Source: Escherichia phage KKP 3715. Taken from it: DNA of 64,000 nucleotides. The notes under the pieces were generated by a model. The model had not been told where the DNA came from. It saw only the letters and a program-made list of their open reading frames with translations, and searched no databases. The translations under genes were made by a program, and so were the position numbers. Positions 1-64,000 of this stretch are shown here, piece by piece. Every line of letters begins with the position of its first letter. Positions within the stretch are counted from its first letter, which is position 1. The DNA is taken from the sequence record OR067834.1, one strand, 5' to 3'.

Positions 1-246
1 TTCTTCAATACTTTTCTTACGCATAGTCTCGTTCATAGCTGTTTCTTCAGCTAATTTGTTTACGAATGTATGCATTTCTAATTTAGTACGAATGGCTTGT
101 TTCTCTGCCATAGTAGATACATATGAGTTAAGCATACCTACTGCTTTAGTAGCTGTGCCAAATGTATCTGCAACAGTAGTAGCAGCAGAGTTAACAGTAC
201 CCAGTAAAGTTCCTGCGGTCATACGTACAGTAGCGGTAGTAGTCAT
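1..246 (-). CDS. hypothetical protein, partial (gene runs off the left edge of the window)
   Basis: Minus-strand frame open from ATG (plus 244-246), preceded by a GGAG Shine-Dalgarno, to position 1 without a stop; translation begins MTTTATVRMTAGTLLGTVNSAATTVADTFG. Absent from the ORF track because truncated; track ORF 56..289(+) is its antisense shadow. Confidence 0.4.
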   Translation of the reverse strand, partial: MTTTATVRMTAGTLLGTVNSAATTVADTFGTATKAVGMLNSYVSTMAEKQAIRTKLEMHTFVNKLAEETAMNETMRKKSIEE

Positions 247-404
247 GATGATAGCTCCAATAGTTGATGATAGGACGACATGTCCATAACATGCGGAGCA
301 TGTGTAACGTGTAAGGTGGGGTAGGGTAGTGGCTACAGGGTCAACATACCGGGGGGGATGGTTGAGTGTAAGGGTGTAGCCCCAGCCACACCACTGTAGC
401 CATA

Positions 405-447
405 CATAGCTATCAACATTTTGACATGCAAAAATATCATAGCTATC
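405..447. promoter_or_regulatory. paired direct repeats CATAGCTATC (405-414 and 438-447, core ATAGCTAT is palindromic) flanking a perfect TTGACA hexamer (421-426); candidate operator/promoter
   Basis: Read directly from sequence in the intergenic gap between the stop of 448..774(-) and the start of the partial gene at 246. No convincing -10 element on either strand. Confidence 0.3.
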
Positions 448-774
448 TCACTTATAAGCAGTTAAATAGGAGGGAGCGTATACCAAATGGGGGGATTGTA
501 AGGCATCACTCATGATGAAGGTAAGAGTGTACTTATCTGTGTTCACATGCCAGGGGGAGTACATGGAGGATGACCACGGTAATGCCTTTCCTGGTTCTTG
601 TAGTTTTACAATAACTTTCCTGCCTAGTATTAGAGCCAAACCTCTCACTTCATGATGGGTTTGCTCATCTGGTACTAGGATAATGGGGGTGAGTCTACCT
701 GGTTCAAGGTCTTGCAAGGTTGTATGGATAGTGGGATTAGGTCCACCAGCATAACCTATCTTAGTTAATTTCAT
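448..774 (-). CDS. hypothetical small protein, paralogous family member A
   Basis: 108-aa ORF; contains IILVPDEQTHHEVRGLALILG, matching the shared motif of four neighbouring ORFs. Confidence 0.5.
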   Translation of the reverse strand: MKLTKIGYAGGPNPTIHTTLQDLEPGRLTPIILVPDEQTHHEVRGLALILGRKVIVKLQEPGKALPWSSSMYSPWHVNTDKYTLTFIMSDALQSPHLVYAPSYLTAYK

Positions 775-1085
775 TTAATATCCTTTAGTACCTGTTCAAG
801 AATGCTATCCATGTAATAGCAGTATGCTTCACTATTGCTACTGTTTATGGGCATACCAATATAGTCAAATACCCACAAGCAGAAGTGGTTTACTTCATGG
901 ATAAGAGTTGGCAATGGTTCCTTGAAAATACCCATAAGAACCTTATTGCCAGAGTAGGTAGTGTAACCCTTACAACCATCTATATCTGGTTCATATCCTT
1001 TGAGCTTCTTGTACTTTTTACGGAAGACTTCTATGTCATTAACTATCTCCAGGTGTACTGGATAGGGTGATGTGTTTAGTTTCAT
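771..1085 (-). CDS. small protein with HExxH (HEVNH) zincin-like motif
   Basis: 104-aa ORF with LIHEVNHFCLWVFDYIGMP; 4-nt overlap with the downstream gene suggests translational coupling. Metallopeptidase assignment rests on the motif only. Confidence 0.5.
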   Translation of the reverse strand: MKLNTSPYPVHLEIVNDIEVFRKKYKKLKGYEPDIDGCKGYTTYSGNKVLMGIFKEPLPTLIHEVNHFCLWVFDYIGMPINSSNSEAYCYYMDSILEQVLKDIK

Positions 1086-1405
1086 TAGAGGCTCTCGTCG
1101 CTAGATAAATATGAGGTAGAAGGGTAGAGGGTAATAAGTCTACCAGTAAGAGTAGTAGCTACCATAGGTTCACAGGAGGAGAAGATGTATACCCGTGCAA
1201 ACTCAGATACTTCAACCGATGTATCTATCTTAGTGAATGTAATAGGTATACCTAACATTAGACAGGAACCTATAAACTCATCAGCTTCTTCACTAGGTTC
1301 ATATAAAACGGTAGCACCATCCAGTATACCACTTAAGAAATCTTGCTTAGTTACCTTACTAAGATAGCAACTTGTACTTAATGCAATTAATGAATAGAAG
1401 TGCAT
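1085..1405 (-). CDS. hypothetical small protein, divergent paralogous family member B
   Basis: 106-aa ORF with TVLYEPSEEADEFIGSCLMLG, a weaker match to the family motif. Confidence 0.45.
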   Translation of the reverse strand: MHFYSLIALSTSCYLSKVTKQDFLSGILDGATVLYEPSEEADEFIGSCLMLGIPITFTKIDTSVEVSEFARVYIFSSCEPMVATTLTGRLITLYPSTSYLSSDESL

Positions 1406-1408
1406 AAC

Positions 1409-1723
1409 TTACTTCCTTACATAGTAGTAACGGTACTCACCCTTCTCATAACGACTCTCCCATTGGTATTCATCAGATACCAGCATGAAAGGTGTAGGGT
1501 CATTAGCATTGTGGTTTATATAGACAGAAGGCGGAACAAGACATACAACCTTACGGTTATTACCTGCTAAGAATAGTTGTCCTCTTACTGCATGGTAGTC
1601 CTCTAAGGTAGGAACCAGGATTACTTGATGAGGGTTGCTGTTCATGACTTCTTCTAAGGTGAAGTCAGTTGTGTACATGGACTCCCCTTTAACAAAACTG
1701 GGGACTGTCATTACGAATTTCAT
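1409..1723 (-). CDS. hypothetical small protein, paralogous family member C
   Basis: 104-aa ORF with VILVPTLEDYHAVRGQLFLAG; an internal Met (MYTTDF, start near 1678) would remove the overlap with the upstream gene. Confidence 0.5.
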   Translation of the reverse strand: MKFVMTVPSFVKGESMYTTDFTLEEVMNSNPHQVILVPTLEDYHAVRGQLFLAGNNRKVVCLVPPSVYINHNANDPTPFMLVSDEYQWESRYEKGEYRYYYVRK

Positions 1724-2087
1724 GATTGATTCTCCTTCCTTTAGGGATAGGCCTGAAGTAAATGGAAAGTGTCTTATTAAAGACGTTATGGTCAGCTATC
1801 AATTCCCAACCAGGTACTTTATAGAACCTAACTCCTGGGAAGAATATTTCGAAGTCTGCATACTCAGTAAGGTCGTACACAACCGGTTCAGTAAGTATAT
1901 GCGTATTGATTTGCAGGTTACTTAAGAAGAATGAACCAACTATCTCATGAGATTCTTCACAGTCAGGTAAGAATACTACTTGCTTATGAGTTAGGAACTT
2001 ACTAACCATCTCTGGTTCCCCCAGGTAGTAGGGGTCTTGTCCGTGTAGTACACCCGAAATGTCAATATCAAAAGCGTAGATGCTCAT
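1689..2087 (-). CDS. hypothetical small protein, paralogous family member D
   Basis: 132-aa ORF with VVFLPDCEESHEIVGSFFLS; ATG at 2087 preceded by GGAGG. Confidence 0.5.
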   Translation of the reverse strand: MSIYAFDIDISGVLHGQDPYYLGEPEMVSKFLTHKQVVFLPDCEESHEIVGSFFLSNLQINTHILTEPVVYDLTEYADFEIFFPGVRFYKVPGWELIADHNVFNKTLSIYFRPIPKGRRINHEIRNDSPQFC

Positions 2088-2100
2088 AATTGCATACCTC

Positions 2101-2139
2101 CAGAAAAAGAAATGGGGTAGAGCCTCTCGACCCTACCCC
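2101..2139 (-). terminator. intrinsic terminator (GGGGTAG/CTACCCC stem followed by U-tract on the minus strand)
   Basis: Plus 2114-2120 ggggtag pairs with 2133-2139 ctacccc; minus-strand transcript continues AUUUCUUUUUCUG. Sits between paralogues E and D. Confidence 0.5.
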
Positions 2140-2288
2140 TTACCGTTTTCAATCACGGGTCAGTTCATCCCCCTAGGTACTTATGTACCGTTAGACCTAC
2201 GGAGTAGGAAAGGAGCCGGGGAACCCTGACTGTAGAAGTTATTAACTCTTTACGAGTACCGCCACTGTCTACTAGGCGGTATGACTAA

Positions 2289-2579
2289 TCACATCATCAC
2301 CGTCATCCGAACGCTATCTTTGCTTCGTTTGATGGAGACACTATGAGGTAATTTTGTGAAGAACACAAGAGCTGAAAAACGTTTTTCTAAAGAGTAAGTT
2401 TCTCTTGGTTCTAGAATCTTAATACCTGGACGATTCTCTAACAGCATCATCCCAGCTAATTCATGATAGGTATCTTCATCATGTGTAATGATAATATCAT
2501 CCGGTAGAATACCAGCCTTGGTGTAGTCTAGCTCTTTGTATTCATCTTTAGAGTCGAGGACTCTCATATAGATTCTCAA
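2289..2579 (-). CDS. hypothetical small protein, paralogous family member E
   Basis: 96-aa ORF with IIITHDEDTYHELAGMMLLE; TTG start at 2579 with AAGGAG 7 nt upstream. Confidence 0.5.
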   Translation of the reverse strand: MRIYMRVLDSKDEYKELDYTKAGILPDDIIITHDEDTYHELAGMMLLENRPGIKILEPRETYSLEKRFSALVFFTKLPHSVSIKRSKDSVRMTVMM

Positions 2580-2750
2580 AGGTTACTCCTTTTGGGAATA
2601 GGGTCATCGGAACATTACATACTATTTAGTATCATGAACTTTTTCTATATCATGACTAAAGTGTAACTGTGTGATAGAGTTTCTTCAAGGGGTATCTCAC
2701 CCCAAGAAAAGAATCTTCGTTAATAGACATAACTTTGTAGAGAGATAAGT

Positions 2751-3440
2751 ATGAGTGAGCTAACTAAGCAGCAGATCATTAATGCCCTACCTGCTAACTT
2801 CAAGAACAGTGTTAGTCAGGAATTGGTAGACACAATTAACAACATAACCCAAGACCAACTGGTTGCTGAAGCATTCCGTGAAAACTTCATCTCTTACTCT
2901 GGTGTTATGAAGGAAGGTAAGTTTAAGACACAGGACTACATGAATGCAGTTCAGTATGTGACTTACAAACACATGGGCTACTCAAATAAGGAAGCCTACT
3001 TCAAAACATTCCCTAACCGACAAGCAGAACTCATAGCACGAGGAACCAGTGAGAAAGATATTAGTGCTTATGTATCTGCTTATCACAGAGGTAAGTTAGT
3101 TAACCTCATCATGGAACAAAGTTTGGTTCCAGTGTGGATTGTGAACCAAGACAATTATCAGAAGGCAATCAATGTTCAGGTTGAACTAATGACTACAGCA
3201 GCAAGTGAGAAAGTAAGATGTGATGCAGCTAACTCTATCCTTACTCACTTAGCTAAACCTAAAGACCAGGTGACTAATATCAATCTGGACCTGAGAGAAA
3301 ACTCTGGGTTGACTGACCTCAAGGCAACACTTGCTGCATTAGCTGAACAGCAAATTAATGCAATCAATAGTGGTGTACCTACTAAAGAGATTGCTGGTTC
3401 TAAACTAGTACGTGCAGATGAGGACATTACAGATGTCTGA
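2751..3440 (+). CDS. hypothetical protein immediately upstream of terminase large subunit; possible small terminase subunit
   Basis: 229-aa ORF overlapping the terminase start; position only, no diagnostic motif. Confidence 0.5.
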   Translation: MSELTKQQIINALPANFKNSVSQELVDTINNITQDQLVAEAFRENFISYSGVMKEGKFKTQDYMNAVQYVTYKHMGYSNKEAYFKTFPNRQAELIARGTSEKDISAYVSAYHRGKLVNLIMEQSLVPVWIVNQDNYQKAINVQVELMTTAASEKVRCDAANSILTHLAKPKDQVTNINLDLRENSGLTDLKATLAALAEQQINAINSGVPTKEIAGSKLVRADEDITDV

Positions 3441-5016
3441 GTTAATTAAACAGGAACTGGATGAATGGCTGGACCAGGTGGATTACTCTAATTCATCAAA
3501 CTATGTTCCTAGTCAGTTTGCTCTTACCTTTGCCAACTTTATTAAGTTGGTTAATGGCAAAGAAGGTGAATCCAACAAAACACCCCCGGTTCACCTGAAG
3601 ATGTTGGATAAGATGATTACCCCGAACCAGTATGTAGTTAACCTGTGTTTCCGTGGTGCAGGTAAGACTGCTGTGTTCATGGAATACTTTACTTTGTTCC
3701 TGGCAGTGTTTGGTCACTTACCTAGTTTAGGTAAGGTAGAAGGAATGATCTACGTATCTGACTCAATGGATAACGGTGCTAAGTCTGCACGTAAGAACAT
3801 TGAGTTCCGATACAAGAATAGTGAGTTCCTTCGGCAGTGGATACCTGAAGCTACTTTTACAGATAACCTGTTAGAGTTTCGCAATGCAGAAGGGCATCGA
3901 CTAGGTGTTAAGTTGTTTGGTGCTAAGACTGGTCTTCGTGGTACGAAGATATATGGTAAGCGTCCAACACTTTGTGTACTGGATGACTTGATTAGTGATG
4001 GTGATGCTAACTCTAAGACCAGCATGGAAGCTATTAAGGATACTGTCTATAAAGGTGTGAACCATGCCCTTGACCCAACACGTCGTAAAGTAATCTTCAA
4101 CGGTACTCCTTTTAATAAGGAAGACATCATCATTGAAGCAGTAGAGTCCGGTGCATGGGATGTCAACGTATGGCCCGTGTGTGAGAAGTTCCCATGTAGT
4201 AGGGAAGAGTTTCAGGGTGCATGGGATGACCGTTTCTCATATGACTACATCAAAGCCCAATACGACATGGCAGTTAAGACTGGTAAGCTGGCTGGTTTCT
4301 ACCAGGAACTTATGCTTCGTATTAGTTCTGAAGATGAACGTCTTGTTCAGGATAGTGAGATTAAATGGTATAGCAGGCAGCAACTGTTAAGGATGAAGTC
4401 CTGCTACAACTATTACATTACAACCGACTTTGCTACCTCGGAGAAACAGACCAGTGATTACAGTGTCATATCAGTTTGGGCTTATAGTTCTAATGGAGAT
4501 TGGTTCTGGGTTGACGGTGTGGCTAATCGCCAGCTTATGGATAAAAACTTTGACGACTTGTTCCGTCTGGTTCAGGAATACCAACCACAAAACGTTGGTG
4601 TCGAAATTACAGGACAGCAAGGTGGATTCATTTCACTCCTTCAGAAAGAAATGATTAACCGAAATGTCTTCTTTAACTTTGCATCCTCTGAGGGTGGTAA
4701 GCCTGGCATCCGTCCTGTAACCTCTAAGCTGTCACGCTTTAACCTGGTAGTTCCGTGGTTCAAAGCTGGTAAGATGTACTTCCCGGAAGAGTTGAGAGAT
4801 ACAACTATTATGGGTCTGTTCATGGGCCAGATTAAACTAGCTACCATTAATGGGATTAAAGGTAAGGATGACTGTATTGATACTATCTCCATGCTGGGTT
4901 ATCTCAATCCTTGGAAACCACAAGCAGGGATGACTTTGGTGGATAACAAGGGTGACCCGATGTGGGATGAGGAAGAAGAAGATAGTGTTAACCCACTACG
5001 TTCATACATTGTGTGA
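3412..5016 (+). CDS. terL: terminase large subunit
   Basis: 534 aa; Walker A-like CFRGAGKTAV and Walker B-like LCVLDDLISD in the N-terminal ATPase region; size and position match N4-like terminase. Confidence 0.9.
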   Translation: MQMRTLQMSELIKQELDEWLDQVDYSNSSNYVPSQFALTFANFIKLVNGKEGESNKTPPVHLKMLDKMITPNQYVVNLCFRGAGKTAVFMEYFTLFLAVFGHLPSLGKVEGMIYVSDSMDNGAKSARKNIEFRYKNSEFLRQWIPEATFTDNLLEFRNAEGHRLGVKLFGAKTGLRGTKIYGKRPTLCVLDDLISDGDANSKTSMEAIKDTVYKGVNHALDPTRRKVIFNGTPFNKEDIIIEAVESGAWDVNVWPVCEKFPCSREEFQGAWDDRFSYDYIKAQYDMAVKTGKLAGFYQELMLRISSEDERLVQDSEIKWYSRQQLLRMKSCYNYYITTDFATSEKQTSDYSVISVWAYSSNGDWFWVDGVANRQLMDKNFDDLFRLVQEYQPQNVGVEITGQQGGFISLLQKEMINRNVFFNFASSEGGKPGIRPVTSKLSRFNLVVPWFKAGKMYFPEELRDTTIMGLFMGQIKLATINGIKGKDDCIDTISMLGYLNPWKPQAGMTLVDNKGDPMWDEEEEDSVNPLRSYIV

Positions 5017-5022
5017 GGAACC

Positions 5023-5187
5023 ATGCAGAAACTATCGGAAGTATACCGTGGCTTGGCACTAAGTACCTTGAAGGGTACTGGCTCAGTCACGGATGACAGA
5101 CTAGGTATTGAACCAGATAGTAAGCCGGAGATACTAGCTGCTATTAATGAAGGACTGGTACGACTGCATAGTCGTTTCCCCCCTTAA
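5023..5187 (+). CDS. small ORF (54 aa); may be the N-terminal part of the next gene via +1 frameshift, or an independent small gene
   Basis: ATG 5023 with GAGGAA Shine-Dalgarno 4 nt upstream; ends at TAA 5185-5187 just after a C6 run (5178-5183). Not in the ORF track. Confidence 0.3.
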   Translation: MQKLSEVYRGLALSTLKGTGSVTDDRLGIEPDSKPEILAAINEGLVRLHSRFPP

Positions 5188-5734
5188 GACAAATAGCTGC
5201 ATTGTGGAGATGAAGGAAGGACGTACTGATTATCCCCTTCAATCCAAATATGCTTACTCCAGATTTACTAAGCCTACTCTTGAGGTTCAGTATCCATATA
5301 TCATGGATGGCTTCATGAAGCCTTTCCAGGATGACGTTATTAAAATCTTAAATGTGTTTGATAACTCTGGGAATCGACGTAGACTGAACGACGACTCAGA
5401 CCCTCATGCTATTTTCACCCCACGGCCTGATACTATTCAGTGTATGCGACCTCGACACTTCGAGGCACTTAACGTAACGTATCAAGCTAAGCACCCAGTA
5501 CTTACGGGTGATGAAGAACAGGAAGTTGATTTAGCTGATACGTTAATGACGGCACTTCATAACTGGGTGGGTTATCGTTACCACACTGGTTTGAATACTC
5601 CTGAAGCTAACGCTAAAGCAGCAGAGTATCTGCAAACGTATGAAAGCATCTGTGGTGAGGTTGTTGATTACGACCTGGCTAATGGAAGTATTTCAATTAC
5701 CGAAACTAAATTTGAACAACGAGGATGGCGATGA
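5147..5734 (+). CDS. hypothetical virion protein
   Basis: 195-aa ORF; its frame is open from 5138; weak RBS at the 5147 ATG. Confidence 0.6.
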   Translation: MKDWYDCIVVSPLKTNSCIVEMKEGRTDYPLQSKYAYSRFTKPTLEVQYPYIMDGFMKPFQDDVIKILNVFDNSGNRRRLNDDSDPHAIFTPRPDTIQCMRPRHFEALNVTYQAKHPVLTGDEEQEVDLADTLMTALHNWVGYRYHTGLNTPEANAKAAEYLQTYESICGEVVDYDLANGSISITETKFEQRGWR

Positions 5735-8457
5735 ACGCACATACCCCCTTCGATGCAAATCAGGATTGGACCAATCCTTACTGCCAGAACAGTTCCAATG
5801 ACCCAATGGTAGATGCACTACTTGGTAATGCTTACCACGTGGTTCGTACTGTCTACTGTAACCTGGGGAATCTCAAACTTATTTATGATTTCCTGAATAA
5901 ATATGGAATGGTACTAGGTGTTCAATCAGAAGCTGAACTGAAGGCCATGCCTACCAGTGCATCCTATGTACGTCTGTATGGTTTTGATAATACCAATAAA
6001 CGAGTCGTCACAGACTACCTGTATGTAGATGGTGACCGTACAGGTGTAATTCCGGATGACCCGTCTGCTACTGGTTCCTGGATTTTGGTTGCCACTTCTA
6101 ATTCAGGCAGTGGTGAAGATGGTGGTGATGGTAAAGCATCCACCCCATACATCCCATATACGTATAACAATGGTTTCTGCTATTGGGGGGAAACTACTAT
6201 CCCAGTGCCTGTTGGTACGGTTGGTGTACCGATGATTGTAGTTGAGGGCTATACCAACTTAGTTGGTTATGGTTTTACTTATGATGCAACTTCGCTAACT
6301 GTTACTCTGGCTCAACCATTGGAACCTGGTGATGAAGTTCATCTGTTCCTGACCGGTACTCCTGCTGTTCCAGATAATCCTAACGTAACTGACTGGGTTC
6401 AGATTAACTGGTTGTACAATGGTGGGTATGCTGTAGGTGGTGAGCAAGTAATTGTTATTCCTTATACGTTTGAATCTGTACCAGCCATCTACAAGAATGG
6501 CGAACGCTACTATGCAGGTTTGGCTGATAAATCTTATACAGTCGATGCAGCTAACCAGCGTATTCTTTTAACGGAACCTCTGGCTACCAACGACCGTCTG
6601 ATTGTAACTATTGGAGGTGAATCTACTACCCTGATTATGACAGACCGTACTGTTCAGGAAGTAGCACGTTCAGCTAATGTTAAGGATTCAGAGGTTATTC
6701 TGAGCACCAATACTACTCAGTATCTCAATGGTATGAAGGTTGTATTTGATGTTGTAGCGCAGAAGATTTACGGTCTTCCTGCATTACCAACTAACGTCTA
6801 CATCAACACTGTTTCTAATGGGCAATTAACTTATTCCCCGGGTAACATTACAGTTGATTTGCTGCCTGTATCAAATGAATACACTGATGTACTACGCACC
6901 GAACTAGCTGCCGAAACTGGTTCAGAATTGGTTACCTATAAATCTGCATTAAGTGGTGCTATTGCACGTAGCATTCACGAACGTCTTTCTGACTACGTAA
7001 GTGTTAAAGACTTTGGTGCAATTGGTGATGGGATTGCCAATGATGGGCCTGCCATCAATGCTGCATTCTTGGCAGCTAAAAAAGTATTTTTCCCAGCAGG
7101 TACTTACTACCATACCCAAGTAATTAACTTACAAGATGGTCTTACTGTTGACCTTCGTGGGGCAAAGATTAAACCAGCAGATACTATCTTGACTGCTGCT
7201 TGGGTAGGCAACAACCTCAATGATTTACATATTGTCGGCGGATTCTTTGAAGGTGCTGGGTTAGATAATACCTCTGGTAATGGTCAGTTGATGACCCTCA
7301 GTAATTGTGTTCGAGCAAAAGTTGAAGGTACTCATTTCACTAAATCACCGAATGATGGTATTCGTTTAGTTGGCTGTTCCTACTCTAGTGTTCTGGATGT
7401 ACATGCTTACAATAACTTGAGTGTTGGTGTACAAGACAGGGATGGGTTATCTAACTTAATTCATGGTTGCTACTGCAATTACAATGGCGATACAGGTACA
7501 GTTAGTAATACTGGTGGGCGTGGTATTCTTCTTTGGAGAACCAAGAAGTCACTGGTATCTGATTGTTACACCTATAACAATACGGAGTACGGTTTCCGTA
7601 ACTATTCTCAGACTGGTGATGCTAGTGCATCATATCAAAACGTTGTGACTAATCTCCGTTCCGGGGACAACCTTAAAATTGATGTCTATTCTTATAATGA
7701 AGAAGGCAGCATGGCTGAGATTGTATTTAGTAACTGTACTGTACGCAGAACAACGCAGCCTCAGGGTACTTGTGTATCTATTCAGGGTAAAAATACTAAT
7801 TACATTGGGGGCACTATTAAGAAAGAGGGTGACCGTCTTACTGTACCAGTGTTTTCTATTTATCAGACGACTCGTGCTTCTGTACGAAATGTCACTATTG
7901 ATAACGCTGGTCAACTTATTAGTTTGTCTTCTGATGTGGCTACTCAGTTGTCAGGGTTAGTAGCTGAATGCTCTACCATTAGTAATGGGGGCAATGCTAC
8001 TTACACAAACTGTTACTTTACCCATGGTGGTTCTGGTACTACAGATATTGGTATTGATGCAGGTACTGTGTCTACCCCAGTCATTCAAGCTTGCACCTTT
8101 GATGGGTTTTATCGTTGTGTATCGTGGACAGCACAGAAAATGGTATTGGTTAATAACGTTAGTATTAATACTACTGATGTATCCCTTCGTATGTTTGGGG
8201 ATGGTATTGCTAACTATTGGGCATCTGGTAACTGCTGGGATAAAGAAGGTAATCCGGATGTTATTAGTAATTTTACCAAACAAGGTGGACCAACTGCTAA
8301 ACCAGTTATTTATGTTAACAACGCAGCACCTACTACTCTTACGTGGCCTGTAGGTGCTATTGCAATTAACAAGACACCTGTGGTTGGGCAACCTAAAGAT
8401 TGGCGTTGTACTGTAGCGGGAACCCCCGGTACATGGGTTTCTGGTGGTAATCTGTAA
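5725..8457 (+). CDS. tailspike protein with pectate-lyase-like beta-helix (putative depolymerase)
   Basis: 910 aa; VKDFGAIGDGIANDGPAINAAF motif typical of phage beta-helix depolymerases; N-terminal ~310 aa plausibly the particle-binding part. Confidence 0.8.
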   Translation: MAMNAHTPFDANQDWTNPYCQNSSNDPMVDALLGNAYHVVRTVYCNLGNLKLIYDFLNKYGMVLGVQSEAELKAMPTSASYVRLYGFDNTNKRVVTDYLYVDGDRTGVIPDDPSATGSWILVATSNSGSGEDGGDGKASTPYIPYTYNNGFCYWGETTIPVPVGTVGVPMIVVEGYTNLVGYGFTYDATSLTVTLAQPLEPGDEVHLFLTGTPAVPDNPNVTDWVQINWLYNGGYAVGGEQVIVIPYTFESVPAIYKNGERYYAGLADKSYTVDAANQRILLTEPLATNDRLIVTIGGESTTLIMTDRTVQEVARSANVKDSEVILSTNTTQYLNGMKVVFDVVAQKIYGLPALPTNVYINTVSNGQLTYSPGNITVDLLPVSNEYTDVLRTELAAETGSELVTYKSALSGAIARSIHERLSDYVSVKDFGAIGDGIANDGPAINAAFLAAKKVFFPAGTYYHTQVINLQDGLTVDLRGAKIKPADTILTAAWVGNNLNDLHIVGGFFEGAGLDNTSGNGQLMTLSNCVRAKVEGTHFTKSPNDGIRLVGCSYSSVLDVHAYNNLSVGVQDRDGLSNLIHGCYCNYNGDTGTVSNTGGRGILLWRTKKSLVSDCYTYNNTEYGFRNYSQTGDASASYQNVVTNLRSGDNLKIDVYSYNEEGSMAEIVFSNCTVRRTTQPQGTCVSIQGKNTNYIGGTIKKEGDRLTVPVFSIYQTTRASVRNVTIDNAGQLISLSSDVATQLSGLVAECSTISNGGNATYTNCYFTHGGSGTTDIGIDAGTVSTPVIQACTFDGFYRCVSWTAQKMVLVNNVSINTTDVSLRMFGDGIANYWASGNCWDKEGNPDVISNFTKQGGPTAKPVIYVNNAAPTTLTWPVGAIAINKTPVVGQPKDWRCTVAGTPGTWVSGGNL

Positions 8458-8463
8458 TACTTA

Positions 8464-8481
8464 GCCCCTCTTTGGAGGGGC
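8464..8481 (+). terminator. hairpin GCCCCTC-TTTG-GAGGGGC after tailspike 1 (weak U-tract)
   Basis: Read from sequence; followed by ATTACTT. Confidence 0.35.
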
Positions 8482-8507
8482 ATTACTTAGAATAAAACGA
8501 GGTATAT

Positions 8508-10496
8508 ATGAAAGACATGTTTGCTCAAGGTGGTTCTGGTTCTGCTGGAATCAAGACCAATAAACAAGCAATTGCTCGTGCTTGTAACGTTAAAGTAAGT
8601 GAAGTCATTTATAGCAATGACACCATCACTACTCTTGATGGTAAAAAGGTTATCTATGATAAACCTAATCAGTATATCTGGGGCTTACCTTCTGGTATCC
8701 CATCTGGGGCTACCGTTGTAACTGTGACTGGGGCTACTCTGGTTTATAACCCTGGCAATATCTCAGTTACATTGGAATTAGTTCCTAATTCTTCTGTTAA
8801 CCAATTAAAACAAGATTTACTATCTTCAAACGGTTTTTCTTTAGTTGGTGGAATTAGGGGTATTGTTAAAACCTCTGAAGTAGCTAACTTAGAAGATGCT
8901 ATTACGTTAGCATTAGAAAATGATGCTGATGTTCTAGTAGATAATATTCAGAACATTACAGTACCAATCCGTAAATCCTTGAATGGAAAAGATATTAAAA
9001 TAATTTCTACACCTAGTGGTTGGATTAACTTTACCCCAACGGATGCTAACACTTACTATCAGGTTCTGACTTTTGACGGAACTGGGGTGGAAAGCGTAAC
9101 CACTAAAGTGAAGATAGATGGTGGTAAAGTTCGCGGCGTAGGTCGGGCTGTTGTAGGGATTACGGTAAATAACGTTTACGCACATTATGAAAGCTCAGAG
9201 ATGAGGAACATCAGCGCATGTGTAAACACAGTTACCGCCCAGATTCACCTGTGTTATGGGGCTAAATATTATAACGTATTTCAACAACTTGCTTCTCAAG
9301 ACTGGAGTGCTGGAGTGTATGGCTATGGTACTGTACCAATTGATTGTGAAACTGTATTAGTAGAAGCCAATACATTTGGTTTGTCCGGTCAACCATTAGA
9401 CCGTCATGCAGTTTATTGTTCTAGTCAAGCTGATGGAACAGGTGTAGTTCGTAATGCATTTGTCTGTAATAACACAGCAGTAATGCGTGACTACACCACG
9501 GAAACAGCAGAGACAACAAGTGAACGCTGCTTTAAATTCATTGGTACAAACCGGGTACATCTTCACCATAATACATTACGTGGGGGATATGGGTTCTGTC
9601 TGATAACACTTCATAAATTCCAAACCATGGAAAACATCCGCATCGATAACAATAGAGCAAGAACTTACGCAAGCGGAATTATTATCGCAGGACAGAACGA
9701 AGCCTCGGCAGAACCTGATGCAACATGGTACGTTGATGAATTACAGATGGCTAATAACCATTTCCGTATGAGAGCTACGGTAGCTGGAACAAGTAATGGG
9801 GCTGAGTGGCGCAACACGTATCGTGTTAGTGACGTTGGCAGTTCGTATGTAAACGAGGCATTTGCAACGGTGAATGCGTTAACTGTTTACTACCCAAAAA
9901 CAGACCGCATACGAACTGAGAGTTTCCGTTCCGAATCTTGCTACTATCAAGGGTTCCAAAATATCACCCGAGAAATGGCCCCCACTTACACCTATATAGA
10001 TATTACATGCCGTAATGCTGTTAACACTCAGAATCCCCTGAATGCATCCGGCGCTACTGTCCAGAATGTAAAAGTACGGAGTCTTGATAACACGGCGATG
10101 TGGAAGGATTACACGGCTACCGCAATTGTAGGGTTCTCATACTACGACCCTAGCTTTCTTAAATTCATAAGATGTGCAGGAGCTGGATTGTGGGAAGATG
10201 AAGATGGGTATCCAGTAGTTGGATTATCTACTGGCAGGCCCACTAGACTTCGTGAAGGTCTTAAATTCTACCAAACAGATTTAGCCACAATGATTACTTG
10301 GACCGGTTCTAACTGGGTTCTCCAGTCAGCAGGATATACTGGGATAATTAAATCAGGAACAACTCCACAAATAAACTCTGTGAACAAGGCATTACTTGGT
10401 TATGGACATGTTATATATAACACCGACACCAAAAAACCGGCTTTCTTTGATCAATTAGCTCAGTCATGGAAGTACGCAGACGGTAGCGCAATGTAA
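8508..10496 (+). CDS. second tailspike / tail fibre protein
   Basis: 662 aa; N-terminal residues ~20-96 are clearly homologous to residues ~313-386 of tailspike 1; remainder assigned as beta-helix-like from composition only. Confidence 0.75.
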   Translation: MKDMFAQGGSGSAGIKTNKQAIARACNVKVSEVIYSNDTITTLDGKKVIYDKPNQYIWGLPSGIPSGATVVTVTGATLVYNPGNISVTLELVPNSSVNQLKQDLLSSNGFSLVGGIRGIVKTSEVANLEDAITLALENDADVLVDNIQNITVPIRKSLNGKDIKIISTPSGWINFTPTDANTYYQVLTFDGTGVESVTTKVKIDGGKVRGVGRAVVGITVNNVYAHYESSEMRNISACVNTVTAQIHLCYGAKYYNVFQQLASQDWSAGVYGYGTVPIDCETVLVEANTFGLSGQPLDRHAVYCSSQADGTGVVRNAFVCNNTAVMRDYTTETAETTSERCFKFIGTNRVHLHHNTLRGGYGFCLITLHKFQTMENIRIDNNRARTYASGIIIAGQNEASAEPDATWYVDELQMANNHFRMRATVAGTSNGAEWRNTYRVSDVGSSYVNEAFATVNALTVYYPKTDRIRTESFRSESCYYQGFQNITREMAPTYTYIDITCRNAVNTQNPLNASGATVQNVKVRSLDNTAMWKDYTATAIVGFSYYDPSFLKFIRCAGAGLWEDEDGYPVVGLSTGRPTRLREGLKFYQTDLATMITWTGSNWVLQSAGYTGIIKSGTTPQINSVNKALLGYGHVIYNTDTKKPAFFDQLAQSWKYADGSAM

Positions 10497-10502
10497 AACT
10501 AA

Positions 10503-10524
10503 CCCCGCTCAGGCGGGGTTTTTT
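10503..10524 (+). terminator. intrinsic terminator (CCCCGC-TCAG-GCGGGG then TTTTTT)
   Basis: GC-rich stem and T6 tract directly after the tailspike 2 stop. Confidence 0.75.
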
Positions 10525-10527
10525 GTT

Positions 10528-10929
10528 GTGCCACAAACAAATCATTGGGTAGACTGTTTCAGTCAATTACGACTTAACCAACCTGAGAAAGTCCCTATGG
10601 GAAATGAACCAGATAACGTAACTCTAGCCAGACTCGAAGAGAGACTGAGAAACATTTTCGAAAACCAAACCCGTGAATCGAGGGAAAGGGAGAAAATGGA
10701 AGAGTCTATTAAAAAGCTAAGTGAGTCTATGGGCGACCTTAGTACCCGACTTAAACGGGTAGAAGAGAGCATCACTAAGTCTGAACCTACCATCGAAGAG
10801 TTCATCACTATTAAACATAAGGTTGCTGGTGCTGGAATTTTTGGTAAGTGGGTGTGGGCTGGAGCAGGTGCAATCATTGGTGTATTGGCTGCTGCAAGAC
10901 GGGAGATATTCGCATGGTTTGCAGGCTAA
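10528..10929 (+). CDS. membrane-anchored coiled-coil protein (C-terminal TM); possible lysis regulator
   Basis: 133 aa; charged helical N-terminus, C-terminal hydrophobic GAGIFGKWVWAGAGAIIGVLAA; likely starts at an internal Met (MGNEPDN). Confidence 0.5.
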   Translation: MPQTNHWVDCFSQLRLNQPEKVPMGNEPDNVTLARLEERLRNIFENQTRESREREKMEESIKKLSESMGDLSTRLKRVEESITKSEPTIEEFITIKHKVAGAGIFGKWVWAGAGAIIGVLAAARREIFAWFAG

Positions 10930-11174
10930 AAAGAAAGATAGGACTAGTACCTAACTGGAAGAAGTCCTGGAAGTGGGCATCTGTTCAGATTAGCACGTTT
11001 GGATTAATTCTGTTTTCCGTCGTAGATATTATCCAACCAATGCTAACAGGGCTACCTCGCCACATCCTGGAAGATATTCCACATGGTTCCAGCATTACAA
11101 TCGCACTATTTGCCTTAAACATTGTAGGCAGACTAATACGATTCCATCCAAAGGAAGATTCTCATGAAAGCTAA
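10914..11174 (+). CDS. holin candidate (two predicted TM helices)
   Basis: ATG 10914 with GGGAGA RBS; 86 aa with two hydrophobic segments (ISTFGLILFSVVDII and SSITIALFALNIVG); sits directly upstream of and overlapping the endolysin. Track lists it as 10848..11174. Confidence 0.5.
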   Translation: MVCRLKRKIGLVPNWKKSWKWASVQISTFGLILFSVVDIIQPMLTGLPRHILEDIPHGSSITIALFALNIVGRLIRFHPKEDSHES

Positions 11175-11799
11175 ACAGAAACTTGCTGCAAAAGGTGGTG
11201 CAGTGGGAGGAGTTGTCGCTGCTATTCTGGGGGCAGTGTTCTATATGGAAGGGGGGTACGTAAACAATCCTCGTGACCCAGGTGGGGAAACTAATCATGG
11301 TATTACTCAATCAGTAGCTAAGTCTCACAAAGAAGTTCTGGCTACTGAGTATGGTTGGGATGGTTCCATGAAGGGTTTATCTAAAGAGATGGCTGCTGAG
11401 ATATACATAGATGACTACGTACTTAAGCCTAACTTCGTAGCTTTCGCTGATATATCTCCTGCTGTAACACACAAACTGGTTGATGCTGGTGTTAACACAG
11501 GTGTAACCAGACCAGCTAAGTGGTTGCAGCAATCTCTTAATGAAATGTCCCGTGATGGCAAAGACTACCCTAAAATACAAGTTGATGGTAAAGTCGGTGC
11601 AGGTACTGTTAATGCATATAAAGCATTACAGAAAAAACGAGGCAAAGTTGCAGCATGTCAGGTAATGATTAAGTTACTTGATGCTAAACAACTGAACCAC
11701 TACACCTCATTGAACATGCCAGACTTTACGTATGGTTGGGTAGCTAACCGAATTGGTAATGTACCACTGGAGGCATGTAATGAAGATGCTAATCTCTAA
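11164..11799 (+). CDS. endolysin, GH108-type N-acetylmuramidase with C-terminal peptidoglycan-binding region; N-terminal signal-anchor-release-like segment
   Basis: 211 aa; GH108 signature EGGYVNNPRDPGGETNHGITQ; N-terminal Gly/Ala-rich weakly hydrophobic stretch GGAVGGVVAAILGAVFYM. Confidence 0.85.
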   Translation: MKAKQKLAAKGGAVGGVVAAILGAVFYMEGGYVNNPRDPGGETNHGITQSVAKSHKEVLATEYGWDGSMKGLSKEMAAEIYIDDYVLKPNFVAFADISPAVTHKLVDAGVNTGVTRPAKWLQQSLNEMSRDGKDYPKIQVDGKVGAGTVNAYKALQKKRGKVAACQVMIKLLDAKQLNHYTSLNMPDFTYGWVANRIGNVPLEACNEDANL

Positions 11800-12280
11800 A
11801 GGTTGGCCTTATCTTCTGGTGGTGGTCCTCGGGGCCACCATTTACTTTTGGGGCAATTCCAATGGGCAGTCTACTGTTCAAAAGAGGTGGGATGCCCAAA
11901 AGGTTGAAGACCTGAAGGCAACACAAAAACTACAGGACAAATACAATGCTCTCCAAAGAAACCATAGTTATGAAGTCGGGTTACTTACTTCCCGGTTGCA
12001 GACGGCTGAGAGTAATTACGCAAGCGAGCTTGCTCGCGTTAGCAGTGATTACGACAGCCGGATGCAACAGTCTGAAAGACGAGCATCGGTATATAAACGT
12101 CAAGCCGAAACCGGAACCCTTGAGTGCAGAAGTCTTGCAAGCCATGCAGCCAGACTCGACAACAGTCTTGAAGAAGGCAGACGTTTGGTTGAAGAACTCC
12201 GGGCAACTGTTAGACTCCGTGACAACCAACTAATTGAGTTGGGTAAGCAAATTCAGGCTGACCGTAAACTTTTTGAATAG
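11753..12280 (+). CDS. i-spanin (Rz-like)
   Basis: N-terminal TM ([16 protein letters not shown]) then a coiled-coil-like periplasmic domain; likely true start ATG 11780; directly downstream of the endolysin. Confidence 0.7.
11970..12233 (+). CDS. o-spanin (Rz1-like lipoprotein) embedded in the +1 frame of the i-spanin gene
   Basis: Track ORF 11946..12233; from Met 11970 the product has a signal peptide with lipobox-like ITTAG|C and a short Pro-containing mature domain. Confidence 0.65.
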   Translation: MKSGYLLPGCRRLRVITQASLLALAVITTAGCNSLKDEHRYINVKPKPEPLSAEVLQAMQPDSTTVLKKADVWLKNSGQLLDSVTTN

Positions 12281-12288
12281 GATTAACT

Positions 12289-14559
12289 ATGGAACACCAA
12301 GACACTTTTAAGCCTTTACCAGACCCGGCTCAATCAGAGAAGTTAACGGACTGGAAGAAGGAACCAAGTATCCAATTACTGAAGGGTGATTTGGAATCAG
12401 CTAAACCGGCTCACGATGCGATTATGGCACAGATTCGTGAGTGGAATGACCTGATGGAAGTCAAGGGTAAAGCTAAACCCCCAAAGGTTAAGGGACGCTC
12501 ACAAGTCCAACCCAGACTGGTTCGCCGTCAGGCAGAGTGGCGATATGCTCCATTGTCTGAGCCGTTCCTCTCATCTAATAAACTCTTTAAAGTAACTCCG
12601 GTTACCTTTGAAGATGAGTTAGCTGCACGTCAGAATGAATTAGTTCTTAACTACCAATTCCGTACCCAGCTTAATAAAGTAAAACTGGTAGATGATTACG
12701 TACACAGTGTCGTAGATGACGGTACTGGTATTGCTCGTATTGGTTGGGAACGTAAGACTGTTAAGATTAAAACAGAAACTCCTGTATTTCAGTTGTATCC
12801 AATTGAGAACCAGGAACAGGCCGATGTTCTCCAGCAGGCTTTACAGCTTCAGGCAGAGAATCCTCGTGAGTATGATGAAACAATGCCGGAAGATATTAAG
12901 GAAGCTGTTAACTACTTCAATGAAACTGGGGAAGCTACCTATGCAATCCAGACTGGGGTTACTGAAGTAGAAGTAGAGAAGGCACTGGTTAACAGACCTA
13001 CTGTTGAAATGCTTAACCCTAATAACGTAGTTATTGACCCAAGCTGTAATGGTGATTTGGATAAGGCTCTTTATGCAGTTATCTCGTTCGAGACATGCAA
13101 AGCAGACCTCATGAAGAACAAAGACCGTTACCACAATTTAGATAAGATTGACTGGGAAAGCTCCAGCCCTATGACTGACCCAGACCATGAGAGTAAAACC
13201 CCTAGTGACTTCCAGTTTAAGGATGCACTTCGTAAGAAAGTTGTTGCTTATGAATACTGGGGATTTTACGACATTAATGATGACGGTTCTCTGGAACCCA
13301 TTGTTGCTACCTGGATTGGTTCTACCCTTATTCGTATGGAGAAGAACCCATTCCCGGATGGTAAATTACCTTTAGTAGTTGTTCCTTACATGCCACGTAA
13401 ACGAGAACTATTCGGTGAAGCTGATGCTGAACTGTTAGGAGATAACCAAGCAATTCTTGGTGCAACTATGCGTGGGATGATTGACCTGTTAGGTCGAAGT
13501 GCAAACGGTCAACGTGGCTATCCTAAAGGGATGTTGGATACACTGAACCGTCGTCGGTATGACGATGGGCAAGACTATGAATATAACCCAATGCAGGGCA
13601 ATCCTAGTCAGGCCATTATGGAACATAAGTTCCCTGAGTTACCACAGTCGGCAATAATAATGACCCAGATGCAAAACCAGGAAGCAGAATCCCTAACTGG
13701 TGTTAAAGCATTCTCTGGTGGTGTAACTGGTTCAGCTTATGGAGATGTGGCTGCTGGTATTCGTGGTGCACTTGATGCAGCATCCAAACGTGAGATGGCA
13801 ATCCTTCGTCGATTAGCTAAGGGTATGGCAGACATTGGTACTAAGATTTGTGCAATGAATGCCGTGTTCTTATCAGAGAAGGAAGTAGTACGTATTACTA
13901 ACGAGCAGTATGTAGAGATTAACCGTGAAGACCTTAAAGGTAACTTCGATATTGAGGTTGATATTAATACTGCCGAAATTGATAACCAGAAGTCTCAGGA
14001 TTTGAGTTTCATGGTTCAAACATTGGGTAATACGGTTGACCAGACTATTACGTTATCTCTTGTAGCTAAGATTGCAGAACTTAAACGTATGCCTGACCTG
14101 GCTCATGAGTTACGTACTTGGCAACCACAGCCAGACCCTATGGAAGAGCAGCTTAAGCAATTGGCGATTCAGAAAGCACAGCTTGAGAATGAAGAGTTAC
14201 AAAGTAAGATTGCACTCAATATGGCTAAGGCTAAAGAGGCTGCTTCTAGTGGTGACCTTAAAGACCTGGATTATCTGGAACAGGAATCTGGTACTAAACA
14301 TGCCCGTGATATGGAAAAACAAAAAGCACAATCTCAAGGAAACCAGAACCTTCAGATAACTAAGGCATTGACAACACCTATTAAAGAAGGGGAAACTACC
14401 CCCAACATATCTGCAGCTGTTGGATATAATACTTTGACTAACGGGAACTCTATACCAGAACGTGATTTAGCTGCTCAACAAGACCCGGCTTATTCACTCA
14501 GTTCCCAATACTATGACCCTAGCCAAGACCCAGCATCGGCTCTTGGCATGAACCTGTAA
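12289..14559 (+). CDS. portal protein
   Basis: 756 aa; size and position (between lysis genes and scaffold/capsid) match the N4-like portal. Confidence 0.85.
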
Positions 14560-14572
14560 GGCAGACCTTCAC

Positions 14573-14917
14573 ATGAGTAAAGAATCAACAATCGCTGGAC
14601 TGGAACATCGACTGGAAGCTGCTAAAGGTGCAGTTGCACATGCAGAAGATGTACGTAAACTTCTGGAGAATCCACTGTTCCGTAAAGTAATCCTTCGCCA
14701 GTTCTGTACGGAAGATTGTGCACGTTACGTGCAAGAGTCTGGTGACCCACTGCTTGAAGCTAATAACCGTGCAGATGCATTGAACATGGCTCAAGCTGCT
14801 GGTCACTTACGTCGTTGGCTTGACCTCGCTATTCGTATGGGCGAAAACGAAGCTGACGTTATTCTACAGGTAGAAGAAGAACTCGACGCAGTTCGTGCTG
14901 AACCTGAAGACGAATAA
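14573..14917 (+). CDS. hypothetical head-morphogenesis protein
   Basis: 114-aa ORF between portal and scaffold. Confidence 0.5.
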   Translation: MSKESTIAGLEHRLEAAKGAVAHAEDVRKLLENPLFRKVILRQFCTEDCARYVQESGDPLLEANNRADALNMAQAAGHLRRWLDLAIRMGENEADVILQVEEELDAVRAEPEDE

Positions 14918-14936
14918 TTAACCGGAGATATTTCCT

Positions 14937-16157
14937 ATGACTACGGAAGCTGCAACCACAGCTTCCGACATTCTCGCAATGTCGGATGATGAGATTCTGA
15001 ATATGGAAGCCCCAGCAATTATCGCTGAGGAAGATACTTCCACTCAGAACAACCCAGAAACCAACGGCGTACAGACTCCTGATGAAGAAGTTGACACCCC
15101 TGCTGTTGAAGACCTACCAACCGAAGAAACCTCCCCTGAAGCCAAACCAGATGAAGAAGATTCAGCAAATCCTTTAACTTCTGATAAAGTTGATGATAAA
15201 GTTGTTGACACAGAAGTTGATAGTAACGGCGAGCCGATTACTAAAGCTGAACCTTCTACTACTGAACCAGGCCAGGAACAGAAAGAAGAAGGCAAACAGT
15301 CTGAAGGTCTGCCTGCTGACTTCAACTATAAGGAAAGTTACGAAAAGTTGATGGCTCCTTTTAAAGCTAACGGCAAAGTGATTACTCCCCGTTCACCGGA
15401 GGAGGCCATTAGCCTGATGCAGATGGGTGCTAACTATACTCGTAAGATGCAAGAACTAAAGCCTTACCGTAAGGTAATGCTGATGTTACAGAACAACGGT
15501 TTAATGGATGAGGATAAACTTTCTTTCCTGATTGACCTGGATAAAAAGAATCCTGAAGCCATTAAGAAGTTGCTCAAAGACTCTGGTACAGATCCCCTGG
15601 ACTTTAATCCAGATGAGGAAATTAACTACCAGGGTGGCAATCACCGTGTTACCGACACCGAAGCAGATTTTGCAACCGAAATTGACGACTTAAAGTCTAC
15701 TCAAGAAGGACAAGCTACATTAGGTGTTATCGGCTCGACATGGGATGCTGCCAGTAAAGATGCTCTTTACCAGAATCGTGGCCTACTCCAGACTATTCAT
15801 GAACAACGTGAGAATGGTATTTATGACACCATTGCAAACGAAGTGAACCGTCTTCAGATGTTAGGCCAGATTCCGGTAGGTACTCCGTTTATTCAGGCTT
15901 ATAACCACGTCGGTAACCTCCTTGCACAGCAAGGGGCATTTAACCGAGTGACTAAGCCTGAACCGGTACAAGCAGTTAAACCAGTAGTTCAGCCGGTAGT
16001 GCGTGTAGCACAACCTAAGCAGACTCTGGCTAACAGTGAGCAAGCTAAAGCAGCTTCCCTTAATCGGGCTGCTACACGTAAAGCTACACCTATTGTAAAC
16101 CCACTCGCTATGAGTGATGAAGATTTCGCTAAACTCCCAGTACCGGGTAGTCTTTAA
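14937..16157 (+). CDS. putative scaffolding protein
   Basis: 406 aa; acidic low-complexity N-terminus; located immediately upstream of the major capsid gene. Confidence 0.5.
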   Translation: MTTEAATTASDILAMSDDEILNMEAPAIIAEEDTSTQNNPETNGVQTPDEEVDTPAVEDLPTEETSPEAKPDEEDSANPLTSDKVDDKVVDTEVDSNGEPITKAEPSTTEPGQEQKEEGKQSEGLPADFNYKESYEKLMAPFKANGKVITPRSPEEAISLMQMGANYTRKMQELKPYRKVMLMLQNNGLMDEDKLSFLIDLDKKNPEAIKKLLKDSGTDPLDFNPDEEINYQGGNHRVTDTEADFATEIDDLKSTQEGQATLGVIGSTWDAASKDALYQNRGLLQTIHEQRENGIYDTIANEVNRLQMLGQIPVGTPFIQAYNHVGNLLAQQGAFNRVTKPEPVQAVKPVVQPVVRVAQPKQTLANSEQAKAASLNRAATRKATPIVNPLAMSDEDFAKLPVPGSL

Positions 16158-16173
16158 ACAGGAATAAGATGAT

Positions 16174-17376
16174 ATGTTAAACTATAACGCCCCAATTGAC
16201 GGCCAGAAATCTAGCATTGATGGTGCTGGTTCCGACCAGATGAATACCTATTACTGGCTGAAGAAAGCTATTATTCAGTCCCGTAAAGACCAGTACTTCA
16301 TGCCACTGGCTAACACCATTAACATGCCGAAGAACTACGGTAAAACTGTTAAGGTGTATGAGTACGTTCCACTGCTTGATGATAAGAATATTAACGATCA
16401 GGGTATTGATGCTAATGGTGCTACCATCGTTAATGGTAACCTGTATGGTTCTTCCCGAGACGTTGGTAACATCACTTCTAAACTGCCTCTGCTGACAGAG
16501 AACGGTGGTCGTGTTAACCGTGTAGGCTTTACTCGTCTGTCTCGTGAAGGTTCCATCCATAAGTTCGGTTTCTTCTACGAATTTACTCAAGAGTCTCTGG
16601 ACTTTGATTCTGATGACCAACTGAAAGAACACCTGTCTCGTGAACTGATGAACGGTGCTGTACAGTTGACTGAAGCTGTTCTCCAGAAAGACCTGTTGGC
16701 TGCTGCCGGTACTGTACTGTATGCAGGTGCTGCTACTTCTGATGCTACCATCACTGGTGAAGGTTCTACCCCGTCCGTAGTTTCTTATAAGAACCTGATG
16801 CGTCTTGACCAGATTCTTACTGAGAACCGTACTCCGACCCAGACTACTATCATCACTGGTTCTAAACTCACTGACACCAAAGTACTTGGTGGTACTCGTG
16901 TAATGTACGTTGGTTCTGAACTGGTTCCTGAGCTGAAAGCGATGAAAGACCTGTTCGGTAACAAAGCATTCATCGAGGTTCAGCACTATGCTGATGCTGG
17001 TACTCTGATGAATGGTGAGATTGGTTGTATCGACAAGTTCCGTATTATCCAGGTTCCTGAGATGCTGCATTGGGCAGGTGCTGGTGCTCAGGTTACTACT
17101 AACCCAGGTTATCGTTCTTCTATGGTTAGTGGTCAGGAACACTACGACGTATTCCCGATGCTGGTAGTTGGTGATGACTCCTTCTCTACCATTGGCTTCC
17201 AGACTGATGGTAAGTCTGTTAAGTTCTCCATCATGACTAAGATGCCTGGTCGAGAAACTGCTGACCGTAATGACCCGTATGGTGAGACTGGTTTCAGTTC
17301 CATCAAGTGGTACTACGGTATCCTGGTTAAACGTCCAGAACGTCTGGCTCTGATTAAGACTGTTGCTCCTCTGTAA
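16174..17376 (+). CDS. major capsid protein
   Basis: 400 aa, matching N4-like major capsid size; followed by a strong hairpin; codon-biased highly expressed gene. Confidence 0.85.
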
Positions 17377-17393
17377 TAGTCCTAAATAAAACA

Positions 17394-17413
17394 AGGGGGA
17401 CTTATGTCCCCCT
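17394..17413. terminator. 8-bp GC-rich stem-loop (AGGGGGAC-TTAT-GTCCCCCT) downstream of the capsid gene
   Basis: U-rich tract is better on the minus strand; may act as terminator or mRNA 3-prime stabiliser. Confidence 0.5.
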
Positions 17414-17443
17414 CTTAATAAAACTAGTTGAACCACAGGAAAT

Positions 17444-18085
17444 ATGAACATGAGCATTAACGATAAACCGACCACTGACGTAGAACTGGACGTACAGGGC
17501 AACGAAGATACCGTTAACGATATTGCAATGCCTAGCGAACTTGAAGTTCTTAAGCAACGTGCAACGTTGATGAATATTAAGTTCTCTAACAACATCTCCG
17601 TTGAGAAGCTCCGTGAGAAGATTGAAGCTGCACAAGCAAAAGATGAACCAGAAGTAAAAGAATCAGCAGTTAATCCTTTGGGTGAAAAACAGGAAGCTGG
17701 TGTTAAGAAAATGACCCTGGGTCAGAAGATTCGTGCAGAACAGACTCGACTGATTCGTGTACGTATCCAGAACCTAGACCCTAAGAAGAAAGACCTGCCG
17801 GGTGAGATTATCACCGTAGCTAACGAATATATGGGTACTGTACGTAAGTTTGTTCCATTCGGTGAAGTCACCGACAATGGTTATCATATTCCGTACTGTA
17901 TCTATGAGTTCCTTAAAGAGCGTAAGTTCATCAACATTACGACTCGTAAAGGTAAGAATGGCTTACCGGATATCCGTGCAACAGAGGCACGTGAGTTCTC
18001 CATTGAAGTATTGCCTCCGCTGACTGAAGCAGAATTGACTCAACTGGCTCAAGCACAGATTGCTGCTGGTAGCCTGAACGATTAA
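17444..18085 (+). CDS. virion structural protein
   Basis: 213-aa ORF in the conserved structural block. Confidence 0.5.
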   Translation: MNMSINDKPTTDVELDVQGNEDTVNDIAMPSELEVLKQRATLMNIKFSNNISVEKLREKIEAAQAKDEPEVKESAVNPLGEKQEAGVKKMTLGQKIRAEQTRLIRVRIQNLDPKKKDLPGEIITVANEYMGTVRKFVPFGEVTDNGYHIPYCIYEFLKERKFINITTRKGKNGLPDIRATEAREFSIEVLPPLTEAELTQLAQAQIAAGSLND

Positions 18086-18105
18086 CGTATAAGCTACAGT
18101 TCAAC

Positions 18106-18144
18106 ACGGCTCACTGGGGTAACTCCGTGGGCCGTTTCTTTTTG
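18106..18144 (+). terminator. intrinsic terminator (long stem ACGGCTCAC...GTGGGCCGT followed by TTCTTTTT)
   Basis: Read from sequence directly after the 17444..18085 stop. Confidence 0.7.
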
Positions 18145-18155
18145 AACCAAGAGGA

Positions 18156-18998
18156 ATGATTATGTCTTGTTCTGCTGAGGTAGAAGCTAACCGACTCCTA
18201 GAAGAGTTAACTAAGGGGGATGACTTTACCCTCCCTGACATTGATATGTCTGGTCCTGAATGGGATATCCCTGGTGGTGATGAATCCCCAATCTTTGGTG
18301 CCATTAGCAAAGTAACTAACGAATCGCTTACTACACGTGAAGTAGGTGGTAGTGGTACGTTTGATGCATTAATGGAATCTGCACACAATCACCTTAGAGC
18401 TGAGTATAAAGCTAACCGTATTACCGGTGGTGAATACACCAAAGCCTATATTGCCATGATGGAATCATGCATGAGTAATGCTGTTCAGTTCTTACTTGGT
18501 CGTGACCAAGCATACTGGGCTGCTGCTATGGCACAGATTCAGGCAGTTACTGCACGAGTGCAACTGGCAACGTCTAAGGCACAGTTTGTACTGGCTAAGA
18601 TTCAGGCACTGTCTGCTAAGAGTGAATATGCTCTTACTAAGATGAAGATTGCTACTGAGTCTGAAACATACTGTGCTGCATTGTTTAATGTGAATAAAAT
18701 TCTTCCTGCACAAGAACGTTTGATACAGGAACAATATGAAGTACAACGTGCACAGACCCAAGAAACTCGTTCTGATGCATTACCTATTCTTGGTTCTATT
18801 GGTAAACAGAAAGAGTTGTATTCCCAACAGATTACTTCTTATCAGCGAGATGCAGAAGTTAAAGCGGCTAAGCTGTTTACTGATGCATGGATTACACAGA
18901 AGACTATTGATGAAGGCTTGAACCCACCTAATGGTTTCACTAACGCAAGTATTGATACCATTCTGACCAAGCTGAAGTCTAACAACGGGCTGAACTAA
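18156..18998 (+). CDS. virion structural protein
   Basis: 280-aa ORF. Confidence 0.5.
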
Positions 18999-18999
18999 T

Positions 19000-21642
19000 A
19001 TGGGCTTATTCAGTGGGAAGACCAAAGTATACGTAGCATCCTCTGTCTATAACATGGCAGGGGATATACATAAGCGCCCAAACTATATGAAGACTGTAGT
19101 CATCGGTAAGATTGTTGCTGATACAGGATTCACTATGGCAGACACTATCTCTGATAGTTATCTGAATGGACCGGGTATTCGTATGCGACTGTTCTCCAGC
19201 TGGAGTAAGAACCACTATGATTCAGAAGTTGGTATGGCAGGAGCTTCATTAGGTGTGCTGGCTAAGATTGACCCTACTATTATAGAGGGTCAAATTACCC
19301 CACCTGCTGGGGAGACTGTCTATGTTCAGGCAGCAGAGATTGGCTTTGCTGACTTTGAGCAATGGTGTGACCAGTATCTTTATGAGAATGCCCCAAGTCG
19401 AATAATGGAGCGATTCGACGTAGACATTGATGAAGATACTAATGAAATTACTATGACCTCCCTTGATGGTGGTTCTACCATTACATTCACACCTACTAAC
19501 TTTGAACCAGGTGCTTTGTATCTCTATGCTGATTACACTTTCTATAAGTCCCCAGCTACCAATCCACCGGTAGTAGGGCCGACTACTGTCTATGATAATG
19601 AAGGCGACTTACCATCTACCCTGCTATGGACTACCATCTCAAGTGATACGACAGCTAATACAACCAATCTTACTAAGACTATACAGACTCATTCTGTTTA
19701 CTCTGATGGTAGACCGGATGAAGACAGTACTGTTACTGAACCAAGTGTGGATAACTGGAATTCTTACGTTAAGGTTTACCGTAGAGGATTTACTGAGAAA
19801 CCTGATGATGTAACTGTGGTTGTATCTGACAGGGTAATGACTCATACAAAGTTTGGTGAGGTTCAATCTAGCACTACTGTAACTACCAATGTTGTTGATT
19901 TAGGTGGTGGTGTTACTCGCACAGATACAATCACTACAACTACAGAGACACTGGTTCGTAAGTACTCATCCCAGACTACCCGTACTGATACTGAGATGAC
20001 TGCTGTTGGTACACCTAAGATGCTTATCTATAAGCAGAACTCAGGCAACGTTGCACTTGATTCACTGTTTGAGACTGAAGCTACCGATAACCGATTCTAC
20101 CCATTCATTCCAATCAGGAATGATAAGCAATGGGTAGAGAATGACCCAATCTACCCCCACTGTAAGAAGGCACTCTATAAAGCTACCGGTGGTAAACTCA
20201 ATAAAGTAGTGACTGAGCTTAAGAAGAATGACGACATAGATGATATCCAATACATCTATGGCACATTCGGTGTATCTCTTAATACTCCAGAGGATACTGC
20301 TAAGGAATACATCTACCGTTTCTTTCAGATGGCTACTGAAGCATTCCCACCTGACCCAACCTACCCTACACTGGAAGCAGTGATTGCAGGTTATCAGGCA
20401 GCAAATGATGCAGTTGATGCATACGTAGAATGGTGGAACAGGCAGGAAGGTCAGGTAGTTGGAACACCTCCTCCACTACCGGAATACCCTGTCATACCTA
20501 AGCGAGAGTTTAGGGTACATAGTAATAAGCAGTACAAGTATGACATGACTATTGGTTGGAACTATGTGTCTGAAACTACTCATTCTGGTGAAGCATGGTC
20601 TGGTGCTAAACAAGGACAACTTCGAGCCAGATATGCAGGGGATATAACTCTTACACGTAAGAACATACGTACAGGTGCTAACAAAAAGCTGGAAGTTACC
20701 ACTACGTTTTATTCTATGCAGGAGTATGAATTGCTTTGGCAGGATGGTAATGACACCTACCGTAAACTTAGGGTACTGGGTCTGAACCACAACAACAGGG
20801 TATATAAAAATAAGTCAGTGAGCATTGATGTTGCCGAAGCAATGGGTGATGCAGAAGAGAGTGGATTCATTATTCCACTACACACTAACATCTACCGTTC
20901 AATGTCACTGACTCGTAGTACTCAACTGTCTACTGCTTGTTCCTACTTAGTGATGAACTCATATAAGAAGGTTAAGCAGAAGTGGTATACGACATCTGCC
21001 TTTAAGATTGTGGTTGTTGTAGTTGCTGTGGTTGTATCCGTATTCACTATGGGTGCTGGTGGTGCAGGTATTCTTGGGGCATACGGTGCAGTTGGTGCAT
21101 CACTTGGTTTTGTTGGATTAGCTGCTGTAATAGTAGGTGCTGTAGCAAACGCTATTGCTGCAATGATTCTGGTATCTATTATCACTAAAGTATCCACTTC
21201 TCTGTTTGGTGATAAGCTAGGCTTTATCATTGCTGCTGTTGCTTCAATGGTAGCTATGAACGTTGGCACTGCTATGTCTACCGGTACATCCTTATCTACC
21301 TTAGCCAGTGAAATGATGAATGCCCAAAACATCATGCAGCTTACCAGTTCAGTAGGTAACGGTATTAGCCAGTATATTAATGCATCCACGGCTGCTACTA
21401 TTCAGAAAGCAGAGAATGTAATGCAGCAGTACAATACTGATATGATGGCAATCAATAAGCAGTATGAAGAAATGTTTGGTACTGCTGGACAGGGTGTAAT
21501 TGACCCTATGCAATTTGTGTCAATTGAGTCGATGGATTCTTTCCTCTCACGTACTCTTATGACTGGTTCGGATATAGCTGACATGTCTTTAAATATGATT
21601 GGAAGCTACTCTGATATGACTCTTAATACAGACCTTGTTTAA
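19000..21642 (+). CDS. large virion protein with C-terminal Gly/Ala-rich multi-TM region; putative ejection/channel protein
   Basis: 880 aa; residues ~660-760 are strongly hydrophobic (SAFKIVVVVVAVVVSVFTMGAGGAGILGAYGAVGASLGFVGLAAVIVGAV...). Confidence 0.6.
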   Translation: MGLFSGKTKVYVASSVYNMAGDIHKRPNYMKTVVIGKIVADTGFTMADTISDSYLNGPGIRMRLFSSWSKNHYDSEVGMAGASLGVLAKIDPTIIEGQITPPAGETVYVQAAEIGFADFEQWCDQYLYENAPSRIMERFDVDIDEDTNEITMTSLDGGSTITFTPTNFEPGALYLYADYTFYKSPATNPPVVGPTTVYDNEGDLPSTLLWTTISSDTTANTTNLTKTIQTHSVYSDGRPDEDSTVTEPSVDNWNSYVKVYRRGFTEKPDDVTVVVSDRVMTHTKFGEVQSSTTVTTNVVDLGGGVTRTDTITTTTETLVRKYSSQTTRTDTEMTAVGTPKMLIYKQNSGNVALDSLFETEATDNRFYPFIPIRNDKQWVENDPIYPHCKKALYKATGGKLNKVVTELKKNDDIDDIQYIYGTFGVSLNTPEDTAKEYIYRFFQMATEAFPPDPTYPTLEAVIAGYQAANDAVDAYVEWWNRQEGQVVGTPPPLPEYPVIPKREFRVHSNKQYKYDMTIGWNYVSETTHSGEAWSGAKQGQLRARYAGDITLTRKNIRTGANKKLEVTTTFYSMQEYELLWQDGNDTYRKLRVLGLNHNNRVYKNKSVSIDVAEAMGDAEESGFIIPLHTNIYRSMSLTRSTQLSTACSYLVMNSYKKVKQKWYTTSAFKIVVVVVAVVVSVFTMGAGGAGILGAYGAVGASLGFVGLAAVIVGAVANAIAAMILVSIITKVSTSLFGDKLGFIIAAVASMVAMNVGTAMSTGTSLSTLASEMMNAQNIMQLTSSVGNGISQYINASTAATIQKAENVMQQYNTDMMAINKQYEEMFGTAGQGVIDPMQFVSIESMDSFLSRTLMTGSDIADMSLNMIGSYSDMTLNTDLV

Positions 21643-22099
21643 CAGGAGAATCCCCATGGATTTGTCATTCTTAACAGGCAACCAAACCCCACAGCCAGCT
21701 GCTATGTCTTGGATGTCTAATAACAATCAGAACTTTAATACCCCAGCTATGAACTATAACCCTGGTGCAGCTATTGGTATGAATGCAGGTACAGGGTTAA
21801 CTACACCTACATCTTTCTTATCTGGTTCAGCTAATCAGTTAGGTATGAACGTACCTACCTTCCAACTAGGACTTGGTGCACTTGGTTCCTTAGCAGGTAT
21901 CTATAGTGGTTTCCAGGCTAACAAACTAGCCAAAGACCAGTTGAACTTTACTAAGAGTGTTACTAACACTAACCTGAATAACCAGATTAAGTCTTATAAC
22001 ACTGCACTGGAAGACCGTGCTCGTAGCCGTGCTACAGCAGAGAACCGTGATCAGTCTTCGGCTGATGCTTACATTGCAGCTAATAAACTAACTCGTTAA
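21635..22099 (+). CDS. virion protein
   Basis: 154-aa ORF; 8-nt overlap with the upstream gene. Confidence 0.5.
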   Translation: MFNRRIPMDLSFLTGNQTPQPAAMSWMSNNNQNFNTPAMNYNPGAAIGMNAGTGLTTPTSFLSGSANQLGMNVPTFQLGLGALGSLAGIYSGFQANKLAKDQLNFTKSVTNTNLNNQIKSYNTALEDRARSRATAENRDQSSADAYIAANKLTR

Positions 22100-22111
22100 T
22101 AGGAAACCATC

Positions 22112-24076
22112 ATGGCTCAAATTACATGGCGTAATGTTGATGCACCTAACTTCTCTGGAGTTGGTGACAGCATTCGCACATTTGGCAGCATGATTGGTAA
22201 CGCCACCTCCGGCTTAAGTGATGCACTGGGTAATTTCCAGAACGCTGCCAAGCAGGAGGCTGGCAATGCCGTCATGATGAATGCTATGCAGTACCAAGAC
22301 CCGAATGAATACCGAAATGCTTTGGCATCCGGTGCATTGTTTCAGGGGGTTGACCCTTCACTGGTAAACCAACGTACCCTTCAAAACCTGGATGAGCGAG
22401 CAGGAACACTACTGACTCAGCAGGGGCAGCAGGGAACCAATGACTACAATGCATATCGCTTTGGTCGTTTACAGGATACTAACTCTGCATTAGATAATGC
22501 TTCCCCGGCTATTCGTTTACTATCTGAGGCTTATCAGTCCGGTGACCAGAACCGTATTAATGCTGCATTAAGTCAGACCCGTGATGCACTGTCTGCACTC
22601 CCTGCTGACCAGCAATTGGACATGCTTGGTCGTCTTCAAGGTCAGGGTGGTCAGGCTATTAATCAGGCACAGAACCGTTTTGACTTGGGTGTGGCTCAAC
22701 GTAATGATGCCGATAGTCAGGCAGCTATGGGTGTAATGTCACAGATTACCCGTGGTGCTGAGAACCCCAATGATGCCCGTCTGTTGGCTGAAGCATATAG
22801 TAAGAACCTGTCCCCGGTTGCACAGGCACGTTTGCAGGGATTACTGGCTAATGCTTACCCGGGTGTGTACGGTAACAATGTTGGTGCTACGTCTGCTCCG
22901 GGTACTGCTGGTACTCGTCAGGGTTCCCCTTACGATGTTACTTACCAGTTTGCTGGTACATCTACTCCTATTACTCAAATGAGTATTGGTGATGTAATTA
23001 AACACCAGGATGGTATGAAGACGAACCAGGGTGCTTCACCTGTTGGTGCATTCCAGATTAACCAAGCTACTCTGAAAGACTTCGCTCCCAAAGTTCTTGG
23101 TTCAGATTGGCAAAGCCAGCCACTTTCTCCCGAGAACCAGGATAAGATTGGTAAGGCTATCTTTGAGGCCCGTAAGAATGGCAACCTTAAAGATACCTGG
23201 GCTGCTCTGCCTAACTCTACCCCAGGTGCTTATAAGGATATGACTTGGGAACAGATTAAACCTGTTATTGCCCAAGCTGAGGTGGGGGCTGACCCACTTG
23301 CTATGGTTCAGAATAATCAAGGTAATCAGGCAGTATCTACTCTGGCTCAGGGTATGATTGGTACTCGTTCTATGCAGGATAACACCGGTAGTCTTAACAC
23401 CGACTTCCTTGGTACTGTCACTGATAATACCCCAGTAGGTGAGATTGCTAACCGTCTGTTGGAAGGTGATTTTAAAGGTGCTGACCGTAACTGGGTACTG
23501 AACCGACTGAATGATATTTCTCAACGAGGGAATATGTCACCAGCTATGGCTGCTGCTGTTATGCAACGTGCACAGACGGGTGTACCGGAAGGTTACATTA
23601 GCCGTGCTATTGATGCAGTTAACCCATTCATTACCAATGAAGCCGGTAATGGTATGCGTCTTAATGACCGTCAGGTAGAACAGTTAATCGAGGGTGTGAA
23701 ACGGGGAGAGCCACTGGAAGGTAGTGTACGTAACCTTGGTCGTGCTCAGGCTATGCAGAACATTCAGGCAGCACAGACTGCATATGATGCTGCTGTAGCT
23801 GCACTGACAAATACCCAGAATAAGATTAACACCGGACAAACTGGTCTTACTGCACTGTTACCTGCACGACAGGAGGCTGTTACTAAAGCTGCTGCAATGC
23901 TCCAAGCTGCACAGGCACAAGTACAGGCTGACCCAGCTAACCTGGCTCCAAGAGGTTTCCAGTCACAGTCTAGTGTGGACAGGGCACGAGCTAAGGAAGA
24001 TGAAGAACGTGCTGCACGATACTTACGTCAGGCACAAGGACTGCCTGAGTATATGCAACCCAGACAAAATCGGTAA
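22112..24076 (+). CDS. virion protein
   Basis: 654-aa ORF, Gln/Ala-rich; immediately upstream of the virion RNA polymerase. Confidence 0.55.
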   Translation: MAQITWRNVDAPNFSGVGDSIRTFGSMIGNATSGLSDALGNFQNAAKQEAGNAVMMNAMQYQDPNEYRNALASGALFQGVDPSLVNQRTLQNLDERAGTLLTQQGQQGTNDYNAYRFGRLQDTNSALDNASPAIRLLSEAYQSGDQNRINAALSQTRDALSALPADQQLDMLGRLQGQGGQAINQAQNRFDLGVAQRNDADSQAAMGVMSQITRGAENPNDARLLAEAYSKNLSPVAQARLQGLLANAYPGVYGNNVGATSAPGTAGTRQGSPYDVTYQFAGTSTPITQMSIGDVIKHQDGMKTNQGASPVGAFQINQATLKDFAPKVLGSDWQSQPLSPENQDKIGKAIFEARKNGNLKDTWAALPNSTPGAYKDMTWEQIKPVIAQAEVGADPLAMVQNNQGNQAVSTLAQGMIGTRSMQDNTGSLNTDFLGTVTDNTPVGEIANRLLEGDFKGADRNWVLNRLNDISQRGNMSPAMAAAVMQRAQTGVPEGYISRAIDAVNPFITNEAGNGMRLNDRQVEQLIEGVKRGEPLEGSVRNLGRAQAMQNIQAAQTAYDAAVAALTNTQNKINTGQTGLTALLPARQEAVTKAAAMLQAAQAQVQADPANLAPRGFQSQSSVDRARAKEDEERAARYLRQAQGLPEYMQPRQNR

Positions 24077-24086
24077 TACTAATAAA

Positions 24087-24109
24087 AGCCCTACGGGGCT
24101 TTTTTCTTT
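24087..24109 (+). terminator. intrinsic terminator (AGCCC-TACG-GGGCT then TTTTTCTTT)
   Basis: Read from sequence. Confidence 0.7.
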
Positions 24110-24152
24110 AACTGGCTTACTGTAGAGTAAGTTACCTATATACGATATAAGT

Positions 24153-27100
24153 TTGAACAGGAAACATGCTATGTCAACATTTGACCGTCTGGCAGGTTTC
24201 GCAGACAGCATCACTAATGCTAAGCAAGTCGATGTCTCTACTGCAACCTCTCAGAAGCAAGCTGCACAAGGGCAAAGCCCTTTCCAATTAACCCCAGAGA
24301 ATGCTTACAATCTCCAGACTGGACGAGTAGGTAATCTTGGAATCGGTGCATTCGAACCAGATTCACTTCAGGCAGATTTCACTCAAGCCTCCCCATTAGA
24401 AATCATTAATAAATACGGTAATGAGCAAGGTTTACAGATTCTTAATAGCCGAGCTAATGCTGCTGATGTTGTACGTCAGGACTTATCTAAACAGCGTACT
24501 AACGCAGAAGCATTTGGCGATACTCTTTCTGGTGTTGGTCTTGGTGTTGCTAATACCCTTGGGGGCATTGCTGCTCTTGGCACAGGTCTGGTCAATGATA
24601 ATGCCGGGGCAACCATTGCTTCCGGGATGGATTGGTTGAATGAAGGCGTACACAATCTCCAGTCTGATGCACTGAATGCTACCCGTAAAGTTGTTCAGAA
24701 TCAGAACCAGATTTCTGCTCAAAAGAACCAGAAACTCTATGAAGAAGACATCAAAAATGGGGAGAGCGATTTGGTTGCCTCCTTGTCTCGCATTGGTCGT
24801 GACGCTTTCGATTCTGTTGCTAATACACTTGATAATGGTATGGCTGCTTCCGACGGACTGAGTGAAGGGGTTGGTTCCCTCTTTACTGGTGGTCCACTTA
24901 TTCGTGGTGTATCTGCACTTGGTAAAGTAATGGTAGGTGGTGATAAAGCTGTTAAGGGTATTACCTTAGCTGCTGGGTTAGGTTCACGCCCTGCACAGGT
25001 TGCATTGTCTGCTGGTCGTGTTGCTGCACCTGCTATTGCAATCGGTGGTATGGAAGCTGGTGGTGCATACCAACAGACTGCTTCTGAAATCATGAAGATG
25101 TCCCATCAAGAATTGGCAAGCAAGTCTCCTGTTTACCAACAACATATTGCTGATGGATTATCCCCTGATGAAGCACGTCGTCAGACTGCATCTGAAACAG
25201 GTATCATTGCTGCTGGCTTAACTGCTCCAGTTGCTGCTGCTACCGGCCCATTGGTATCTCGCTTTGAACTTAATCCACTTAAGGTAGGTTCACTTGCAGG
25301 TGCTGGTTCTAATATGCTGCGTGAGACTGTAGAGGAAGGTATTCAGTCAGGCTTTGGTCAATATGCCCAGAACCGTGCAATCAAGGAAAATGTTGATGCA
25401 TCCCGTGACGTTCTCAAAGGAGTCGGTGAGCAAGCAGGTCTGGGTGCACTTTATGGCTTCGGTAGTGCTGGTGTTGCTCAAGCTCCTGGTGCAACTGTTA
25501 AAGCTGCCGGTGCTGCTGCTGGACCTGCTCTTCGTACTACTCTGGCTGGTGCTTCTCTGGTTGGTAAAACATTAGCAAAAGCTGCATCTCCTCTTACTAA
25601 TATCCTGGTTCAACGTGGTGAAGAAGTTGCTAAGCGTAATGAACAAGCATCCCCTGTAGCTGATGCTACGGTTAATGCTGCTGCACAGGAAGCTGCTGCT
25701 CAGGCAGAGCAAGCACAGGCAACTGTACAGGAAGCAGTAGATGCAATGGATATCTCTCCAGAAGAGAAAGCTGCTGCTACCCAATATGCTGCTGACTTAA
25801 CTCAGGCAATGAAGTTTGATCCAGTAGAATTGGAACAAGCTAATCCAACAATCCGTGAAGCTGTTTCTGGTTCCACTAACCGTGTAGAAGCTATTCAGAA
25901 GATGGCTGACCTGGTTAATACTGCCGAAGACCCTAACGTTCAAATGGAAGCAGCAATCCAGATGTATGACAATATCATGTCCATGGATAGCTTCATTAAC
26001 CGTGACCCGGGTGCTCTGGCTAATCTGGAACAGGGTTCCCCTGCTGCTGCAATTGTAGACCAGTTCTCTGGCCTGATGGCTAACGTACAGAATACCCCTA
26101 AAGTACTTCGTGCATTCCGTGCTATTCATTCCATGATTCAGGAACAGGCTGAAGCAGGTAAGCTGAAAGCTACTGAAGAAGCTAACCAAGCCCAGGCAAA
26201 TAACATTGCTATGGCTGCTGATGTATCTCCAGAAGTGCTGGATGCAGATTCAGTGAACATGGTTCTGAAACATGCAAGTGAAGGTAAGATTACATTAGGG
26301 AATCGTCAACGTGCTGCCCTGCAATCTGCTGCTGCCTTGTTACAGGGTGCACGTGAGTTCGACGCTAAAGCAGAAGAACTAGGCTTACGTCCTCAAGACA
26401 TTGTTAGTAAACAGATTAAAACCGATGAGTCTCGTTCTAATGAAGGACAGTACTCTGCGTTGCAACATGCGAAACGCATTCGTTCTGCGTATAACTCTGG
26501 TAACTTCGATTTGGCCTCCGCTTATCTGAGCGACTTTATGAAGTTCGCCCAGCACATGCAGAATAAGGTCGGAGCGTTGAATGAGCATTTGATTTCGGGG
26601 AATGCGGATAAGAATAAGTCTGTTCATTATCAGGCTCTCTCGCCTTCCCGTGAATGGGTACGTAGTCGTACTGGCCTCGGTGTCAATCCTTACGATACCA
26701 AGTCTGTTAAGTTTGCCCAGCAAGTAGGACTGGAGGCCAAAACCGTAGCTGATATTGCTAATGCACTTGCTACGGCTTACCCGGAGCTTAATGTTTCTCA
26801 TGTGAAAGTTACCTCGTTGGATTCACGTCTGAACAAGCCAGCTGCCCAGGTAGTTAAAGAGTTCCGTCAAGGTGGTCTTGATGCCACTCAGTCTCAACAG
26901 ACTAATGAACCAGTGAATCAGGTTGATGAATCTCCTGCACCAGTGCAAGAGGACACTACTACTGTACAGCCTAAAGCTAAACCAGTGGTAGAAAATAAGA
27001 CTGCTCCTACTAAGGAGACTAGTCCAAAAACAGAAGAAGTCTCTACTACTAAGTCTGAAACAGTAGAAGCTACCCCCACTAATGAGGATACCATCCAGGA

Positions 27101-30100
27101 AGTAGCCAAAACCAAAACAGAAATGGAAACAGTGTTCCCTGTCTATAACAATGAAAAGACACCGAACCAGTTCCTGAAAGCATTTACCTTACCAGAGGAA
27201 CCTAAGTCTCGTACCGTTGGTTCTGAATCTCCTTTGGCTGATATTAAGCAAGCACTGTCTTCTGTTGCTCGCTTTGAGGCATTTACTCAAAAAGAAAATA
27301 ACGTTCTCACAGGTGATGTGATTAAGCGTTATCAGGACTTAATGGACTTTGGGGAAACTCTGAAGACTACTTTGTCTGAACGATTGGCTAAGTTCCTTGC
27401 TAATAAGAACGTTGGTAAACGTTTTGCAGAAGGTACTGAAGCTAACCGTTGGGTAGGTGGCAAACTACTTAATATCGTTGAACGAGATGGTGACACCTTT
27501 AAGTTTAATGACCAGTTGTTAGAGACTGCTGTACTTGCTGGTCTGCAATGGCGACTGACTGCTACACAGAATGCTGCCATTAAAGACATGAAAGATGTGG
27601 CTGCTATTACTGGTGTAGAAGCATCTTTGTTACCAGAAGGTATTCTGGCTGAGTTTGAGAATGCCCAGACTCTGGTAGAAGCTACTAACTCACTGGCTCA
27701 GAAGATTGAATCCTACTGGGGTTTAAACCGTAATCCTAATGCACCACTTGGGTATACAAAAGGCATCCCAATGGCAATGGCTACAGAGATTCTGTCTTCC
27801 CTCATTGAGATGGGTGAAGTTAAAGAATCTATGCTGGATGTGTCCGAGATTGACCCAGACTCCAATAAGACTGTCGGTCTGTATACTATTGAGAAGCTGG
27901 ATGACAACGATGCCATTAACAAATTCCCTACTGCTATTGAGGAAGCTGTCCTCTTAGAACCAGAAGAGAAAATGTATTTTGATGATGATATTCCTTCTGT
28001 GGCTCAAACTCAGTTGCGTAACCCTGCTGTTAAGAATACCCCAGAACAGAAAGCTGCACTTAAAGCTGAACAGGCTACTGAGTTCCGTGTACATATGCCG
28101 ATGGTTAACTTCTATGAAGCATTAGGCCGTGACAACATTCTGGAACTGATGGGTGCTGGTACTCTTAATCCTGATTTGCTGAATAAAAACACTGCCAAAT
28201 CTTTGGAAGGTAAAAACCTGTCCGTATCCATGGCATATGATTCTCTGTTCGGTGTAATTAATCAGATACGAGAACAAGAGAATGGTCTGGATACTCCTAT
28301 TCACTACGGTTACAACATGACTCGTGTAGGTCGTATGCAGATGCTTGGTAAGAACAACCCACAATCCAGTAAACTGGTTCGTGAAGCAATTCTGCCGACC
28401 TTCTCTACTATCGACTTGAGTAATGAAAACAGCCAAGCATTCTCTGACTTCCAGCTAGGACTGGCTCAGGCATTAGGCATCAAGGTACATAAAATGTCAC
28501 GTGAAGCTATGTCTGAAAATCTGACCAAAGCTCTGGAAGGCAATCTGAAGCCTGCTGTTGATATGATGGTTGAGTTTGATAAGGCTGGTTACTTACCTAC
28601 TGATGCAGTAGATATTCTGAAGACTTCTCTGGGTGATAACAAATCCTTCGTGGCTCTCATGGCTCTGATGGAATATGCCCGTTACCTGAACAGTGATGAC
28701 CGTGCTAATTTTACTACTCCCTTGTACGTTGAAGCTGATGGTGTAACCAACGGCCCAATCAACGCAATGGTATTAATGACTGGTGGTAAGTTCACGCCCG
28801 ACTGGATTAAGAACACTGCCAAAGGTGGTTTGTTCTTTGGTCGTGCTGGTAAAACGATGAACGAACACTGTTCTATCGACGATAATGTTGACTTGTATGA
28901 AGCATCTACCAATGGTCTGCAACAAGCACTGAATGAGTTACGTACTACTTACCGTAACAACGTTCCGGTTATGAGCCAGATGAATCATCTCCAGAAGTTA
29001 ATGGACTTGTTCATTAAAGACTTTAATCTGAACGAAGACGGTACTCTGGACCTGAAACGTGGTATCGCTAAAAACCCACTGACCATTACCATCTATGGTT
29101 CTGGTGCACGTGGTATTGCTGGCAAGATGGTTAGTGCAATTACTGACACCATCTACGAACGCTTCAGTGACGTTCTGCAAGCACGGGCTGCTGACCCTAG
29201 CATTTCCCCAGCTATGGCAATGTTTGGTAAGGAGGCTGCGTCTGAGGCTGATGCTCAGGCTATGCTGGATACTTTCCTTACTTCTATGGAAGCACTGACT
29301 GGCAATGTTCCAGTTATGCGTAAAGGTGAATTGTCTATTCAGCAAGTAGATGGTGCTCTGACTGGTAAGTTAGACCCTCAGAAGTTTACCGTATCCGGTA
29401 ATGCTCTGAAGAACTTACAAGAGAACATGCTCCACCTGTTCGTTGAACCAATGCGTACCGGTATCCGGAATACTGTTGGTGAAGGTCTGATGCACTCTAC
29501 TGAGAATTTGCAGAAGGCTACCCAGATTCAATCTCTGGTATTGCAGGATATGTTCCAGCAAGCAGTACAGGCTAAGCTGGCAGAAAAAGAAAAAGACCCA
29601 ACCTGGAAGAAGGGTGATTTCTTAACGCAGAAAGAACTGAATGAAATCCAGGAATCATTATCTCCACTGGCTCCAATGATTGAGACTGGCTCACAGACTT
29701 TCTACATTGCTGGCAGTGAGAATACTGATGTTGCTAACCAAGTACTGGCTACTAACTTAGATGATCGTATGCGTGTGCCAATGAGCATCTATGCTCCTTC
29801 ACAGGCAGGTGTTGCAGGTATTCCATTTATGACCATCGGTACTGGTGATGGCATGATGATGCAGACCCTTTCTACTATGAAGGGTGCTCCGAAGAATACC
29901 CTGAAAATCTTTGATGGTATGAACATTGGTATCAGTGACATTACTGATGCAAGTCGTAAAGCTAACGAGGCTGTATACACTTCCTGGCAGGGGAACCCTA
30001 TCAAGAATGTTTATGACTCCTACGCTAAGTTCATGAAGAATGTAGACTTCAGCAAACTGTCTGATGAAACCAAACAGGCTATCGCTAAATCTGCTCTGGA

Positions 30101-33100
30101 ATATGACCTGCGTGAGGGTGCTACCGATGACCTGTTACGTGCAGGTGCTGAACAGATTGAACGTAACCTACGTAACATTGCTCTGGGTGTAGATATTCGT
30201 CACAAAGTGATGAACCAGGTACAGACCACTGTTGACCAGATGGCTGCTGTAGGTGCTCCTTATGTGAACAACGGTAAAATCTCTCTGGAAGGTCTGACTG
30301 TAGACCAGCAAGTAGCTAAGCTAAACGAACTATTTGATGCTGAATTAAATAAGCGTCGTGATGCAGTACGTGCTGCTAAAGCAGAACCTGTTAAAGAAGT
30401 GCCAGCTATGGAACAAGTTGGTCGTGTACTGAAGTCTGGTGTACGTCTGTTGTCTAATACTGCTATCACTAAGCTGGCTAAAGAGATGACTTCTGAACAG
30501 CAAGCAGTATTGAAAGAAGTACAGAAATCCCTTGCTGCTAAAGACTACAAGGTTGTTTACGGTACTCCTGCTCAACTGGATGCTTATGCTATTGAGAAGA
30601 ACATTACTCGCCCAGCACCGGAAGATATTGAAGCTGCCGAAGCTGGTAATGCATATGGCTGGACTAACTTTGATGATAAAACCATCTACTTAGTTACCCC
30701 TTCCTTAGAGACTCTGGTTCATGAATTAGTACATGCTTCTACTTTTGAATCTGTACTGGCTCACTATGAGGGTACTCCTAACGAAGCAGTCCAGAACATC
30801 GAAGATCTTATGAACCAGTTCCGTACTCTGGATGTTAAGAACGAATCCCCGGCAGTACGTGAAGCATATGCTGATGCACTCAATACCATTAACGGTCACT
30901 TGTCTAATGGCTTTATTGAACCTGCAATGGCTAAAGCTGCTGCACTGAATGAGTACATGGCATGGGGCTTAACCAATCGTGAACTGATTGGTAAGCAGAA
31001 GAAGACCACTGCACTGAAAACTATGGTTCAGTCTGTGTATGAAGCAATCAAGCGTCTGGTATTTGGTCGCAAGAAAGCACCTGCTAATGCAGATGATATG
31101 TTCTCCGGATTACTGTTTAACTCTTCAGTAGTTATGCGTGGGCAGGCTCCTACTGCTGCTGTATCCAAAGACACTACCTTGTTCCATAACAAAGCATATG
31201 GAGATAATACCCGTCTTGAAGAATTGGGGCAGACCTTTGATAAGCTGATTACTAACTACATTGGTTCTGAACCAGTGCAGCAAGTAATTCGTAAAGGTAA
31301 GTTCTCTGATGCAGTAGTGAATGCAACTAAAGTAACTCGTGATGTTCAGGCTTATGGCTTTACCATGAATATGCAGGAACAGCGATTGTTCACTAATATC
31401 GTTGCTGCTTTGGCTACTGAAGCTGCTATTAGTCCGGCTGCTCTTTCTCGTGCACAGGAATACTATGCACACGTTACTAAGAACCTGACCGTTGAATCAT
31501 TCATGGCTGACCCGGATAGTACTAACCCTGCTGACCGTTACTATGCTCAACAGAAGTTCGATACCATCATGGGTGCTAACAATATTGAGTTTGATGCACA
31601 AGGTCGTTCTTCCTTACTGCCTACCTTTGTTGGTCTGGCAATGGTAAGTGAAGAGGTGCGTAACGTACTGGCTAACATTCCTGTTATGAAAGCAGATAAG
31701 AAATCTGGTAATACCGTTGATGCAATGCTGACTAACATTGGTACTGCTGCAATGTCTAGCCTGAACGCTCGTGTAGCAGGTGATACCAAAGCTACTAACG
31801 TACAGGAAGGTATGGATGCACTGGCTCAGACAATCATGCAGACAAGTCTTAATGCACAGTCATTCTATGATTCCGTTGCTACTCCTAGTGGTAATGCTAT
31901 TGACCGTGCTAACCAGTATCTGGTGGATTCTATTGATGCACTGTCTACTCGTGCTTTAGAAAGTGCTCGTGAAGTTGCAGCTAATACCAAGAACCCATTG
32001 GTTAAGGGTGCTGCTCATGCTGCACAATTGGTGGCTGCTATTGCTACTGAGAAGAACGGTGCAATCGTGGCAGAAGGTGTTATGGCTGCAATGAACCAGG
32101 GCAAGGTATGGCAACCTTTCCACGACTTGGTTAATGACTTAACTGGTCGTACTAAGAGCAATGCTTCTGTATACGATTTGATTAAAGCAGTTCGTGCACA
32201 GGTACAGGCTGACCGTCAGCAGTTCCGTGAACATCTGCCTACCACTATCGCATCTAAGTTCAGCCGTAAGCTGACTAACGATGAGTGGAAAGCAATGCAC
32301 ACCGGTATGGGTAAAACTGACTTAGCTGTTCTGCGTGACACTATGTCTCTGGCTGAAATCCGTGACCTGCTGTCTGACCAGAAGATTGTTGACCGTGAAG
32401 TGAATAAGCTGGAAGCAGATTTGCAGAAACAAGCTGGTCGTAACTGGCCTCTGATTAACCGTAAATCTAAGCAACTGGCTCAGTACATGATTAACGGTAC
32501 GGTCGGTAATAACCTGCTGCGTAATGCTACTGCAATCTCCCGTATGCTGGGTGAACGTCAGGCTGCTCGCTCTACTGTAGATGTAGCTCAACTGGATAAA
32601 CTGATTACCCTGTATGCACTGGAAGCAATGAACAAGTCCGACCGTGAGACGTTATCTTCACTGGCTCAGACAGAAGTTGAGGGAATGGACTTTGCTACTT
32701 CTTACCTGGTTGGACAACGTAAAGATGAAATGGCTAAAGCCAAGTCTGATATGCGTGCAACCCTGAACCAGTACAAAGGGCATATTCCTAGTGAGACTAA
32801 ACAGGGTGTTAATCTGATTGTTGCTGAAGATAGCCAGTTTGCTGATTTGATTGAGAAGTCCTATGTACGTCTGGGTACTTATCAAGGTAGCTCTGCTAAC
32901 CGTGGTCCGGCACGTAGCTATTACTTTGCACCAGTACAGGCACAGGCTCCTTTCTCACAGGGTATCCTACAGAACGTTCGTAATACTGCTGGTGGTGTAG
33001 ACCTCGGCACAGGCTTTACGATGGGTTCCATGGTAGCTGGTCGTATTACTGACAAGCCTTCCGTAGACCGTATCACTAAAGCACTGGCTCGTGGCGAACG

Positions 33101-34523
33101 TGGTAATGAACCACTGCTGCCTGTATATGACGATAAAGGTAATGTAGTTGCCTATGAGCAATCCATTGACCCTAATATGCTGAAGCACATTGAGGGTGAG
33201 AACCATCTTGCCCGTGCAATCGGCGTATGGCGTGGTCGTCAGGTGGAAGAAGCTAAGGCTCAGCGTTTCAACGATATGCTGATTGAGAACCTGCATAGCA
33301 TGTATGAGAACGACATTAAGATGTCTGCCTCTAATAAGTCCCAGTACGTTAACCTTCTTGGTTCTAAATTGGACCCAGTAACTGCTGATGCTCTTAAGCT
33401 AATGAATAGTGAAACCCGTCAGAAAGCAGAGAGTTTGTTCGGTGAGGGTGAACTGTGGGTACGTCGTGACATGCTTAATGATGCACTTGGTTATCGTGCA
33501 GCTTCTGTAGGTGATGCCTGGTCTGGTAATTCTCGTTGGTCTCCGGAAACATTGGATACCTTTAAGAAAGCTATGCTGGGTGTATTTGGTAACCGTGCCT
33601 ATAAGTACACAATGGGTGGTGAGAACCTGGTTCAAAACTTAGTTAAAGAAGCTAAGACTCTGATTGTAGTTAAGTCAGTAGTCGTACCTGCTGTTAACTT
33701 CTTAGCTAACCTTTACCAGATGGTTGCCCGTGGTGTACCGGTTAAGAACATTGCTAAGAGCATTCCACAGAAGACTGCTGAGATTAACCAGTACCTTAAA
33801 TCACGTCTGCGTCAGGTAGATGCAGAAGCAGAATTACGTGCAGCTACTAACCCGAACCAGATTCGTAAACTTAAGGCTGAGATTCAGTCCATTACTGATA
33901 GCCATAAGCGTATGAGTATCTGGCCTCTGTTGGAAGCCGGTGAGTTCTCTTCAATTGCAGACGCTGGTATTGGTCGTGATGACATCCTGATTACTGAAGG
34001 CAAACTCCACGAATACATGGATAAGCTGGCAGATAAGTTACCTAAGTCTGTGCGTACTGCCGGTCGTTATGCACTTATTACTAAGGATACTGCTCTGTTC
34101 CAGGGTATCCAGAAGACGGTTGAGTACTCTGACTTTATCGCTAAAGCAATCATCTATGATGAACTGACTCAGCGTAAAGGTAAGACTCGTGAAGAAGCAC
34201 TTGGGCGTGTAACGGAAGAGTTCGTTAACTATGACCGTTTACCTGGTCGCTTCCGTGGGTACATGGAAAGTGTTGGTTTAATGTGGTTCTACAACTTTAA
34301 GATTCGTTCAGCTAAGGTTGCTGTGTCCATGATTCGTAATAACCCTGTACATGCAACAATGGCGATGCTGGCTCCAACTCCTACCATGTTTGGTAACGTT
34401 GGCTTACCTATTCAGGACAACATCTTTAGTATTGCTGCTAAGGGTAGTCTGGATTACTCATGGGGCTTTGGTCAGGGTCTTCGTGCTCACAACCTGAACC
34501 CTTGGATGAACCTGGTAAACTAA
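24153..34523 (+). CDS. virion-encapsidated RNA polymerase (giant, N4 vRNAP-like)
   Basis: 3456-aa ORF, the hallmark of N4-like phages. Track start is TTG at 24153; ATG at 24171 with AGGAAA RBS is the more likely start. Confidence 0.9.
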   Translation: MNRKHAMSTFDRLAGFADSITNAKQVDVSTATSQKQAAQGQSPFQLTPENAYNLQTGRVGNLGIGAFEPDSLQADFTQASPLEIINKYGNEQGLQILNSRANAADVVRQDLSKQRTNAEAFGDTLSGVGLGVANTLGGIAALGTGLVNDNAGATIASGMDWLNEGVHNLQSDALNATRKVVQNQNQISAQKNQKLYEEDIKNGESDLVASLSRIGRDAFDSVANTLDNGMAASDGLSEGVGSLFTGGPLIRGVSALGKVMVGGDKAVKGITLAAGLGSRPAQVALSAGRVAAPAIAIGGMEAGGAYQQTASEIMKMSHQELASKSPVYQQHIADGLSPDEARRQTASETGIIAAGLTAPVAAATGPLVSRFELNPLKVGSLAGAGSNMLRETVEEGIQSGFGQYAQNRAIKENVDASRDVLKGVGEQAGLGALYGFGSAGVAQAPGATVKAAGAAAGPALRTTLAGASLVGKTLAKAASPLTNILVQRGEEVAKRNEQASPVADATVNAAAQEAAAQAEQAQATVQEAVDAMDISPEEKAAATQYAADLTQAMKFDPVELEQANPTIREAVSGSTNRVEAIQKMADLVNTAEDPNVQMEAAIQMYDNIMSMDSFINRDPGALANLEQGSPAAAIVDQFSGLMANVQNTPKVLRAFRAIHSMIQEQAEAGKLKATEEANQAQANNIAMAADVSPEVLDADSVNMVLKHASEGKITLGNRQRAALQSAAALLQGAREFDAKAEELGLRPQDIVSKQIKTDESRSNEGQYSALQHAKRIRSAYNSGNFDLASAYLSDFMKFAQHMQNKVGALNEHLISGNADKNKSVHYQALSPSREWVRSRTGLGVNPYDTKSVKFAQQVGLEAKTVADIANALATAYPELNVSHVKVTSLDSRLNKPAAQVVKEFRQGGLDATQSQQTNEPVNQVDESPAPVQEDTTTVQPKAKPVVENKTAPTKETSPKTEEVSTTKSETVEATPTNEDTIQEVAKTKTEMETVFPVYNNEKTPNQFLKAFTLPEEPKSRTVGSESPLADIKQALSSVARFEAFTQKENNVLTGDVIKRYQDLMDFGETLKTTLSERLAKFLANKNVGKRFAEGTEANRWVGGKLLNIVERDGDTFKFNDQLLETAVLAGLQWRLTATQNAAIKDMKDVAAITGVEASLLPEGILAEFENAQTLVEATNSLAQKIESYWGLNRNPNAPLGYTKGIPMAMATEILSSLIEMGEVKESMLDVSEIDPDSNKTVGLYTIEKLDDNDAINKFPTAIEEAVLLEPEEKMYFDDDIPSVAQTQLRNPAVKNTPEQKAALKAEQATEFRVHMPMVNFYEALGRDNILELMGAGTLNPDLLNKNTAKSLEGKNLSVSMAYDSLFGVINQIREQENGLDTPIHYGYNMTRVGRMQMLGKNNPQSSKLVREAILPTFSTIDLSNENSQAFSDFQLGLAQALGIKVHKMSREAMSENLTKALEGNLKPAVDMMVEFDKAGYLPTDAVDILKTSLGDNKSFVALMALMEYARYLNSDDRANFTTPLYVEADGVTNGPINAMVLMTGGKFTPDWIKNTAKGGLFFGRAGKTMNEHCSIDDNVDLYEASTNGLQQALNELRTTYRNNVPVMSQMNHLQKLMDLFIKDFNLNEDGTLDLKRGIAKNPLTITIYGSGARGIAGKMVSAITDTIYERFSDVLQARAADPSISPAMAMFGKEAASEADAQAMLDTFLTSMEALTGNVPVMRKGELSIQQVDGALTGKLDPQKFTVSGNALKNLQENMLHLFVEPMRTGIRNTVGEGLMHSTENLQKATQIQSLVLQDMFQQAVQAKLAEKEKDPTWKKGDFLTQKELNEIQESLSPLAPMIETGSQTFYIAGSENTDVANQVLATNLDDRMRVPMSIYAPSQAGVAGIPFMTIGTGDGMMMQTLSTMKGAPKNTLKIFDGMNIGISDITDASRKANEAVYTSWQGNPIKNVYDSYAKFMKNVDFSKLSDETKQAIAKSALEYDLREGATDDLLRAGAEQIERNLRNIALGVDIRHKVMNQVQTTVDQMAAVGAPYVNNGKISLEGLTVDQQVAKLNELFDAELNKRRDAVRAAKAEPVKEVPAMEQVGRVLKSGVRLLSNTAITKLAKEMTSEQQAVLKEVQKSLAAKDYKVVYGTPAQLDAYAIEKNITRPAPEDIEAAEAGNAYGWTNFDDKTIYLVTPSLETLVHELVHASTFESVLAHYEGTPNEAVQNIEDLMNQFRTLDVKNESPAVREAYADALNTINGHLSNGFIEPAMAKAAALNEYMAWGLTNRELIGKQKKTTALKTMVQSVYEAIKRLVFGRKKAPANADDMFSGLLFNSSVVMRGQAPTAAVSKDTTLFHNKAYGDNTRLEELGQTFDKLITNYIGSEPVQQVIRKGKFSDAVVNATKVTRDVQAYGFTMNMQEQRLFTNIVAALATEAAISPAALSRAQEYYAHVTKNLTVESFMADPDSTNPADRYYAQQKFDTIMGANNIEFDAQGRSSLLPTFVGLAMVSEEVRNVLANIPVMKADKKSGNTVDAMLTNIGTAAMSSLNARVAGDTKATNVQEGMDALAQTIMQTSLNAQSFYDSVATPSGNAIDRANQYLVDSIDALSTRALESAREVAANTKNPLVKGAAHAAQLVAAIATEKNGAIVAEGVMAAMNQGKVWQPFHDLVNDLTGRTKSNASVYDLIKAVRAQVQADRQQFREHLPTTIASKFSRKLTNDEWKAMHTGMGKTDLAVLRDTMSLAEIRDLLSDQKIVDREVNKLEADLQKQAGRNWPLINRKSKQLAQYMINGTVGNNLLRNATAISRMLGERQAARSTVDVAQLDKLITLYALEAMNKSDRETLSSLAQTEVEGMDFATSYLVGQRKDEMAKAKSDMRATLNQYKGHIPSETKQGVNLIVAEDSQFADLIEKSYVRLGTYQGSSANRGPARSYYFAPVQAQAPFSQGILQNVRNTAGGVDLGTGFTMGSMVAGRITDKPSVDRITKALARGERGNEPLLPVYDDKGNVVAYEQSIDPNMLKHIEGENHLARAIGVWRGRQVEEAKAQRFNDMLIENLHSMYENDIKMSASNKSQYVNLLGSKLDPVTADALKLMNSETRQKAESLFGEGELWVRRDMLNDALGYRAASVGDAWSGNSRWSPETLDTFKKAMLGVFGNRAYKYTMGGENLVQNLVKEAKTLIVVKSVVVPAVNFLANLYQMVARGVPVKNIAKSIPQKTAEINQYLKSRLRQVDAEAELRAATNPNQIRKLKAEIQSITDSHKRMSIWPLLEAGEFSSIADAGIGRDDILITEGKLHEYMDKLADKLPKSVRTAGRYALITKDTALFQGIQKTVEYSDFIAKAIIYDELTQRKGKTREEALGRVTEEFVNYDRLPGRFRGYMESVGLMWFYNFKIRSAKVAVSMIRNNPVHATMAMLAPTPTMFGNVGLPIQDNIFSIAAKGSLDYSWGFGQGLRAHNLNPWMNLVN

Positions 34524-34532
34524 AATAAAAAA

Positions 34533-34550
34533 GCCCCTCTAATGAGGGGC
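34533..34550. terminator. bidirectional intrinsic terminator (GCCCCTC-TAAT-GAGGGGC) between convergent genes
   Basis: A-tract upstream and T-rich tract downstream on the plus strand give U-tracts in both orientations. Confidence 0.7.
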
Positions 34551-34557
34551 TTCTATT

Positions 34558-34890
34558 TTACTTCTTAGCTACAAGAATTTTTTTACCAGTCTTGATTACA
34601 TAATCAATCTTGTTGGCTTCAAAATGAATATCTACAAAATCAGCATGTACACTTTGATAAGTACCATTGTTTCTACGAATACCTAACTTCTTACAGAGAA
34701 CCATTGCAATTCCTGTATCTGGTACGGCAATCCAATTACTACCATCAATTTGTACATCACAGCCAAAGGTTAAACGGTGTCTTGCTTTACGATGTACATG
34801 CAATCCACCAATACGCTTTGGTATAAGCTGACCTTTCTTAAAGAGTTCCATAGTGCCCCTAGAATCTTTTGATTCATTTAGTAAGAACAT
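34558..34890 (-). CDS. hypothetical protein
   Basis: 110-aa ORF, probably starting at an internal Met (MELFKKG); basic, GGLHVHRKARH segment. Confidence 0.45.
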   Translation of the reverse strand: MFLLNESKDSRGTMELFKKGQLIPKRIGGLHVHRKARHRLTFGCDVQIDGSNWIAVPDTGIAMVLCKKLGIRRNNGTYQSVHADFVDIHFEANKIDYVIKTGKKILVAKK

Positions 34891-34903
34891 ACAGATATGA
34901 TAA

Positions 34904-34933
34904 AGCCCTCACTAGGAGGGCTTGTTTTGTTTT
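34904..34933 (+). terminator. second plus-oriented terminator hairpin (AGCCCTC-ACTAG-GAGGGCT then TGTTTTGTTTT)
   Basis: Read from sequence; lies 350 nt after the vRNAP terminator and would block late read-through into the minus-strand genes. Confidence 0.5.
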
Positions 34934-35003
34934 GGCTTCTAGAGCCTTACCACATGTCGGGTAGTTCTGTACCTTTCGGTAAAAACTACCTTACCCTTAT
35001 TTG

Positions 35004-35384
35004 TTAAATGGTACAACCACCACCATCACAGGTGTTGATTTCTGCAAAGGAAGCCAGAGCCTTAGCAGTTTCCTCTTTCTCATGCAGTACCTGCCGTAGC
35101 AGGTAACCCTCTTTTTCCCAAATCTTATCGAATGCTTTTTCATATGCATACTGACGGCCTTTCTGCTCATCATAGATAGCCGGGTCAACACAGGCAGATA
35201 CACCTTCAACTTTGAAGCCGTTTTCCAGGATGATAATACAATGGGTTGTCAGACCCAGATTAGCCAAATCATCTGCTGGAATTGCAGATGGGTCAACGAA
35301 TGCAGACTTCACTGCATCTGCACCATTGAAATAGTAGACGCTCTTAATTTTAGCTTCGATTGATTCTTTACTTACTGTTGCCAT
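35004..35384 (-). CDS. hypothetical protein
   Basis: 126-aa ORF with a C-terminal CDGGGC motif. Confidence 0.5.
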   Translation of the reverse strand: MATVSKESIEAKIKSVYYFNGADAVKSAFVDPSAIPADDLANLGLTTHCIIILENGFKVEGVSACVDPAIYDEQKGRQYAYEKAFDKIWEKEGYLLRQVLHEKEETAKALASFAEINTCDGGGCTI

Positions 35385-35553
35385 TATTAGCCTCGTAGAG
35401 TGGTTTGAGTTTGTATTTAAACATGACTGCGTTGTTATAGGCTACGCTACCTGCAAACACCAAAGACTTACGTCCCCGGTTATCCGTTACCTCATAGGCA
35501 TACGGGGTTAAGATTAGGTCAATCATATGAATCGTCCTATAAGTAGTTCTCAA
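35368..35553 (-). CDS. hypothetical small protein (questionable)
   Basis: 61-aa ORF with TTG start lying inside the U-tract of the upstream terminator; an internal ATG at 35526 is possible. Confidence 0.3.
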   Translation of the reverse strand: MRTTYRTIHMIDLILTPYAYEVTDNRGRKSLVFAGSVAYNNAVMFKYKLKPLYEANNGNSK

Positions 35554-35590
35554 ATAAAAAAGTCCCCCAGAGTGACGGCTCTGAGGGACT
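35551..35590 (-). terminator. intrinsic terminator (12-bp stem, then UUUUUUAUUU on the minus strand)
   Basis: Plus 35561-35572 agtcccccagag pairs with 35579-35590 ctctgagggact (one mismatch); closes the tRNA-region transcript. Confidence 0.65.
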
Positions 35591-35826
35591 TAGTGACTTT
35601 AACGCAGTCAACGAGGCAGGCCGTCAAACTACTATCACTACAGGGTTAAGCGACCATGGGTTGATAGCCCGATAGTAGTAAGACGTAGGTTTGGATTTCT
35701 AAGTGTTACCTTCACTAGCGAAATTCCCGTCGAGGGGAATAACAATACATTAGCAGCCACTGGACTGTCTTACCAGTGTTGTCTTTAGAGTGCTGTGCAA
35801 TCAGGACTATGTTACTGCTGAATGGG

Positions 35827-35900
35827 TGTCCACTACTGGATTTGAACCAGTGACCTTCTGATTATTAGTCAGTTGCTTTCCCAGTCTAAGCTAAGTGGAC
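35827..35900 (-). tRNA. tRNA gene (cloverleaf parsed by eye; anticodon loop reads CUAAUAA, i.e. anticodon AAU, Ile-like; identity uncertain)
   Basis: Minus strand: acceptor GTCCACT/AGTGGAC, D-arm GCTT-AGACTGGGA-AAGC, anticodon stem ACTGA/TCAGA, T-arm ACTGG-TTCAAAT-CCAGT, discriminator A; 74 nt. Confidence 0.6.
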
Positions 35901-35909
35901 ATAATATGA

Positions 35910-35982
35910 TTACCCGGGCAGGAATCGAACCTGCGTCCTAGTTAGTTTACTAGTGGGGCTTTACCACTAAGCCTACCGGGTA
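35910..35982 (-). tRNA. tRNA gene with atypical anticodon arm (4-bp stem with 8-nt loop, or 5-bp stem with 6-nt loop); identity undetermined
   Basis: Minus strand: perfect acceptor TACCCGG/CCGGGTA, D-arm GGCT-TAGTGGTAA-AGCC, T-arm GCAGG-TTCGATT-CCTGC; anticodon region CUAG-UAAACUAA-CUAG. Confidence 0.55.
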
Positions 35983-36796
35983 TTAATGGAAGGGTAGTGC
36001 AGCCTTACACTGCCACAGATTGACTGCCTCGTAACTAGTACGAGCTACCCATAATAGGGTGAGGCTGTACCTCTGGGTGTAGCAGCCCAGTGTTGTGCAC
36101 CTACTGTAGAACATAAGTACAGCCTCAATTAGGTGAGTCATGCCAGGCTCTAACTGGCTCCTTCTTCGCAATCCTTACATACCCCTACATAATTATTGCG
36201 TTAAGCTTTTTTTGTTTAAGTTTAAGTGAAGGCGTTCTTGCTGACTCATTGTTTGGTTTCCTGATTACATGGGCTTCCACCATATCATGACGAGTTTGAG
36301 TCTGTGGAGCGACTTCCTCAATGCAGTTACCTGCCACCAGTAAACTGGCGTTCTTTGGTCCATCGTCTTCAACCATACTGTCTTAACCATATAGGGATTC
36401 AGGCAGTTTTGGCGGTAATCAGGAAATCTGGTTTGAGATGGGAGTCCGAGTCCTGTACAGCCTTACCGTCTCCACATTGGCAGCGTATCTAGAATAGCAC
36501 TTCCGGGTACGGATTTAACTGTTACATCTCAAATAGGGTAGGGGCGTCCAGAGGTTTCATCTAGTACTTACGCCGTCGTATTTACGACTTACCCCCATAA
36601 TTCCTTTAATCCAAAGAAATAATCTTTAAATATTCTCTTGTTAGATGAGGAGTTTGACGAATGACTAGTTCGTTACTACCTCGTTGTTTGCCATAAGTAC
36701 CTGGCGACTTCTATTTGGTTTTACCAATTCAGAGTAACACTCACACAAGAATGTGTCTTTGAATACCGGGAAGTATAAACGAGTGCTACTTTGAAT

Positions 36797-36830
36797 TGGT
36801 TACCAGTGAAGGATTCGAACCTCCGGTTGG
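36797..36830 (-). ncRNA. tRNA-like element: canonical T-arm plus acceptor 3-prime strand, discriminator and encoded CCA; 5-prime half not canonical
   Basis: Minus strand reads GGAGG-TTCGAAT-CCTTC-ACTGGTA-A-CCA. The only complementary acceptor partner (UGCCAGU) lies about 120 nt upstream at about 36914-36920. Confidence 0.3.
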
Positions 36831-36922
36831 AGTCTATAGCTTACCGCAGCAGCCCTCCAATCTAGCGGTGTCACACTTAGTCCAAACTTGAACATGTCAA
36901 GCCATCTCGTGCAACTGGCAAT

Positions 36923-36988
36923 TGGTTCCGGCGTCTGGACTCGAACCAGAACACTCATGTCGTGCACGACACTAGTACCTACACCGGA
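36923..36988 (-). ncRNA. tRNA-like minihelix (7-bp acceptor, T-arm, encoded CCA) of only ~63 nt, lacking separate D and anticodon arms
   Basis: Minus strand: UCCGGUG ... central hairpin UGUCG-UGCA-CGACA ... UCUGG-UUCGAGU-CCAGA-CGCCGGA-A-CCA. Confidence 0.35.
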
Positions 36989-37050
36989 ATAGTTGCCAGG
37001 GATTCCACCTGGCTCCATCTGTTTTTATAGTCACTCAGATATCGTCTGGA

Positions 37051-37126
37051 CTATGACCATCTGGGGATTCGAACCCTCATCTCGGTGGCCAACCGTGCAT
37101 TTGCCTCATGCTACTCTGGTCATAGT
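37051..37126 (-). ncRNA. tRNA-like structured element (9-bp acceptor-like helix enclosing a GGTTCGAATCC T-loop-like motif)
   Basis: Plus 37051-37059 ctatgacca pairs with 37118-37126 tggtcatag; internal GGGTTCGAATCCCC; T-stem weak. Confidence 0.3.
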
Positions 37127-37802
37127 TGGTCCCCCGTTTCTAATACATGGACGGGAGAACTCCACGATCGTTTGTTAATCAGGACGACTCACTCCTGACT
37201 GAGGTTACGCTGTTAGGCGACCATCAGATACGCTTCTTCGTTTGCATTTATGTTATTGGTTCGTTTCTAAAAAACCGCATAATCGCTACGAAAACTATCA
37301 ATGAGTACACTCTGTGGATTCATTTTACAGGGACTTCATTTCATTCCCTGACCTCAATCAAATGTACTCATTGATAGCCCATAATAGGAGGGAGGGGACG
37401 AATCCTCCCTTTATACCCTATGTTGCATGTAAGATCTAACAGTTCGGTGTTGTAGACGGATGGGCTTATGCTTACCGGCATTAAACTCCCGCCCCCTTAT
37501 TGGGCTGGGTTAATTAATATACTCAACATTGAGCAGTTAGTTTGATAAGGGATCTGAAGCCTTATCCCAAAGATACTAACCTTTGGGATATAGCCTAAGA
37601 TTCAGAAATGGCCCCTATAGGAGAGGCCATTGATTAACCCGAATGTTGCTTTACATTTTCTGAGGTAACCAATTCTTAAAATAGTCTGTCTGACGGATGG
37701 GGGGCCACCCCTAGCGTCAGTGCCATACGGCAAAGATTAAGTTAAGAAAGGTTATGATAGGAGTTCCTATCTCAAAGGATTCTGACAGAACCCTTCACGA
37801 TA

Positions 37803-38069
37803 TTAACTACTCTTTTTCAATGCTTCAACTTCACCATCTTTATACCAAGTATAAGGTATTAAGATTTTGCAGCCTTCTGAATCAATGTGGAATGCTTTGT
37901 TTCCTTCAGCGGGTTCTCCACCCATGAAAGAACTAACCTTTCCATTGAGCCAGTGAATAGTAAATTTGTTCATATTAACCCCGATTGAACCAATGGACTG
38001 GGGAGAGTATTCCAATCCACTGGTTCGGTTGTTGTTATTCTGGCGGCTTGTCACCACCGTGTTTACCAC
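37803..38069 (-). CDS. hypothetical protein
   Basis: 88-aa ORF; likely starts at an internal Met (MNKFTIHWLNGK). Confidence 0.4.
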   Translation of the reverse strand: MVNTVVTSRQNNNNRTSGLEYSPQSIGSIGVNMNKFTIHWLNGKVSSFMGGEPAEGNKAFHIDSEGCKILIPYTWYKDGEVEALKKSS

Positions 38070-38204
38070 TGCATTTCCACAGGATAATGACAGTGATGAT
38101 AAAAGCTATGTATGGAGCCGACACGTCTATAATCCTGACTAGTAGTAGCATCAGGACTATAAACACTACCACACCTAGCAGCAGCTTCTGAGCCACCTAC
38201 CAGA

Positions 38205-38654
38205 TTAACTACGTTTTAGGCCAGCGAACAGTGAAGGCTTCGCAGCAGGTTTCTCTGCTGGTTCTTCTGCCTTAACTTCCTCCTGCACAACTTCTTCTTG
38301 TGCTTCTGGTTCAGCTACTGCTTCTTCAGGTTCCGGCGTAGAACTCCCGTTCGGTCCACCAGTAGAGGTCTGGATTTCTTCCTCCTTTACCTCTTCTTCA
38401 GCTTCATCCTCAACAACCGGTTCCGGTTCTACCGGACGGTGTTTGGCTTCTTGGGGGTTCTTACGAGGACGGCGAGTCTTCTTCTCTACCACGGGGGGAG
38501 TGTCATCACTATGACCGACCTCTTCATTGATACCAATGGTGGCAGTACCATCTGCATTCACCAGGATATTAATGTCCCCGGCAAGGTTAACTTGTTCATT
38601 TACATAAGCTTCAATAGCAGCTTCTACTTCAGACTGGTTCAGAACGATTTGCAT
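38205..38654 (-). CDS. acidic protein with small N-terminal domain, basic RRPRK patch and long Glu/Pro-rich tail
   Basis: 149-aa ORF; C-terminal ~90 residues are mostly E, P, A, V, K. Confidence 0.55.
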   Translation of the reverse strand: MQIVLNQSEVEAAIEAYVNEQVNLAGDINILVNADGTATIGINEEVGHSDDTPPVVEKKTRRPRKNPQEAKHRPVEPEPVVEDEAEEEVKEEEIQTSTGGPNGSSTPEPEEAVAEPEAQEEVVQEEVKAEEPAEKPAAKPSLFAGLKRS

Positions 38655-38655
38655 A

Positions 38656-39210
38656 TTATGCCTTTATTAATTTAATGAGATTCTGGAAAGCTGGGAGATT
38701 TACCCCAGCGTGGATTGCACCGATTGCATCAGCTAAGTGCTCATTTTTATTCAGAAGTTTACCCTTCTTATCCGTGAGCCAGTTGGCTTCAGGATAGATG
38801 GCATGAGCAGCACGAATCATCGTGTCTTTGGATGCAGTTTTATCACCGACCAGTGCAAGTTTGTTTTCAATTGGGGATACTTCAAAGATTGGGCAACCCA
38901 ATGCACGGAATGCACCGATTAGTCCTACGCATACACCATAGGACTTCATACCGTTAGCAGACTGAGAGCCTACTGGTACTTCTACAAATACTGCTTTAGC
39001 AGACCGTAACCATTCCTCACAACCAAGAAACAAATCATGGGCAGCTTGTATATCTTTGGAGTTGGTTCGAACTTGTTTGTTGTGGTCAACTTCAGTTTGA
39101 ACCAGTTTAAGTTCGACCTGCTCAAAGACACCAGACTCAATGTCCAGCATCCCACGAGCTAATCCCCAATTGCGGAGGCTAATGTCTGCACCGACAATTG
39201 GGATTTTCAT
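38656..39210 (-). CDS. RuvC-like Holliday-junction resolvase
   Basis: 184 aa; N-terminal IVGADISLRNWGLA and C-terminal EHLADAIGAIHAG resemble RuvC catalytic-site motifs. Confidence 0.65.
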   Translation of the reverse strand: MKIPIVGADISLRNWGLARGMLDIESGVFEQVELKLVQTEVDHNKQVRTNSKDIQAAHDLFLGCEEWLRSAKAVFVEVPVGSQSANGMKSYGVCVGLIGAFRALGCPIFEVSPIENKLALVGDKTASKDTMIRAAHAIYPEANWLTDKKGKLLNKNEHLADAIGAIHAGVNLPAFQNLIKLIKA

Positions 39211-40013
39211 TAACGTTTACCGAACAGAGATTTACCACCGGCTGGAGTAGTACCTGTGCCAGCACCTGCACCCGGTTTAGGAGGCAAGCCACCTTTACCA
39301 TTACCACCAGCAGAACCCTTGGTCTTATCGCGGGTTTTACCTTTGTTCTTTTCCAGCCATGCTGCATAGAATACAGCCAGCTCTGGAGTCAGTTCTTTCT
39401 CAGCCTTCTCTGCTTCCTGAGCCTCGACGACTGTGACCAGCAGTTCCGGATGAAACACTTTCTGAATCTCGTTTACTTCACGAGTTTCGCCGGAGTCAAC
39501 ATAACCGTTGTCACCTTTAACCTGCTTAGCTTCCAGAACCTTTTCCAGAGCGAAGGTAACAGTCTGACCAACCAGGTCAACTGGAACCATGACAGACTTA
39601 TTGGTTTCAGCTTTCAGATCGAAGTCATAGACTTTAACAATCTTCTCTTCGAAGTCTGCATCCGGCAGTTCACAACCAGTAGCCATAAGCATCATGTCAT
39701 TAATGACAGTGTAACCAGGCAGGAAGTATTCTTTACCATTCTTCTCGTAAGTAGGCTTATTGCCTTTAGCATTACCAGAGGTAAAGTACACCTGAGCACG
39801 GAACTCACCAGCATCATTGCCGTCAGAACCTTTCAGGTTTTCAATGATTAACTGCATCCAGTCTGCACCAGAGTCAGCTTTACCTACGTAAGCTACTTTT
39901 ACAGTACCGGTGTAGATATCAGATTCTTTTGCACCGAAGCCACCACCACCAAGGGTGTCTTTTGCAGCTTCAACGTTTTTGGTCTTTTCTTTCAAGTTAC
40001 CGAACAGTGACAT
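39210..40013 (-). CDS. single-stranded DNA-binding protein (N4 SSB-like)
   Basis: 267 aa, matching N4 SSB size; Gly/Pro-rich C-terminal tail; conserved position next to the ATPase and primase. Confidence 0.6.
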   Translation of the reverse strand: MSLFGNLKEKTKNVEAAKDTLGGGGFGAKESDIYTGTVKVAYVGKADSGADWMQLIIENLKGSDGNDAGEFRAQVYFTSGNAKGNKPTYEKNGKEYFLPGYTVINDMMLMATGCELPDADFEEKIVKVYDFDLKAETNKSVMVPVDLVGQTVTFALEKVLEAKQVKGDNGYVDSGETREVNEIQKVFHPELLVTVVEAQEAEKAEKELTPELAVFYAAWLEKNKGKTRDKTKGSAGGNGKGGLPPKPGAGAGTGTTPAGGKSLFGKR

Positions 40014-40053
40014 AATATTTTTCCTAATAAGTGATTAACAACCAGGCAAACGC

Positions 40054-40806
40054 TTAAGCGTAGTATTCAGCCAGATGGTCTAAGAGTTTCTGGGCATCAT
40101 TGTCGATATAAGTCTGTGACTTATCAAACATACCCATCGGTGAGCGAAGACGTTTACCAACAGACTTCTTGGTTGGACGAGTCTGGAATACGTGCTTATA
40201 GCCTAAGTCACGTTCTTCTTCCGTAATATCAAGCATCTTGTTGCCATACTTCTCCAGTTCCTTAATGTCTACACGTTCTGCGTAAACCACTGTAGAGAAG
40301 TAAGCCTCAAGGCCATTGTTCTTCAGGGAACCCTTAACTGGGATGAATGTTTTCATCACACCAGCAGCTTCGTCGAGTTCATCTTTGGCATGAGCAGTAA
40401 TGATTACTGGTTTACCAAACTTAACGACTTTCTGTTGCAACAGTATTTTAAAGAACTGTGCAAAGTCTCCCCAGGCTTTCTGGGTATTAGCAGAAGGCAA
40501 TACATACTGGGATTCCAGCATGTCCATCATGAAGGTAGCAGAGTCGATAATGATGCCATCAACATCGTCTGCCATTTCACCACCAGGAGATGCAACATCA
40601 AATGCTTCCCAAATCTGATATGGGTCTTCAATGTTGTAGGTGTTGAACTTATTACGGAAAGGTAGACGCTTGCCTGCTTCTGTATTCAGATACAGCCATC
40701 GTTCCTGGTTCCGGATATTGCGCAGTGATGCTGATTTACCACTCGCTGAAAATCCTGCAATCAGGATTAGCTGAGTGTTCATATCGTTGGAGATTTCTTC
40801 GGACAT
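40054..40806 (-). CDS. P-loop ATPase (RecA-core, Sak4-like) of the replication module
   Basis: 250 aa; Walker A LILIAGFSASGKSAS near the N-terminus. Confidence 0.6.
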   Translation of the reverse strand: MSEEISNDMNTQLILIAGFSASGKSASLRNIRNQERWLYLNTEAGKRLPFRNKFNTYNIEDPYQIWEAFDVASPGGEMADDVDGIIIDSATFMMDMLESQYVLPSANTQKAWGDFAQFFKILLQQKVVKFGKPVIITAHAKDELDEAAGVMKTFIPVKGSLKNNGLEAYFSTVVYAERVDIKELEKYGNKMLDITEEERDLGYKHVFQTRPTKKSVGKRLRSPMGMFDKSQTYIDNDAQKLLDHLAEYYA

Positions 40807-40863
40807 TATTTTTTCCTCGTTTAGTTTAGGAGTCCTTCAAACCAAAGAAAGACTCCTGTTTTC

Positions 40864-43074
40864 TTACTTGCCAGCGAAGCGTTTAGCCACGGTGACCATT
40901 ACGGTTGAATTCAATTCATCATCTGGTAATGGATTAGCCAGTTTCTTATTGAATGAGTAGACGGCTTGCTGTACTTGAGCAAAGTCCCAACCACTGTCTA
41001 CTAATGCCAGTGCGTACTTAATCATTTGATTATTACGATTACCGGAGGCAATACGACCAGCGAACCAACGCTCCAGATTGTCTAACGACTGTACTTCCTT
41101 CATCTGGTTCTGGAACTGCTCGTTCTTACTGGTACGAGGAATAAAGTCACGTACATCCAACAGATTCGCATCAAGGTTGTAATGATAGGAACCAGTCTCA
41201 CAGGACATCCACTTCTTGGCTCGTTGGTTAGCAGACTCATCCGTTTCGAATGGTAGCCAAGCCATAACGTTATTCATGAACTCTTTGTATTCCTCTGTGT
41301 CGAGGTGTAACTCATAGTTCATTGGAATAATCAGACGGAAGCGGTTCTCTTCGTCGGTATGACGCTTAGTGGTATAGGTCATGAACTTATATTCCTTCAT
41401 TAGTTCATGGCACGTATGCAGAGGTACTCCACCGTCACAGTCAATAACAATCATGTTAAATCCTGGAATAACGTTCTCTTCAGAACGATGTCCATTCTTC
41501 ATGTGATGGTTTACCCAGTGCATACCGGGAGCTTGGGTTAATACATGTAGCTGGTCAAACGGTACACGTTCACCAACATAGTCATAAGCAAAGCTATCAC
41601 TATATGCCACTATCATCTCATTGGTGTCAGTCTCTTTCAGAGTCTCACCACGAAAGAACTCAATGCCCTCATTGAAGGTTTTCTTAATAATGATGTGCTG
41701 TTTGTAACCCCATGCTGTAGCAAGAGTCATCATCTCATTACGAGCTGCATTACCACTCTTATAGAACGGTAATGACTCCAGCAAGTCAGCATGAGTAACT
41801 TCTTTGCCCACAGAGGCAATGTACTTAGCCAGTTTCACATAGGCTTTCTCGCGATTGAGAATACCCTGGAATGCTGCCCCGGATTCTTCTACGAGCAGGA
41901 TTGCTTGTTTAAGGTGAGACATCTCAATGAATGAACTCTGATCAACAAACGCCAGTGCACCTGCCAGCTTAAGAGCCTTGAAGTAACGGTGAGAGATTTC
42001 AGCCTTACGAATTTCTTCATGGTCAGCCATAGCTTCTGCTTGTTTCTCACAATCAATTTTGTAAGTAATCAGAGCAATACCCACTGCATCTTCCACAATC
42101 ATCTTAAAGCCAAACAGGTTTGGGTCAGCCAGACTATGGAAGTGGTTAGCCCACTTACCAAGAGACTGAACGTTATCCTGCTTAATAAGGTTACGGTAGA
42201 TTTCTTCCGGGGTCATCGTTGCATGTGCTCGCTTGTCTAAGTGCCCAATGGCAAACAGACAACGACGTGCATACCCTGTATCAAGGAAGTCATAGAACTG
42301 GTCTTCAGTCTGCCCACCATCCAGCAACTTACTCGGAGTACCGAACAGCAGCAGGTTAGCAGGAGTCTTACCATCCAGTTCTTCACCACGAATACTTTCA
42401 GCAGTGTTCTTGGTTAACTTCTGTTTTACTTTCCCCTGGTCATATAACTCAAGGAACAGGTTAAGCACTTCAACGTTGGCAATGAGGTTGGAACCAATCT
42501 CATCAATCTGTAAGTTAATAGCACCACAACCAGCCATTAGCAGCTTGTGACGTAGCTGTTTTACAGCAGGTGCTGTACCAGAGTCGAATGTGAATGGGAA
42601 TGCCCCAGCACGTTTATACTCTGCTTCAACTTTGTCGAACTCATCATTCTGGTCCGTACCCTGACGAGCAGCCCGTTCGTTAGCAATCTTCCATAAACGG
42701 TCATTTGCAATAACGGGCATGGTGTCTTCCATAAAACGCTTACGGAAGCCAGTCATAAACCCGTCTTCAATGATATTTACCGAGTGACCTTTACCGAAAC
42801 CAGATGTAGCCAACGCCATAGCGTAGATGTTTACCGGCAGGTCACCACGGTCTTTAGTTACGATGGTTGCACCCATGCAGGATGCCATTTTAGCCAAGAA
42901 GTAGGCTACTTCGACACGGAAAAATCCCCGGTCGTTATTCTGGGTTTTATTGCAGAGCACATCTACGATTTCTTCAATCGCTGGATGGTGCACTACTCCG
43001 GTAAGGTCAATACTCATGATGGAAAATATCTCTCTCTTTGTTTGCAAATAGATGCGACAGGGCAGTAAAGACAT
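40864..43074 (-). CDS. DNA primase (archaeo-eukaryotic primase-like domain with C-terminal PriCT-like region)
   Basis: 736 aa; hhhDxD-type motif FNMIVIDCDGG followed by conserved His; likely true start at an internal Met (near 43017), which would remove the overlap with the upstream nuclease gene. Confidence 0.7.
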   Translation of the reverse strand: MSLLPCRIYLQTKREIFSIMSIDLTGVVHHPAIEEIVDVLCNKTQNNDRGFFRVEVAYFLAKMASCMGATIVTKDRGDLPVNIYAMALATSGFGKGHSVNIIEDGFMTGFRKRFMEDTMPVIANDRLWKIANERAARQGTDQNDEFDKVEAEYKRAGAFPFTFDSGTAPAVKQLRHKLLMAGCGAINLQIDEIGSNLIANVEVLNLFLELYDQGKVKQKLTKNTAESIRGEELDGKTPANLLLFGTPSKLLDGGQTEDQFYDFLDTGYARRCLFAIGHLDKRAHATMTPEEIYRNLIKQDNVQSLGKWANHFHSLADPNLFGFKMIVEDAVGIALITYKIDCEKQAEAMADHEEIRKAEISHRYFKALKLAGALAFVDQSSFIEMSHLKQAILLVEESGAAFQGILNREKAYVKLAKYIASVGKEVTHADLLESLPFYKSGNAARNEMMTLATAWGYKQHIIIKKTFNEGIEFFRGETLKETDTNEMIVAYSDSFAYDYVGERVPFDQLHVLTQAPGMHWVNHHMKNGHRSEENVIPGFNMIVIDCDGGVPLHTCHELMKEYKFMTYTTKRHTDEENRFRLIIPMNYELHLDTEEYKEFMNNVMAWLPFETDESANQRAKKWMSCETGSYHYNLDANLLDVRDFIPRTSKNEQFQNQMKEVQSLDNLERWFAGRIASGNRNNQMIKYALALVDSGWDFAQVQQAVYSFNKKLANPLPDDELNSTVMVTVAKRFAGK

Positions 43075-43994
43075 CTTTTAACCTGTCCCTCCACGACCTT
43101 GATAGCACCCTTGCCACCTTTTTCAGCCATGAAGATACGGGCAGATGCCATATCGTCAAAGTTTTTGGTACTTCTGGCTCCAGGTACATCTACCTTAGAA
43201 GCATCAGAGAAGTATTTGAACTGTGGCTCTGTTCGCCACAACTCCTCGTCAGTACATTCAGGGATTTCCTCTTCAGGTGCATCCCAGTACTTTTCGATTA
43301 GATGAATCTTCTCCTCTACCCAACGCTCAGTCTTCTCGACAGACAGTAACGGAATATCCTTATGCATAATACGATTAGCAGGATAGTTCGGATTGCTGTT
43401 AGCCATGTGTTTCATGAAGTCGGTGAAGATGTAGTTAATACGAATTACATCCTCAGTAATGATGTCGTTGTGAATCCAACGGTATAAGCTGCCTTGCATC
43501 TTGTGTTCATCATCACGAGAACCAGCAACCCAGGAATAGGTTGAGGTAGACTTGAAGTCTTGCAACAGACCTTCTGTTACGATGTCGAATTTACCACCAA
43601 TAGTCCATCCCCTAACCTGCTTGGTTCCACGTTGTTCAATGTAGATTGGGATAAGGTCAGGATTAGCAGCAAAGTCTGCTTTGGTTGGGTTAATGACTAC
43701 TGCATCAATTACTCGCTGAGGATAACCCAGCTTCTTCAATGCAGTTTTATGACCTAGCTTCCAGGCTTTCTCGATAGAATCATGTAAGCCAGTACCCATT
43801 GATGTGGATACAAAATCCATAACATCAATAGACTGGTCACTAAAATCTACACGATGTTTCATGACGATTTGCTTAATGGGCTTAAGCAATGTAGTAGCAG
43901 ACAGGTACTTAGGATTGTCTACGTAATCATACTCGTCATGTAATAGCCATACAGCCAGGGCTAGTGAGACATCATGGTTGTTGGTTATTTTCAT
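43014..43994 (-). CDS. PD-(D/E)XK nuclease with C-terminal Cys cluster (Cas4/RecB-like)
   Basis: 326 aa; GGKFDIVTEGLLQDFKST (D...D/ExK) and C-terminal CLYCPVASIC. Confidence 0.6.
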   Translation of the reverse strand: MKITNNHDVSLALAVWLLHDEYDYVDNPKYLSATTLLKPIKQIVMKHRVDFSDQSIDVMDFVSTSMGTGLHDSIEKAWKLGHKTALKKLGYPQRVIDAVVINPTKADFAANPDLIPIYIEQRGTKQVRGWTIGGKFDIVTEGLLQDFKSTSTYSWVAGSRDDEHKMQGSLYRWIHNDIITEDVIRINYIFTDFMKHMANSNPNYPANRIMHKDIPLLSVEKTERWVEEKIHLIEKYWDAPEEEIPECTDEELWRTEPQFKYFSDASKVDVPGARSTKNFDDMASARIFMAEKGGKGAIKVVEGQVKRCLYCPVASICKQRERYFPS

Positions 43995-44488
43995 TAGTAG
44001 AAAATCCTATAACGGTAAACATCTGCCCAATCGATATGTAGTTCTCCCGGAAAGCATGTGTATGTTTTACAATGGTTTTTGTACTCATACTCAATCTTCT
44101 TCCACTTACGCATGAAGGATGGTCTTTCATTACTGTAAACCCAATCGGTACAGGATTCTTCCAACGCAACTACTTCACCACTACACACAGAGTTAAGGAC
44201 ATCTTTGACTACTGGATCCTCTGCTAACCTTTCTTTAGCGAGAATACGATTAGCGTAATGAACCAGCTTCTCACATTCATACAGGGCTTTGTTACCTGGT
44301 TTACCATTACCCATACGGGCAGCAGCATTTCGCCATAGAGCTTTAAAGGCACAACCTTCATCGAAGGTCATGCCTAGTGCTTGGATAATATCCTCACACT
44401 CTGCTTGATATGGCTCTTGCTCTTTCCGTTGGGGATTCTTAATTGAAACTACATAGTAGTTATTAAGACCACCGGAGAGCTTAGTCAT
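43994..44488 (-). CDS. hypothetical protein
   Basis: 164-aa ORF, 1-nt start/stop overlap with the neighbouring gene. Confidence 0.5.
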   Translation of the reverse strand: MTKLSGGLNNYYVVSIKNPQRKEQEPYQAECEDIIQALGMTFDEGCAFKALWRNAAARMGNGKPGNKALYECEKLVHYANRILAKERLAEDPVVKDVLNSVCSGEVVALEESCTDWVYSNERPSFMRKWKKIEYEYKNHCKTYTCFPGELHIDWADVYRYRIFY

Positions 44489-44793
44489 TATTCCCCCTTG
44501 GGAATCATGTTTGCCTGGAACTCCGGTTCAGACATCAGACCCAGGTTGTTAATAGACAGATAAACAATGTCTTTCAGGTCAACCGAGGTGTCGAAACGCT
44601 GGTCCAGACTAATCTTCAGGGAATGATTGACACGGGCCAAATCTTTATAAGTCACATGAGGTTCGTCAGTGAGCAGCATTGTGTTCATGGTAAGCAGGGA
44701 ACCATCATCGGCTTTAGGAAGCTGGAAGATTACCTGTGCTGCCACCATCCAATGATATTTTTTGACGACGGTTTCTTTAGTACTTTTAGTCAT
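44488..44793 (-). CDS. hypothetical protein
   Basis: 101-aa ORF, translationally coupled to the DNA polymerase gene. Confidence 0.5.
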   Translation of the reverse strand: MTKSTKETVVKKYHWMVAAQVIFQLPKADDGSLLTMNTMLLTDEPHVTYKDLARVNHSLKISLDQRFDTSVDLKDIVYLSINNLGLMSEPEFQANMIPKGE

Positions 44794-47369
44794 GCGAATG
44801 CCTTTTGAATTATTTGATGAACTTCTTCTGGGGTAGCGTGATTTGGAATCTCAATCTCGTTAGCCCACGTTGGGTAAAACAAGGATAGTTCCCCACCCAA
44901 ACCAACTTCTGGATGAGCAATATCAGGATGGTCTTGCCAGTTAACGGCTTCAACCAAGTGCTTGTTCGTGTACTGCAAGGTATCCATGTTGTCACGAATC
45001 ATGAAGTACTGAGCATCATGAATGTGAATACTAGGACGTATATCTAACCTGAACTCACTGGCTCTGACTTTACGCATAAATTCTGAACCAGCACGGTTAT
45101 TCAGTAGACACCAGCTTTGCCCCAAGGCATTACCAGCAGTTCTACCTTCTGCTTCTGCTTCATATGGAGTCTTACATGTCCCACGTAATACCTGAGCCAG
45201 TAAAGGAGTACGCACTCTCAAACCAAATGCAGCAGTTACATAACCAGTCTTAGCAGCTTCGTCTAGTTTAGCCTGAACCCACATATCACTAACTACATAA
45301 AGGTCGTGATAACGTTTCTCTGTTGTCTTAGCTTTCTCTTCCGAGAAGCCACAGTTTTTCATCAAGCCCATATACGTGCCACCATAGGTAAGCAAGAATG
45401 TTGGGGCTTTAGAATCACTACGCAAGTGCTTGTACTTTGTCTGAATAGAATTAATTGACTCAACCGTATCTACAATGTCTGGCATCTGCTCACCAAAGTA
45501 AGCATACGCACGGAGACTATGCCCATCATAACCATCGGTATACACCTTAAGTTTCTGAGGGTCTTTCGTAGTCAATGCAGATATTCTGTCTTCCAGCGAG
45601 GCGAAGTCCAAACCGCAAAATATCCAGCCAGGAGGGGCTTCGAAGCATTTCTTAATCTTCTTGGCATATTTAGAACCGGATGGAATTGTTTGTAGATTTG
45701 GCTCTGAAGCCGATAGCCTACCGGAGACTGTGCCTCCCAGATTGAGGTTGCCGAATAGGTAGTGCCAGCCATCTGGCCCCGGTTGGGCATTCCTGAAAGC
45801 TGGTATAAAACTAGTGATAATCTTATCCACGAGTTTATAGTCGATAAGTGCATTGAGCAGTTCCTTAACATCTTCACTCTGCGTATGTGTACGCAGTGCT
45901 TTAATAGTGTCACCGTCAGTAGCAGGTTGCTTGCTCTTAGTAAGACCAAGAACCGGTAAGCCAATATAATCAAATAACAGTTTCTGTAATTGTGGACCGG
46001 AGTTAGGATTAAACTCGATGTCACAATCAGCCAGAGTTACCTGCTTCTTCTTTAGCTTAGCATTCTTATCGTCTACCCATTCTTGACGAAGCATCAGGGT
46101 GAAGTTTTTCATGAGCTTAGACTCACGAATAGTTTTCAGAGCCTGGTTCCTGTCAGTTTCCATCTCTTCAGCTACTTGGTTAACGGTTTCCATATTCATG
46201 GGCATACCGGTTAACTGCATCTGAATAATGTCTTCACAGGCTGGTTTAAAGATGTTGTTGTAAACATCCAATTGGTTATCAGCAATGAGAGTATCCCAGT
46301 GCTTCTCGTAGGTGTACCACGTACACAAACCATCAATGAGGTTGTAGCGTAGCAGTTGCTCATTAGGAATAAGACGAATGTCTTTAATATCATCCTGAGC
46401 ATAGTTACCAGCATATTCCTGAGCCTGATCTTTCAGGCTAAGGTGATTGCCAGCACAACTGTTAGTAGCCAGGTAGGTGATTAACTTAGTACAGTCCCAA
46501 TTACGTAGCATGATTTCCATGCCATGCAGTAAGCCTTCTGTATCAATCAGGTTATCCATGAATAACTGATAGATAAGTATGTACACGTCATAGCTAATGT
46601 TGTGATACATCTGCCGTTGAGTGTACTTAATGAAGAACTCACGTAACAGGTTACGAACAACATCATTCCTGTTAATACGCCCATAAGGAGCTTCAGTAGC
46701 CCCCTTAATCGGCTCGTAGTCCACATTAAAGGCTATGCCTTGTGTCTTACTCCAACAGAACGTAATCGTTCCTATGCCTGCGTTATAGTGCTTTAAACCG
46801 AATGATTCGATGTCTATAGCCAGAGGCTTATTCATCTCAAGCAACTGGTCTAGCCAGGCTTTAATTTTTTCGGGTGTATCTGGATAGGCTTCAAACTCAA
46901 TGATTCCCTGACCTGGTTCAGCATACTGTCCACGGATGTGGTTAAGTAATGCAACCATACCCTGAGCAATCTTGGCTTTTACTACAGGTGGGTCATAAAA
47001 GACCTGTCTGTAACTAGGTGTATAGATAACCTTCTGTTTACCCCATACTGAATCACAAACATAGCCGAGGTTAGCCTCTGCTTTAGCTTCTTTAGTCAGT
47101 ATTTTAAAGTAGTCAGAATCGGTACAGATAATGTACTGAGTTTCTGCATCATCCAGTACTTGTTGCAGTTCCTGCTGTATGAACTCTTTAATCTCCCTTG
47201 CAGGAGTTTTCTTCTTACCTGGGGCAGAATGAAGTTCAAGGAAGATGAAGTCTTCCATGCTTAGGTCATAAGGCAGCAGGTAGGTTTTAATCATCTCCTC
47301 CCTTCGGATTTGATGACCGAGGATAGCAATAGGATACTTGCCAGTATCCTGAGAGGTGATGTAACGCAT
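44790..47369 (-). CDS. DNA polymerase, family A (Pol I-like) with 3-prime to 5-prime exonuclease domain
   Basis: 859 aa; exo motif LAIDIESFGL; polymerase motif A region DFASLEDRISAL; motif B RSDSKAPTFLLTYGG. Confidence 0.85.
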   Translation of the reverse strand: MRYITSQDTGKYPIAILGHQIRREEMIKTYLLPYDLSMEDFIFLELHSAPGKKKTPAREIKEFIQQELQQVLDDAETQYIICTDSDYFKILTKEAKAEANLGYVCDSVWGKQKVIYTPSYRQVFYDPPVVKAKIAQGMVALLNHIRGQYAEPGQGIIEFEAYPDTPEKIKAWLDQLLEMNKPLAIDIESFGLKHYNAGIGTITFCWSKTQGIAFNVDYEPIKGATEAPYGRINRNDVVRNLLREFFIKYTQRQMYHNISYDVYILIYQLFMDNLIDTEGLLHGMEIMLRNWDCTKLITYLATNSCAGNHLSLKDQAQEYAGNYAQDDIKDIRLIPNEQLLRYNLIDGLCTWYTYEKHWDTLIADNQLDVYNNIFKPACEDIIQMQLTGMPMNMETVNQVAEEMETDRNQALKTIRESKLMKNFTLMLRQEWVDDKNAKLKKKQVTLADCDIEFNPNSGPQLQKLLFDYIGLPVLGLTKSKQPATDGDTIKALRTHTQSEDVKELLNALIDYKLVDKIITSFIPAFRNAQPGPDGWHYLFGNLNLGGTVSGRLSASEPNLQTIPSGSKYAKKIKKCFEAPPGWIFCGLDFASLEDRISALTTKDPQKLKVYTDGYDGHSLRAYAYFGEQMPDIVDTVESINSIQTKYKHLRSDSKAPTFLLTYGGTYMGLMKNCGFSEEKAKTTEKRYHDLYVVSDMWVQAKLDEAAKTGYVTAAFGLRVRTPLLAQVLRGTCKTPYEAEAEGRTAGNALGQSWCLLNNRAGSEFMRKVRASEFRLDIRPSIHIHDAQYFMIRDNMDTLQYTNKHLVEAVNWQDHPDIAHPEVGLGGELSLFYPTWANEIEIPNHATPEEVHQIIQKAFA

Positions 47370-47378
47370 AGCTTTACC

Positions 47379-47909
47379 TTAGAAAATCAGATGGGAAGCT
47401 GCATAGTACTCAATAGAAGGTAGAATCTTCTCATACTGTTTAATTGCCATAGCATCACCAGCAAGAGTCCATGCTGCTTCACGAGTACGTGGTAGTCCTT
47501 TGTACTGACCAGTCTGGTCTTGTGCTACCAGACATTCAGGTAAAGCATCACGTACATCCTGATAGGACATACAACCACGAACCAGGCGATATACAGTCTG
47601 GTTCACAAGGTGTACTTCCATAATCAGACGGCTGGAGGCTTTCAGATACTTGTCCATTGCAGGCCAAAGTTCTGGGTTAAGTGTTAATCGTTCACCGTAG
47701 GTTGGGGGTCTGGTAGCATTAGAACGCTGATAGAATTCCCCTTGGTGAAGGAATCCAGCCGATACATCCACACCATTGATACGGTCATTCTTATCAATGA
47801 TACCGTTTAACACACCATCAAGACGAACCAGTTCTGCTAAGAACAGATGCTTGACTATCTCACTGCTATTGGCAACTTGACCAATAGTCGCTGAACCAAT
47901 CTGAGGCAT
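47379..47909 (-). CDS. hypothetical protein
   Basis: 176-aa ORF between helicase and polymerase. Confidence 0.5.
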   Translation of the reverse strand: MPQIGSATIGQVANSSEIVKHLFLAELVRLDGVLNGIIDKNDRINGVDVSAGFLHQGEFYQRSNATRPPTYGERLTLNPELWPAMDKYLKASSRLIMEVHLVNQTVYRLVRGCMSYQDVRDALPECLVAQDQTGQYKGLPRTREAAWTLAGDAMAIKQYEKILPSIEYYAASHLIF

Positions 47910-47919
47910 ATACCCTCCC

Positions 47920-49230
47920 TTAGAAAGTTAGACCACCGTACTTACTGGCAAGATTGCCATAGAACACCACACGCTTACGGGCACGAGACACAGCGACGTA
48001 AAGCAGACGGGCAACCATATCAGGTTGGCGACAGCTTGAGAGGTCATTTGCATCAATAAAGATTGTGTCGTAAGTAGAGCCTTGTGATTTATGAACAGTA
48101 CATGCATGAGTAGCACGCAGGTCTGGAATGGTTTCTTTAAGACGGAAGTAAGGTTCCCAATTCTTCTCTTTACCCAACCACTTAACCAAACGGTTGAAGT
48201 AGTCCGGGTCGGTAGGAATTGGAACTTCACTAACAATACCACCATAACCAAGGTCTAGCGTACTATCACGGACTTCCAGTTCCAGGTCACCTGTAACTTT
48301 AATCATGCGAGTACTACTATCCTGGTCGATAAGTTTTACGTCCTGCTCGATAGACAGACGGTCATCCACACCTAAGCGAACGGCTGAGTTAGAAACAAGC
48401 TGTTCACCTATGGAGTATTCACCTACGTAGCCGTTAGCTTCACGAATGTAGTTATTATAATTAATAACTTGGTCATTTGTGTAAGCGACAATACGACTGT
48501 TGGTGGGTTGAGTGAAATGACTGAGAACCAGTTTCTCCATTTCTTCCTCCTGCACCCAGTCAATAATGCCCGGGATACATTTAATAGGCAGGAAGCCTGT
48601 CTTACCTTCCACCGTATCACGCAATTGCTGGTGCAATGCTTTGAGTTCCGGTGTATCAGTACGCATCTGTTCAGTCAGATAGTGTGTTGGGATATTACCT
48701 GCATACACTGGAGACTTACTCTCTTTAACAGGCAGAAGCTGACAAGCATCACCTACGAATACCAGTTTGCACTGGTGAGTACCTTCACGAGCATACTTAA
48801 GTAACTGACGGTCAATCATGGATGCTTCATCTACGAAGATAATTTTGTTCTTCTTAATAGTGAATGATTTAGAAGGTACGACATTAGCCTCACCAGTTTT
48901 AAAGTCATTCTTAACAATCAGTCCCTGGAAGGAATGATAGGTAGACGTTGGACGTCCTGTAGCTTGAGCCAGAACTTCAGCAGCTTTGTTCGTGGTCGCT
49001 GTCATGACAACTTCGTTATACAGAGGCTTGGTTCCCATCAGAGAACAGGTTTCCATATATGCAGGCATAGTGTCATCAATCAGGTGCGACATCAGGAATG
49101 TCTTACCAGTTCCCCCAGGTCCACTAATATTGAATTCTGAGGCATTAGGGTCGAGCAGGAAGTCGAAGAACTCCTTCGCAACCGCTTCTTGCCCCTGGTT
49201 CAATGGGGCTTTGGTAGGTTTGGAAAACAT
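47920..49230 (-). CDS. SF1 DNA helicase (Dda/RecD-like)
   Basis: 436 aa; Walker A ISGPGGTGKTFL; Walker B-like KIIFVDEASMI; size and position match the N4-like helicase. Confidence 0.8.
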   Translation of the reverse strand: MFSKPTKAPLNQGQEAVAKEFFDFLLDPNASEFNISGPGGTGKTFLMSHLIDDTMPAYMETCSLMGTKPLYNEVVMTATTNKAAEVLAQATGRPTSTYHSFQGLIVKNDFKTGEANVVPSKSFTIKKNKIIFVDEASMIDRQLLKYAREGTHQCKLVFVGDACQLLPVKESKSPVYAGNIPTHYLTEQMRTDTPELKALHQQLRDTVEGKTGFLPIKCIPGIIDWVQEEEMEKLVLSHFTQPTNSRIVAYTNDQVINYNNYIREANGYVGEYSIGEQLVSNSAVRLGVDDRLSIEQDVKLIDQDSSTRMIKVTGDLELEVRDSTLDLGYGGIVSEVPIPTDPDYFNRLVKWLGKEKNWEPYFRLKETIPDLRATHACTVHKSQGSTYDTIFIDANDLSSCRQPDMVARLLYVAVSRARKRVVFYGNLASKYGGLTF

Positions 49231-49239
49231 TTAAATCTC

Positions 49240-49265
49240 CAGTAAAAAACCCTCCGTAGAGGGTT
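49240..49265 (-). terminator. intrinsic terminator (AACCCTC-CGTA-GAGGGTT, then UUUUUUACU on the minus strand)
   Basis: Read from sequence between 49264..49722 and the helicase start. Confidence 0.6.
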
Positions 49266-49722
49266 AGATGTAAGGGGTTAAATCTGGGGGAGTGTAGTCT
49301 TTCCCCTTCATGACTTTCTTGTTCTCGTTGAAGATAGGTTCCCCATCTTCGAACTTGGAATAGTTTGAGCGATTGACTTCAGCCAATGCTCCGGGGACAT
49401 TCATCCCAAGGAAAGTACCGACGCCAGTTGCTGTAACAATCTGGTCAGCAATGCTGTCCAAAAGTCCGATACGGTCTTTCGCAACAATACCACCGTTTTG
49501 TTTAATACGGTCTGCTACGTAGTTAATAGCATCATGTAAGGAAGCAAGTATTTTAGCGTCATCTTTATTGACACTACTAATTGTCTCCAGCATTTCAGCT
49601 ACTTCTTCCAGATGGCATCCAACTTGTGTACTGATGTTTTTACTCGTCGGATTCGGTACGGCTTTTAGAAACCATTGCCGTGTGCTTTCCAGCGTACAAA
49701 CGGATGAACTTGTCATGCTCAC
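49264..49722 (-). CDS. hypothetical protein
   Basis: 152-aa ORF; its first ~27 codons overlap the upstream HTH gene, so the true start may be an internal Met. Confidence 0.45.
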   Translation of the reverse strand: MSMTSSSVCTLESTRQWFLKAVPNPTSKNISTQVGCHLEEVAEMLETISSVNKDDAKILASLHDAINYVADRIKQNGGIVAKDRIGLLDSIADQIVTATGVGTFLGMNVPGALAEVNRSNYSKFEDGEPIFNENKKVMKGKDYTPPDLTPYI

Positions 49723-50065
49723 TCTCTTGGTTAAGGTGGCGATTATTATATGCCTCCAGAATCAAGTCCCTTACGTATGAACGAATCTCATAAGCAGGAC
49801 CAACTTGCTCTGATAGCCAATCTGCCACATGGGTTGGTAATGGACGGAGTACATTCTCCATGAACGTCCGACGTGTATCGGCTGGTTCAATGTTTAAAGA
49901 ACGCAATCGCAAAGTAACCGTAGTGGGGTGAACCCCCAACGTCTTAGCGATAGTTGCGAGGGACAGACCAACAGCATTCATACGAATGATGTCTTCATCA
50001 GTTGCTTTGCGATTAACTCTGTAAACTTTACTCATAGTACATTTCCTCTTCAAATTTACCCTCAC
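49640..50065 (-). CDS. helix-turn-helix DNA-binding protein (putative transcriptional regulator)
   Basis: HTH segment NAVGLSLATIAKTLGVHPTTVTLRL; track start is GTG at 50065 but ATG at 50035 (MSKVYRV) is more likely. Confidence 0.55.
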   Translation of the reverse strand: MRVNLKRKCTMSKVYRVNRKATDEDIIRMNAVGLSLATIAKTLGVHPTTVTLRLRSLNIEPADTRRTFMENVLRPLPTHVADWLSEQVGPAYEIRSYVRDLILEAYNNRHLNQESEHDKFIRLYAGKHTAMVSKSRTESDE

Positions 50066-50084
50066 TTTATTATAAGTGAGGGTA
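50057..50084. promoter_or_regulatory. perfect 11-bp inverted repeat TACCCTCACTT-N6-AAGTGAGGGTA upstream of the HTH gene; candidate operator or terminator hairpin
   Basis: Read from sequence; the spacer reads ATAATA on the minus strand; lies between the rIIB-like stop and the HTH gene ATG. Confidence 0.45.
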
Positions 50085-50097
50085 TTTGAACAGGCTA

Positions 50098-52146
50098 TTA
50101 CTTAACGGCTTTGACCAGTTTGGTAGCTAACTTAGCTTCTTCTTCAGTCAGGCCCATTGCAGTGAATGACTTCTTAGCATGACGCTTATAGTCTTGCAGA
50201 GCATGACCTTTCTGATAGTCGGAGTAGGACGTATCATTCAGGATGCTACGCAGGTTATCGGCGTGTGTTCCATTAATTGGTTTAGGGGCAGCTTTAGTAA
50301 CCTTAGCTTTCTTCACTGGTTTTGGTTTGCCGATAGGTTTAGCTGTGTAAGTTGTACGTACATCAGCAATCTTAGCCACCACATCGGAACCAACACCTAA
50401 AGCAGCCCATGGCTTACGAGCCTTACCTCGCATTTCCACAAGTAAGTCAGCAGCAGCTAATTTATCTTCCGGAGTAGTAGCGTTAAGGAACTCTTTAATT
50501 AGTTCCTGGATTTGTTCTTTCACGGTAGGAGCCTTATTAACAATAGGTTTAAGGTCAGTAGCCTTCACTGGTTCAGCAGCTACAGCTTCATTCAGTGACT
50601 CTTCCATATTCAGTGCTTCTTTATTAGCAACTGTACGGAACTGTTCTACAGAACCAGACGAGAGATTAGTGTATTTGAGGTTAGTACCACGATGCCCACC
50701 AACCATAACAAGTGTGGTAGGTGAACTATGGTTCCCAACGATGGCATCATTAAGTAATTTCTTACCTACTTCTGTCTTAGACAGATAGATGCCATTGTTA
50801 ACGTTGCAACGTTCCTCTTCTGGTAGTTCAGCAATAATGTGATACGCAGCTACACGCATCTTATTAGTGTTGTACTCAGGAACAGCAAATACATCTTCTG
50901 GTGCTACTTTACCAAGGATAGTTACGTTACCACCGAAGGTACGGATGTAACTCATGGATGCTACGTGCAGACCATTAGAGCAGTCCTGACGACGGTCAGG
51001 GTCTACCAGGTCTTCTCGTACCTGTACTTTACAGCCTACCCACTGACGGATGTTGCCTGAGTGACAGTCAACAAATACACGTTTACCATTTTCTTCACCT
51101 CTGAACTTAAGGCGTTTCAGGAACAGGATAGAACCATCATCAGCGATAGGCAGTTCAGCAGTTTCCATGAACTTCATCAGGTCTTCCACTGAGTGCAGAC
51201 GGTCTTTAATAACCGGAGCCAGACGCTCAAGGAACTTGGTAAAGCCCTTATAGTCTTTTAGCTGGGCAGACTGACGTAGGTGACGTTGTAGGTTCTCAAT
51301 TCCAGGGATAACCCCATTGTTGGTAACAGCAACAACCACTTCATCCTCCTTCACATCAGTGTGGAAGTTAGCATCATCGGTACTGATAGCACCTAATGCA
51401 GCCAGCTTCTCTGAAGCAGCAGCCAGCTTATCCTGGTTCGTAGTTTTAACCACTTCCACATAAGGCAGTGGTGTTACCCCACTCCCACGGTTGGTAAATA
51501 CAACATGTACACCCTTGATGTTCTGAGCTTGTTTAGTAAACTCCCCCATTTCATCATCAGATACTGCACGAATTGCAATAGGCCATTCCTGTCTAAGTAC
51601 GATGTCGGTGAGGTCAGTACTCATCCATAGTACGTCGTTAATAAAACGAACCAGTGCAGGATGGTTATGGTCTTTATCCCAGCCAGTAACCCACATCAGA
51701 TTGTCACGTTTGTCGTAGTAACCATCTGCTACTGTTACCTCTGGTTCATTAGCCTGAACAGCCAAGAAGGTATCCATAGCTTTGGATACTAATGTCTTAG
51801 TAGGATTACCCAGCTTAATATCTGAAACAATACGGACTGGTGAAACACCTGTACCATCCTCGAAGAACTCTTTAAGTTTAGCCTTAGCTACCTTGAAGAA
51901 ACGGACGAATCCGTTGGTGTTCTTCTCTGCTTCTAGGTATTCAGTACGCAGTTCTACTTCTGGTGCAATGTTTACTTCTATTTGGTCTTGGGTAGTACCA
52001 AGACCTTTGGTCTGTGCTTCAGATACAATACGAGCAACCCGTGGGTCGCTCTGAGGATATACAACCGTGGAGCCATCAGGCTTCCACAGTGTGAGGTTTC
52101 GACTGTCAACTGCCAGTGCGATGATAGAAATCAATTCGATTTTCAT
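50098..52146 (-). CDS. rIIB: rIIB-like protein
   Basis: 682 aa; segment DCHSGN...CSNGLHVASMSYIRTFGG...KMRVAAY matches what I recall of T4 rIIB; immediately downstream of the rIIA-like gene. Confidence 0.65.
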   Translation of the reverse strand: MKIELISIIALAVDSRNLTLWKPDGSTVVYPQSDPRVARIVSEAQTKGLGTTQDQIEVNIAPEVELRTEYLEAEKNTNGFVRFFKVAKAKLKEFFEDGTGVSPVRIVSDIKLGNPTKTLVSKAMDTFLAVQANEPEVTVADGYYDKRDNLMWVTGWDKDHNHPALVRFINDVLWMSTDLTDIVLRQEWPIAIRAVSDDEMGEFTKQAQNIKGVHVVFTNRGSGVTPLPYVEVVKTTNQDKLAAASEKLAALGAISTDDANFHTDVKEDEVVVAVTNNGVIPGIENLQRHLRQSAQLKDYKGFTKFLERLAPVIKDRLHSVEDLMKFMETAELPIADDGSILFLKRLKFRGEENGKRVFVDCHSGNIRQWVGCKVQVREDLVDPDRRQDCSNGLHVASMSYIRTFGGNVTILGKVAPEDVFAVPEYNTNKMRVAAYHIIAELPEEERCNVNNGIYLSKTEVGKKLLNDAIVGNHSSPTTLVMVGGHRGTNLKYTNLSSGSVEQFRTVANKEALNMEESLNEAVAAEPVKATDLKPIVNKAPTVKEQIQELIKEFLNATTPEDKLAAADLLVEMRGKARKPWAALGVGSDVVAKIADVRTTYTAKPIGKPKPVKKAKVTKAAPKPINGTHADNLRSILNDTSYSDYQKGHALQDYKRHAKKSFTAMGLTEEEAKLATKLVKAVK

Positions 52147-52150
52147 CAGA

Positions 52151-54715
52151 TTATTTACCTTTCAGTTTATTTAGACGATTACGGTAGAGGGACTTAAACC
52201 CAGGAATATCCTCTGGATTCTTCTTGAGATGTTTAACTAAATTACCCAAGTCCAGGCTCTGTAGGATGTCACCAGCACTCCAGCTATAACAGAATAGTTC
52301 TTTGTACTTTTTAAGTACTTCGTAATGCTTATGCATACGAGGATTAACCATGCATTTATACGGCTCTAGGTCATACATCGACTTAATGAGGCCCATTTCA
52401 ATGAGTCTATCCTTGCTACTTGATTGGTTTCTTAAGAAGACGCATGCCCATTCATACTCTGGTTTAAAAACCAGACTCTGCAATGGTTTGAATGTCAGAC
52501 CCAGAATATCGAGGATTTCCCAATATTCTCTGTCATCCAGTCCTACGTATTCCAGAACACCGATACGCTGTTCAGTGGCATACTTCTTGAATCCCTTACT
52601 GGTAATAACAGACATCAATTCATTAAGACGAATATCGTCAATGTGAATAGCACCACGACGTTTGGCTTTGTTAACTTCGATTTGATTACGACAGACAACA
52701 GTCTCTGCTTTCATCTCATCAGACAACTCCCACCATTTCCACATGGTTCCAATCTTGGCAGTTTCTGGTCTATCAGAACCAACCTGATTGGCTGGTACGT
52801 AGTACTTAGGCAATTCTACTTCAACGAATCTAGGTTCCTCATGGAATCTCGGGTCAGCAAAATCCTTGTCAATGTGTGGTTTAGATACCAAATCTCCATT
52901 TTTATCTCGTACAGGGGTAGTACCAAGTACTGCATTCAATGAAACCAGTGCATTAGTTTTACCACCTGCTTTGGTTTTATTGGCAGCTATTGTCTTAGCA
53001 CGTTTCTCAGCAGCTATCTTAGCCTGTTCTCTGCGGAAGTTAGTTGGTTTGTCCCACTCATTATATTGAGTAAGGTCAATAACCCGATAACCCATAGCAG
53101 TGAACTTAGCTACAGCTTCTGCCGCTTCCCCTTTCTTAGGACCAACGACGTGAACAAAAGCAGTACGCTCCAGGTCACCTCGGTTGTACTCAGGGAAGTA
53201 TGAGAAAGAGTCTGCACAGTCAGATAAACGTCTTGTAACTACAACGTTCTTGGTAGTGAAAATACCAATACCCAAATGGTTGTTATAGCCCATCTTAAAG
53301 TAGTCAGTAAGTTTACCTTTCACCAAGTCAACACGGTTACCCCGGTTCATTATGTAACCAGACCACTTAGCACCAGTAGCTTTTAAAGCAGCAAGCTGAG
53401 GTAGGTGCAGATGACGGTATACTAAATCCTGGAATGAGTAACTATTATCACCTACACGAGTATTCTTAAGAGCACGCATAGCCTTACTATACAGTTTCTT
53501 AAGACCTGCATACTCAGGACGAGCTAACAATGCCTTATTGGATAGATTACGCCAGTGCTTAATATGATGTTTACGTTGCTTAGCCCACAAGCTAGAGGAC
53601 ATATAGCGTTGAACAGTTCTGTCTGTAACAGCACCCAGGAAAGATGGGTATTCCCAGTAACGAGTAGAAGATTCAGAGGCATATTCTTCAATCTGCTTAA
53701 TAGCTTCAGGAATCTTAGCCTTAATCTCTTTCTCCATACGGTCTACTAAATCTACGCATAGAGTAGTAATACCATCGTCAGTTAACTTCTGGTTAGACAG
53801 TGTTTCGCGACTAGGGGCAATAGCTAAGGTATCTGGTGCAGCCTGAACTACTAGAGTGTCAGCACCAATGATATTCATGAAGTTGAGGATAAGACCCACA
53901 GCCTCTTCACTAGCAGGACTAGATACTATTGGGTACATTACGTTACCGTAGCGAACAAAGATGTTACTGTTACCCATATAGCCTTGATACCAGCTATCAG
54001 ACATATCATATGAACCAGGTTCAAATGACATACCTAGGGTATTCAGTAGAGTGAAGTCACCCTGCTGAATACTATTGCCTGTTTCTTCACGAATTAATTT
54101 GGGAATACTAAGCTCAGCCTTAATTTCACCGTTAAACACAATTGATGTGATGTAGTGTACAAAGGTATTTACATCATGTTTACCTAACTGGAATTTAACT
54201 TCCAGTCCAGATTCCTCAGTAGGAATATTGGTAACAATAGGAACAATACCCGGTTTACCATCATTCTCAATCGCAGCCTTAGCTACGTTATATACCGACA
54301 TCTTTCCTTGGTTCCATGAAGTAACCTGGAAGCTATCTGTATAGGCGAATGGGGACTTACATCCCAGACCAAAGCCACCAGTAACACTACTGTTGGACTT
54401 CTTAGTAGATGCACCATAGACGCCATAAATGGAACCAATGAGTTCATCCGGGATTCCGTTACCAAAGTCACGGAAGGTAATAAAGTTGTCGGTATCAATA
54501 GTAATACGGATAGGAGTATCAGTCTTACCTGCTTCAATATGAGCATCCCAACTGTTACAGATAGTCTCACGGACTACTGCTAGAGTAGGGTTGTTATACA
54601 AGGAAGTACTTAATACGTGAAAGAATGCCGGGTCATCAGAGATGCCAAAGGCGATTGCTTCTTTGCCACCCAGTGTCGCTGAAGTAGCTGATTGATTGGT
54701 ATCTGCAACTAACAT
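52151..54715 (-). CDS. rIIA: rIIA-like protein (N-terminal GHKL ATPase-like domain)
   Basis: 854 aa; N-terminus LYNNPTLAVVRETICNSWDAH and GGFGLGCKSPFAYTDSFQVTSW closely parallel T4 rIIA N-terminal motifs. Confidence 0.8.
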   Translation of the reverse strand: MLVADTNQSATSATLGGKEAIAFGISDDPAFFHVLSTSLYNNPTLAVVRETICNSWDAHIEAGKTDTPIRITIDTDNFITFRDFGNGIPDELIGSIYGVYGASTKKSNSSVTGGFGLGCKSPFAYTDSFQVTSWNQGKMSVYNVAKAAIENDGKPGIVPIVTNIPTEESGLEVKFQLGKHDVNTFVHYITSIVFNGEIKAELSIPKLIREETGNSIQQGDFTLLNTLGMSFEPGSYDMSDSWYQGYMGNSNIFVRYGNVMYPIVSSPASEEAVGLILNFMNIIGADTLVVQAAPDTLAIAPSRETLSNQKLTDDGITTLCVDLVDRMEKEIKAKIPEAIKQIEEYASESSTRYWEYPSFLGAVTDRTVQRYMSSSLWAKQRKHHIKHWRNLSNKALLARPEYAGLKKLYSKAMRALKNTRVGDNSYSFQDLVYRHLHLPQLAALKATGAKWSGYIMNRGNRVDLVKGKLTDYFKMGYNNHLGIGIFTTKNVVVTRRLSDCADSFSYFPEYNRGDLERTAFVHVVGPKKGEAAEAVAKFTAMGYRVIDLTQYNEWDKPTNFRREQAKIAAEKRAKTIAANKTKAGGKTNALVSLNAVLGTTPVRDKNGDLVSKPHIDKDFADPRFHEEPRFVEVELPKYYVPANQVGSDRPETAKIGTMWKWWELSDEMKAETVVCRNQIEVNKAKRRGAIHIDDIRLNELMSVITSKGFKKYATEQRIGVLEYVGLDDREYWEILDILGLTFKPLQSLVFKPEYEWACVFLRNQSSSKDRLIEMGLIKSMYDLEPYKCMVNPRMHKHYEVLKKYKELFCYSWSAGDILQSLDLGNLVKHLKKNPEDIPGFKSLYRNRLNKLKGK

Positions 54716-54848
54716 TTATTTACTCTCCAGTTTAAATGTTGCTTATAGGAAAAGACTGAACACAACTACGGAAATACCTATGGCTGTTCCGTATGTACCC
54801 AATAGCTCGTTAAGTATGTAGGGTAGAGCCATGAAATAGTTGAATACT

Positions 54849-55223
54849 TCAACCATTGCGTTTACCTGCCATTGCTTGAAGAACGAATACAGCCATATCA
54901 GATGCCATATCATCAGTAATATCATTAACCGTTCCGTAAGGTAACGGACCATTATCTTCCCAGTTATCAAGCACATTCTGCACTTCAGCTAAACCAGCCT
55001 GAATCATCTCTTTGCTTGGTTCCAACCATAATTTACGTTCTTCTGCCAGTGCAGCAATGCACATACACAGGGAAGCGATATTAGCTGGGCAAGCAGCAAT
55101 ATCACCAGTAACTGCAATATCACTAAGTGGAACAGCCTTACCAGTTTTACTATGAATAACTTCAGGATTAATCATGGATTTGCTCCAGGTTATGGGCAGG
55201 AATTGGGAAGCATGGATAGTCAC
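54849..55223 (-). CDS. hypothetical protein
   Basis: 124-aa ORF. Confidence 0.45.
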   Translation of the reverse strand: MTIHASQFLPITWSKSMINPEVIHSKTGKAVPLSDIAVTGDIAACPANIASLCMCIAALAEERKLWLEPSKEMIQAGLAEVQNVLDNWEDNGPLPYGTVNDITDDMASDMAVFVLQAMAGKRNG

Positions 55224-55410
55224 CGGTAGGGTCCAGTGTTACAGATACATGCAGTGTATTTGTCATTTGAGTTAACATCAGAGCAGCATTGAAATCATCC
55301 TGGATACAGGCATATACAATGTCACCTTTCCCACCCTCACACATTAGTGGTGTGTCTTTGATACGGTATTTAGCAGGCATATGCCCTCCCAAAAGAGTTA
55401 ATAGATTCAA
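55168..55410 (-). CDS. hypothetical small protein
   Basis: 80-aa ORF; TTG track start lies in the upstream terminator, so ATG near 55380 is more likely. Confidence 0.4.
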   Translation of the reverse strand: MNLLTLLGGHMPAKYRIKDTPLMCEGGKGDIVYACIQDDFNAALMLTQMTNTLHVSVTLDPTGDYPCFPIPAHNLEQIHD

Positions 55411-55434
55411 AAAAAGACCTCCCGGAGGAGGTCT
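55405..55434 (-). terminator. intrinsic terminator (AGACCTCC-CGGA-GGAGGTCT, then U-tract on the minus strand)
   Basis: Read from sequence. Confidence 0.6.
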
Positions 55435-55439
55435 TAGGT

Positions 55440-55676
55440 TTACTTACGATTCCGTCCTACGAATTGTAATAGACGTTCCTTAGCAACATCCTGTTCCTTG
55501 ATAGCTACATAGTCGCGTGCATAGTAATACACACACCATAAGCCAATAGAACATGCAGAATATCGAGCCACTACGAAGAACATCTCTTCCAGGCTCTGTG
55601 CACCATGCAGTGCAAATACAAATTCCAGAACCAGGATGATACTTATAATCATTGCTTGGATAGCTAAACGTTTCAT
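55440..55676 (-). CDS. small membrane protein (two predicted TM helices)
   Basis: 78-aa ORF; hydrophobic segments IQAMIISIILVLEFVFAL and CSIGLWCVYYYA. Confidence 0.45.
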   Translation of the reverse strand: MKRLAIQAMIISIILVLEFVFALHGAQSLEEMFFVVARYSACSIGLWCVYYYARDYVAIKEQDVAKERLLQFVGRNRK

Positions 55677-56617
55677 TCTTTAATTGTTTCTCCGGGGATT
55701 AGTTTACGGAATTGGATGAAATCCAGTAAGTTACCTGAATACAGCTTACCTTCACGATCCATTGAAGTAACACCCTGTTCCCAGGTTAATGGGTTCTGGT
55801 TGTTAATGAACTTATCACCGAACAGCATAGGAGTTGCCTGGTGTTCGGTAGGGGACGCATGAATAGGTTGGTTCTCAACTAACTTAGCAAACAATCCTAA
55901 GTCTTCTTCAATAGTAGAAGGACGGCCCTCGAAGTTGTTGTAAGAAGCACGAGCACAACGAGCAGCACTTACTTTAAGAAGTAAGCCATACACTTCTGCA
56001 TCACTTGGTTCATCGCGAGTAATTCGTTGATGTTTGCAGAAATCATAAGCAACATAAAGATCATTATCAGTGATATACGGCATATGCCAATGCCCTTGCA
56101 TGAGTTTTGATGGAACACTTTCATTATGAGCCTTACGCATTGCTTGAGCCAGTTCACGAATCTCTGGTTGAGCATCTTCATGGTCACGTAAGCCATAGAA
56201 GTTAGCCCAGCTAGTTGAAGTTACCACTACACGGATATGTGTGAATGGTTCCAGAATACGGTTAACAATCTGCTTATGTACTTGTCCACGACGCAGTTGT
56301 TCAGCATAAACAGCAGCAGCAGATGCAGCGTTATCCCAGATAAACTTAGCATCCTCAATCTCCATAGGAGTGAGTTCTTCCTCTGCTTGCATACCTTTCT
56401 GGTTCTTGCCCCAGTGACTTGGCATCACTGGTTCATTACGAACCTGTTCGATGAGCTTAGAAGTAGGGATAGCACGACTACTTGAAGCATTTCTGTTGAA
56501 TACACGGTGGGTCATAAACTCACTGTGGATGAATCGGGGATAGACCAATTCAAAGGTAGTAATACGAGTACCCGTTGCATGATGAACGGAATCTGCAATG
56601 ACAGTTGCCTTAATCAT
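55673..56617 (-). CDS. thyX: flavin-dependent thymidylate synthase (ThyX)
   Basis: 314 aa; ThyX signature HRVFNRNASSSRA (RHR...S motif). Confidence 0.75.
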   Translation of the reverse strand: MIKATVIADSVHHATGTRITTFELVYPRFIHSEFMTHRVFNRNASSSRAIPTSKLIEQVRNEPVMPSHWGKNQKGMQAEEELTPMEIEDAKFIWDNAASAAAVYAEQLRRGQVHKQIVNRILEPFTHIRVVVTSTSWANFYGLRDHEDAQPEIRELAQAMRKAHNESVPSKLMQGHWHMPYITDNDLYVAYDFCKHQRITRDEPSDAEVYGLLLKVSAARCARASYNNFEGRPSTIEEDLGLFAKLVENQPIHASPTEHQATPMLFGDKFINNQNPLTWEQGVTSMDREGKLYSGNLLDFIQFRKLIPGETIKE

Positions 56618-57060
56618 TAGAATGACCTTAGATAGTTGGTAATACCACTACGGTTTTCTGTAATCCTCTTGGCCTGAACATATACCAGCTTAAACTCACT
56701 ACGGGGTAGTTCCTGTAATACTGCTATACCTTCAGTAAGGGCCACAGAACACGCTACAGCGGTTTCTTTTTTAAAGGAGTACAAGTCTTCATACATGAGG
56801 GCTTCATACTCTTTACGGAGCATACAGAGAGCATCTCTTGCCTTATCACTTACTTCTTGTGAACCAGCAGACATAGCTAAGCTGTATATGATAAAGACTT
56901 GTTCGAAAACAAAGTCCAGTAATCTATCAGGGTTGCTAGTCCCCATGAACAATTTTGTTATATAGGAACGAGCTTTACGGTTGAGTTCGTACTCATCCTC
57001 TATGCCTTTATTATAAAGAACAGGATTTCGCTCCCTTTTTCTTAGGAATGGAATACGCAT
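56617..57060 (-). CDS. hypothetical protein
   Basis: 147-aa ORF, start/stop coupled to neighbours. Confidence 0.5.
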   Translation of the reverse strand: MRIPFLRKRERNPVLYNKGIEDEYELNRKARSYITKLFMGTSNPDRLLDFVFEQVFIIYSLAMSAGSQEVSDKARDALCMLRKEYEALMYEDLYSFKKETAVACSVALTEGIAVLQELPRSEFKLVYVQAKRITENRSGITNYLRSF

Positions 57061-57548
57061 TAGTATTTACTACCTCTTCTATACCAAGGGTAATGGTGGG
57101 TAGTGCTCTTGCCTTTGAACACATCCTTGGTATAAGGATTCTTTTGTATTTGAGCCAGGTAAAGATGCATGTCGTCATAGCAAGGACTAAGCCAGAACTT
57201 ATCTATGATACGATCTACCTTAGCTTTCAGATGAGGTTCAGGAGGGATGTATGGGAAAACATTAAATGATCTACTAGTCCATCCTTTCTGAATAGCAGCT
57301 TGCATTGCTGCGTAAACATCGGGACCAATTCCATTTTCTTCTACTTGGTCATGTATAGTTTTACCTAAAGTAAGCATTGCAGTTTGTTCCAGTTTACTTA
57401 AGTCCAGTCCATATAAGATAGACTTACCATTTTGTCTGTTTGACATAAGAGTACCTGTAATTAAAAAAGCCCACTGGTTAGGTGGGCTTGGATTAGGAGA
57501 TGGATAAGCAATGAGCTGGAAGTAACTTCCACAAGCATCACTATACAA
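57060..57548 (-). CDS. hypothetical protein
   Basis: 162-aa ORF; a terminator inside the annotated N-terminus suggests the true start is an internal Met near 57446. Confidence 0.5.
   Translation of the reverse strand: MYSDACGSYFQLIAYPSPNPSPPNQWAFLITGTLMSNRQNGKSILYGLDLSKLEQTAMLTLGKTIHDQVEENGIGPDVYAAMQAAIQKGWTSRSFNVFPYIPPEPHLKAKVDRIIDKFWLSPCYDDMHLYLAQIQKNPYTKDVFKGKSTTHHYPWYRRGSKY
57461..57488 (-). terminator. intrinsic terminator (AGCCCAC...GTGGGCT, then UUUUUAA on the minus strand)
   Basis: Read from sequence. Confidence 0.6.
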
Positions 57549-57563
57549 TGATGCTTAGGTTAG

Positions 57564-57842
57564 TTACTCTGCTTTACTGCCACCATTGGTTTGAACAACA
57601 GTTACATTTGTAACTTGGTTCTGACCTTTGTTGGACAGTGACCAAATCAGTGCTACTACCCAGAAGACTAAAGACCAGCCTAATACGATATTGAGTACAC
57701 CAATGCCCCACTTAGAGGCATGGCCTCGTGCAAAAGCAATAATGGTAGGGATAAGGTATACAGCTAGTGCAAATAACAGAACAAGGATTGCTGCTAAAGA
57801 TTCCATGATGGTTCCTATGTGGGGTTGAGTTAGTTTCTTCAC
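57564..57842 (-). CDS. superinfection-immunity-like small membrane protein
   Basis: 92 aa; LIPTIIAFARGHASKWGIGVLNIVLGWSLVFWVVALIWSL resembles the Imm_superinfect (PF14373-type) motif as I recall it. Confidence 0.6.
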   Translation of the reverse strand: MKKLTQPHIGTIMESLAAILVLLFALAVYLIPTIIAFARGHASKWGIGVLNIVLGWSLVFWVVALIWSLSNKGQNQVTNVTVVQTNGGSKAE

Positions 57843-57879
57843 AAATAGCCCAACTATGCTGGGCTATTTAGGCAGCTAC

Positions 57880-58089
57880 TTACTCAGCATCTTTGCTTGC
57901 AGGAGCAAGAGCTTTCTTCAGGTAATTACGTACCGAACGATAGGTTTCTTTGGTGTCCATAGCGCTATCATTTACAAATACGATACGTGCACAGTCAGAC
58001 AGCGGAATCTGTTCTACTGCAATTACATTTGCAGCATTAATGGTTAAGCGTACATCTGAGGTTGCATGAGTTACTTGAAATACTGACAT
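57880..58089 (-). CDS. hypothetical small protein
   Basis: 69-aa ORF. Confidence 0.4.
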   Translation of the reverse strand: MSVFQVTHATSDVRLTINAANVIAVEQIPLSDCARIVFVNDSAMDTKETYRSVRNYLKKALAPASKDAE

Positions 58090-58119
58090 ACTGTTTCCTT
58101 GATTAATCTGGATAGCCTT

Positions 58120-58572
58120 TTATTTTGAAGGTCTAGCAGATACTGGTTTGTTTGGTTGACACTGGTACTTACCTTCATAACGACAATGCTCTGCTATCTC
58201 TTCGAAGATAACCTGAGCTATGCCAGTACCAGCTTTTATTGTAACAGGCAAAACACCCGAATAACGAAGCTCAAGAGTAAGGAAACCTTTCCACCCTGGT
58301 TCGATATTGGTTGTCATGCTTGCATCAATCCCCTTTCTGGCCCATGTACTCTTATTAAGTACACGGCCCATAAGGTTTGGTGGTACGTCAAACTCTTCTA
58401 TGGCTGACGCTAGTACGAATCGACGCCCCAAGAACATAGTCACATCCTGCTTAATACGAATATCGTATCCGCATTCTGTAAGACCCCAAGAGAAACCATT
58501 ACTGGTTTGCTTAGAGTCCACCATGTTCTTTATAGGAGCCAGTTCTAATAAACGACTGCGGTTAATAATCAT
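58120..58572 (-). CDS. dCTP deaminase / dUTPase-fold protein
   Basis: 150 aa; motifs GLTECGYDIRI, NKSTWARKGI, EPGWKGFLTLEL and GTGIAQVIF typical of the dCD/DUT family. Confidence 0.7.
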   Translation of the reverse strand: MIINRSRLLELAPIKNMVDSKQTSNGFSWGLTECGYDIRIKQDVTMFLGRRFVLASAIEEFDVPPNLMGRVLNKSTWARKGIDASMTTNIEPGWKGFLTLELRYSGVLPVTIKAGTGIAQVIFEEIAEHCRYEGKYQCQPNKPVSARPSK

Positions 58573-59978
58573 TTCATTCCTTTAGGGATATGAACTACCT
58601 CCCCAAAAGGTACGGTAGCATTGGGATTATTCAGAACACACCATATGATAGGAATATCAAATGGTAATTCTTCCATAGGGCGAACATACATATCAGAGAA
58701 TATGATTGCAGCGGTTGGCTTATTCTTAATAATCCAATCACGTACCGGTACAAGGTTTGTACCACCACGACCGGTAATCTTAATCTCTTCAAAAGTATCT
58801 TCTTCAGTGATGTCTATTTCTTCTTGGATAATATCGTCGAAGGTAATAAGAGTCATCTTCTTAGGATTGAACTGGCTCTTGACGTAGGCAACCTCTGAGT
58901 TAAAACGCAGAGAGTCAGCACTACTAATAGAACCGGATACATCTTCAAAGTAGGCTAAGTGCCGTAAACGTCCTTCATCATCTTCCAGTGATGGTAGATA
59001 GATGTCAGTGAATCGACGATTAGGTCTGGCCCACGTATAGTGTGTATCATCAATGTCGGTAAAGAAATTCAGCAGGACTTCCTGCCATGGAACCACTGGT
59101 TTTAGGAATTGGGTAATAACCTCTTCCATACGACCAGCACCTTTACCGGGCATCATTCCACCAGCCATCTTCTGGCTTTGCATTGCACGTACTACGTTGT
59201 TGACAACAGCACCCTGGGACTGCCCCGAAGAGGGAGCTTTCATGTCGCCAGCAAGACCTGCTCCAGCACCCCCTGACGGCTTCTGCCTTTTCTGAGGGTT
59301 CTTCATCAGGTCATCGTAGATGTCTTCTTCGACCCATCCTTTATATTGAGGGTCTTTGCAAATGCCTTCGTCGATACCAGTGAACTTGTAACCATCTTCC
59401 TCTAACTGAAGGTTGATGAAGTGGTCACATGCTTGGTTCCATACTTCCGGGTCACGGCTTCCACAACGGATGCCATGCAGATATGCTACATGCCAGAGTT
59501 CGTGCATTAGCACTGTTTCTCTTGCATCAGGGCACATCCAAATAAAGAAGTCTGGGTTGAAATGGAGTTCTATCCCATCGGTACATGCAGTGGGACAGTC
59601 TTCACGTTTCCATGAGAACTTAAGGCTACACAGCAATGAACCAAAAAACGCAGCAGACTTGCCTAGAAAGGCTTGGGCCTGAATACGGTCATACTCACGC
59701 ATGAGTTGTTCATCACTGAGTGTGTGCTGAGGTATCTGGTTCATGTTGTGATTATCCGTGAATGTAACGAGAGATGTTGGCAGCAGCCTTACGCCATTCA
59801 GGGGTAGCCTGAATTTCTGGTAATGCTTTGCCCACTGTACGGAAGTACAGAATCTTATGAGTGAACGTTTTAAAGCGTTCAATGTACTGAAGTACATCAA
59901 CGAAATTATCTTCAGTGGTCTTGTTAGCCAGATGGTTAACGGTAGCCCAGCACAGGTTATTATCTTCCGGCAGTGCAC
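58569..59978 (-). CDS. vWA-domain protein with N-terminal HExxH metallopeptidase-like region
   Basis: Likely true start ATG at 59744 (MNQIPQ), 7 nt after the ATPase stop; HExxH VLMHELWHVAYLHG; MIDAS-like FEDVSGSIS. Confidence 0.7.
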   Translation of the reverse strand: MHCRKIITCAGLPLTIWLTRPLKIISLMYFSTLNALKRSLIRFCTSVQWAKHYQKFRLPLNGVRLLPTSLVTFTDNHNMNQIPQHTLSDEQLMREYDRIQAQAFLGKSAAFFGSLLCSLKFSWKREDCPTACTDGIELHFNPDFFIWMCPDARETVLMHELWHVAYLHGIRCGSRDPEVWNQACDHFINLQLEEDGYKFTGIDEGICKDPQYKGWVEEDIYDDLMKNPQKRQKPSGGAGAGLAGDMKAPSSGQSQGAVVNNVVRAMQSQKMAGGMMPGKGAGRMEEVITQFLKPVVPWQEVLLNFFTDIDDTHYTWARPNRRFTDIYLPSLEDDEGRLRHLAYFEDVSGSISSADSLRFNSEVAYVKSQFNPKKMTLITFDDIIQEEIDITEEDTFEEIKITGRGGTNLVPVRDWIIKNKPTAAIIFSDMYVRPMEELPFDIPIIWCVLNNPNATVPFGEVVHIPKGMK

Positions 59979-60804
59979 AGCCCAAAGGGTCTTTGACTAC
60001 CTTCTCAATCGTAATCATACGATTATATACCTGGGTGAACTGAACAAACTCTACAGCCTTACCTGGTGTAACGAAACCACTGTAGTACAGGGAATCCTCG
60101 TCAGGCAAAGCACCTTCTGGTTGGTTCTTGAGGTCTTTATTAATGAAGTCCCAAGTACGAGGGCAACAGAATGTTTTGTTCTTATGAGCAGGATCGAAGT
60201 CGTGCAAATAACCCGGGTTAGCATGTAAGAATGCAACCAGACGCTCATCCCATTCTTGTGGAATCATTACGTCTTCAACAAAGATGTCGAAGTTAAGTTC
60301 CATTTCGAAGTGGACGACACGGGACTGCATTGCAGTACCCAGTGGGTTAACGATAGCACGGTCAGTAGCTTTGTTACCGGCACAGATAATCATCACATTA
60401 GGGTGAAGTTTCTTCTGACCAGTCATACGGTCGAGAATCAGTTTGTATGCAGCAGCTACTACTTCTTTCTTAGCTGAGTTGAACTCATCAAGGAACAGGA
60501 GCCAGCCATTATAACCTTCTGGTACTTCATCTCCCTCAATAGGGAATAAGTCAGCGAAAGGGATAAACTCTGCTCGGTCACCATTACGGAATGGTAGACC
60601 AGACAAGTCTTCCGGGGCAGAAGTAGACAGACGATGGTCAATCAGCTTCATACCAAATTCTTCTGCAACAGAACGAATAATTGCAGACTTACCCATGCCA
60701 GGTGATGAAGTCAGGAACGGTACGTTACCTGCTTGCAAGGCACGGATAATAAAGTTACGGGCTTGGCGTGTATTACATACAGTCAAGGAGTCAATGCTCG
60801 CCAT
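59752..60804 (-). CDS. MoxR-like AAA+ ATPase
   Basis: 350 aa; Walker A LTSSPGMGKSAIIRS; Walker B LLFLDEFNSA; partner of the downstream vWA protein. Confidence 0.75.
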   Translation of the reverse strand: MASIDSLTVCNTRQARNFIIRALQAGNVPFLTSSPGMGKSAIIRSVAEEFGMKLIDHRLSTSAPEDLSGLPFRNGDRAEFIPFADLFPIEGDEVPEGYNGWLLFLDEFNSAKKEVVAAAYKLILDRMTGQKKLHPNVMIICAGNKATDRAIVNPLGTAMQSRVVHFEMELNFDIFVEDVMIPQEWDERLVAFLHANPGYLHDFDPAHKNKTFCCPRTWDFINKDLKNQPEGALPDEDSLYYSGFVTPGKAVEFVQFTQVYNRMITIEKVVKDPLGCALPEDNNLCWATVNHLANKTTEDNFVDVLQYIERFKTFTHKILYFRTVGKALPEIQATPEWRKAAANISRYIHG

Positions 60805-60838
60805 TTACTTACTCTCCTAAAGTTAATGGAATTACTAA

Positions 60839-61165
60839 TTAAGATTTAACGCATGGATACGCTGTATCAATCGCTAACAGAACCATGTCTGATGGTATTT
60901 TTACTGCATTAACCTTTCGGTCATACAGAATAATAGAGGCCACTCTGTCAAAAATGTGCCCTAACTTCATATCGTCAGGTACACAGTTCTTTCCTGCTTC
61001 CACCCCCATAGTAACCATGCCCATGAAGTAACCCTGATTCACAAAGTTTGCATTATTGGCTTTGTAGTCAGCAGCAGCTTCCAGCAAGGTTGCACGACTA
61101 GATGCTTGAGCACCGAATGACAGAACTGATAAAGCTACTACAGCAACAGTAATTAAAGTTTTCAT
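60839..61165 (-). CDS. secreted/periplasmic small protein (signal peptide)
   Basis: 108 aa; N-terminus MKTLITVAVVALSVLSFGAQASS. Confidence 0.5.
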   Translation of the reverse strand: MKTLITVAVVALSVLSFGAQASSRATLLEAAADYKANNANFVNQGYFMGMVTMGVEAGKNCVPDDMKLGHIFDRVASIILYDRKVNAVKIPSDMVLLAIDTAYPCVKS

Positions 61166-61351
61166 TTAGTTACCTTTTAACTCATTGAGTTGAAGTACTC
61201 CGGTAGGGGTTAATGACCACCCAAGACCAGCATTGAACTGTACTAAGCCCAGCTTCTTAAGAGACTGTGCGGTTTTATTATTACGGTTGCTGGTGGCAGA
61301 ACCACCTTGAACCATGCGAAGGAAAATTGCTTGGGACTGAGTAAGTTTCAT
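61166..61351 (-). CDS. hypothetical small protein
   Basis: 61-aa ORF. Confidence 0.4.
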   Translation of the reverse strand: MKLTQSQAIFLRMVQGGSATSNRNNKTAQSLKKLGLVQFNAGLGWSLTPTGVLQLNELKGN

Positions 61352-61569
61352 TTCTTCTCCGGTACGAACTGCATTACACAGTTTTGATTACGAGGGATAT
61401 TCAATTCACATTCATGCTTGAGGGTTTGGGTTACAGAGTTTGGAGTAGAACCAAAGTAGGTATTAGAAATAGCTACAATTCCTGCACCAAAGAACCCTCC
61501 TAACACGAACGAGAAGAATGCAATCTCTTTATACATTTCCTGGCTCCAGATGTGAAAAACCCCAGTCAA
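61348..61569 (-). CDS. small membrane protein
   Basis: 73-aa ORF with one hydrophobic helix. Confidence 0.4.
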   Translation of the reverse strand: MTGVFHIWSQEMYKEIAFFSFVLGGFFGAGIVAISNTYFGSTPNSVTQTLKHECELNIPRNQNCVMQFVPEKK

Positions 61570-61597
61570 TGCTGGGGTTTATCTATCAGTTTATACT

Positions 61598-61858
61598 TTA
61601 CAGACCATGAGGTCGGCATAGACTACCTGAACCAAAGGAACGGTGTCCAAGTCGGCCCAGGATTAGATTGCTTACTTCAGCAGCAGCACGGCTGAATGCT
61701 TTAAAGTCAAAGACTACGACACCAAATAGCGGGGCTGCGATAGCAGCTACCATGACCGGTGTCAGGTCATTTAGTGACATACCCAAGATTACGTGGGCAG
61801 CATAAGCAATAAGGCCCATAACAGCACTACAACCGAATCCAATAGCAATTTTACGCAT
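61598..61858 (-). CDS. small membrane protein
   Basis: 86-aa ORF with two hydrophobic helices. Confidence 0.45.
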   Translation of the reverse strand: MRKIAIGFGCSAVMGLIAYAAHVILGMSLNDLTPVMVAAIAAPLFGVVVFDFKAFSRAAAEVSNLILGRLGHRSFGSGSLCRPHGL

Positions 61859-61912
61859 AGTTACCTTCTTAGTTAGTAGATTGATACATATTCATATAAC
61901 AGACAAACAATA

Positions 61913-61945
61913 GTCAAAAAAAGACCCCCCTTCAATAGGGAGGTC
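61913..61945 (-). terminator. intrinsic terminator (GACCCCCC/GGGAGGTC stem, then U8 tract on the minus strand)
   Basis: Read from sequence; preceded by a second hairpin GGGGTT-TAT-AACCCC at 61966-61980 directly after the stop of the upstream gene. Confidence 0.65.
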
Positions 61946-61995
61946 AATCTTGAGGGTTTCCTTTCGGGGTTTATAACCCCAAATAAGGGATACCC

Positions 61996-62829
61996 TTACT
62001 CTGCAACAGTAACAGCGATGGTTACGTCTACAGTACCATTGGTAACTACTACAGAAGTAGCATCACCAGCAGCCACTGGTTTAACTGTCAGTACGTTACC
62101 AGCAATGGTAGCTGTAGCACGGGCGGAATCCGGAGCAGTCTTGATAGATAAAGTACCAACAGACGCTCCAACAGGCATAGCAGTAATGGTTACAGTCTTA
62201 CCATCTGTGGTATCGTCAGCAACGGACAGAGCCAGTGAAGCAGGAGTAGCTACCAGTGAGCTTGCTTCGTAGTAGCCTACAGCCAGCAGTGAGGTATCTT
62301 CTACCGTGGTTCCATTAGCATCAGTAACAATCACTTTATAAGTACCAGCAGAAGCAGCTGTTACGTTACTAAGGGTCAGTGTTGCAGTAGCAGCAGATGC
62401 GTTATCACCAGAATCAATATCAGCGAATACTGCACCAGCAGTGTTAGCTTTGTATTGCCACTTATAAGTAAATGGTGCTTTACCGCCTGCTACATCAATG
62501 TGCCAGTTAATATCTTCACCTTCGATAGTGGAGATTACACGAGGCAGTTTGGTAGCAATAGTTAGTCGTGGAGTAGCTTGCATGTCGATAGTGACCGACT
62601 GCATATCCACGATGTTGTCAGGCCAGAAGCCTTCTTCAGCAGGGTTTTTAGCAGAGCGTTTATACAACAGGTCACGAACACCGTGAAAGATAACTAAGCT
62701 ATCGGGGTAAGTGGCATCTGGATGTACAAAAGTACCTACTTCCACAGAACCACCTGGAACACTACCACCTGAATCAAGCACGGTAGCAACGTTGGTAGTT
62801 TTATTAAACGCAATCTTTAAGGTTGGCAT
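61996..62829 (-). CDS. Ig-like domain capsid decoration protein (N4 gp17-like)
   Basis: 277 aa; Ig-like segment PFTYKWQYKANTAGAVF...TLTLSNVTAASAGTYKVIVTD and a C-terminal Ala/Thr/Val-rich repeat region; followed by tandem terminator hairpins. Confidence 0.65.
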   Translation of the reverse strand: MPTLKIAFNKTTNVATVLDSGGSVPGGSVEVGTFVHPDATYPDSLVIFHGVRDLLYKRSAKNPAEEGFWPDNIVDMQSVTIDMQATPRLTIATKLPRVISTIEGEDINWHIDVAGGKAPFTYKWQYKANTAGAVFADIDSGDNASAATATLTLSNVTAASAGTYKVIVTDANGTTVEDTSLLAVGYYEASSLVATPASLALSVADDTTDGKTVTITAMPVGASVGTLSIKTAPDSARATATIAGNVLTVKPVAAGDATSVVVTNGTVDVTIAVTVAE

Positions 62830-62903
62830 GCATGTATCCTCTTGAGTAAATATGCCTAATCATTATGAAGGCTGATAAAAAAGAAAGCCACCCTCAAGGG
62901 TGG

Positions 62904-63122
62904 CTAGTTGTTGATGTGGTAAATCCAGTAAGCTATCCAACCGGCTAATACAAAACATCCGGCAGAGTACGCTCCATAGTAGCAATAAGCAAACTTGGAT
63001 TTGTGGGCGTTAACTATAGTGAGTATCACAATAGCAGATAAAACTATCAGTACGGTTTTAGTAATAACATCATAGATGTCTGGCATGTTGACTACCTCCA
63101 AGCAAAAAATAAAAAGCCCCAT
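62904..63122 (-). CDS. small membrane protein
   Basis: Track start lies inside the upstream terminator hairpin; ATG at 63086 with GGAGG RBS is more likely, giving a 60-aa product. Confidence 0.4.
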   Translation of the reverse strand: MGLFIFCLEVVNMPDIYDVITKTVLIVLSAIVILTIVNAHKSKFAYCYYGAYSAGCFVLAGWIAYWIYHINN

Positions 63123-63138
63123 ACCCGAAGGTATGAGG
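63103..63138 (-). terminator. intrinsic terminator after the RNA polymerase subunit gene (stem CCUCAUACC/GGUAUGGGG with UUCG loop, then U-rich tract)
   Basis: Read from sequence. Confidence 0.6.
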
Positions 63139-63146
63139 CCAGTTTA

Positions 63147-64000
63147 TTAACTTAATGCATAATCCGTTTCAAGAATGTCCTGCCAGAGGCTGTCATCCAG
63201 CTTACCAGCAGAAAACTCTTGTCCCAGTACCTGAGACAGAATGAAGCCCAGCAAATCACTCTTAGCAATGTCAGACAGAATCTGATTGTACTGACGACGC
63301 AGGTCATTGCCATAGTTAGGGTGACAACGGAAGCAGTCATGTACGGTCATTACAGGGAATGGTTTCTTAGGCATGGTATTGATCATAGCCATGATTACAT
63401 CTGTATCAACCAATGCAATCGTTTCTGAGTCCAGATAGTCAAAGATACGGGTAGACAGGAATCCCGACTTCTCATAGCTAGCCCATAGTGTGTTAACCAT
63501 TTCATGGTTAGCATCAGGAACAACTATGTATTCACTGGTTCCTTCACAGAGGGACTTAATATAGTTCACCTGGTTCATGTTGAAGTTACAACGACGCAGC
63601 ATCTCACGTACCACCATCCCATCAATAGAGTGGGTGATGTTAGCAGAGAGCATACGAGTCTTCTCTTCAGTACCCTGAACCATACGAGTGATGTCGAATG
63701 GTTTACCTAAGAAGTTAACGGTCTGTACTTCTGGAACCATGACCTTAATGACAGCATGGTAGTTGTCAGGCAATACCCATACGTAACGGTTAGCATCCGG
63801 GTTACCACATTGCAGTAAGAACTTGTTCAGTGCCCAAGGTCCACTAGCAACAGTTTCCATTACATTCTCAAAAGTCTTGAGACGGATACCTTCACCGAAT
63901 ACTTCTTTAGGCTTAGCTTCTGAACCGTAGAACGCAGTCATAACTGCCTGCTTGGTGTCACTACGTTTAATACGAGATGCTTCACCAAGGATGTCCAGCA
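63147..64000 (-). CDS. T7-like single-subunit RNA polymerase, C-terminal (large) subunit of the split phage RNA polymerase II; partial, N-terminus beyond the window
   Basis: C-terminus TVHDCFRCHPNYGNDLRRQ ... ILETDYALS parallels the T7 RNAP motif C region and its C-terminal end; frame appears to continue to the window edge. Confidence 0.75.
   Translation of the reverse strand, partial: LDILGEASRIKRSDTKQAVMTAFYGSEAKPKEVFGEGIRLKTFENVMETVASGPWALNKFLLQCGNPDANRYVWVLPDNYHAVIKVMVPEVQTVNFLGKPFDITRMVQGTEEKTRMLSANITHSIDGMVVREMLRRCNFNMNQVNYIKSLCEGTSEYIVVPDANHEMVNTLWASYEKSGFLSTRIFDYLDSETIALVDTDVIMAMINTMPKKPFPVMTVHDCFRCHPNYGNDLRRQYNQILSDIAKSDLLGFILSQVLGQEFSAGKLDDSLWQDILETDYALS

Follow-up and report, generated by a model that had tools for sequence, protein, structure and literature searches.

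A conserved intercistronic stem-loop at the rIIB-gp35 junction of Escherichia phage KKP 3715 and its N4-like relatives

Hairpins located between the cistrons of phage messages are known as mRNA-stabilising elements or processing sites from the intercistronic RNase III sites of T7 (R0.3, R1.1 and others) and from the lambda N leader. The middle genes of phage N4 are transcribed by a heterodimeric, T7-like phage polymerase (RNAPII), which acts on single-stranded templates with SSB as cofactor, and the late genes by the host polymerase from the opposite strand (PMC4496689). The signals of this middle polymerase are poorly defined: its terminators are uncharacterised, and of its promoters only a short, minimal AT-rich stretch from -7 to +2 has been described (PMC4496689). 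The early promoters of N4, used by its vRNAP, combine stems of 5-7 bp with loops of 3 nt and specific conserved bases, and are located at the left genome end (PMC4496689). In the N4-like Pseudomonas phage LUZ7, four experimentally mapped middle promoters are GC-rich hairpins, with stems of 6 bp or more and loops of 3-4 nt, positioned about 15 bp upstream of a G transcription start, whereas N4, a member of the same subfamily as the phage studied here, uses sequence motifs instead of hairpins; weak terminators with stage-dependent read-through are widespread in LUZ7 (PMC9163698). Against this background, a junction hairpin with covariation across the family represents a well-defined candidate signal, and one that helps to delimit the transcription units of G7C-like therapeutic coliphages.

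The element described here is located between the rIIB-like gene and gp35 of Escherichia phage KKP 3715, within a stretch of 64,000 nucleotides (OR067834.1) that was analysed as a whole and is referred to as the window. The structure exists, is compensatorily conserved and single-copy, is independent of the HTH sequence of gp35, and has a sub-canonical tail. It is a family-wide conserved element and a known, fairly ordinary kind of signal, which had earlier appeared as an unexplained line in two GenBank records: phage G7C (HQ259105) has an unlabelled 'stem_loop' (20939-20962) in the same spacer, corresponding to the same hairpin, and the RefSeq entry of phage SP5M (NC_070869) places a 'terminator' (21052-21098) there. 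In contrast to the present analysis, both are bare or purely predictive feature lines that come without conservation analysis or function. The G7C record contains three more 'stem_loop' features, after gp16.1, gp17 and gp27, which are kept separate from three 'rho-independent terminator' features elsewhere. No regulatory features are given in the N4 GenBank record, and in PhAPEC5 and PhAPEC7 the ARNold 'terminator' belongs to another hairpin, located downstream of gp36 (49248-49265 of the window).

Setting, sequence and rarity of the repeat

The window derives from a G7C-like, N4-like phage of the genus Gamaleyavirus (Schitoviridae). A 2-kb region is 85-93% identical to RudolfBernhard_Bas96, G7C, ST4, PhAPEC5 and others, and the 351 bp around the hairpin are 95% identical to G7C. 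All large ORFs around the hairpin are located on the - strand. The upstream cistron (50098..52146, - strand; 682 aa) is a rIIB-like gene and homologue of N4 gp34, as judged from phrog_2886 ('RIIB lysis inhibitor', E=1e-214) and the gp34 annotation of G7C; its TAA stop occupies 50098-50100. The downstream cistron is gp35 (49640..50035, - strand; 131 aa), assigned by the gp35 annotation of G7C and N4, with its ATG at 50035-50033. Further downstream follow gp36 (MazG-like pyrophosphohydrolase), a Dda-like helicase and DNA polymerase; the rIIB/gp35 block consists of middle genes. The first-pass annotation had labelled gp35 an HTH regulator. Its N-terminus is indeed HTH-like, with weak resemblance to the HTH of small terminases, but the label derives solely from sub-threshold Pfam matches (HTH_38, 21.1 bits at a cut-off of 27, and HTH_23), and the corresponding PHROG (phrog_6377) is of unknown function.

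The spacer between the rIIB-like TAA and the gp35 ATG comprises 62 nt (50036-50097) and holds the repeat, the claimed location of which between this stop and the ATG at 50035 is confirmed by the ORF coordinates. On the - strand, the sequence runs from TAA (50100-50098) via TAG CCT G TTCAAA, TACCCTCACTT, ATAATA, AAGTGAGGGTA and AA TTTGAA G AGG AAATGTACT to ATG (50035); on the + strand, the order is TACCCTCACTT (50057-50067), TATTAT and AAGTGAGGGTA (50074-50084). The left (5') arm of the inner helix, TACCCTCACTT (50074..50084, - strand), and the right (3') arm, AAGTGAGGGTA (50057..50067, - strand), are perfect complements and show compensatory pairs among relatives. They enclose the loop ATAATA (50068..50073, - strand). 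The description of an 11-bp perfect repeat with a 6-nt interval at 50057-50084 is exact, the arms being complementary throughout, and the reading of the interval as ATAATA on the coding strand likewise proved correct. The hairpin is situated right after the rIIB-like stop, with about 20 nt separating it from the start codon of gp35.

A census of hairpins revealed no longer perfect hairpin anywhere in the 64-kb window. Perfect stems of at least 9 bp yielded 10 raw hits, representing 8 distinct hairpins, compared to 2.4 raw hits in first-order Markov simulations. The same type of null, with loops of 3-9 nt, predicts 0.22 perfect 11-bp hairpins per 64 kb, or about 2e-4 per 62-nt spacer. A DNA-level landmark such as an origin or skew switch was rejected as identity of the element, since the composition shows no inflection near 50 kb. 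Likewise, no known RNA family matched: among 4227 Rfam models, none reached the gathering threshold, and the best (mir-743, 15.9 bits vs 67 required, E=2.4) scored at chance level.

Conservation and covariation among relatives

Relatives were collected by gp35 homology and comprise 52 loci, spanning 98% to about 45% identity. Most of them, over this entire range, possess a strong hairpin at the rIIB-gp35 junction. The 70 nt upstream of gp35 fold with a mean of -26.6 kcal/mol, compared to -17.3 kcal/mol for control windows of the same loci (49 unique loci), and the spacer fold outdoes at least 95% of the controls in 32 of these 49. For the window itself, the 81-nt coding-strand RNA reaches -30.8 kcal/mol, while shuffled sequences average -11.4 +/- 2.7 kcal/mol (z = -7.25; 0/200 shuffles equal); the spacer fold amounts to -27.8 kcal/mol and the 11-bp stem alone to -16.5 kcal/mol.

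The stem sequences are unrelated between lineages: TACCCTCACTT in the window is replaced by GTAGCTCCAGT in N4 and by GATACCTCTAGT in many distant phages, and further unrelated stems include ATATCCCGCAGGTC, TCACCCCAAACTAA, AAGAACCCCCCACCT and others. Among relatives, stems measure 7-18 bp and loops, the sequence of which is not conserved, 3-11 nt; the distance between hairpin and ATG varies rather little (16-25 nt). An alignment of 14 sequences from the group of Escherichia and Klebsiella phages has 91% of cells paired, compared to 36-52% with slid partners, and a covariation score of 0.18, compared to at most 0.05. Five pairs of the inner helix are changed on both sides (alignment A1, columns 29-56, 30-55, 32-53, 33-52 and 36-49), and one pair alternates between A-U, G-U and G-C. 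A covariance-model alignment of 29 distinct sequences, which was fitted to, and is biased in favour of, the structure, yielded 92% paired cells vs 43-54% and 39 extra pair types vs 11-22 with slid partners. On this comparative evidence, the hairpin is a selected structure and not a chance palindrome.

Two observations bear on the nucleic acid in which the structure forms. The sense RNA folds more stably than the antisense RNA in 42 of 50 spacers (p=1e-6), and the cells of the 29-sequence alignment that deviate from Watson-Crick pairing comprise 33 G-U but only 11 A-C; an unbiased hairpin finder gave the same tendency as a trend only (22 vs 12, p=0.12). The fold bias of the sense strand and the excess of G-U over A-C favour, but do not prove, structure at the mRNA level, and we infer that the repeat would act as RNA.

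Natural insertions separate the hairpin from either neighbouring gene. It is always located directly 3' of a stop codon, which is that of rIIB in the window, in loci L013-15 and in LUZ7. In RudolfBernhard and IME11, an inserted 55-aa ORF precedes the hairpin, the TAG of which corresponds to the TAG following the rIIB TAA in the window, and another inserted ORF does so in locus L050. Insertions are found on the gp35 side as well: loci L013-15 carry an HNH_3 endonuclease gene (PF13392, E=1e-18) between hairpin and gp35. There, the strong hairpin stays behind the rIIB stop with flanks that no longer pair (as read from the sequence), and gp35 retains the tail and the Shine-Dalgarno (SD) sequence behind a weak 8-bp hairpin. 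LUZ7 has a GC hairpin of 7 bp with a 4-nt loop after the rIIB stop (GGGGGAG-GCAA-CUCCCCC, then ACUCUUUCAGGAGG), which is followed in a differing gene order by ORF48, a gene not homologous to gp35. The gene after the hairpin thus varies between gp35, an HNH gene and unrelated ORFs.

Promoter and operator interpretations

The first-pass annotation had considered the repeat as a possible promoter element, which finds no support. The apex does contain a perfect -10 hexamer, TATAAT (50074-50069, - strand), formed by the loop and a flanking T, from which a host sigma-70 promoter could be proposed. However, an acceptable -35 element is absent at 16-18 bp spacing, and a scan of 49000-51000 detected 0 promoter-like sites. 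The hexamer is also variable, reading GTAATA in close relatives and TGAAATAT in N4, with unrelated loops elsewhere, and the host polymerase serves the late genes of N4 on the other strand (PMC4496689). The sigma-70 reading was rejected and must be regarded as extremely improbable.

A repeated promoter or terminator sequence family was rejected as well, since the half-site, the combined right-arm/tail motif and CTAGAGGYATYTTT of the distant relatives are all single-copy. The right-arm/tail motif has no further copies in the window and occurs once per locus in the relatives; half-sites with up to two mismatches gave 22 matches in the window compared to 22.0 expected, so that the further copies anticipated for an operator half-site did not materialise.

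A hairpin-type promoter for the phage middle RNAPII would require the repeat to extrude, or to fold in locally single-stranded DNA, and to start just downstream a separate transcript covering gp35-gp36 and the replication genes. In common with the hairpin promoters of N4-like phages, the locus has an inverted repeat that lies upstream of a middle gene in a genome of this type and precedes an AT-rich segment. The mapped LUZ7 middle promoters provide a precedent (PMC9163698), and LUZ7 also carries a post-rIIB hairpin, with a 7-bp GC stem and a 4-nt loop. The AT-rich minimal promoter of N4 RNAPII (PMC4496689) has a counterpart in the AT-rich tail of the window, the perfect repeat with its all-A/T loop would be expected to favour cruciform extrusion, and the fairly uniform spacing between hairpin and ATG points the same way. 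The geometry is nevertheless a different one. The 11-bp stem with its 6-nt loop, like the range of stems and loops in the relatives, fits neither the early promoters of N4 nor the middle promoters of LUZ7, that is, a short stem and a 3-4 nt loop with a start 11-15 nt from the loop centre; an A is located at +15 from the hairpin centre and the nearest G at +20, in contrast to the G start of LUZ7 (PMC9163698). A conserved loop is missing. Many middle promoters would be expected, yet each locus has one copy of the element and the window contains no second one. N4 itself, from the same subfamily as KKP 3715, relies on sequence motifs (PMC9163698), and loci L013-15 have no such hairpin directly before gp35. 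The predominance of G-T over A-C on the sense strand furthermore disfavours a hairpin in the template strand. Taken together, such a promoter appears quite improbable; should it be true, the LUZ7 mechanism would extend to the coliphage branch, where middle promoters are poorly defined.

Autoregulation by a gp35 HTH dimer bound to a palindromic operator had been suggested by the perfect palindrome immediately upstream of a gene for an HTH-like protein. For this interpretation, half-sites at fixed spacing and co-variation of the palindrome with the recognition helix would be expected, and neither was observed. Phages with entirely unrelated stems have an almost invariant HTH segment (GLSLATIAKTLGVHPTTVTLRL), and the distance between the half-sites, set by the loop, ranges between 3 and 11 nt. 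No extra half-sites occur in the window, G-T wobble positions break the dyad symmetry of the duplex DNA, an HNH gene separates hairpin and gp35 in loci L013-15, and the LUZ7 hairpin is not followed by a gp35 homologue at all. The uniqueness of the half-site in the window and the near-invariance of the HTH, while the stem changes completely, led to rejection of the operator, which as far as sequence analysis goes is refuted and seems very improbable. The main practical result is accordingly a negative one: the repeat should not be annotated as operator of an HTH protein.

Tail, extended helix and proposed role

The repeat forms a stable GC-rich stem-loop on the transcribed strand, as is typical of intrinsic terminators. 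The tail is less so. A U-run directly 3' of the stem (about five or more U in 8 nt) is absent in the window and present in 16 of the 52 orthologues, which score as canonical intrinsic terminators, typically with ...GGTATC TTTTATGGAG. The T-poor tail of the window, TAAATTTG (also written TAAATTTGAAG or UAAAUUUGAAG), contains 4/8 T with a proximal UAAA, while relatives have TATCTTTG or TATCTTTT. The tail of the N4/G7C branch is TATCTTTGAAGAGG; that of the sub-lineage comprising the window, G7C, PhAPEC5 and RudolfBernhard, TAAATTTGAAGAGG, is the weakest of all, even though the stem is still compensated. Since its tail is T-poor, the rIIB-gp35 hairpin obtains a low terminator d-score of -38 to -44, compared to +5 to +54 for the canonical terminators of the window, and ranks near the 95th percentile among random windows of the same strand; the formula was used with modern energy parameters, and the scores convey relative ranking only. 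The corresponding nT values are 0.9-1.4 and 3.8-5.3, and a terminator scan of the region listed the hairpin after gp36 but not the one at the rIIB-gp35 junction.

Among the functions initially considered for the repeat, a terminator hairpin lacking a good U-tract comes closest to the evidence, in view of the canonical orthologues, the 'terminator' of SP5M and the weakest tail being found here. The locus shares with intrinsic terminators, including the T7-type class I, a GC-rich stem-loop located on the transcribed strand immediately 3' of a stop codon, orthologues with a full U-run (16/52), canonical siblings in the same gene block, and a precedent for stage-dependent read-through in LUZ7 (PMC9163698). 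It differs by an eroded U-tract, a 6-nt loop made up of A and U only, and a tail paired with an upstream A-rich segment. From the 16 canonical orthologues, the ancestral or commonest state looks like an intrinsic terminator abutting the ribosome-binding site of the next gene. In the N4/G7C branch, the retention of the stem without a good U-run hints that classical termination may not be what selection maintains.

The tail takes part in a longer helix than the one noted in the first-pass annotation. On the 5' side, CCT-G-TTCAAA (50085..50094, - strand), the CCT of which represents an anti-Shine-Dalgarno sequence, is predicted to pair with the 3' tail (50045..50056, - strand), composed of an AA bulge (50056-55), TTTGAA (50054-49) and G-AGG; the SD sequence of gp35, GAGG, occupies 50048-45. 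Specifically, TTCAAA (50090-50085) pairs with TTTGAA (50054-49) and CCT (50094-92) with AGG (50047-45), giving a full helix of about 20 bp (3+6+11) with a 2-nt 3' bulge and one G-G (1x1) mismatch, which appears in both MFE and centroid folds. The outer 5' strand is nearly invariant in the group of Escherichia and Klebsiella phages, and distant relatives retain most of the outer pairs, which show little covariation. In many of the latter (e.g. L049, L050, L022, L024), the helix begins adjacent to the stop codon and ends adjacent to the start codon.

Pairing of the flanks (TTCAAA/TTTGAA, CCT/AGG) renders the gp35 SD about 75% paired in the window; shuffling the 5' flanks lowers this to about 49%, with P(SD unpaired) rising from 0.25 to 0.51, and 5% of the shuffles match the real flank. 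In 48 relatives, the mean P(SD unpaired) is 0.29 vs 0.36 (p=0.01), a weak effect from non-independent sequences. Most of the occlusion also arises in shuffles of matched composition, and in the 14- and 29-sequence alignments covariation is almost absent from the three pairs that cover the SD. Sequestration of the SD would accordingly be a weakly indicated, secondary feature.

These findings bear on a further explanation, in which the irregular helix of about 20 bp would hide the gp35 SD as an RNA processing or translational switch. A ribosome that terminates at the rIIB stop, just 3 nt away from where the helix begins, might melt it open (translational coupling). Alternatively, a double-strand-specific endonuclease such as RNase III could cut it, as at T7 intercistronic sites, so that the rIIB mRNA would keep a protective 3' hairpin and the gp35 leader would become free. 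The geometry of an RNase III site is present, with about two turns of irregular dsRNA (3+6+11 bp), the 1x1 mismatch and the 2-nt 3' bulge in an intercistronic position. Occurrence of the extended helix in both fold types, the SD pairing of the window and its relatives, the long helices of the distant relatives and the conservation of a stem without U-run in the N4/G7C branch are all consistent with a switch. The predicted anatomy also resembles the RNase III sites of T7 and the lambda N leader, which share the irregular helix of about 20 bp, the 3' bulge, the location between cistrons and, for T7, a transcript made by a T7-like polymerase. As at T7-type processing sites, the upper stem could stay as protective 3' hairpin while the lower stem holds the downstream ribosome-binding site; the lower stem in the window differs in being without covariation. 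Against a switch argue the weakness of the occlusion signal, which composition shuffles mostly match, the near-lack of covariation in the SD-covering pairs, and loci L013-15, where the hairpin precedes the HNH gene with unpaired flanks and gp35 keeps only a weak hairpin. A link between N4-like phages and RNase III was not found in the literature searched. Overall, a switch of this kind is considered unlikely, though not implausible.

The preferred reading is that of a transcript-boundary element, which the terminator anatomy in relatives, together with the eroded U-run and extended helix here, makes the most likely role. The hairpin would be an RNA stem-loop between two cistrons of the polycistronic message for the middle genes of a G7C-like phage, and this phage's version of a hairpin that N4-like phages retain throughout at the rIIB-gp35 junction. 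In the N4/G7C branch, the U-run would have eroded, most strongly in the window, with the flanks pairing instead to yield the helix of about 20 bp that reaches the gp35 SD. The stem-loop may then serve as an attenuating terminator, as 3'-end protection of the rIIA-rIIB message, or as both, and transcripts reading through would supply gp35-gp36, the translation of which might be damped by the partly occluded ribosome-binding site. Termination, attenuation or transcript stabilisation is what we infer from the sequence comparison; the chances that the hairpin ends the rIIA-rIIB unit as a leaky terminator and/or 3'-end protector, secondarily damping gp35 translation, are judged to be about even. 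That it has ceased to be a terminator in the N4/G7C branch and is kept for its structure alone, either as an RNAPII hairpin promoter or for gp35-rIIB coupling operated by ribosomes or RNase III, is deemed rather improbable. Transcript-end maps for phages of the N4/G7C group were not found in the literature searched.

The boundary role fits the surroundings of the hairpin. Nearly every post-stop spacer of the - strand middle block has a GC-rich hairpin. Six of these are followed by a T-run, as is a bidirectional hairpin at 34531-34552, and all seven are canonical; with at least six canonical terminators of hairpin and T-run in the gene block, this signal type is in use there. The next hairpin downstream of the rIIB-gp35 junction is the canonical intrinsic terminator after gp36 (49248..49265, - strand; AACCCTC-TACG-GAGGGTT, then TTTT; d=+20), which probably ends the gp35-gp36 segment. 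Elsewhere in the window, a hairpin at 40807-40863 likewise combines a strong stem with the absence of a T-run.

Conservation and insertions at the rIIB/gp35 junction

The right arm of the hairpin in the spacer between the rIIB-like gene and gp35, together with its tail (ACTAGAGGTATCTTTTA), is almost identical in many distant relatives (loci L021-L055, at approximately positions 1460-1490) and is retained in L023, L049 and L052 despite a decayed left arm. This conservation of ACTAGAGGTATCTTTTA at the sequence level exceeds what structure alone needs.

The rIIB/gp35 junction is also an indel hotspot, the sites being located at 50095-50100 in the window, at 753-920 in L058, at 970-1446 in L013, and in L008 and L050. 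Phages of the RudolfBernhard/IME11 type carry a 55-aa ORF (Bas96_0051) placed exactly between TAA and the next TAG, for which no match was detected in PHROG. An HNH_3 endonuclease gene separates the hairpin from gp35 in L013-15, and a different ORF is inserted at the junction in L050.

On either side of this spacer, two further features of the coding sequences were observed. The frames of gp35 and the MazG-like gp36 overlap by ~77-83 nt in different frames (49640-49722, minus strand), an overlap likewise annotated in G7C, PhAPEC5 and N4. The C-terminus of the rIIB-like protein (50101-50600, minus strand; L016-L056; L060) harbours the repeated motif K-K-x-A-K-K-x-W-x-x-L-G-(L/F), which is kept from the window phage to LUZ7 (L060), while the remainder of the rIIB-like tail is highly variable.

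Other hairpins and terminators

A second strong stem devoid of a T-run, AGGAGTCTTTC-N8-GAAGGACTCCT (40807-40863, minus strand; dG ~ -15 to -17 kcal/mol), is flanked by a primase-like ORF (40864-43074) and the following ORF (40054-40806), and shares with the rIIB/gp35 hairpin the pattern of a strong stem without U-tail. Hairpins with perfect stems include a 10-bp hairpin, TATCCCAAAG-N8-CTTTGGGATA (37563-37590), within a gene-poor stretch (~36.4-38.2 kb), and two abutting 9-bp hairpins (14944-14986) at the very start of the plus-strand ORF 14937-16157.

Canonical terminators, composed of a hairpin plus T-run 3' of a stop codon, were identified on the minus strand at 49248-49265, 55414-55435, ~57470-57490, 61557-61580, ~61900-61925 and ~62880-62900. 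Their position within the middle-gene block means that transcription has to leak through or bypass them. Between the vRNAP gene (24171-34523, plus strand) and the minus-strand block lies a terminator that is bidirectional (34531-34552).

tRNA genes

Two neighbouring tRNA genes are located on the minus strand (35823-35901 and 35910-35982), one of which codes for tRNA-Ile (anticodon AAT); the other scored 41.7 bits in Rfam and was assigned no anticodon by ARAGORN.

Follow-up and report, generated by a model that had tools for sequence, protein, structure and literature searches.

What is a group of small membrane and exported proteins doing amid the early and middle genes of a virulent podophage? 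The question is raised by Escherichia phage KKP 3715, of which a stretch of 64,000 nucleotides (the window) was analysed here. The source phage belongs to the Gamaleyaviruses, podophages of E. coli that resemble N4 and G7C, and has approximately 94% identity to vB_Eco_F22 and PhAPEC5. An earlier note on this DNA had described a cluster of such proteins as candidates for superinfection exclusion or envelope modification. The explanation preferred here, considered moderately probable as a whole, is that the region between RNAP2 and rIIA represents an envelope-directed accessory gene set of this virulent phage, including the roles proposed below for a homologue of T4 Imm and for an exported protein of the Rap1a/Tai4a type, termed sp108. 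The analysis establishes gene models, assignments to families and folds, and the limits of the operons, whereas what the proteins do and what they act on is inferred.

Small envelope genes between RNAP2 and rIIA

The clustering of small envelope-targeted genes exceeds chance. Among the 29 probable genes of at most 130 aa in the 64-kb window, eight possess a TM-like or signal segment, seven of which fall within 54.7-63.2 kb; this corresponds to 7/13 small genes inside that region vs 1/16 outside it (Fisher p = 0.0097). The five ORFs named earlier, all located on the minus strand, are conserved and protein-coding, each matching a PHROG family (E = 1e-31 to 1e-55), with full-length homologues at identities down to 50-60% on phage contigs of approximately 70 kb. 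The grouping reported by the earlier note was thereby borne out. Two genes missing from that note were also found, a soluble 61-aa gene at 61166-61351 and a two-TM gene at 62904-63086. One of the clustered seven, at 54849-55175, probably encodes a protein that is soluble and has a hydrophobic patch.

As a unit, however, the cluster did not hold, since the small genes form a series in separate terminator-bounded transcription units and not one machine. The most upstream of these on the minus strand is tm60 (62904..63086), a single gene between terminators found by the terminator scan at 63115-63140 and 62886-62905. It encodes a 60-aa two-TM protein (PHROG 12530) with two hydropathy segments and a GGAGG Shine-Dalgarno sequence, the PhAPEC5 counterpart of which is described in RefSeq as ‘similar to gp16.1 of G7C’. 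The gene tm86 (61598..61858, minus) is likewise a single-gene cassette between two terminators. The first, located after the Hoc-like gene (61923..61945, minus), displays a 9-bp stem followed by TTTTTTT and is annotated in PhAPEC5, while the second is an intrinsic-terminator-like hairpin (61555..61580, minus) read from the sequence as CCCCAG-CATTGA-CTGGGG followed by TTTTT, not listed by the consensus terminator scan and part of an indel absent from PhAPEC5. A sigma-70 promoter for the cassette is not claimed, the by-eye candidate TTGACT-15-TATGAA being weak and not listed by the scan. A further predicted unit extends from 61536 to 57467 and comprises tm63, g61, sp108, a MoxR-like ATPase, a vWA gene, dcd (dCTP deaminase), gp27 and Imm, ending at a terminator with an 8-bp stem and a T run (57467..57489, minus) which is also annotated in PhAPEC5. 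Finally, tm78 (55440..55676, minus) closes the gp28-gp29-thyX unit, with a terminator from the scan directly downstream (55414-55435).

The gene models of the membrane proteins were revised in part. The two small membrane proteins placed earlier at 61348-61858 are both real genes, but the start proposed for one of them, TTG 61569 (73 aa), falls within the terminator loop after tm86 without a Shine-Dalgarno sequence and was rejected. The start is ATG 61536, with GGAG 7 nt upstream, resulting in a single-pass protein of 62 aa, tm63 (61348..61536, minus; PHROG 7508). Hydropathy displays one TM peak in this protein and two TM segments in each of the 80-aa Imm and the 86-aa tm86 products. The membrane protein assigned to 55440-55676 is also a real gene, with an ATGA overlap with thyX. 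It encodes 78 aa with a charged C-terminal tail (PHROG 12633); one TM segment is clear above the hydropathy threshold, and the second, a reading by eye, is probable. Two allele classes of tm78 occur in relatives, at 85-92% and 41-42% identity.

Strong conservation was observed in particular parts of these proteins. The tm63 C-terminus carries an invariant Cys-x9-Cys motif (CELNIPRNQNCVMQFVPE), the C-terminal 18-mer being invariant, and synonymous changes are present in the first half of this motif; 76 homologue clusters were found, the long contigs among which are all N4-like and of approximately 70-76 kb. In tm86 (PHROG 26763) the basic, conserved C-terminal tail displays the invariant pattern FDFKAFSRAA...RLG.R...RP, and AF2 predicts the protein with low confidence (pLDDT 60.7). 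The gene is present in 11 of the 53 matching phage records, is absent from G7C and PhAPEC5, and has identically placed homologues in divergent phages; it is a dispensable accessory cassette.

The genes tm78, tm63, tm86 and tm60 are real and lineage-restricted, conserved only in N4-like phages, and no functional lead for them was obtained in Pfam, NCBIfam, PADLOC or PHROGs. Moreover, when all eight small proteins were scanned against NCBIfam and PADLOC, nothing meaningful was obtained. For these four, the exclusion or envelope-modification role suggested earlier is only a guess; that suggestion is carried by Imm, while sp108, no generic secreted protein, points to a different and more specific role in envelope protection. 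The small membrane proteins, possibly with Imm, might instead serve the phage’s own cycle by timing lysis, anchoring replication or assembly at the membrane, or letting ions leak. Such a role would agree with the absence of Pfam, NCBIfam and PADLOC matches for tm78, tm63, tm86 and tm60, with the invariant C-terminal motif of tm63, which implies a conserved binding partner, and with the rIIA lysis-inhibition homologue that adjoins the region. It is nevertheless judged quite unlikely: the lysis cassette is located elsewhere, at approximately 10.9-12.3 kb (a holin-like gene, the GH108 endolysin and an ORF annotated as spanin in relatives), tm86 is dispensable in most relatives, and G7C-type phages are reported to be without lysis inhibition (PMC12642591).

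Regarding the preferred explanation, an accessory gene set, comparison with other phages is informative. In N4, the slot flanked by the Hoc-like decoration gene and the MoxR-like ATPase has the same synteny and also favours small genes of the envelope or exclusion type, with gp18-gp23 including a P22-gp17-like gene (gp18), two membrane proteins (gp19 and gp23) and a lipoprotein (gp20). A gene of the P22 gp17 family (PF17420) is located in the slot of ST4 (E = 7e-44) and of the metagenomic loci L017 (E = 7e-47) and L018. These genes mark the slot as a phage-conflict and envelope accessory island. The occupants themselves differ: gp18-gp23 have no detectable homology to tm63, g61, sp108 or tm86, and N4 possesses no Imm between gp27 and gp28. 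In the present phage, no PF17420 gene was found downstream of the Hoc-like gene, where the slot consists of tm86 only, with no significant Pfam match.

An Imm homologue at the end of its transcription unit

The last gene of the unit starting at 61536 is Imm (57564..57806, minus). The earlier note had described here a 92-aa protein with an Imm_superinfect-like motif; the motif was confirmed, but the start was not. The 92-aa form would begin at GTG 57842, which directly adjoins a terminator hairpin without a Shine-Dalgarno sequence and was rejected. The start at ATG 57806 is preceded at 5 nt by a Shine-Dalgarno sequence, AGGAA, and corresponds to the one annotated in relatives, giving an inner-membrane protein of 80 aa with two TM segments (hydropathy peaks at residues 7-25 and 35-53). 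Profile searching, named in advance as the means of refuting the motif, upheld it: Imm reaches 61.9 bits against PF14373 (E = 5.3e-17, cut-off 27.9), with profile positions 1-42 of 42 covered, on a par with T4 Imm (58.2 bits). Furthermore, Imm aligns with T4 Imm by BLASTP at 30% identity over 82 columns (residues 1-74, E = 8e-11) and belongs to PHROG 1039, ‘immunity to superinfection’ (E = 2e-31).

From this homology we infer a role in superinfection immunity, in which Imm would most likely reside in the infected cell’s inner membrane and block DNA transfer from later phages, as T4 Imm does. The two proteins are similar in length (80 vs 83 aa), two-TM layout, full-length alignment and Pfam score level, and each is encoded by a virulent coliphage, in the company of early or nucleotide-metabolism genes. 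In contrast, the present phage is a podovirus with an injected virion RNA polymerase, whereas T4 is a T-even phage with a contractile tail. Since T4 Imm acts on T-even phages, the injection apparatus of which differs greatly from that of podoviruses, the specificity of a podovirus Imm is uncertain. The C-terminal tail of Imm is variable across Gamaleyaviruses, in which the protein has 67, 80 or 86 aa. In the literature searched, no report was found of Imm blocking superinfecting DNA entry in any N4-like phage, and for N4 no superinfection-exclusion system has been characterised according to a 2025 preprint (PMC12642591).

The exported Rap1a/Tai4a-like protein

The 108-aa product of sp108 (60839..61165, minus) had been recognised earlier as a signal-peptide protein, and this reading stood. 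Judged by sequence pattern, it displays a K-rich MKT n-region, a hydrophobic core at residues 3-19 and a cleavage motif with AQA before and SS after the cut, without a lipobox cysteine, and is thus predicted to be exported by a cleavable signal peptide. The predicted fold is of the compact five-helix Rap1a type. A single-sequence phmmer search against PDB gave no match; the family profile matched solely Tai4 (E = 0.012) and Rap1a among PDB sequences. Against Pfam Rap1a (PF18602), sp108 reached 18.1 bits (E = 0.004), below the gathering score of 27.7, and 13/13 homologues also matched below threshold, with a best E of 4.9e-5. The family profile searched against 1.84 billion representatives bridges to distant relatives that pass the Rap1a cut-off with 53-67 bits. 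Identity with the solved Tai4/Rap1a structures is 10-15%, too low to judge conservation of the effector-binding surface.

A further correspondence concerns cysteines. Cys61, in the alpha2-alpha3 loop after the helix at residues 41-57, and Cys105, at the C-terminus, are invariant in the sp108 family, 44 residues apart. In Rap1a, an essential disulfide, Cys78-Cys122, connects the alpha2-alpha3 loop with the C-terminal region (PMC3852654). The pair in sp108 matches this disulfide, and formation of the bond is predicted. The names are not new: ‘superinfection immunity’ and ‘Tai4’ or ‘Rap1a’ already appear in sister-phage GenBank records, with ‘Rap1a immunity protein domain-containing protein’ in UniProt/BFVD. 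The publication on UE-S5b leaves the ‘Tai4’ annotation of this phage without comment.

The immediate neighbours of sp108 are the MoxR-like ATPase gene and g61 (61166..61351, minus; PHROG 7665, E = 1e-35), located between tm63 and sp108. The 61-aa g61 product has no TM segment by hydropathy and appears winged-helix-like by eye, with a faint S19e match. An ATGA overlap with the upstream gene and a TAAATG junction with sp108 render g61 translationally coupled, and its position is kept in L008 and L017, two divergent relatives. As a conserved trio, tm63, g61 and sp108 might represent a single functional unit.

No Tae4/Ssp1 effector or type VI cluster adjoins sp108, which by that criterion is an orphan. 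Within the phage, the endolysin consists of GH108 and PG_binding_3 domains, no NlpC/P60 or Tae4 domain was detected in it or in the tested virion proteins, and the latter gave no hydrolase domain at all (Pfam E <= 0.01, PHROGs). A cognate target among the scanned proteins was not found; the hydrolase-domain scan covered virion proteins other than the 3,456-aa virion RNA polymerase ORF. A contig scan with sp108 alone provided no bacterial relatives, and when the Rap1a protein P0177, which forms the bridge, was used instead, the yield was three partial loci, all weak and uninformative. Two allele classes of sp108 were observed among relatives (34-38% vs 85-96% identity). This dimorphism is not specific evidence for an arms race, because the dCTP deaminase, gp27-like, tm78 and tm60 genes display the same mosaic allele replacement.

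Candidate targets of sp108 and their meaning

The Rap1a/Tai4a fold points to the neutralising of a periplasmic peptidoglycan endopeptidase. The solved proteins, Rap1a/Tai4a of Serratia marcescens (3ZFI, 4BI8) and Agrobacterium Tai4 (6IJE, 6IJF), are immunity proteins against type VI amidase effectors, to which members of this family bind as dimers; sp108 differs from them as an orphan in a virulent phage, with low identity and a Pfam score below gathering. As proposed here, sp108 would be exported via Sec, cleaved after AQA and folded into a five-helix domain stabilised by the disulfide. It would then most likely bind a papain-like peptidoglycan DL-endopeptidase of the Tae4/Ssp1 type acting in the periplasm, sterically blocking the active site, and thereby preserve the infected cell’s sacculus up to the phage’s own lysis. 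The attacker could be a type VI effector of a neighbour or, by analogy with Spackle, a wall-cutting enzyme of another phage. Regarding the former, it is a tentative and rather unlikely proposal that the orphan protein shields the infected cell from the peptidoglycan-cleaving type VI effectors of neighbours during the latent period, and nothing relevant was found in the literature searched on phage-encoded type VI immunity in lytic phages.

Regarding the latter, sp108 would be an analogue of Spackle, inhibiting the virion-borne peptidoglycan-cleaving enzyme of incoming phages instead of a type VI effector and forming with Imm a two-layer exclusion in periplasm and inner membrane, like Sp and Imm of T4; this joint claim is considered unlikely. 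T4 Spackle (Sp, gp61.3) is a small exported helical periplasmic protein of a virulent coliphage which also makes Imm, and it inhibits the gp5 tail lysozyme, a peptidoglycan-cleaving enzyme (PMC7677548), so a functional analogy is possible. Moreover, sp108 and Imm share one predicted transcription unit and are both present in the searched Gamaleyavirus-type records and in the divergent relative L008. Spackle, however, acts on a lysozyme domain, the enzymes blocked by Rap1a-type proteins being cysteine endopeptidases, and it has no sequence or fold match to sp108, no Spackle entry being present among the matches listed in the sp108 searches.

The target might also be in the host. The housekeeping NlpC/P60 endopeptidases of E. 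coli belong to the same superfamily as the Tae4/Ssp1 effectors, and binding of MepS, MepH or a similar enzyme by sp108 would freeze wall remodelling or prevent premature lysis in the latent period. The papain-like nature of these effectors, which are cysteine endopeptidases (PMC3852654), and the lack of an effector partner for sp108 in the phage are in line with this. Known Tai4/Rap1a proteins are, however, narrowly specific to the cognate effector (PMC3852654), and no precedent was found in the literature searched; binding of a host enzyme appears very unlikely.

For the biology of these phages, the two proteins differ in their interest. Phage-therapy cocktails against pathogenic E. coli make use of Gamaleyaviruses, and mutual exclusion between phages matters there; the Imm homologue is a direct candidate for such exclusion. 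The more interesting lead is sp108. If it neutralises type VI effectors, lytic phages would invest in host survival against bacterial competitors, a phage-provided protection of the virocell in interbacterial warfare, and the divergent sp108 alleles in near-identical Gamaleyaviruses would fit different attackers. If it blocks phage-borne wall hydrolases, sp108 would represent a second and structurally unrelated means of doing what T4 Spackle does.

Gene order, gene models and transcription units

A megablast search with 57000-62900 matched 64 phage records, all of them Gamaleyavirus (Schitoviridae, Enquatrovirinae; G7C/N4-like virulent podophages), the closest being Escherichia phages vB_Eco_F22 and PhAPEC5 at ~94% identity. 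The minus strand carries every gene from ~34.5 to 64 kb. Read along this strand, the order begins with RNAP2, which is cut by the window end, and continues through tm60 (62904-63086), a Hoc-like decoration protein, tm86 (61598-61858), tm63 (61348-61536), g61 (61166-61351), sp108 (60839-61165), a MoxR-like ATPase (N4 gp24), a vWA protein (gp25), dCTP deaminase, a gp27-like gene, Imm (57564-57806), gp28-like and gp29-like genes, ThyX, tm78 (55440-55676), and gp31-like and gp32-like genes to rIIA. Here, the tm handles denote small membrane proteins, g61 is a soluble 61-aa protein, sp108 is a 108-aa signal-peptide protein and Imm is a T4 Imm homologue.

Every ORF in the cluster of small envelope proteins proposed in the earlier note proved to be a real gene, each with its own PHROG family (E = 1e-31 to 1e-55) and full-length homologues at identities as low as 50-60%, the long contigs among which are ~70-kb phage contigs. 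Two of the proposed starts were wrong. The GTG assigned to Imm at 57842 lies directly after a hairpin and lacks a Shine-Dalgarno; the start is ATG 57806, which yields 80 aa, follows AGGAA at a distance of 5 nt and agrees with the annotation of relatives. The TTG at 61569 falls inside the loop of the terminator 3' of tm86, and tm63 starts at ATG 61536 (62 aa; GGAG 7 nt upstream). The soluble g61 and the two-TM tm60 had been missed. Clustering of small envelope-targeted genes was analyzed with crude gene calls for the entire window, among which 29 genes were of <=130 aa. A TM-like or signal segment was present in eight, seven of which lie within 54.7-63.2 kb, while the eighth is a holin-like gene beside the endolysin. 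The clustering is real (7/13 in this region vs 1/16 elsewhere, Fisher p = 0.0097). It should be noted that the N4 gp32-like 108-aa protein (54849-55175, minus) was scored TM-like from a cysteine-rich hydrophobic patch, IAACPANIASLCMCIAALA; the protein is probably soluble, with this patch buried, so that the membrane-protein count would be one too high.

Terminator-like hairpins are over-represented in the region, with 18 observed vs 5.9 expected. On the minus strand, tm60 is bounded by hairpins at 63115-63140 and 62886-62905, the Hoc-like unit is closed at 61923-61945, and tm86 at 61555-61580, the last hairpin being read from the sequence and not listed by the hairpin scan. A longer unit, tm63-g61-sp108-ATPase-vWA-dcd-gp27-Imm, is closed at 57467-57489, followed by gp28-gp29-thyX-tm78, closed at 55414-55435. 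Translational coupling can be observed at tm63/g61 and thyX/tm78 (ATGA overlaps) and at g61/sp108 (TAAATG junction). Taken whole, the cluster is several transcription units, not one; from the hairpin boundaries, Imm and sp108 are predicted to share a single unit.

Other features of the backbone were also recorded. The mechanical ORF of the vWA gene opens at GTG 59978 and overlaps the ATPase gene (59752-59978, minus); its likely start, in agreement with the annotation of relatives, is ATG 59744 (391 aa). The window lacks the HNH endonuclease insertions that Bp4, UE-S5b and nithesis have inside these two genes or between them. The gp27-like 69-aa protein (57880-58089, minus), encoded just downstream of this pair, has a faint, below-cut-off Pfam match (E = 0.0017) to bpX6, a domain of MoxR-vWA-beta-propeller ternary systems. 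The dCTP deaminase (58120-58572, minus) is 98% identical to that of PhAPEC5 and ~45% identical to those of F22, Bp4, ST4, UE-S5b and nithesis; since the rest of the backbone is ~90% identical, the whole allele was replaced, and the gp27-like, tm78 and tm60 genes follow the same pattern. Among the virion structural genes, an 880-aa ORF (19000-21642, plus; PHROG 2220, unknown function) has three strong hydrophobic segments at residues ~670-750, a pattern compatible with an ejection protein that inserts into membranes; a peptidoglycan-hydrolase domain was not detected in this ORF.

The accessory slot and its small proteins

Between the Hoc-like and ATPase genes is a slot whose content varies across the subfamily. 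N4 carries gp18 there (P22 gp17-like, 'superinfection exclusion'; L019, 2669-2983), together with the two-TM proteins gp19 and gp23 and the lipoprotein gp20 (L019, 3058-4909), none of the four showing homology to window genes. A similar lipoprotein, of the Band_7 kind, lies near the Rap1a-like gene of a distant N4-like contig (L009, 5902-6765). A PF17420 GP17 gene ('superinfection exclusion gene product 17') occupies the slot in ST4 (L002, 7196-7510) and in the metagenomic loci L017 (4393-4857) and L018, downstream of the Hoc-like gene as in N4; at this position the window has only the 86-aa tm86 instead. Extra small soluble genes are present in Bp4, UE-S5b and nithesis. The slot is thus an accessory island that is conserved in position but exchangeable in content, with a bias to the envelope and phage conflict.

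In tm86, two TM helices are followed by an invariant basic tail; AF2 modelled this protein with low confidence. Its cassette, with its own Shine-Dalgarno and terminator, is found in 11 of 53 records and is absent from G7C and PhAPEC5. Since divergent phages have homologues in the corresponding place, recent import of tm86 is less likely than repeated loss of an old gene. The single-pass protein tm63 combines a freely divergent TM anchor with an 18-residue C-terminus, CELNIPRNQNCVMQFVPE (Cys-x9-Cys), that does not vary among 13 diverse members. The first half of this motif has synonymous changes, which shows that selection acts on the protein; the final ~30 nt hardly vary in DNA sequence either and contain the Shine-Dalgarno and start of the downstream gene. 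The soluble g61, winged-helix-like as read by eye and with a faint S19e match, always has its homologues between tm63-like and Rap1a-like genes, even at ~40-50% identity (L008, 4514-4702; L017, 6271-6450). This order is kept in divergent relatives despite unrelated insertions between the genes, which hints at a putative functional trio. From our own reading of hydropathy and charge, tm78 and tm60 appear to be two-TM proteins. No significant Pfam match was obtained for tm63, tm86, tm78 or tm60, and searches of the region's small proteins against PADLOC and NCBIfam returned nothing meaningful.

The Imm homologue

The Imm_superinfect-like motif described in the earlier note agrees with the profile search: the 80-aa Imm matches PF14373 over the entire profile (E = 5.3e-17; 61.9 bits, cut-off 27.9), and T4 Imm itself (from NC_000866) reaches 58.2 bits. 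Their alignment is full-length (30% identity, E = 8e-11), and each has two hydrophobic segments. Because of this score and alignment, assignment of Imm as a bona fide T4-Imm-family protein is secure, and superinfection-immunity activity would follow by homology. The C-terminal tail is variable in relatives, giving 67, 80 or 86 aa. By tblastn, the domain occurs in 349 phage records, including all Gamaleyavirus-type records, T4-like Klebsiella and Citrobacter phages and Acinetobacter myophages; in N4, no counterpart was found between gp27 and gp28. Relatives' records already label the gene a superinfection or membrane immunity protein.

The signal-peptide protein sp108

The signal peptide of sp108 (MKT, a hydrophobic core, AQA|SS) is as previously claimed, and the protein has invariant cysteines C61 and C105. 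Its match to Pfam Rap1a is sub-threshold (18.1 bits vs 27.7), and the same match is obtained in 13 of 13 aligned homologues, with a best E of 4.9e-5. When 1.84 billion representatives were searched by profile, 17 proteins were obtained, the distant ones above the Rap1a cut-off at 53-67 bits. The sole matches of a wider profile in the whole PDB were to Agrobacterium Tai4 (E = 0.012) and to Rap1a (E = 0.25), in an alignment that spans the (F/Y)PC motif at the C-terminus as well as both cysteines. The sequence evidence for a Rap1a-like protein is thus weak but consistent, and that from predicted structure is stronger. The AF2 model (pLDDT 83.6 overall, >90 in the mature part) has five helices, and in Foldseek against the PDB its top seven matches are all Tai4/Rap1a chains. 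Rap1a is likewise a five-helix subunit with a 26-residue signal peptide, whose essential disulfide Cys78-Cys122 joins the alpha2-alpha3 loop and the C-terminus, and which, in a heterotetramer, sterically blocks and thereby neutralises the DL-endopeptidase Ssp1 (PMC3852654). The sp108 cysteines occupy the same positions with the same 44-residue spacing. The reading of the region as one of superinfection exclusion or envelope modification is partly supported: it would apply to Imm by homology, sp108 is more specifically a Rap1a/Tai4a-fold orphan by AF2 and Foldseek, and the other small membrane proteins have no leads in Pfam, NCBIfam or PADLOC.

The phage's own endolysin is GH108 + PG_binding_3, and no peptidase or hydrolase domain was found in the tested virion proteins (Pfam E <= 0.01, PHROGs; 3,456-aa virion RNA polymerase ORF excluded), so that sp108 is an orphan immunity homologue without an in-genome partner. 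No close relative was found in one-per-species bacterial genomes; homologues lie at the same position in the divergent N4-like phages L008, L009 and L017. Among 56 phage records, 29 carry an allele at 85-96% identity and 27 one below 60%, mostly at 34-38%, with a few intermediates. These classes were considered as specific evidence of an arms race and rejected, as the same mosaicism is seen in dCTP deaminase, gp27-like, tm78 and tm60. The best mechanistic reading is that sp108 would inhibit, in the periplasm, a papain-like endopeptidase that cleaves peptidoglycan; this enzyme may be a type VI effector of a neighbour or come from an incoming phage or the host.

This is not a new kind of system, and Imm and Tai4/Rap1a labels already stand in sister-phage records. 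For sp108 relatives, GenBank gives 'Tai4' in UE-S5b, UE-M3, UE-M6 and PBM-2 and 'Rap1a' in Moonfish, and the SP5M and Bp4 proteins are 'Rap1a immunity protein domain-containing protein' in UniProt/BFVD. The 'Tai4' annotation is undiscussed in the UE-S5b paper, and no study of a Rap1a/Tai4-like gene in a lytic phage was found in the literature searched. A 2025 preprint notes that N4 has no characterised superinfection-exclusion system (PMC12642591). For N4-like phages, Imm provides a first candidate for an exclusion gene, and sp108 leads to a testable hypothesis to explain the presence of a type VI immunity homologue in a virulent phage.

Follow-up and report, generated by a model that had tools for sequence, protein, structure and literature searches.

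Organization of the gp24/gp25 locus

The window analysed here is a stretch of 64,000 nucleotides from Escherichia phage KKP 3715 (OR067834.1). It represents a Gamaleyavirus, an N4-like E. coli phage with approximately 95% identity to PhAPEC5. Two adjacent genes, one for an ATPase and one for a peptidase-vWA protein, were confirmed on its minus strand. The genes and signals of the locus are as follows:

59752..60804, minus strand: AAA+ ATPase gene, 350 aa, orthologue of N4 gp24
58569..59744, minus strand: gene for a predicted zinc-peptidase-vWA fusion protein, 391 aa, orthologue of N4 gp25 (Pfam, RefSeq)
59745..59751, minus strand: 7-nt spacer, TCACAAC, which separates the ATPase TAA from the ATG of the partner gene
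58120..58572, minus strand: dCTP deaminase gene, orthologue of N4 gp26 (Pfam DCD, E 2e-18)
61923..61945, minus strand: upstream terminator-like hairpin with a 9-bp stem followed by a T run
57467..57489, minus strand: downstream terminator-like hairpin

The gp24-like gene is preceded by an AGGAG ribosome-binding site ahead of its ATG and ends with a TAA stop codon. The mechanical open reading frame of the partner gene extends to 59978, beginning with a GTG within the ATPase gene. Its real start is the ATG at 59744, and the start of PhAPEC5 gp25 in RefSeq is identical. This places the start 7 nt past the ATPase stop codon, the distance that the earlier note had given. Since the spacer lacks a clear Shine-Dalgarno sequence, the translation of the two genes is likely to be coupled. 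The ATG of the dCTP deaminase gene overlaps the stop codon of the partner gene by 4 nt (ATGA), and this gene belongs to the same operon. The upstream and downstream hairpins are the probable 5′ and 3′ limits, respectively, of the gp24/gp25 transcription unit, and terminators are annotated at both equivalent sites in the PhAPEC5 record.

In the PhAPEC5 record, the counterparts of the two genes, which have the same neighbours, are described as "similar to N4 gp24" and "similar to N4 gp25"; for the latter, the RefSeq entry reads "VWA-like domain-containing protein, similar to N4 gp25". The genes of the window are orthologues of bacteriophage N4 gp24 and gp25 and form one middle-phase operon with the dCTP deaminase gene. 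The gene order is kept in PhAPEC5, in KP8 and in an N4-like block on a Mesorhizobium contig. In N4-like phages, the pair is set in a middle-phase block together with RNAP2, dCTP deaminase, ThyX, helicase and DNA polymerase, and gp24 and gp25 account for 2 of the 14 core genes of these phages (PMC4193335). Accessory genes for an Imm superinfection-exclusion protein and a Tai4/Rap1a-like periplasmic protein were also found near the pair.

The gp24-like AAA+ ATPase

An AAA+ ATPase with Walker A and Walker B motifs had been noticed at this position, and both motifs were located along with a further conserved signature:

60685..60699, minus strand: Walker A motif GMGKS, residues 36-40 (G38, K39 and S40 invariant in 34 homologues)
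60484..60498, minus strand: Walker B motif LFLDE, residues 103-107 (D106 and E107 invariant in 34 homologues)
60592..60639, minus strand: signature DHRLSTSAPEDLSGLP, residues 56-71, between strand 2 and Walker B

Besides the Walker residues, N144 and R162 are invariant in the 34 homologues, so that Walker A, Walker B, sensor 1 and the arginine finger are all intact. The signature occupies the position where clade-7 AAA+ proteins bear the helix-2 insert. Its residues D56 to S62, P64, D66, G69, L70 and P71 are invariant, and it is also retained in the ATPase of the jumbo phage WPEC5. In the AF2 model, short strands (72-73 and 77-78) are predicted with low confidence (pLDDT about 50) within the invariant 56-100 segment. 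Strands 127-128 and 131-133, which precede strand 137-144, fit a pre-sensor-1 hairpin, and an extra C-terminal helical domain (residues ~215-342) is well predicted.

In the structure search, midasin, dynein, CbbQ and NorQ ranked first among solved folds, and the closest solved sequence was that of a midasin AAA module. The best Pfam match was the generic AAA family PF00004. The term "MoxR-like" used in the earlier note is correct for the AAA+ clade but does not extend to the Pfam families: AAA_5 (17.7 bits against 22) and bpMoxR (13.7 against 27) stayed below their gathering scores, and AAA_3, matched by just 6 of 34 homologues with a best E of 0.006, also failed to reach its own. All of its catalytic residues are intact, and the gp24-like protein belongs to the midasin/dynein/MoxR branch of AAA+ ATPases.

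Domain structure of the gp25-like protein

The following regions and motifs were assigned in the partner protein:

59340..59696, minus strand: putative M48-like zincin domain, N-terminal, residues ~17-135 (profile search, predicted topology)
59475..59504, minus strand: predicted zinc-site motif HELWHVAYLH (H81, E82, H85, H90)
59424..59426, minus strand: D107 in a WNxACD motif, candidate third zinc ligand
58959..59339, minus strand: linker, residues 136-262, with a Gly-rich low-confidence stretch, conserved helices and a PNRR…YLPS motif
58587..58958, minus strand: C-terminal vWA domain, residues 263-386
58929..58943, minus strand: MIDAS motif DVSGS (D268, S270, S272), invariant
58758..58760, minus strand: MIDAS residue T329
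58692..58694, minus strand: MIDAS residue D351

The HELWH sequence, described earlier as N-terminal, does lie in the N-terminal domain (residues 81-85, nt 59490-59504), although not at the extreme N-terminus. Both HExxH and the extended HExxHxxxx[H/D] pattern are present in 120/120 homologues, and HExxH occurred by chance in 1.4% of shuffles of the gp25-like protein. No lineage compared deviates at residues N103, A105 and D107, and H81, E82, H85 and D107 are still invariant in the jumbo-phage and rV5-like relatives at 24-30% identity. The putative metallopeptidase region of the earlier note is borne out by the Pfam family DUF2201_N (PF13203, "putative metallopeptidase"), which matched residues 17-253 with 187.3 bits (E 5.5e-55; gathering threshold 23.2 bits) and was also found in 36/36 homologues. 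When the profile of the N-terminal domain was compared with the PDB, all nine matches were M48 peptidases or minigluzincins, the best being 3c37 (E 0.018), followed by BepA, MJ1213 and HtpX. Weak Pfam matches to Peptidase_M48, M91 and PhageMetallopep were obtained with the homologues. According to the AF2 model, strands 42-45, 53-55 and 59-62 are followed by the HExxH helix (72-87) and by helix 99-116, on which D107 is located; H90, which is H or D in 120/120 homologues, is five residues past H85. Two structure searches with the gp25-like model returned the vWA domain only. The invariant HExxH, together with the zincin-type sequence and predicted topology, argues against a variable motif outside a zincin fold. 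Based on sequence and model, the N-terminal domain is a predicted M48-like zinc metallopeptidase with HExxHxxxxH and an invariant Asp.

Over a large part of the linker the pLDDT is 43-63, and W220, W238, R244, Y249 and P251 are invariant. As for the vWA domain, the MIDAS-like motif reported earlier proved to be complete: its five residues (D268, S270, S272, T329 and D351) are invariant in 36 homologues as well as in three distant lineages with 24-30% identity. DxSxS is present in 120/120 homologues and arose in 7.5% of the gp25-like shuffles. The VWA-like family DUF2201 (PF09967) matched residues 263-386 with 117.7 bits (E 4.5e-34; gathering threshold 26.4 bits) and was likewise found in 36/36 homologues, and the structure searches supported the vWA fold. 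F380 and G381 of the C-terminal VPFG motif are invariant. The AF2 model of the whole protein has a pLDDT of 79. Taken as a whole, the gp25-like protein joins a predicted zinc metallopeptidase domain, through a linker that is partly disordered, to a minimal vWA domain whose MIDAS is complete.

Proposed function of the pair

To our knowledge, metal insertion or the release of inhibitors is the usual task of those MoxR-vWA pairs that have been characterised, and a peptidase is not known to take part in any of them. By analogy with these systems, we consider it fairly probable that gp24 and gp25 form an ATP-driven remodelling machine, in which the vWA adaptor would hold a client and the zinc peptidase would cut. 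A gp24 hexamer may dock the vWA domain of one gp25 molecule, as in NorQ-NorD, CbbQ-CbbO and midasin. The MIDAS metal ion of gp25 would capture an acidic residue of the client protein, and ATP hydrolysis would twist or pull the adaptor, whereby the client is remodelled. The tethered zinc peptidase might then cleave the exposed client or gp25's own linker. Such a pair would represent a split, adaptor-guided AAA+ protease/chaperone inside the infected cell. There is a precedent in NorQD, for which a finger-in-pore and twisting model has been described and the MIDAS is the client-binding site (PMC13036017). We infer that the VPFG motif of gp25 may fit the importance of the NorD/CbbO C-terminus for contact with the ATPase; a vWA "finger" for insertion into the pore was not identified in the gp25-like model.

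A wider proposal, which we put forward tentatively, is that this is a split AAA+ protease of an uncharacterised kind: the MIDAS adaptor would pick the client and carry the M48-like peptidase, the MoxR-type ring would give the force, and the whole would perform an essential, conserved replication-phase step in every N4-like phage as well as in rV5-like and several jumbo phages. An example of such a step would be the activation or dismantling of a replication or nucleotide-metabolism complex.

It is possible, but doubtful, that the pair serves virion assembly instead, as a chaperone and processing protease that folds, assembles or trims structural proteins. We know of no prohead protease in N4, which would leave room for such a role; rV5-like and T4-related jumbo phages, however, have head proteases of their own. 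Genes with a structural annotation are found immediately upstream of the pair in WPEC5 and pEa_SNUABM_12, whereas in N4-like phages it belongs to the middle-phase replication block, apart from the late structural genes. Iyer et al. (2021) described a MoxR-vWA pair with an N-terminal metallopeptidase, the same architecture, in jumbo phages and proposed an assembly role for it, and the MoxR-vWA pair of Acidianus two-tailed virus was shown to serve tail development (PMC7824862). An assembly role is opposed by the finding that N4 gp24 and gp25 are middle transcripts and by the virion proteome table of RPP1/RLP1, which contains no gp24/gp25 homologue (PMC4193335). Rather unlikely, in our opinion, is a role in host take-over or counter-defence, where the MIDAS would capture a host protein, for example one acting in defence or replication, to be inactivated by the ATPase and peptidase. 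MoxR-vWA modules do recur in conflict systems (PMC7159879), the pair is expressed from an early-middle block beside the Imm superinfection-exclusion and Tai4/Rap1a-like genes, and it occurs in several unrelated virulent phage lineages, which share hosts but not virion or replication machinery. On the other hand, it belongs to the core of all N4-like phages, whose hosts range from E. coli to Roseobacter, and has invariant sites at 50% identity, which points to a target that is itself conserved and not to one evolving fast in a conflict. In addition, neither PADLOC nor NCBIfam gave a meaningful match for the pair, and no anti-defence family was matched.

Metal insertion or cofactor maturation, as performed by NorQD, CoxDE, CobST and BchID, is improbable; here the HExxH would hold or deliver a metal, and no peptide would be cut. 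The dCTP deaminase and the flavin-dependent ThyX need no inserted metal centre, although the presence of nucleotide-metabolism enzymes beside the pair in N4-like phages, and of thymidylate synthase near it in two jumbo lineages, could be taken in favour of such a function. The best-characterised MoxR-vWA pairs are indeed metal inserters (PMC13036017), and VWA_CoxE was weakly matched by 7 of 36 homologues. However, HExxH keeps its general-base Glu without exception, and the strand-helix core resembles that of M48 peptidases. No CobS/CobT or chelatase Pfam match rose above noise, and the reading of the pair as a cobaltochelatase was rejected. Finally, the partner protein is labelled as an HNH endonuclease in many RefSeq and GenBank records and in PHROG 1314. 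The chance that this is correct is negligible, and the widespread label is wrong: it goes back solely to the PHROG 1314 description and to labels copied from it, while the Pfam comparison of 36 homologues gave no HNH family at any E value up to 10. This identity is refuted by the domain evidence, since DUF2201_N and DUF2201 cover the whole length of the protein, the C-terminal part has a vWA fold and the N-terminal domain aligns to M48 peptidases.

The pair itself is already known, as RefSeq and published N4-like genome papers label the genes as ATPase and metallopeptidase/VWA. Its novelty is low, because it is a long-annotated N4 core pair and because a peptidase-vWA fusion protein partnered by a MoxR ATPase has been described in phages (PMC7824862). 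The present analysis confirms the existing annotation and adds only a flag on the erroneous HNH label. From the first comparative studies onwards, gp24 and gp25 have been entered as genes of unknown function (PMC4193335, PMC2784036). The literature search returned annotation tables and one comparative-genomics proposal. In the literature covered, neither a functional study of gp24/gp25 nor the characterisation of a DUF2201-type peptidase-vWA protein from any organism was found, and the earlier note was right to leave the substrate as a question. Identification of the client would add a missing piece to our picture of a major phage family used in therapy, and would show whether MoxR-vWA machines can couple to proteolysis.

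Distribution and comparison with known systems

The copies in PhAPEC5 and SP5M share 95-99% identity with that of the window and do not differ in anything of substance. Within the N4 group, the partner product has about 62% identity (62% for the N4-group protein P0020). N4 gp24/gp25 and their counterparts in all Schitoviridae are orthologous to the pair, have equal lengths and follow the order RNAP2 … gp24, gp25, gp26 dCTP deaminase, … ThyX. N4-like phages have the two genes side by side, as do the jumbo phages WPEC5 and pEa_SNUABM_12; in LIT1, one small ORF lies between them. The rV5-like phages also have both genes, the related ATPase being a separate "MoxR ATPase" gene about 3 kb from the gp25 homologue; the "anti-sigma factor" gene upstream of this homologue was considered as the ATPase partner and discarded, as it is not an ATPase.

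The jumbo-phage pair consists of the same two-domain protein and an ATPase partner (28% identity for WPEC5, E 9e-22), with HExxH and MIDAS invariant. The jumbo-phage and rV5-like proteins differ in their greater length (469-486 aa) and in an additional segment ahead of the HExxH helix. Structural genes surround them in the genome, in contrast to the replication genes of N4-like phages. A scan of contigs for cellular DUF2201 neighbourhoods, with patterns close to the N4-like clade, returned N4-like blocks only.

The MoxR-vWA ternary conflict systems of Kaur et al. (2020) were also considered. No gene for a third core component (VMAP, inactive STAND, FtsH or beta-propeller) was found in the operon, and this assignment was rejected. 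A bpX6 match of 18.6 bits against 27 was obtained for the gp27-like ORF, the second gene downstream from the partner gene, and was treated as chance; in the full-library search this ORF had only seven representatives, none of them tied to MoxR-vWA ternary systems.

Among cellular systems, the partners in NorQ-NorD, CbbQ-CbbO and CoxD-CoxE have no peptidase domain and act in metal insertion or inhibitor release on known enzymes. Compared with them, the gp25-like protein has a predicted zincin as its N-terminal domain, and the gp24-like protein an extra C-terminal helical domain. Midasin/Rea1 is a giant eukaryotic protein that unites six AAA modules and a C-terminal MIDAS domain in one chain, acts on pre-60S ribosomes and likewise lacks a peptidase.

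With the M48 peptidases (HtpX, BepA, Ste24) and minigluzincins, the gp25-like domain shares the pre-helix strand motif (TAxTDG here, NAFAxxGG in M48) and an alignable HExxHxxxxH. The similarity is marginal (E 0.018), the third ligand may be Asp107 here where M48 has Glu, and the gp25-like domain, which is soluble, forms one protein with a vWA domain. In concept, FtsH and Lon resemble the proposed machine, as ATP-driven unfoldases coupled to a protease, and FtsH also has an HExxH zinc site. However, they belong to other AAA+ clades, combine motor and protease in one chain and thread the substrate through the pore. For gp24/gp25, threading into a proteolytic chamber is unlikely because the predicted protease sits on a separate vWA adaptor.

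Gene organization and relationship to phage N4

Based on a megablast search against phage records, the segment 58000-61200 matched Gamaleyavirus phages (Schitoviridae, N4-like), among them Escherichia phage vB_EcoP_PhAPEC5, at 95% identity. In the PhAPEC5 RefSeq record, the first of the two genes is named 'ATPase, similar to N4 gp24' and the second 'VWA-like domain-containing protein, similar to N4 gp25'; they follow RNAP2 and precede dCTP deaminase, gp27, Imm-like, gp28, gp29 and ThyX. The 14 genes forming the core set of N4-like phages include gp24 ('Unknown') and gp25 ('vWFA domain'), both of which are middle transcripts in N4 (PMC4193335). The second gene was listed as 'Metallopeptidase' in the KP8 genome paper (PMC6950046) and as 'pfam13203' in that of P_ort11 (PMC6992544). 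The pair found here is the well-known, previously annotated gp24/gp25 core pair. The following features were located:

59752-60804, minus strand: AAA+ ATPase gene, the upstream gene of the pair (350 aa product)
58569-59744, minus strand: partner gene (391 aa product, start ATG at 59744)
61945-61923, minus strand: terminator-like hairpin bracketing the transcription unit on one side
57489-57467, minus strand: terminator-like hairpin bracketing it on the other side

An AGGAG ribosome-binding site lies 5′ of the ATPase gene start, and the TAA stop of this gene is separated by 7 nt (TCACAAC) from the ATG of the partner gene at 59744. A mechanical ORF list extends the partner frame to a GTG at 59978, within the ATPase gene; the ATG was used instead, as it is the annotated start position in the near-identical phage PhAPEC5. 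The partner gene ends in an ATGA that also holds the ATG of the dCTP deaminase gene, the next in line. Terminators are annotated in PhAPEC5 at places equivalent to both hairpins. The ATPase and its partner are likely co-translated from one operon. The earlier note, which described a MoxR-like ATPase next to a vWA protein with HExxH, was accurate in every particular of its observation: Walker A/B, the 7-nt spacer, the N-terminal HELWH and the MIDAS-like vWA motif.

The ATPase

The ATPase carries Walker A (GMGKS, residues 36-40) and Walker B (LFLDE, residues 103-107), which are invariant in its homologues together with N144 at the sensor 1 position and R162 at the arginine-finger position. In Pfam, only generic AAA was above the threshold (E 2e-6); AAA_5, bpMoxR and AAA_3 were all below it, and AAA_5 was seen in 31 of 34 homologues. 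The sole significant match among PDB sequences was the AAA module of midasin (E 5.6e-5 with the single sequence, 3e-4 with the profile). The label 'MoxR-like' is fair at the clade level, and the protein falls outside the MoxR-proper Pfam families. The segment DHRLSTSxPxDxxGLP, between strand 2 and Walker B, is strikingly invariant; it occupies the site at which clade-7 AAA+ proteins have the helix-2 insert, and the predicted model is of low confidence there. In NorQ, this insert contacts the vWA finger (PMC13036017). The C-terminal helical domain (about 215-342) is well predicted, includes an invariant TFCxPRTW motif and has no nameable counterpart. Judged from its sequence, the protein belongs to the midasin/MoxR branch and its AAA+ motor is intact.

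The predicted peptidase-vWA partner

Pfam divides the partner into DUF2201_N ('putative metallopeptidase domain', residues 17-253, 187 bits, E 5.5e-55) and DUF2201 ('VWA-like domain', residues 263-386, 118 bits, E 4.5e-34), with the motifs HELWH (81-85), DVSGS (268-272), T329 and D351. Nine residues (H81, E82, H85, D107, D268, S270, S272, T329 and D351) do not vary, and H90 hardly does, in 36 sequences of 48-86% identity; the nine are also unchanged at only 24-30% identity, in Callisto and WPEC5 (jumbo phages) and JeffSchatz (rV5-like). A search of 5.8 billion proteins yielded 990 relatives. The best 120 of these came mostly from contigs of about 70-77 kb, a size typical for N4-like genomes. 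In this set of 120, HExxH, HExxHxxxx[H/D] and DxSxS were each present in 120/120, while shuffling of the partner protein gave HExxH in 1.4% and DxSxS in 7.5%.

The AlphaFold model (pLDDT 79) is confident for the N-terminal domain, in which strands 42-45, 53-55 and 59-62 are followed by a helix bearing HExxH (72-87) and a helix bearing N103 and D107 (99-116). A partly disordered linker (about 150-260) leads to a compact alpha/beta domain (263-386). A profile of residues 1-135, built from 16 sequences including distant lineages, was compared with PDB sequences, and all nine matches up to E 10 were M48-family or minigluzincin zinc peptidases: 3c37 (E 0.018, the best), BepA (0.45-0.67), MJ1213 (0.95) and an HtpX homologue (0.99). 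The alignment with M48 runs from the TAxTDG strand motif (NAFAxxGG in M48) through HExxHxxxxH. Partner homologues gave weak Pfam matches to Peptidase_M48 (E 0.0011), Peptidase_M91 and PhageMetallopep. The PDB matches are marginal singly; their unanimity and the weak matches of the homologues weigh more.

We regard the N-terminal domain as a predicted zincin related to M48, with D107 likely serving as the third metal ligand. As far as primary structure can tell, both the HExxH zincin domain and the MIDAS of the vWA domain are intact. The earlier note would have given up its metallopeptidase region had HExxH varied among orthologues and a zincin fold been lacking; HExxH proved to be conserved, and the profile results lean towards a zincin.

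PHROG 1314 and many RefSeq/GenBank phage records, among them those of SP5M, St11Ph5, Zuri, Piffle, WPEC5 and the Vibrio D-series phages, label the gp25-type protein as 'HNH endonuclease'. The sequence has no HNH signature; this is an annotation error that has spread from PHROG 1314.

Distribution and linkage

Using tblastn against phage records, the partner was found in 666 and the ATPase in 806. The groups represented are identical for the two: N4-like phages of all kinds, rV5-like phages and several jumbo lineages. The genes are adjacent in WPEC5, whose ATPase is 28% identical to that of the window (E 9e-22), and in pEa_SNUABM_12; one small ORF lies between them in LIT1, and they are ~3 kb apart in rV5-like phages. 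The two proteins are co-inherited across distant phage lineages. The pair is surrounded by replication and nucleotide-metabolism genes in N4-like phages and lies between structural and thymidylate synthase genes in the jumbo lineages of WPEC5 and pEa_SNUABM_12. This gene context singles out no client, that is, no protein on which the gp24/gp25 machine would act.

The DUF2201 homologue of Escherichia phage JeffSchatz has directly upstream a gene labelled 'anti-sigma factor' (2924-3901 of the locus examined), which showed neither a Pfam match nor similarity to the gp24-type ATPase. The label 'putative anti-sigma factor' stands, in related records, on the peptidase-vWA gene itself.

Blocks whose gene order is N4-like were also found within very large bacterial contigs, in Mesorhizobium yinganensis contig2 (727 kb; 4854-12279, with ATPase, DUF2201, dCTP deaminase and thymidylate synthase) and in a Roseococcus MAG contig (297 kb; 127-7092, with RNAP1, RNAP2, ATPase and DUF2201). 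Since N4-like phages are considered strictly virulent, these blocks may be integrated or plasmid-like elements, or assembly chimeras.

Neighbouring genes

The same transcription unit encodes a small membrane protein (57564-57842, minus strand) with the superinfection immunity domain Imm_superinfect (Pfam E 7.5e-17). A gp27-like ORF of 69 aa (57880-58089, minus strand) lies two genes downstream of the partner. It matched bpX6, a domain of MoxR-vWA-beta-propeller ternary systems, at E 0.0017 and 18.6 bits, below the 27-bit cut-off; only 7 representatives were present in 1.8 billion proteins, none backing this link, and the match is probably due to chance.

Directly upstream of the ATPase gene, a 108-aa ORF (60839-61165, minus strand) has a signal-peptide-like N-terminus and a weak match to Rap1a (E 0.004, below the cut-off). 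In phage UE-M6, a 'Tai4' feature (type VI secretion amidase immunity protein) is found in the equivalent region. For many relatives, the alignment covered only ~85% of the queried segment 58000-61200; part of the region is therefore variable.

A 277-aa protein with Ig-like domains (61996-62829, minus strand; Ig_3 and I-set, each below the Pfam cut-off) carries the annotation 'Hoc-like head decoration protein' in PhAPEC5. Its gene is flanked by two terminators and placed with early/middle genes, a long way from the late structural module. The cumulative GC skew peaks near 34 kb with a sign flip (about 33000-35000), which fits the plus-/minus-strand switch between gene blocks in an N4-like genome.

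Possible function and comparison with known systems

The earlier note interpreted the pair correctly and the finding is real; the peptidase-vWA/MoxR architecture has been described before in phages. Iyer et al. suggested that it serves virion assembly, with proteolytic processing, and pointed to the tail chaperone of Acidianus two-tailed virus, a MoxR-vWA system (PMC7824862); the client could accordingly be a structural protein. It could also be a host factor. For N4-like phages, a replication-phase phage or host protein is slightly favoured because of the timing and the neighbours of the pair. Metal insertion without proteolysis is less likely, since the catalytic Glu is invariant and the N-terminal domain resembles M48. 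No experimental work on N4 gp24/gp25 or any DUF2201 protein was found in the literature library searched. The pair is kept in every N4-like phage, and its client and role should be experimentally tractable; the window adds no new handle on them.

By analogy with NorQ-NorD, CbbQ-CbbO and midasin (PMC13036017), we suggest that the vWA domain of one gp25 would dock on a gp24 hexamer, and its MIDAS ion would bind an acidic residue of the client. ATP hydrolysis would then twist or stretch the adaptor and client, and the part thereby exposed could be cut by the tethered peptidase.
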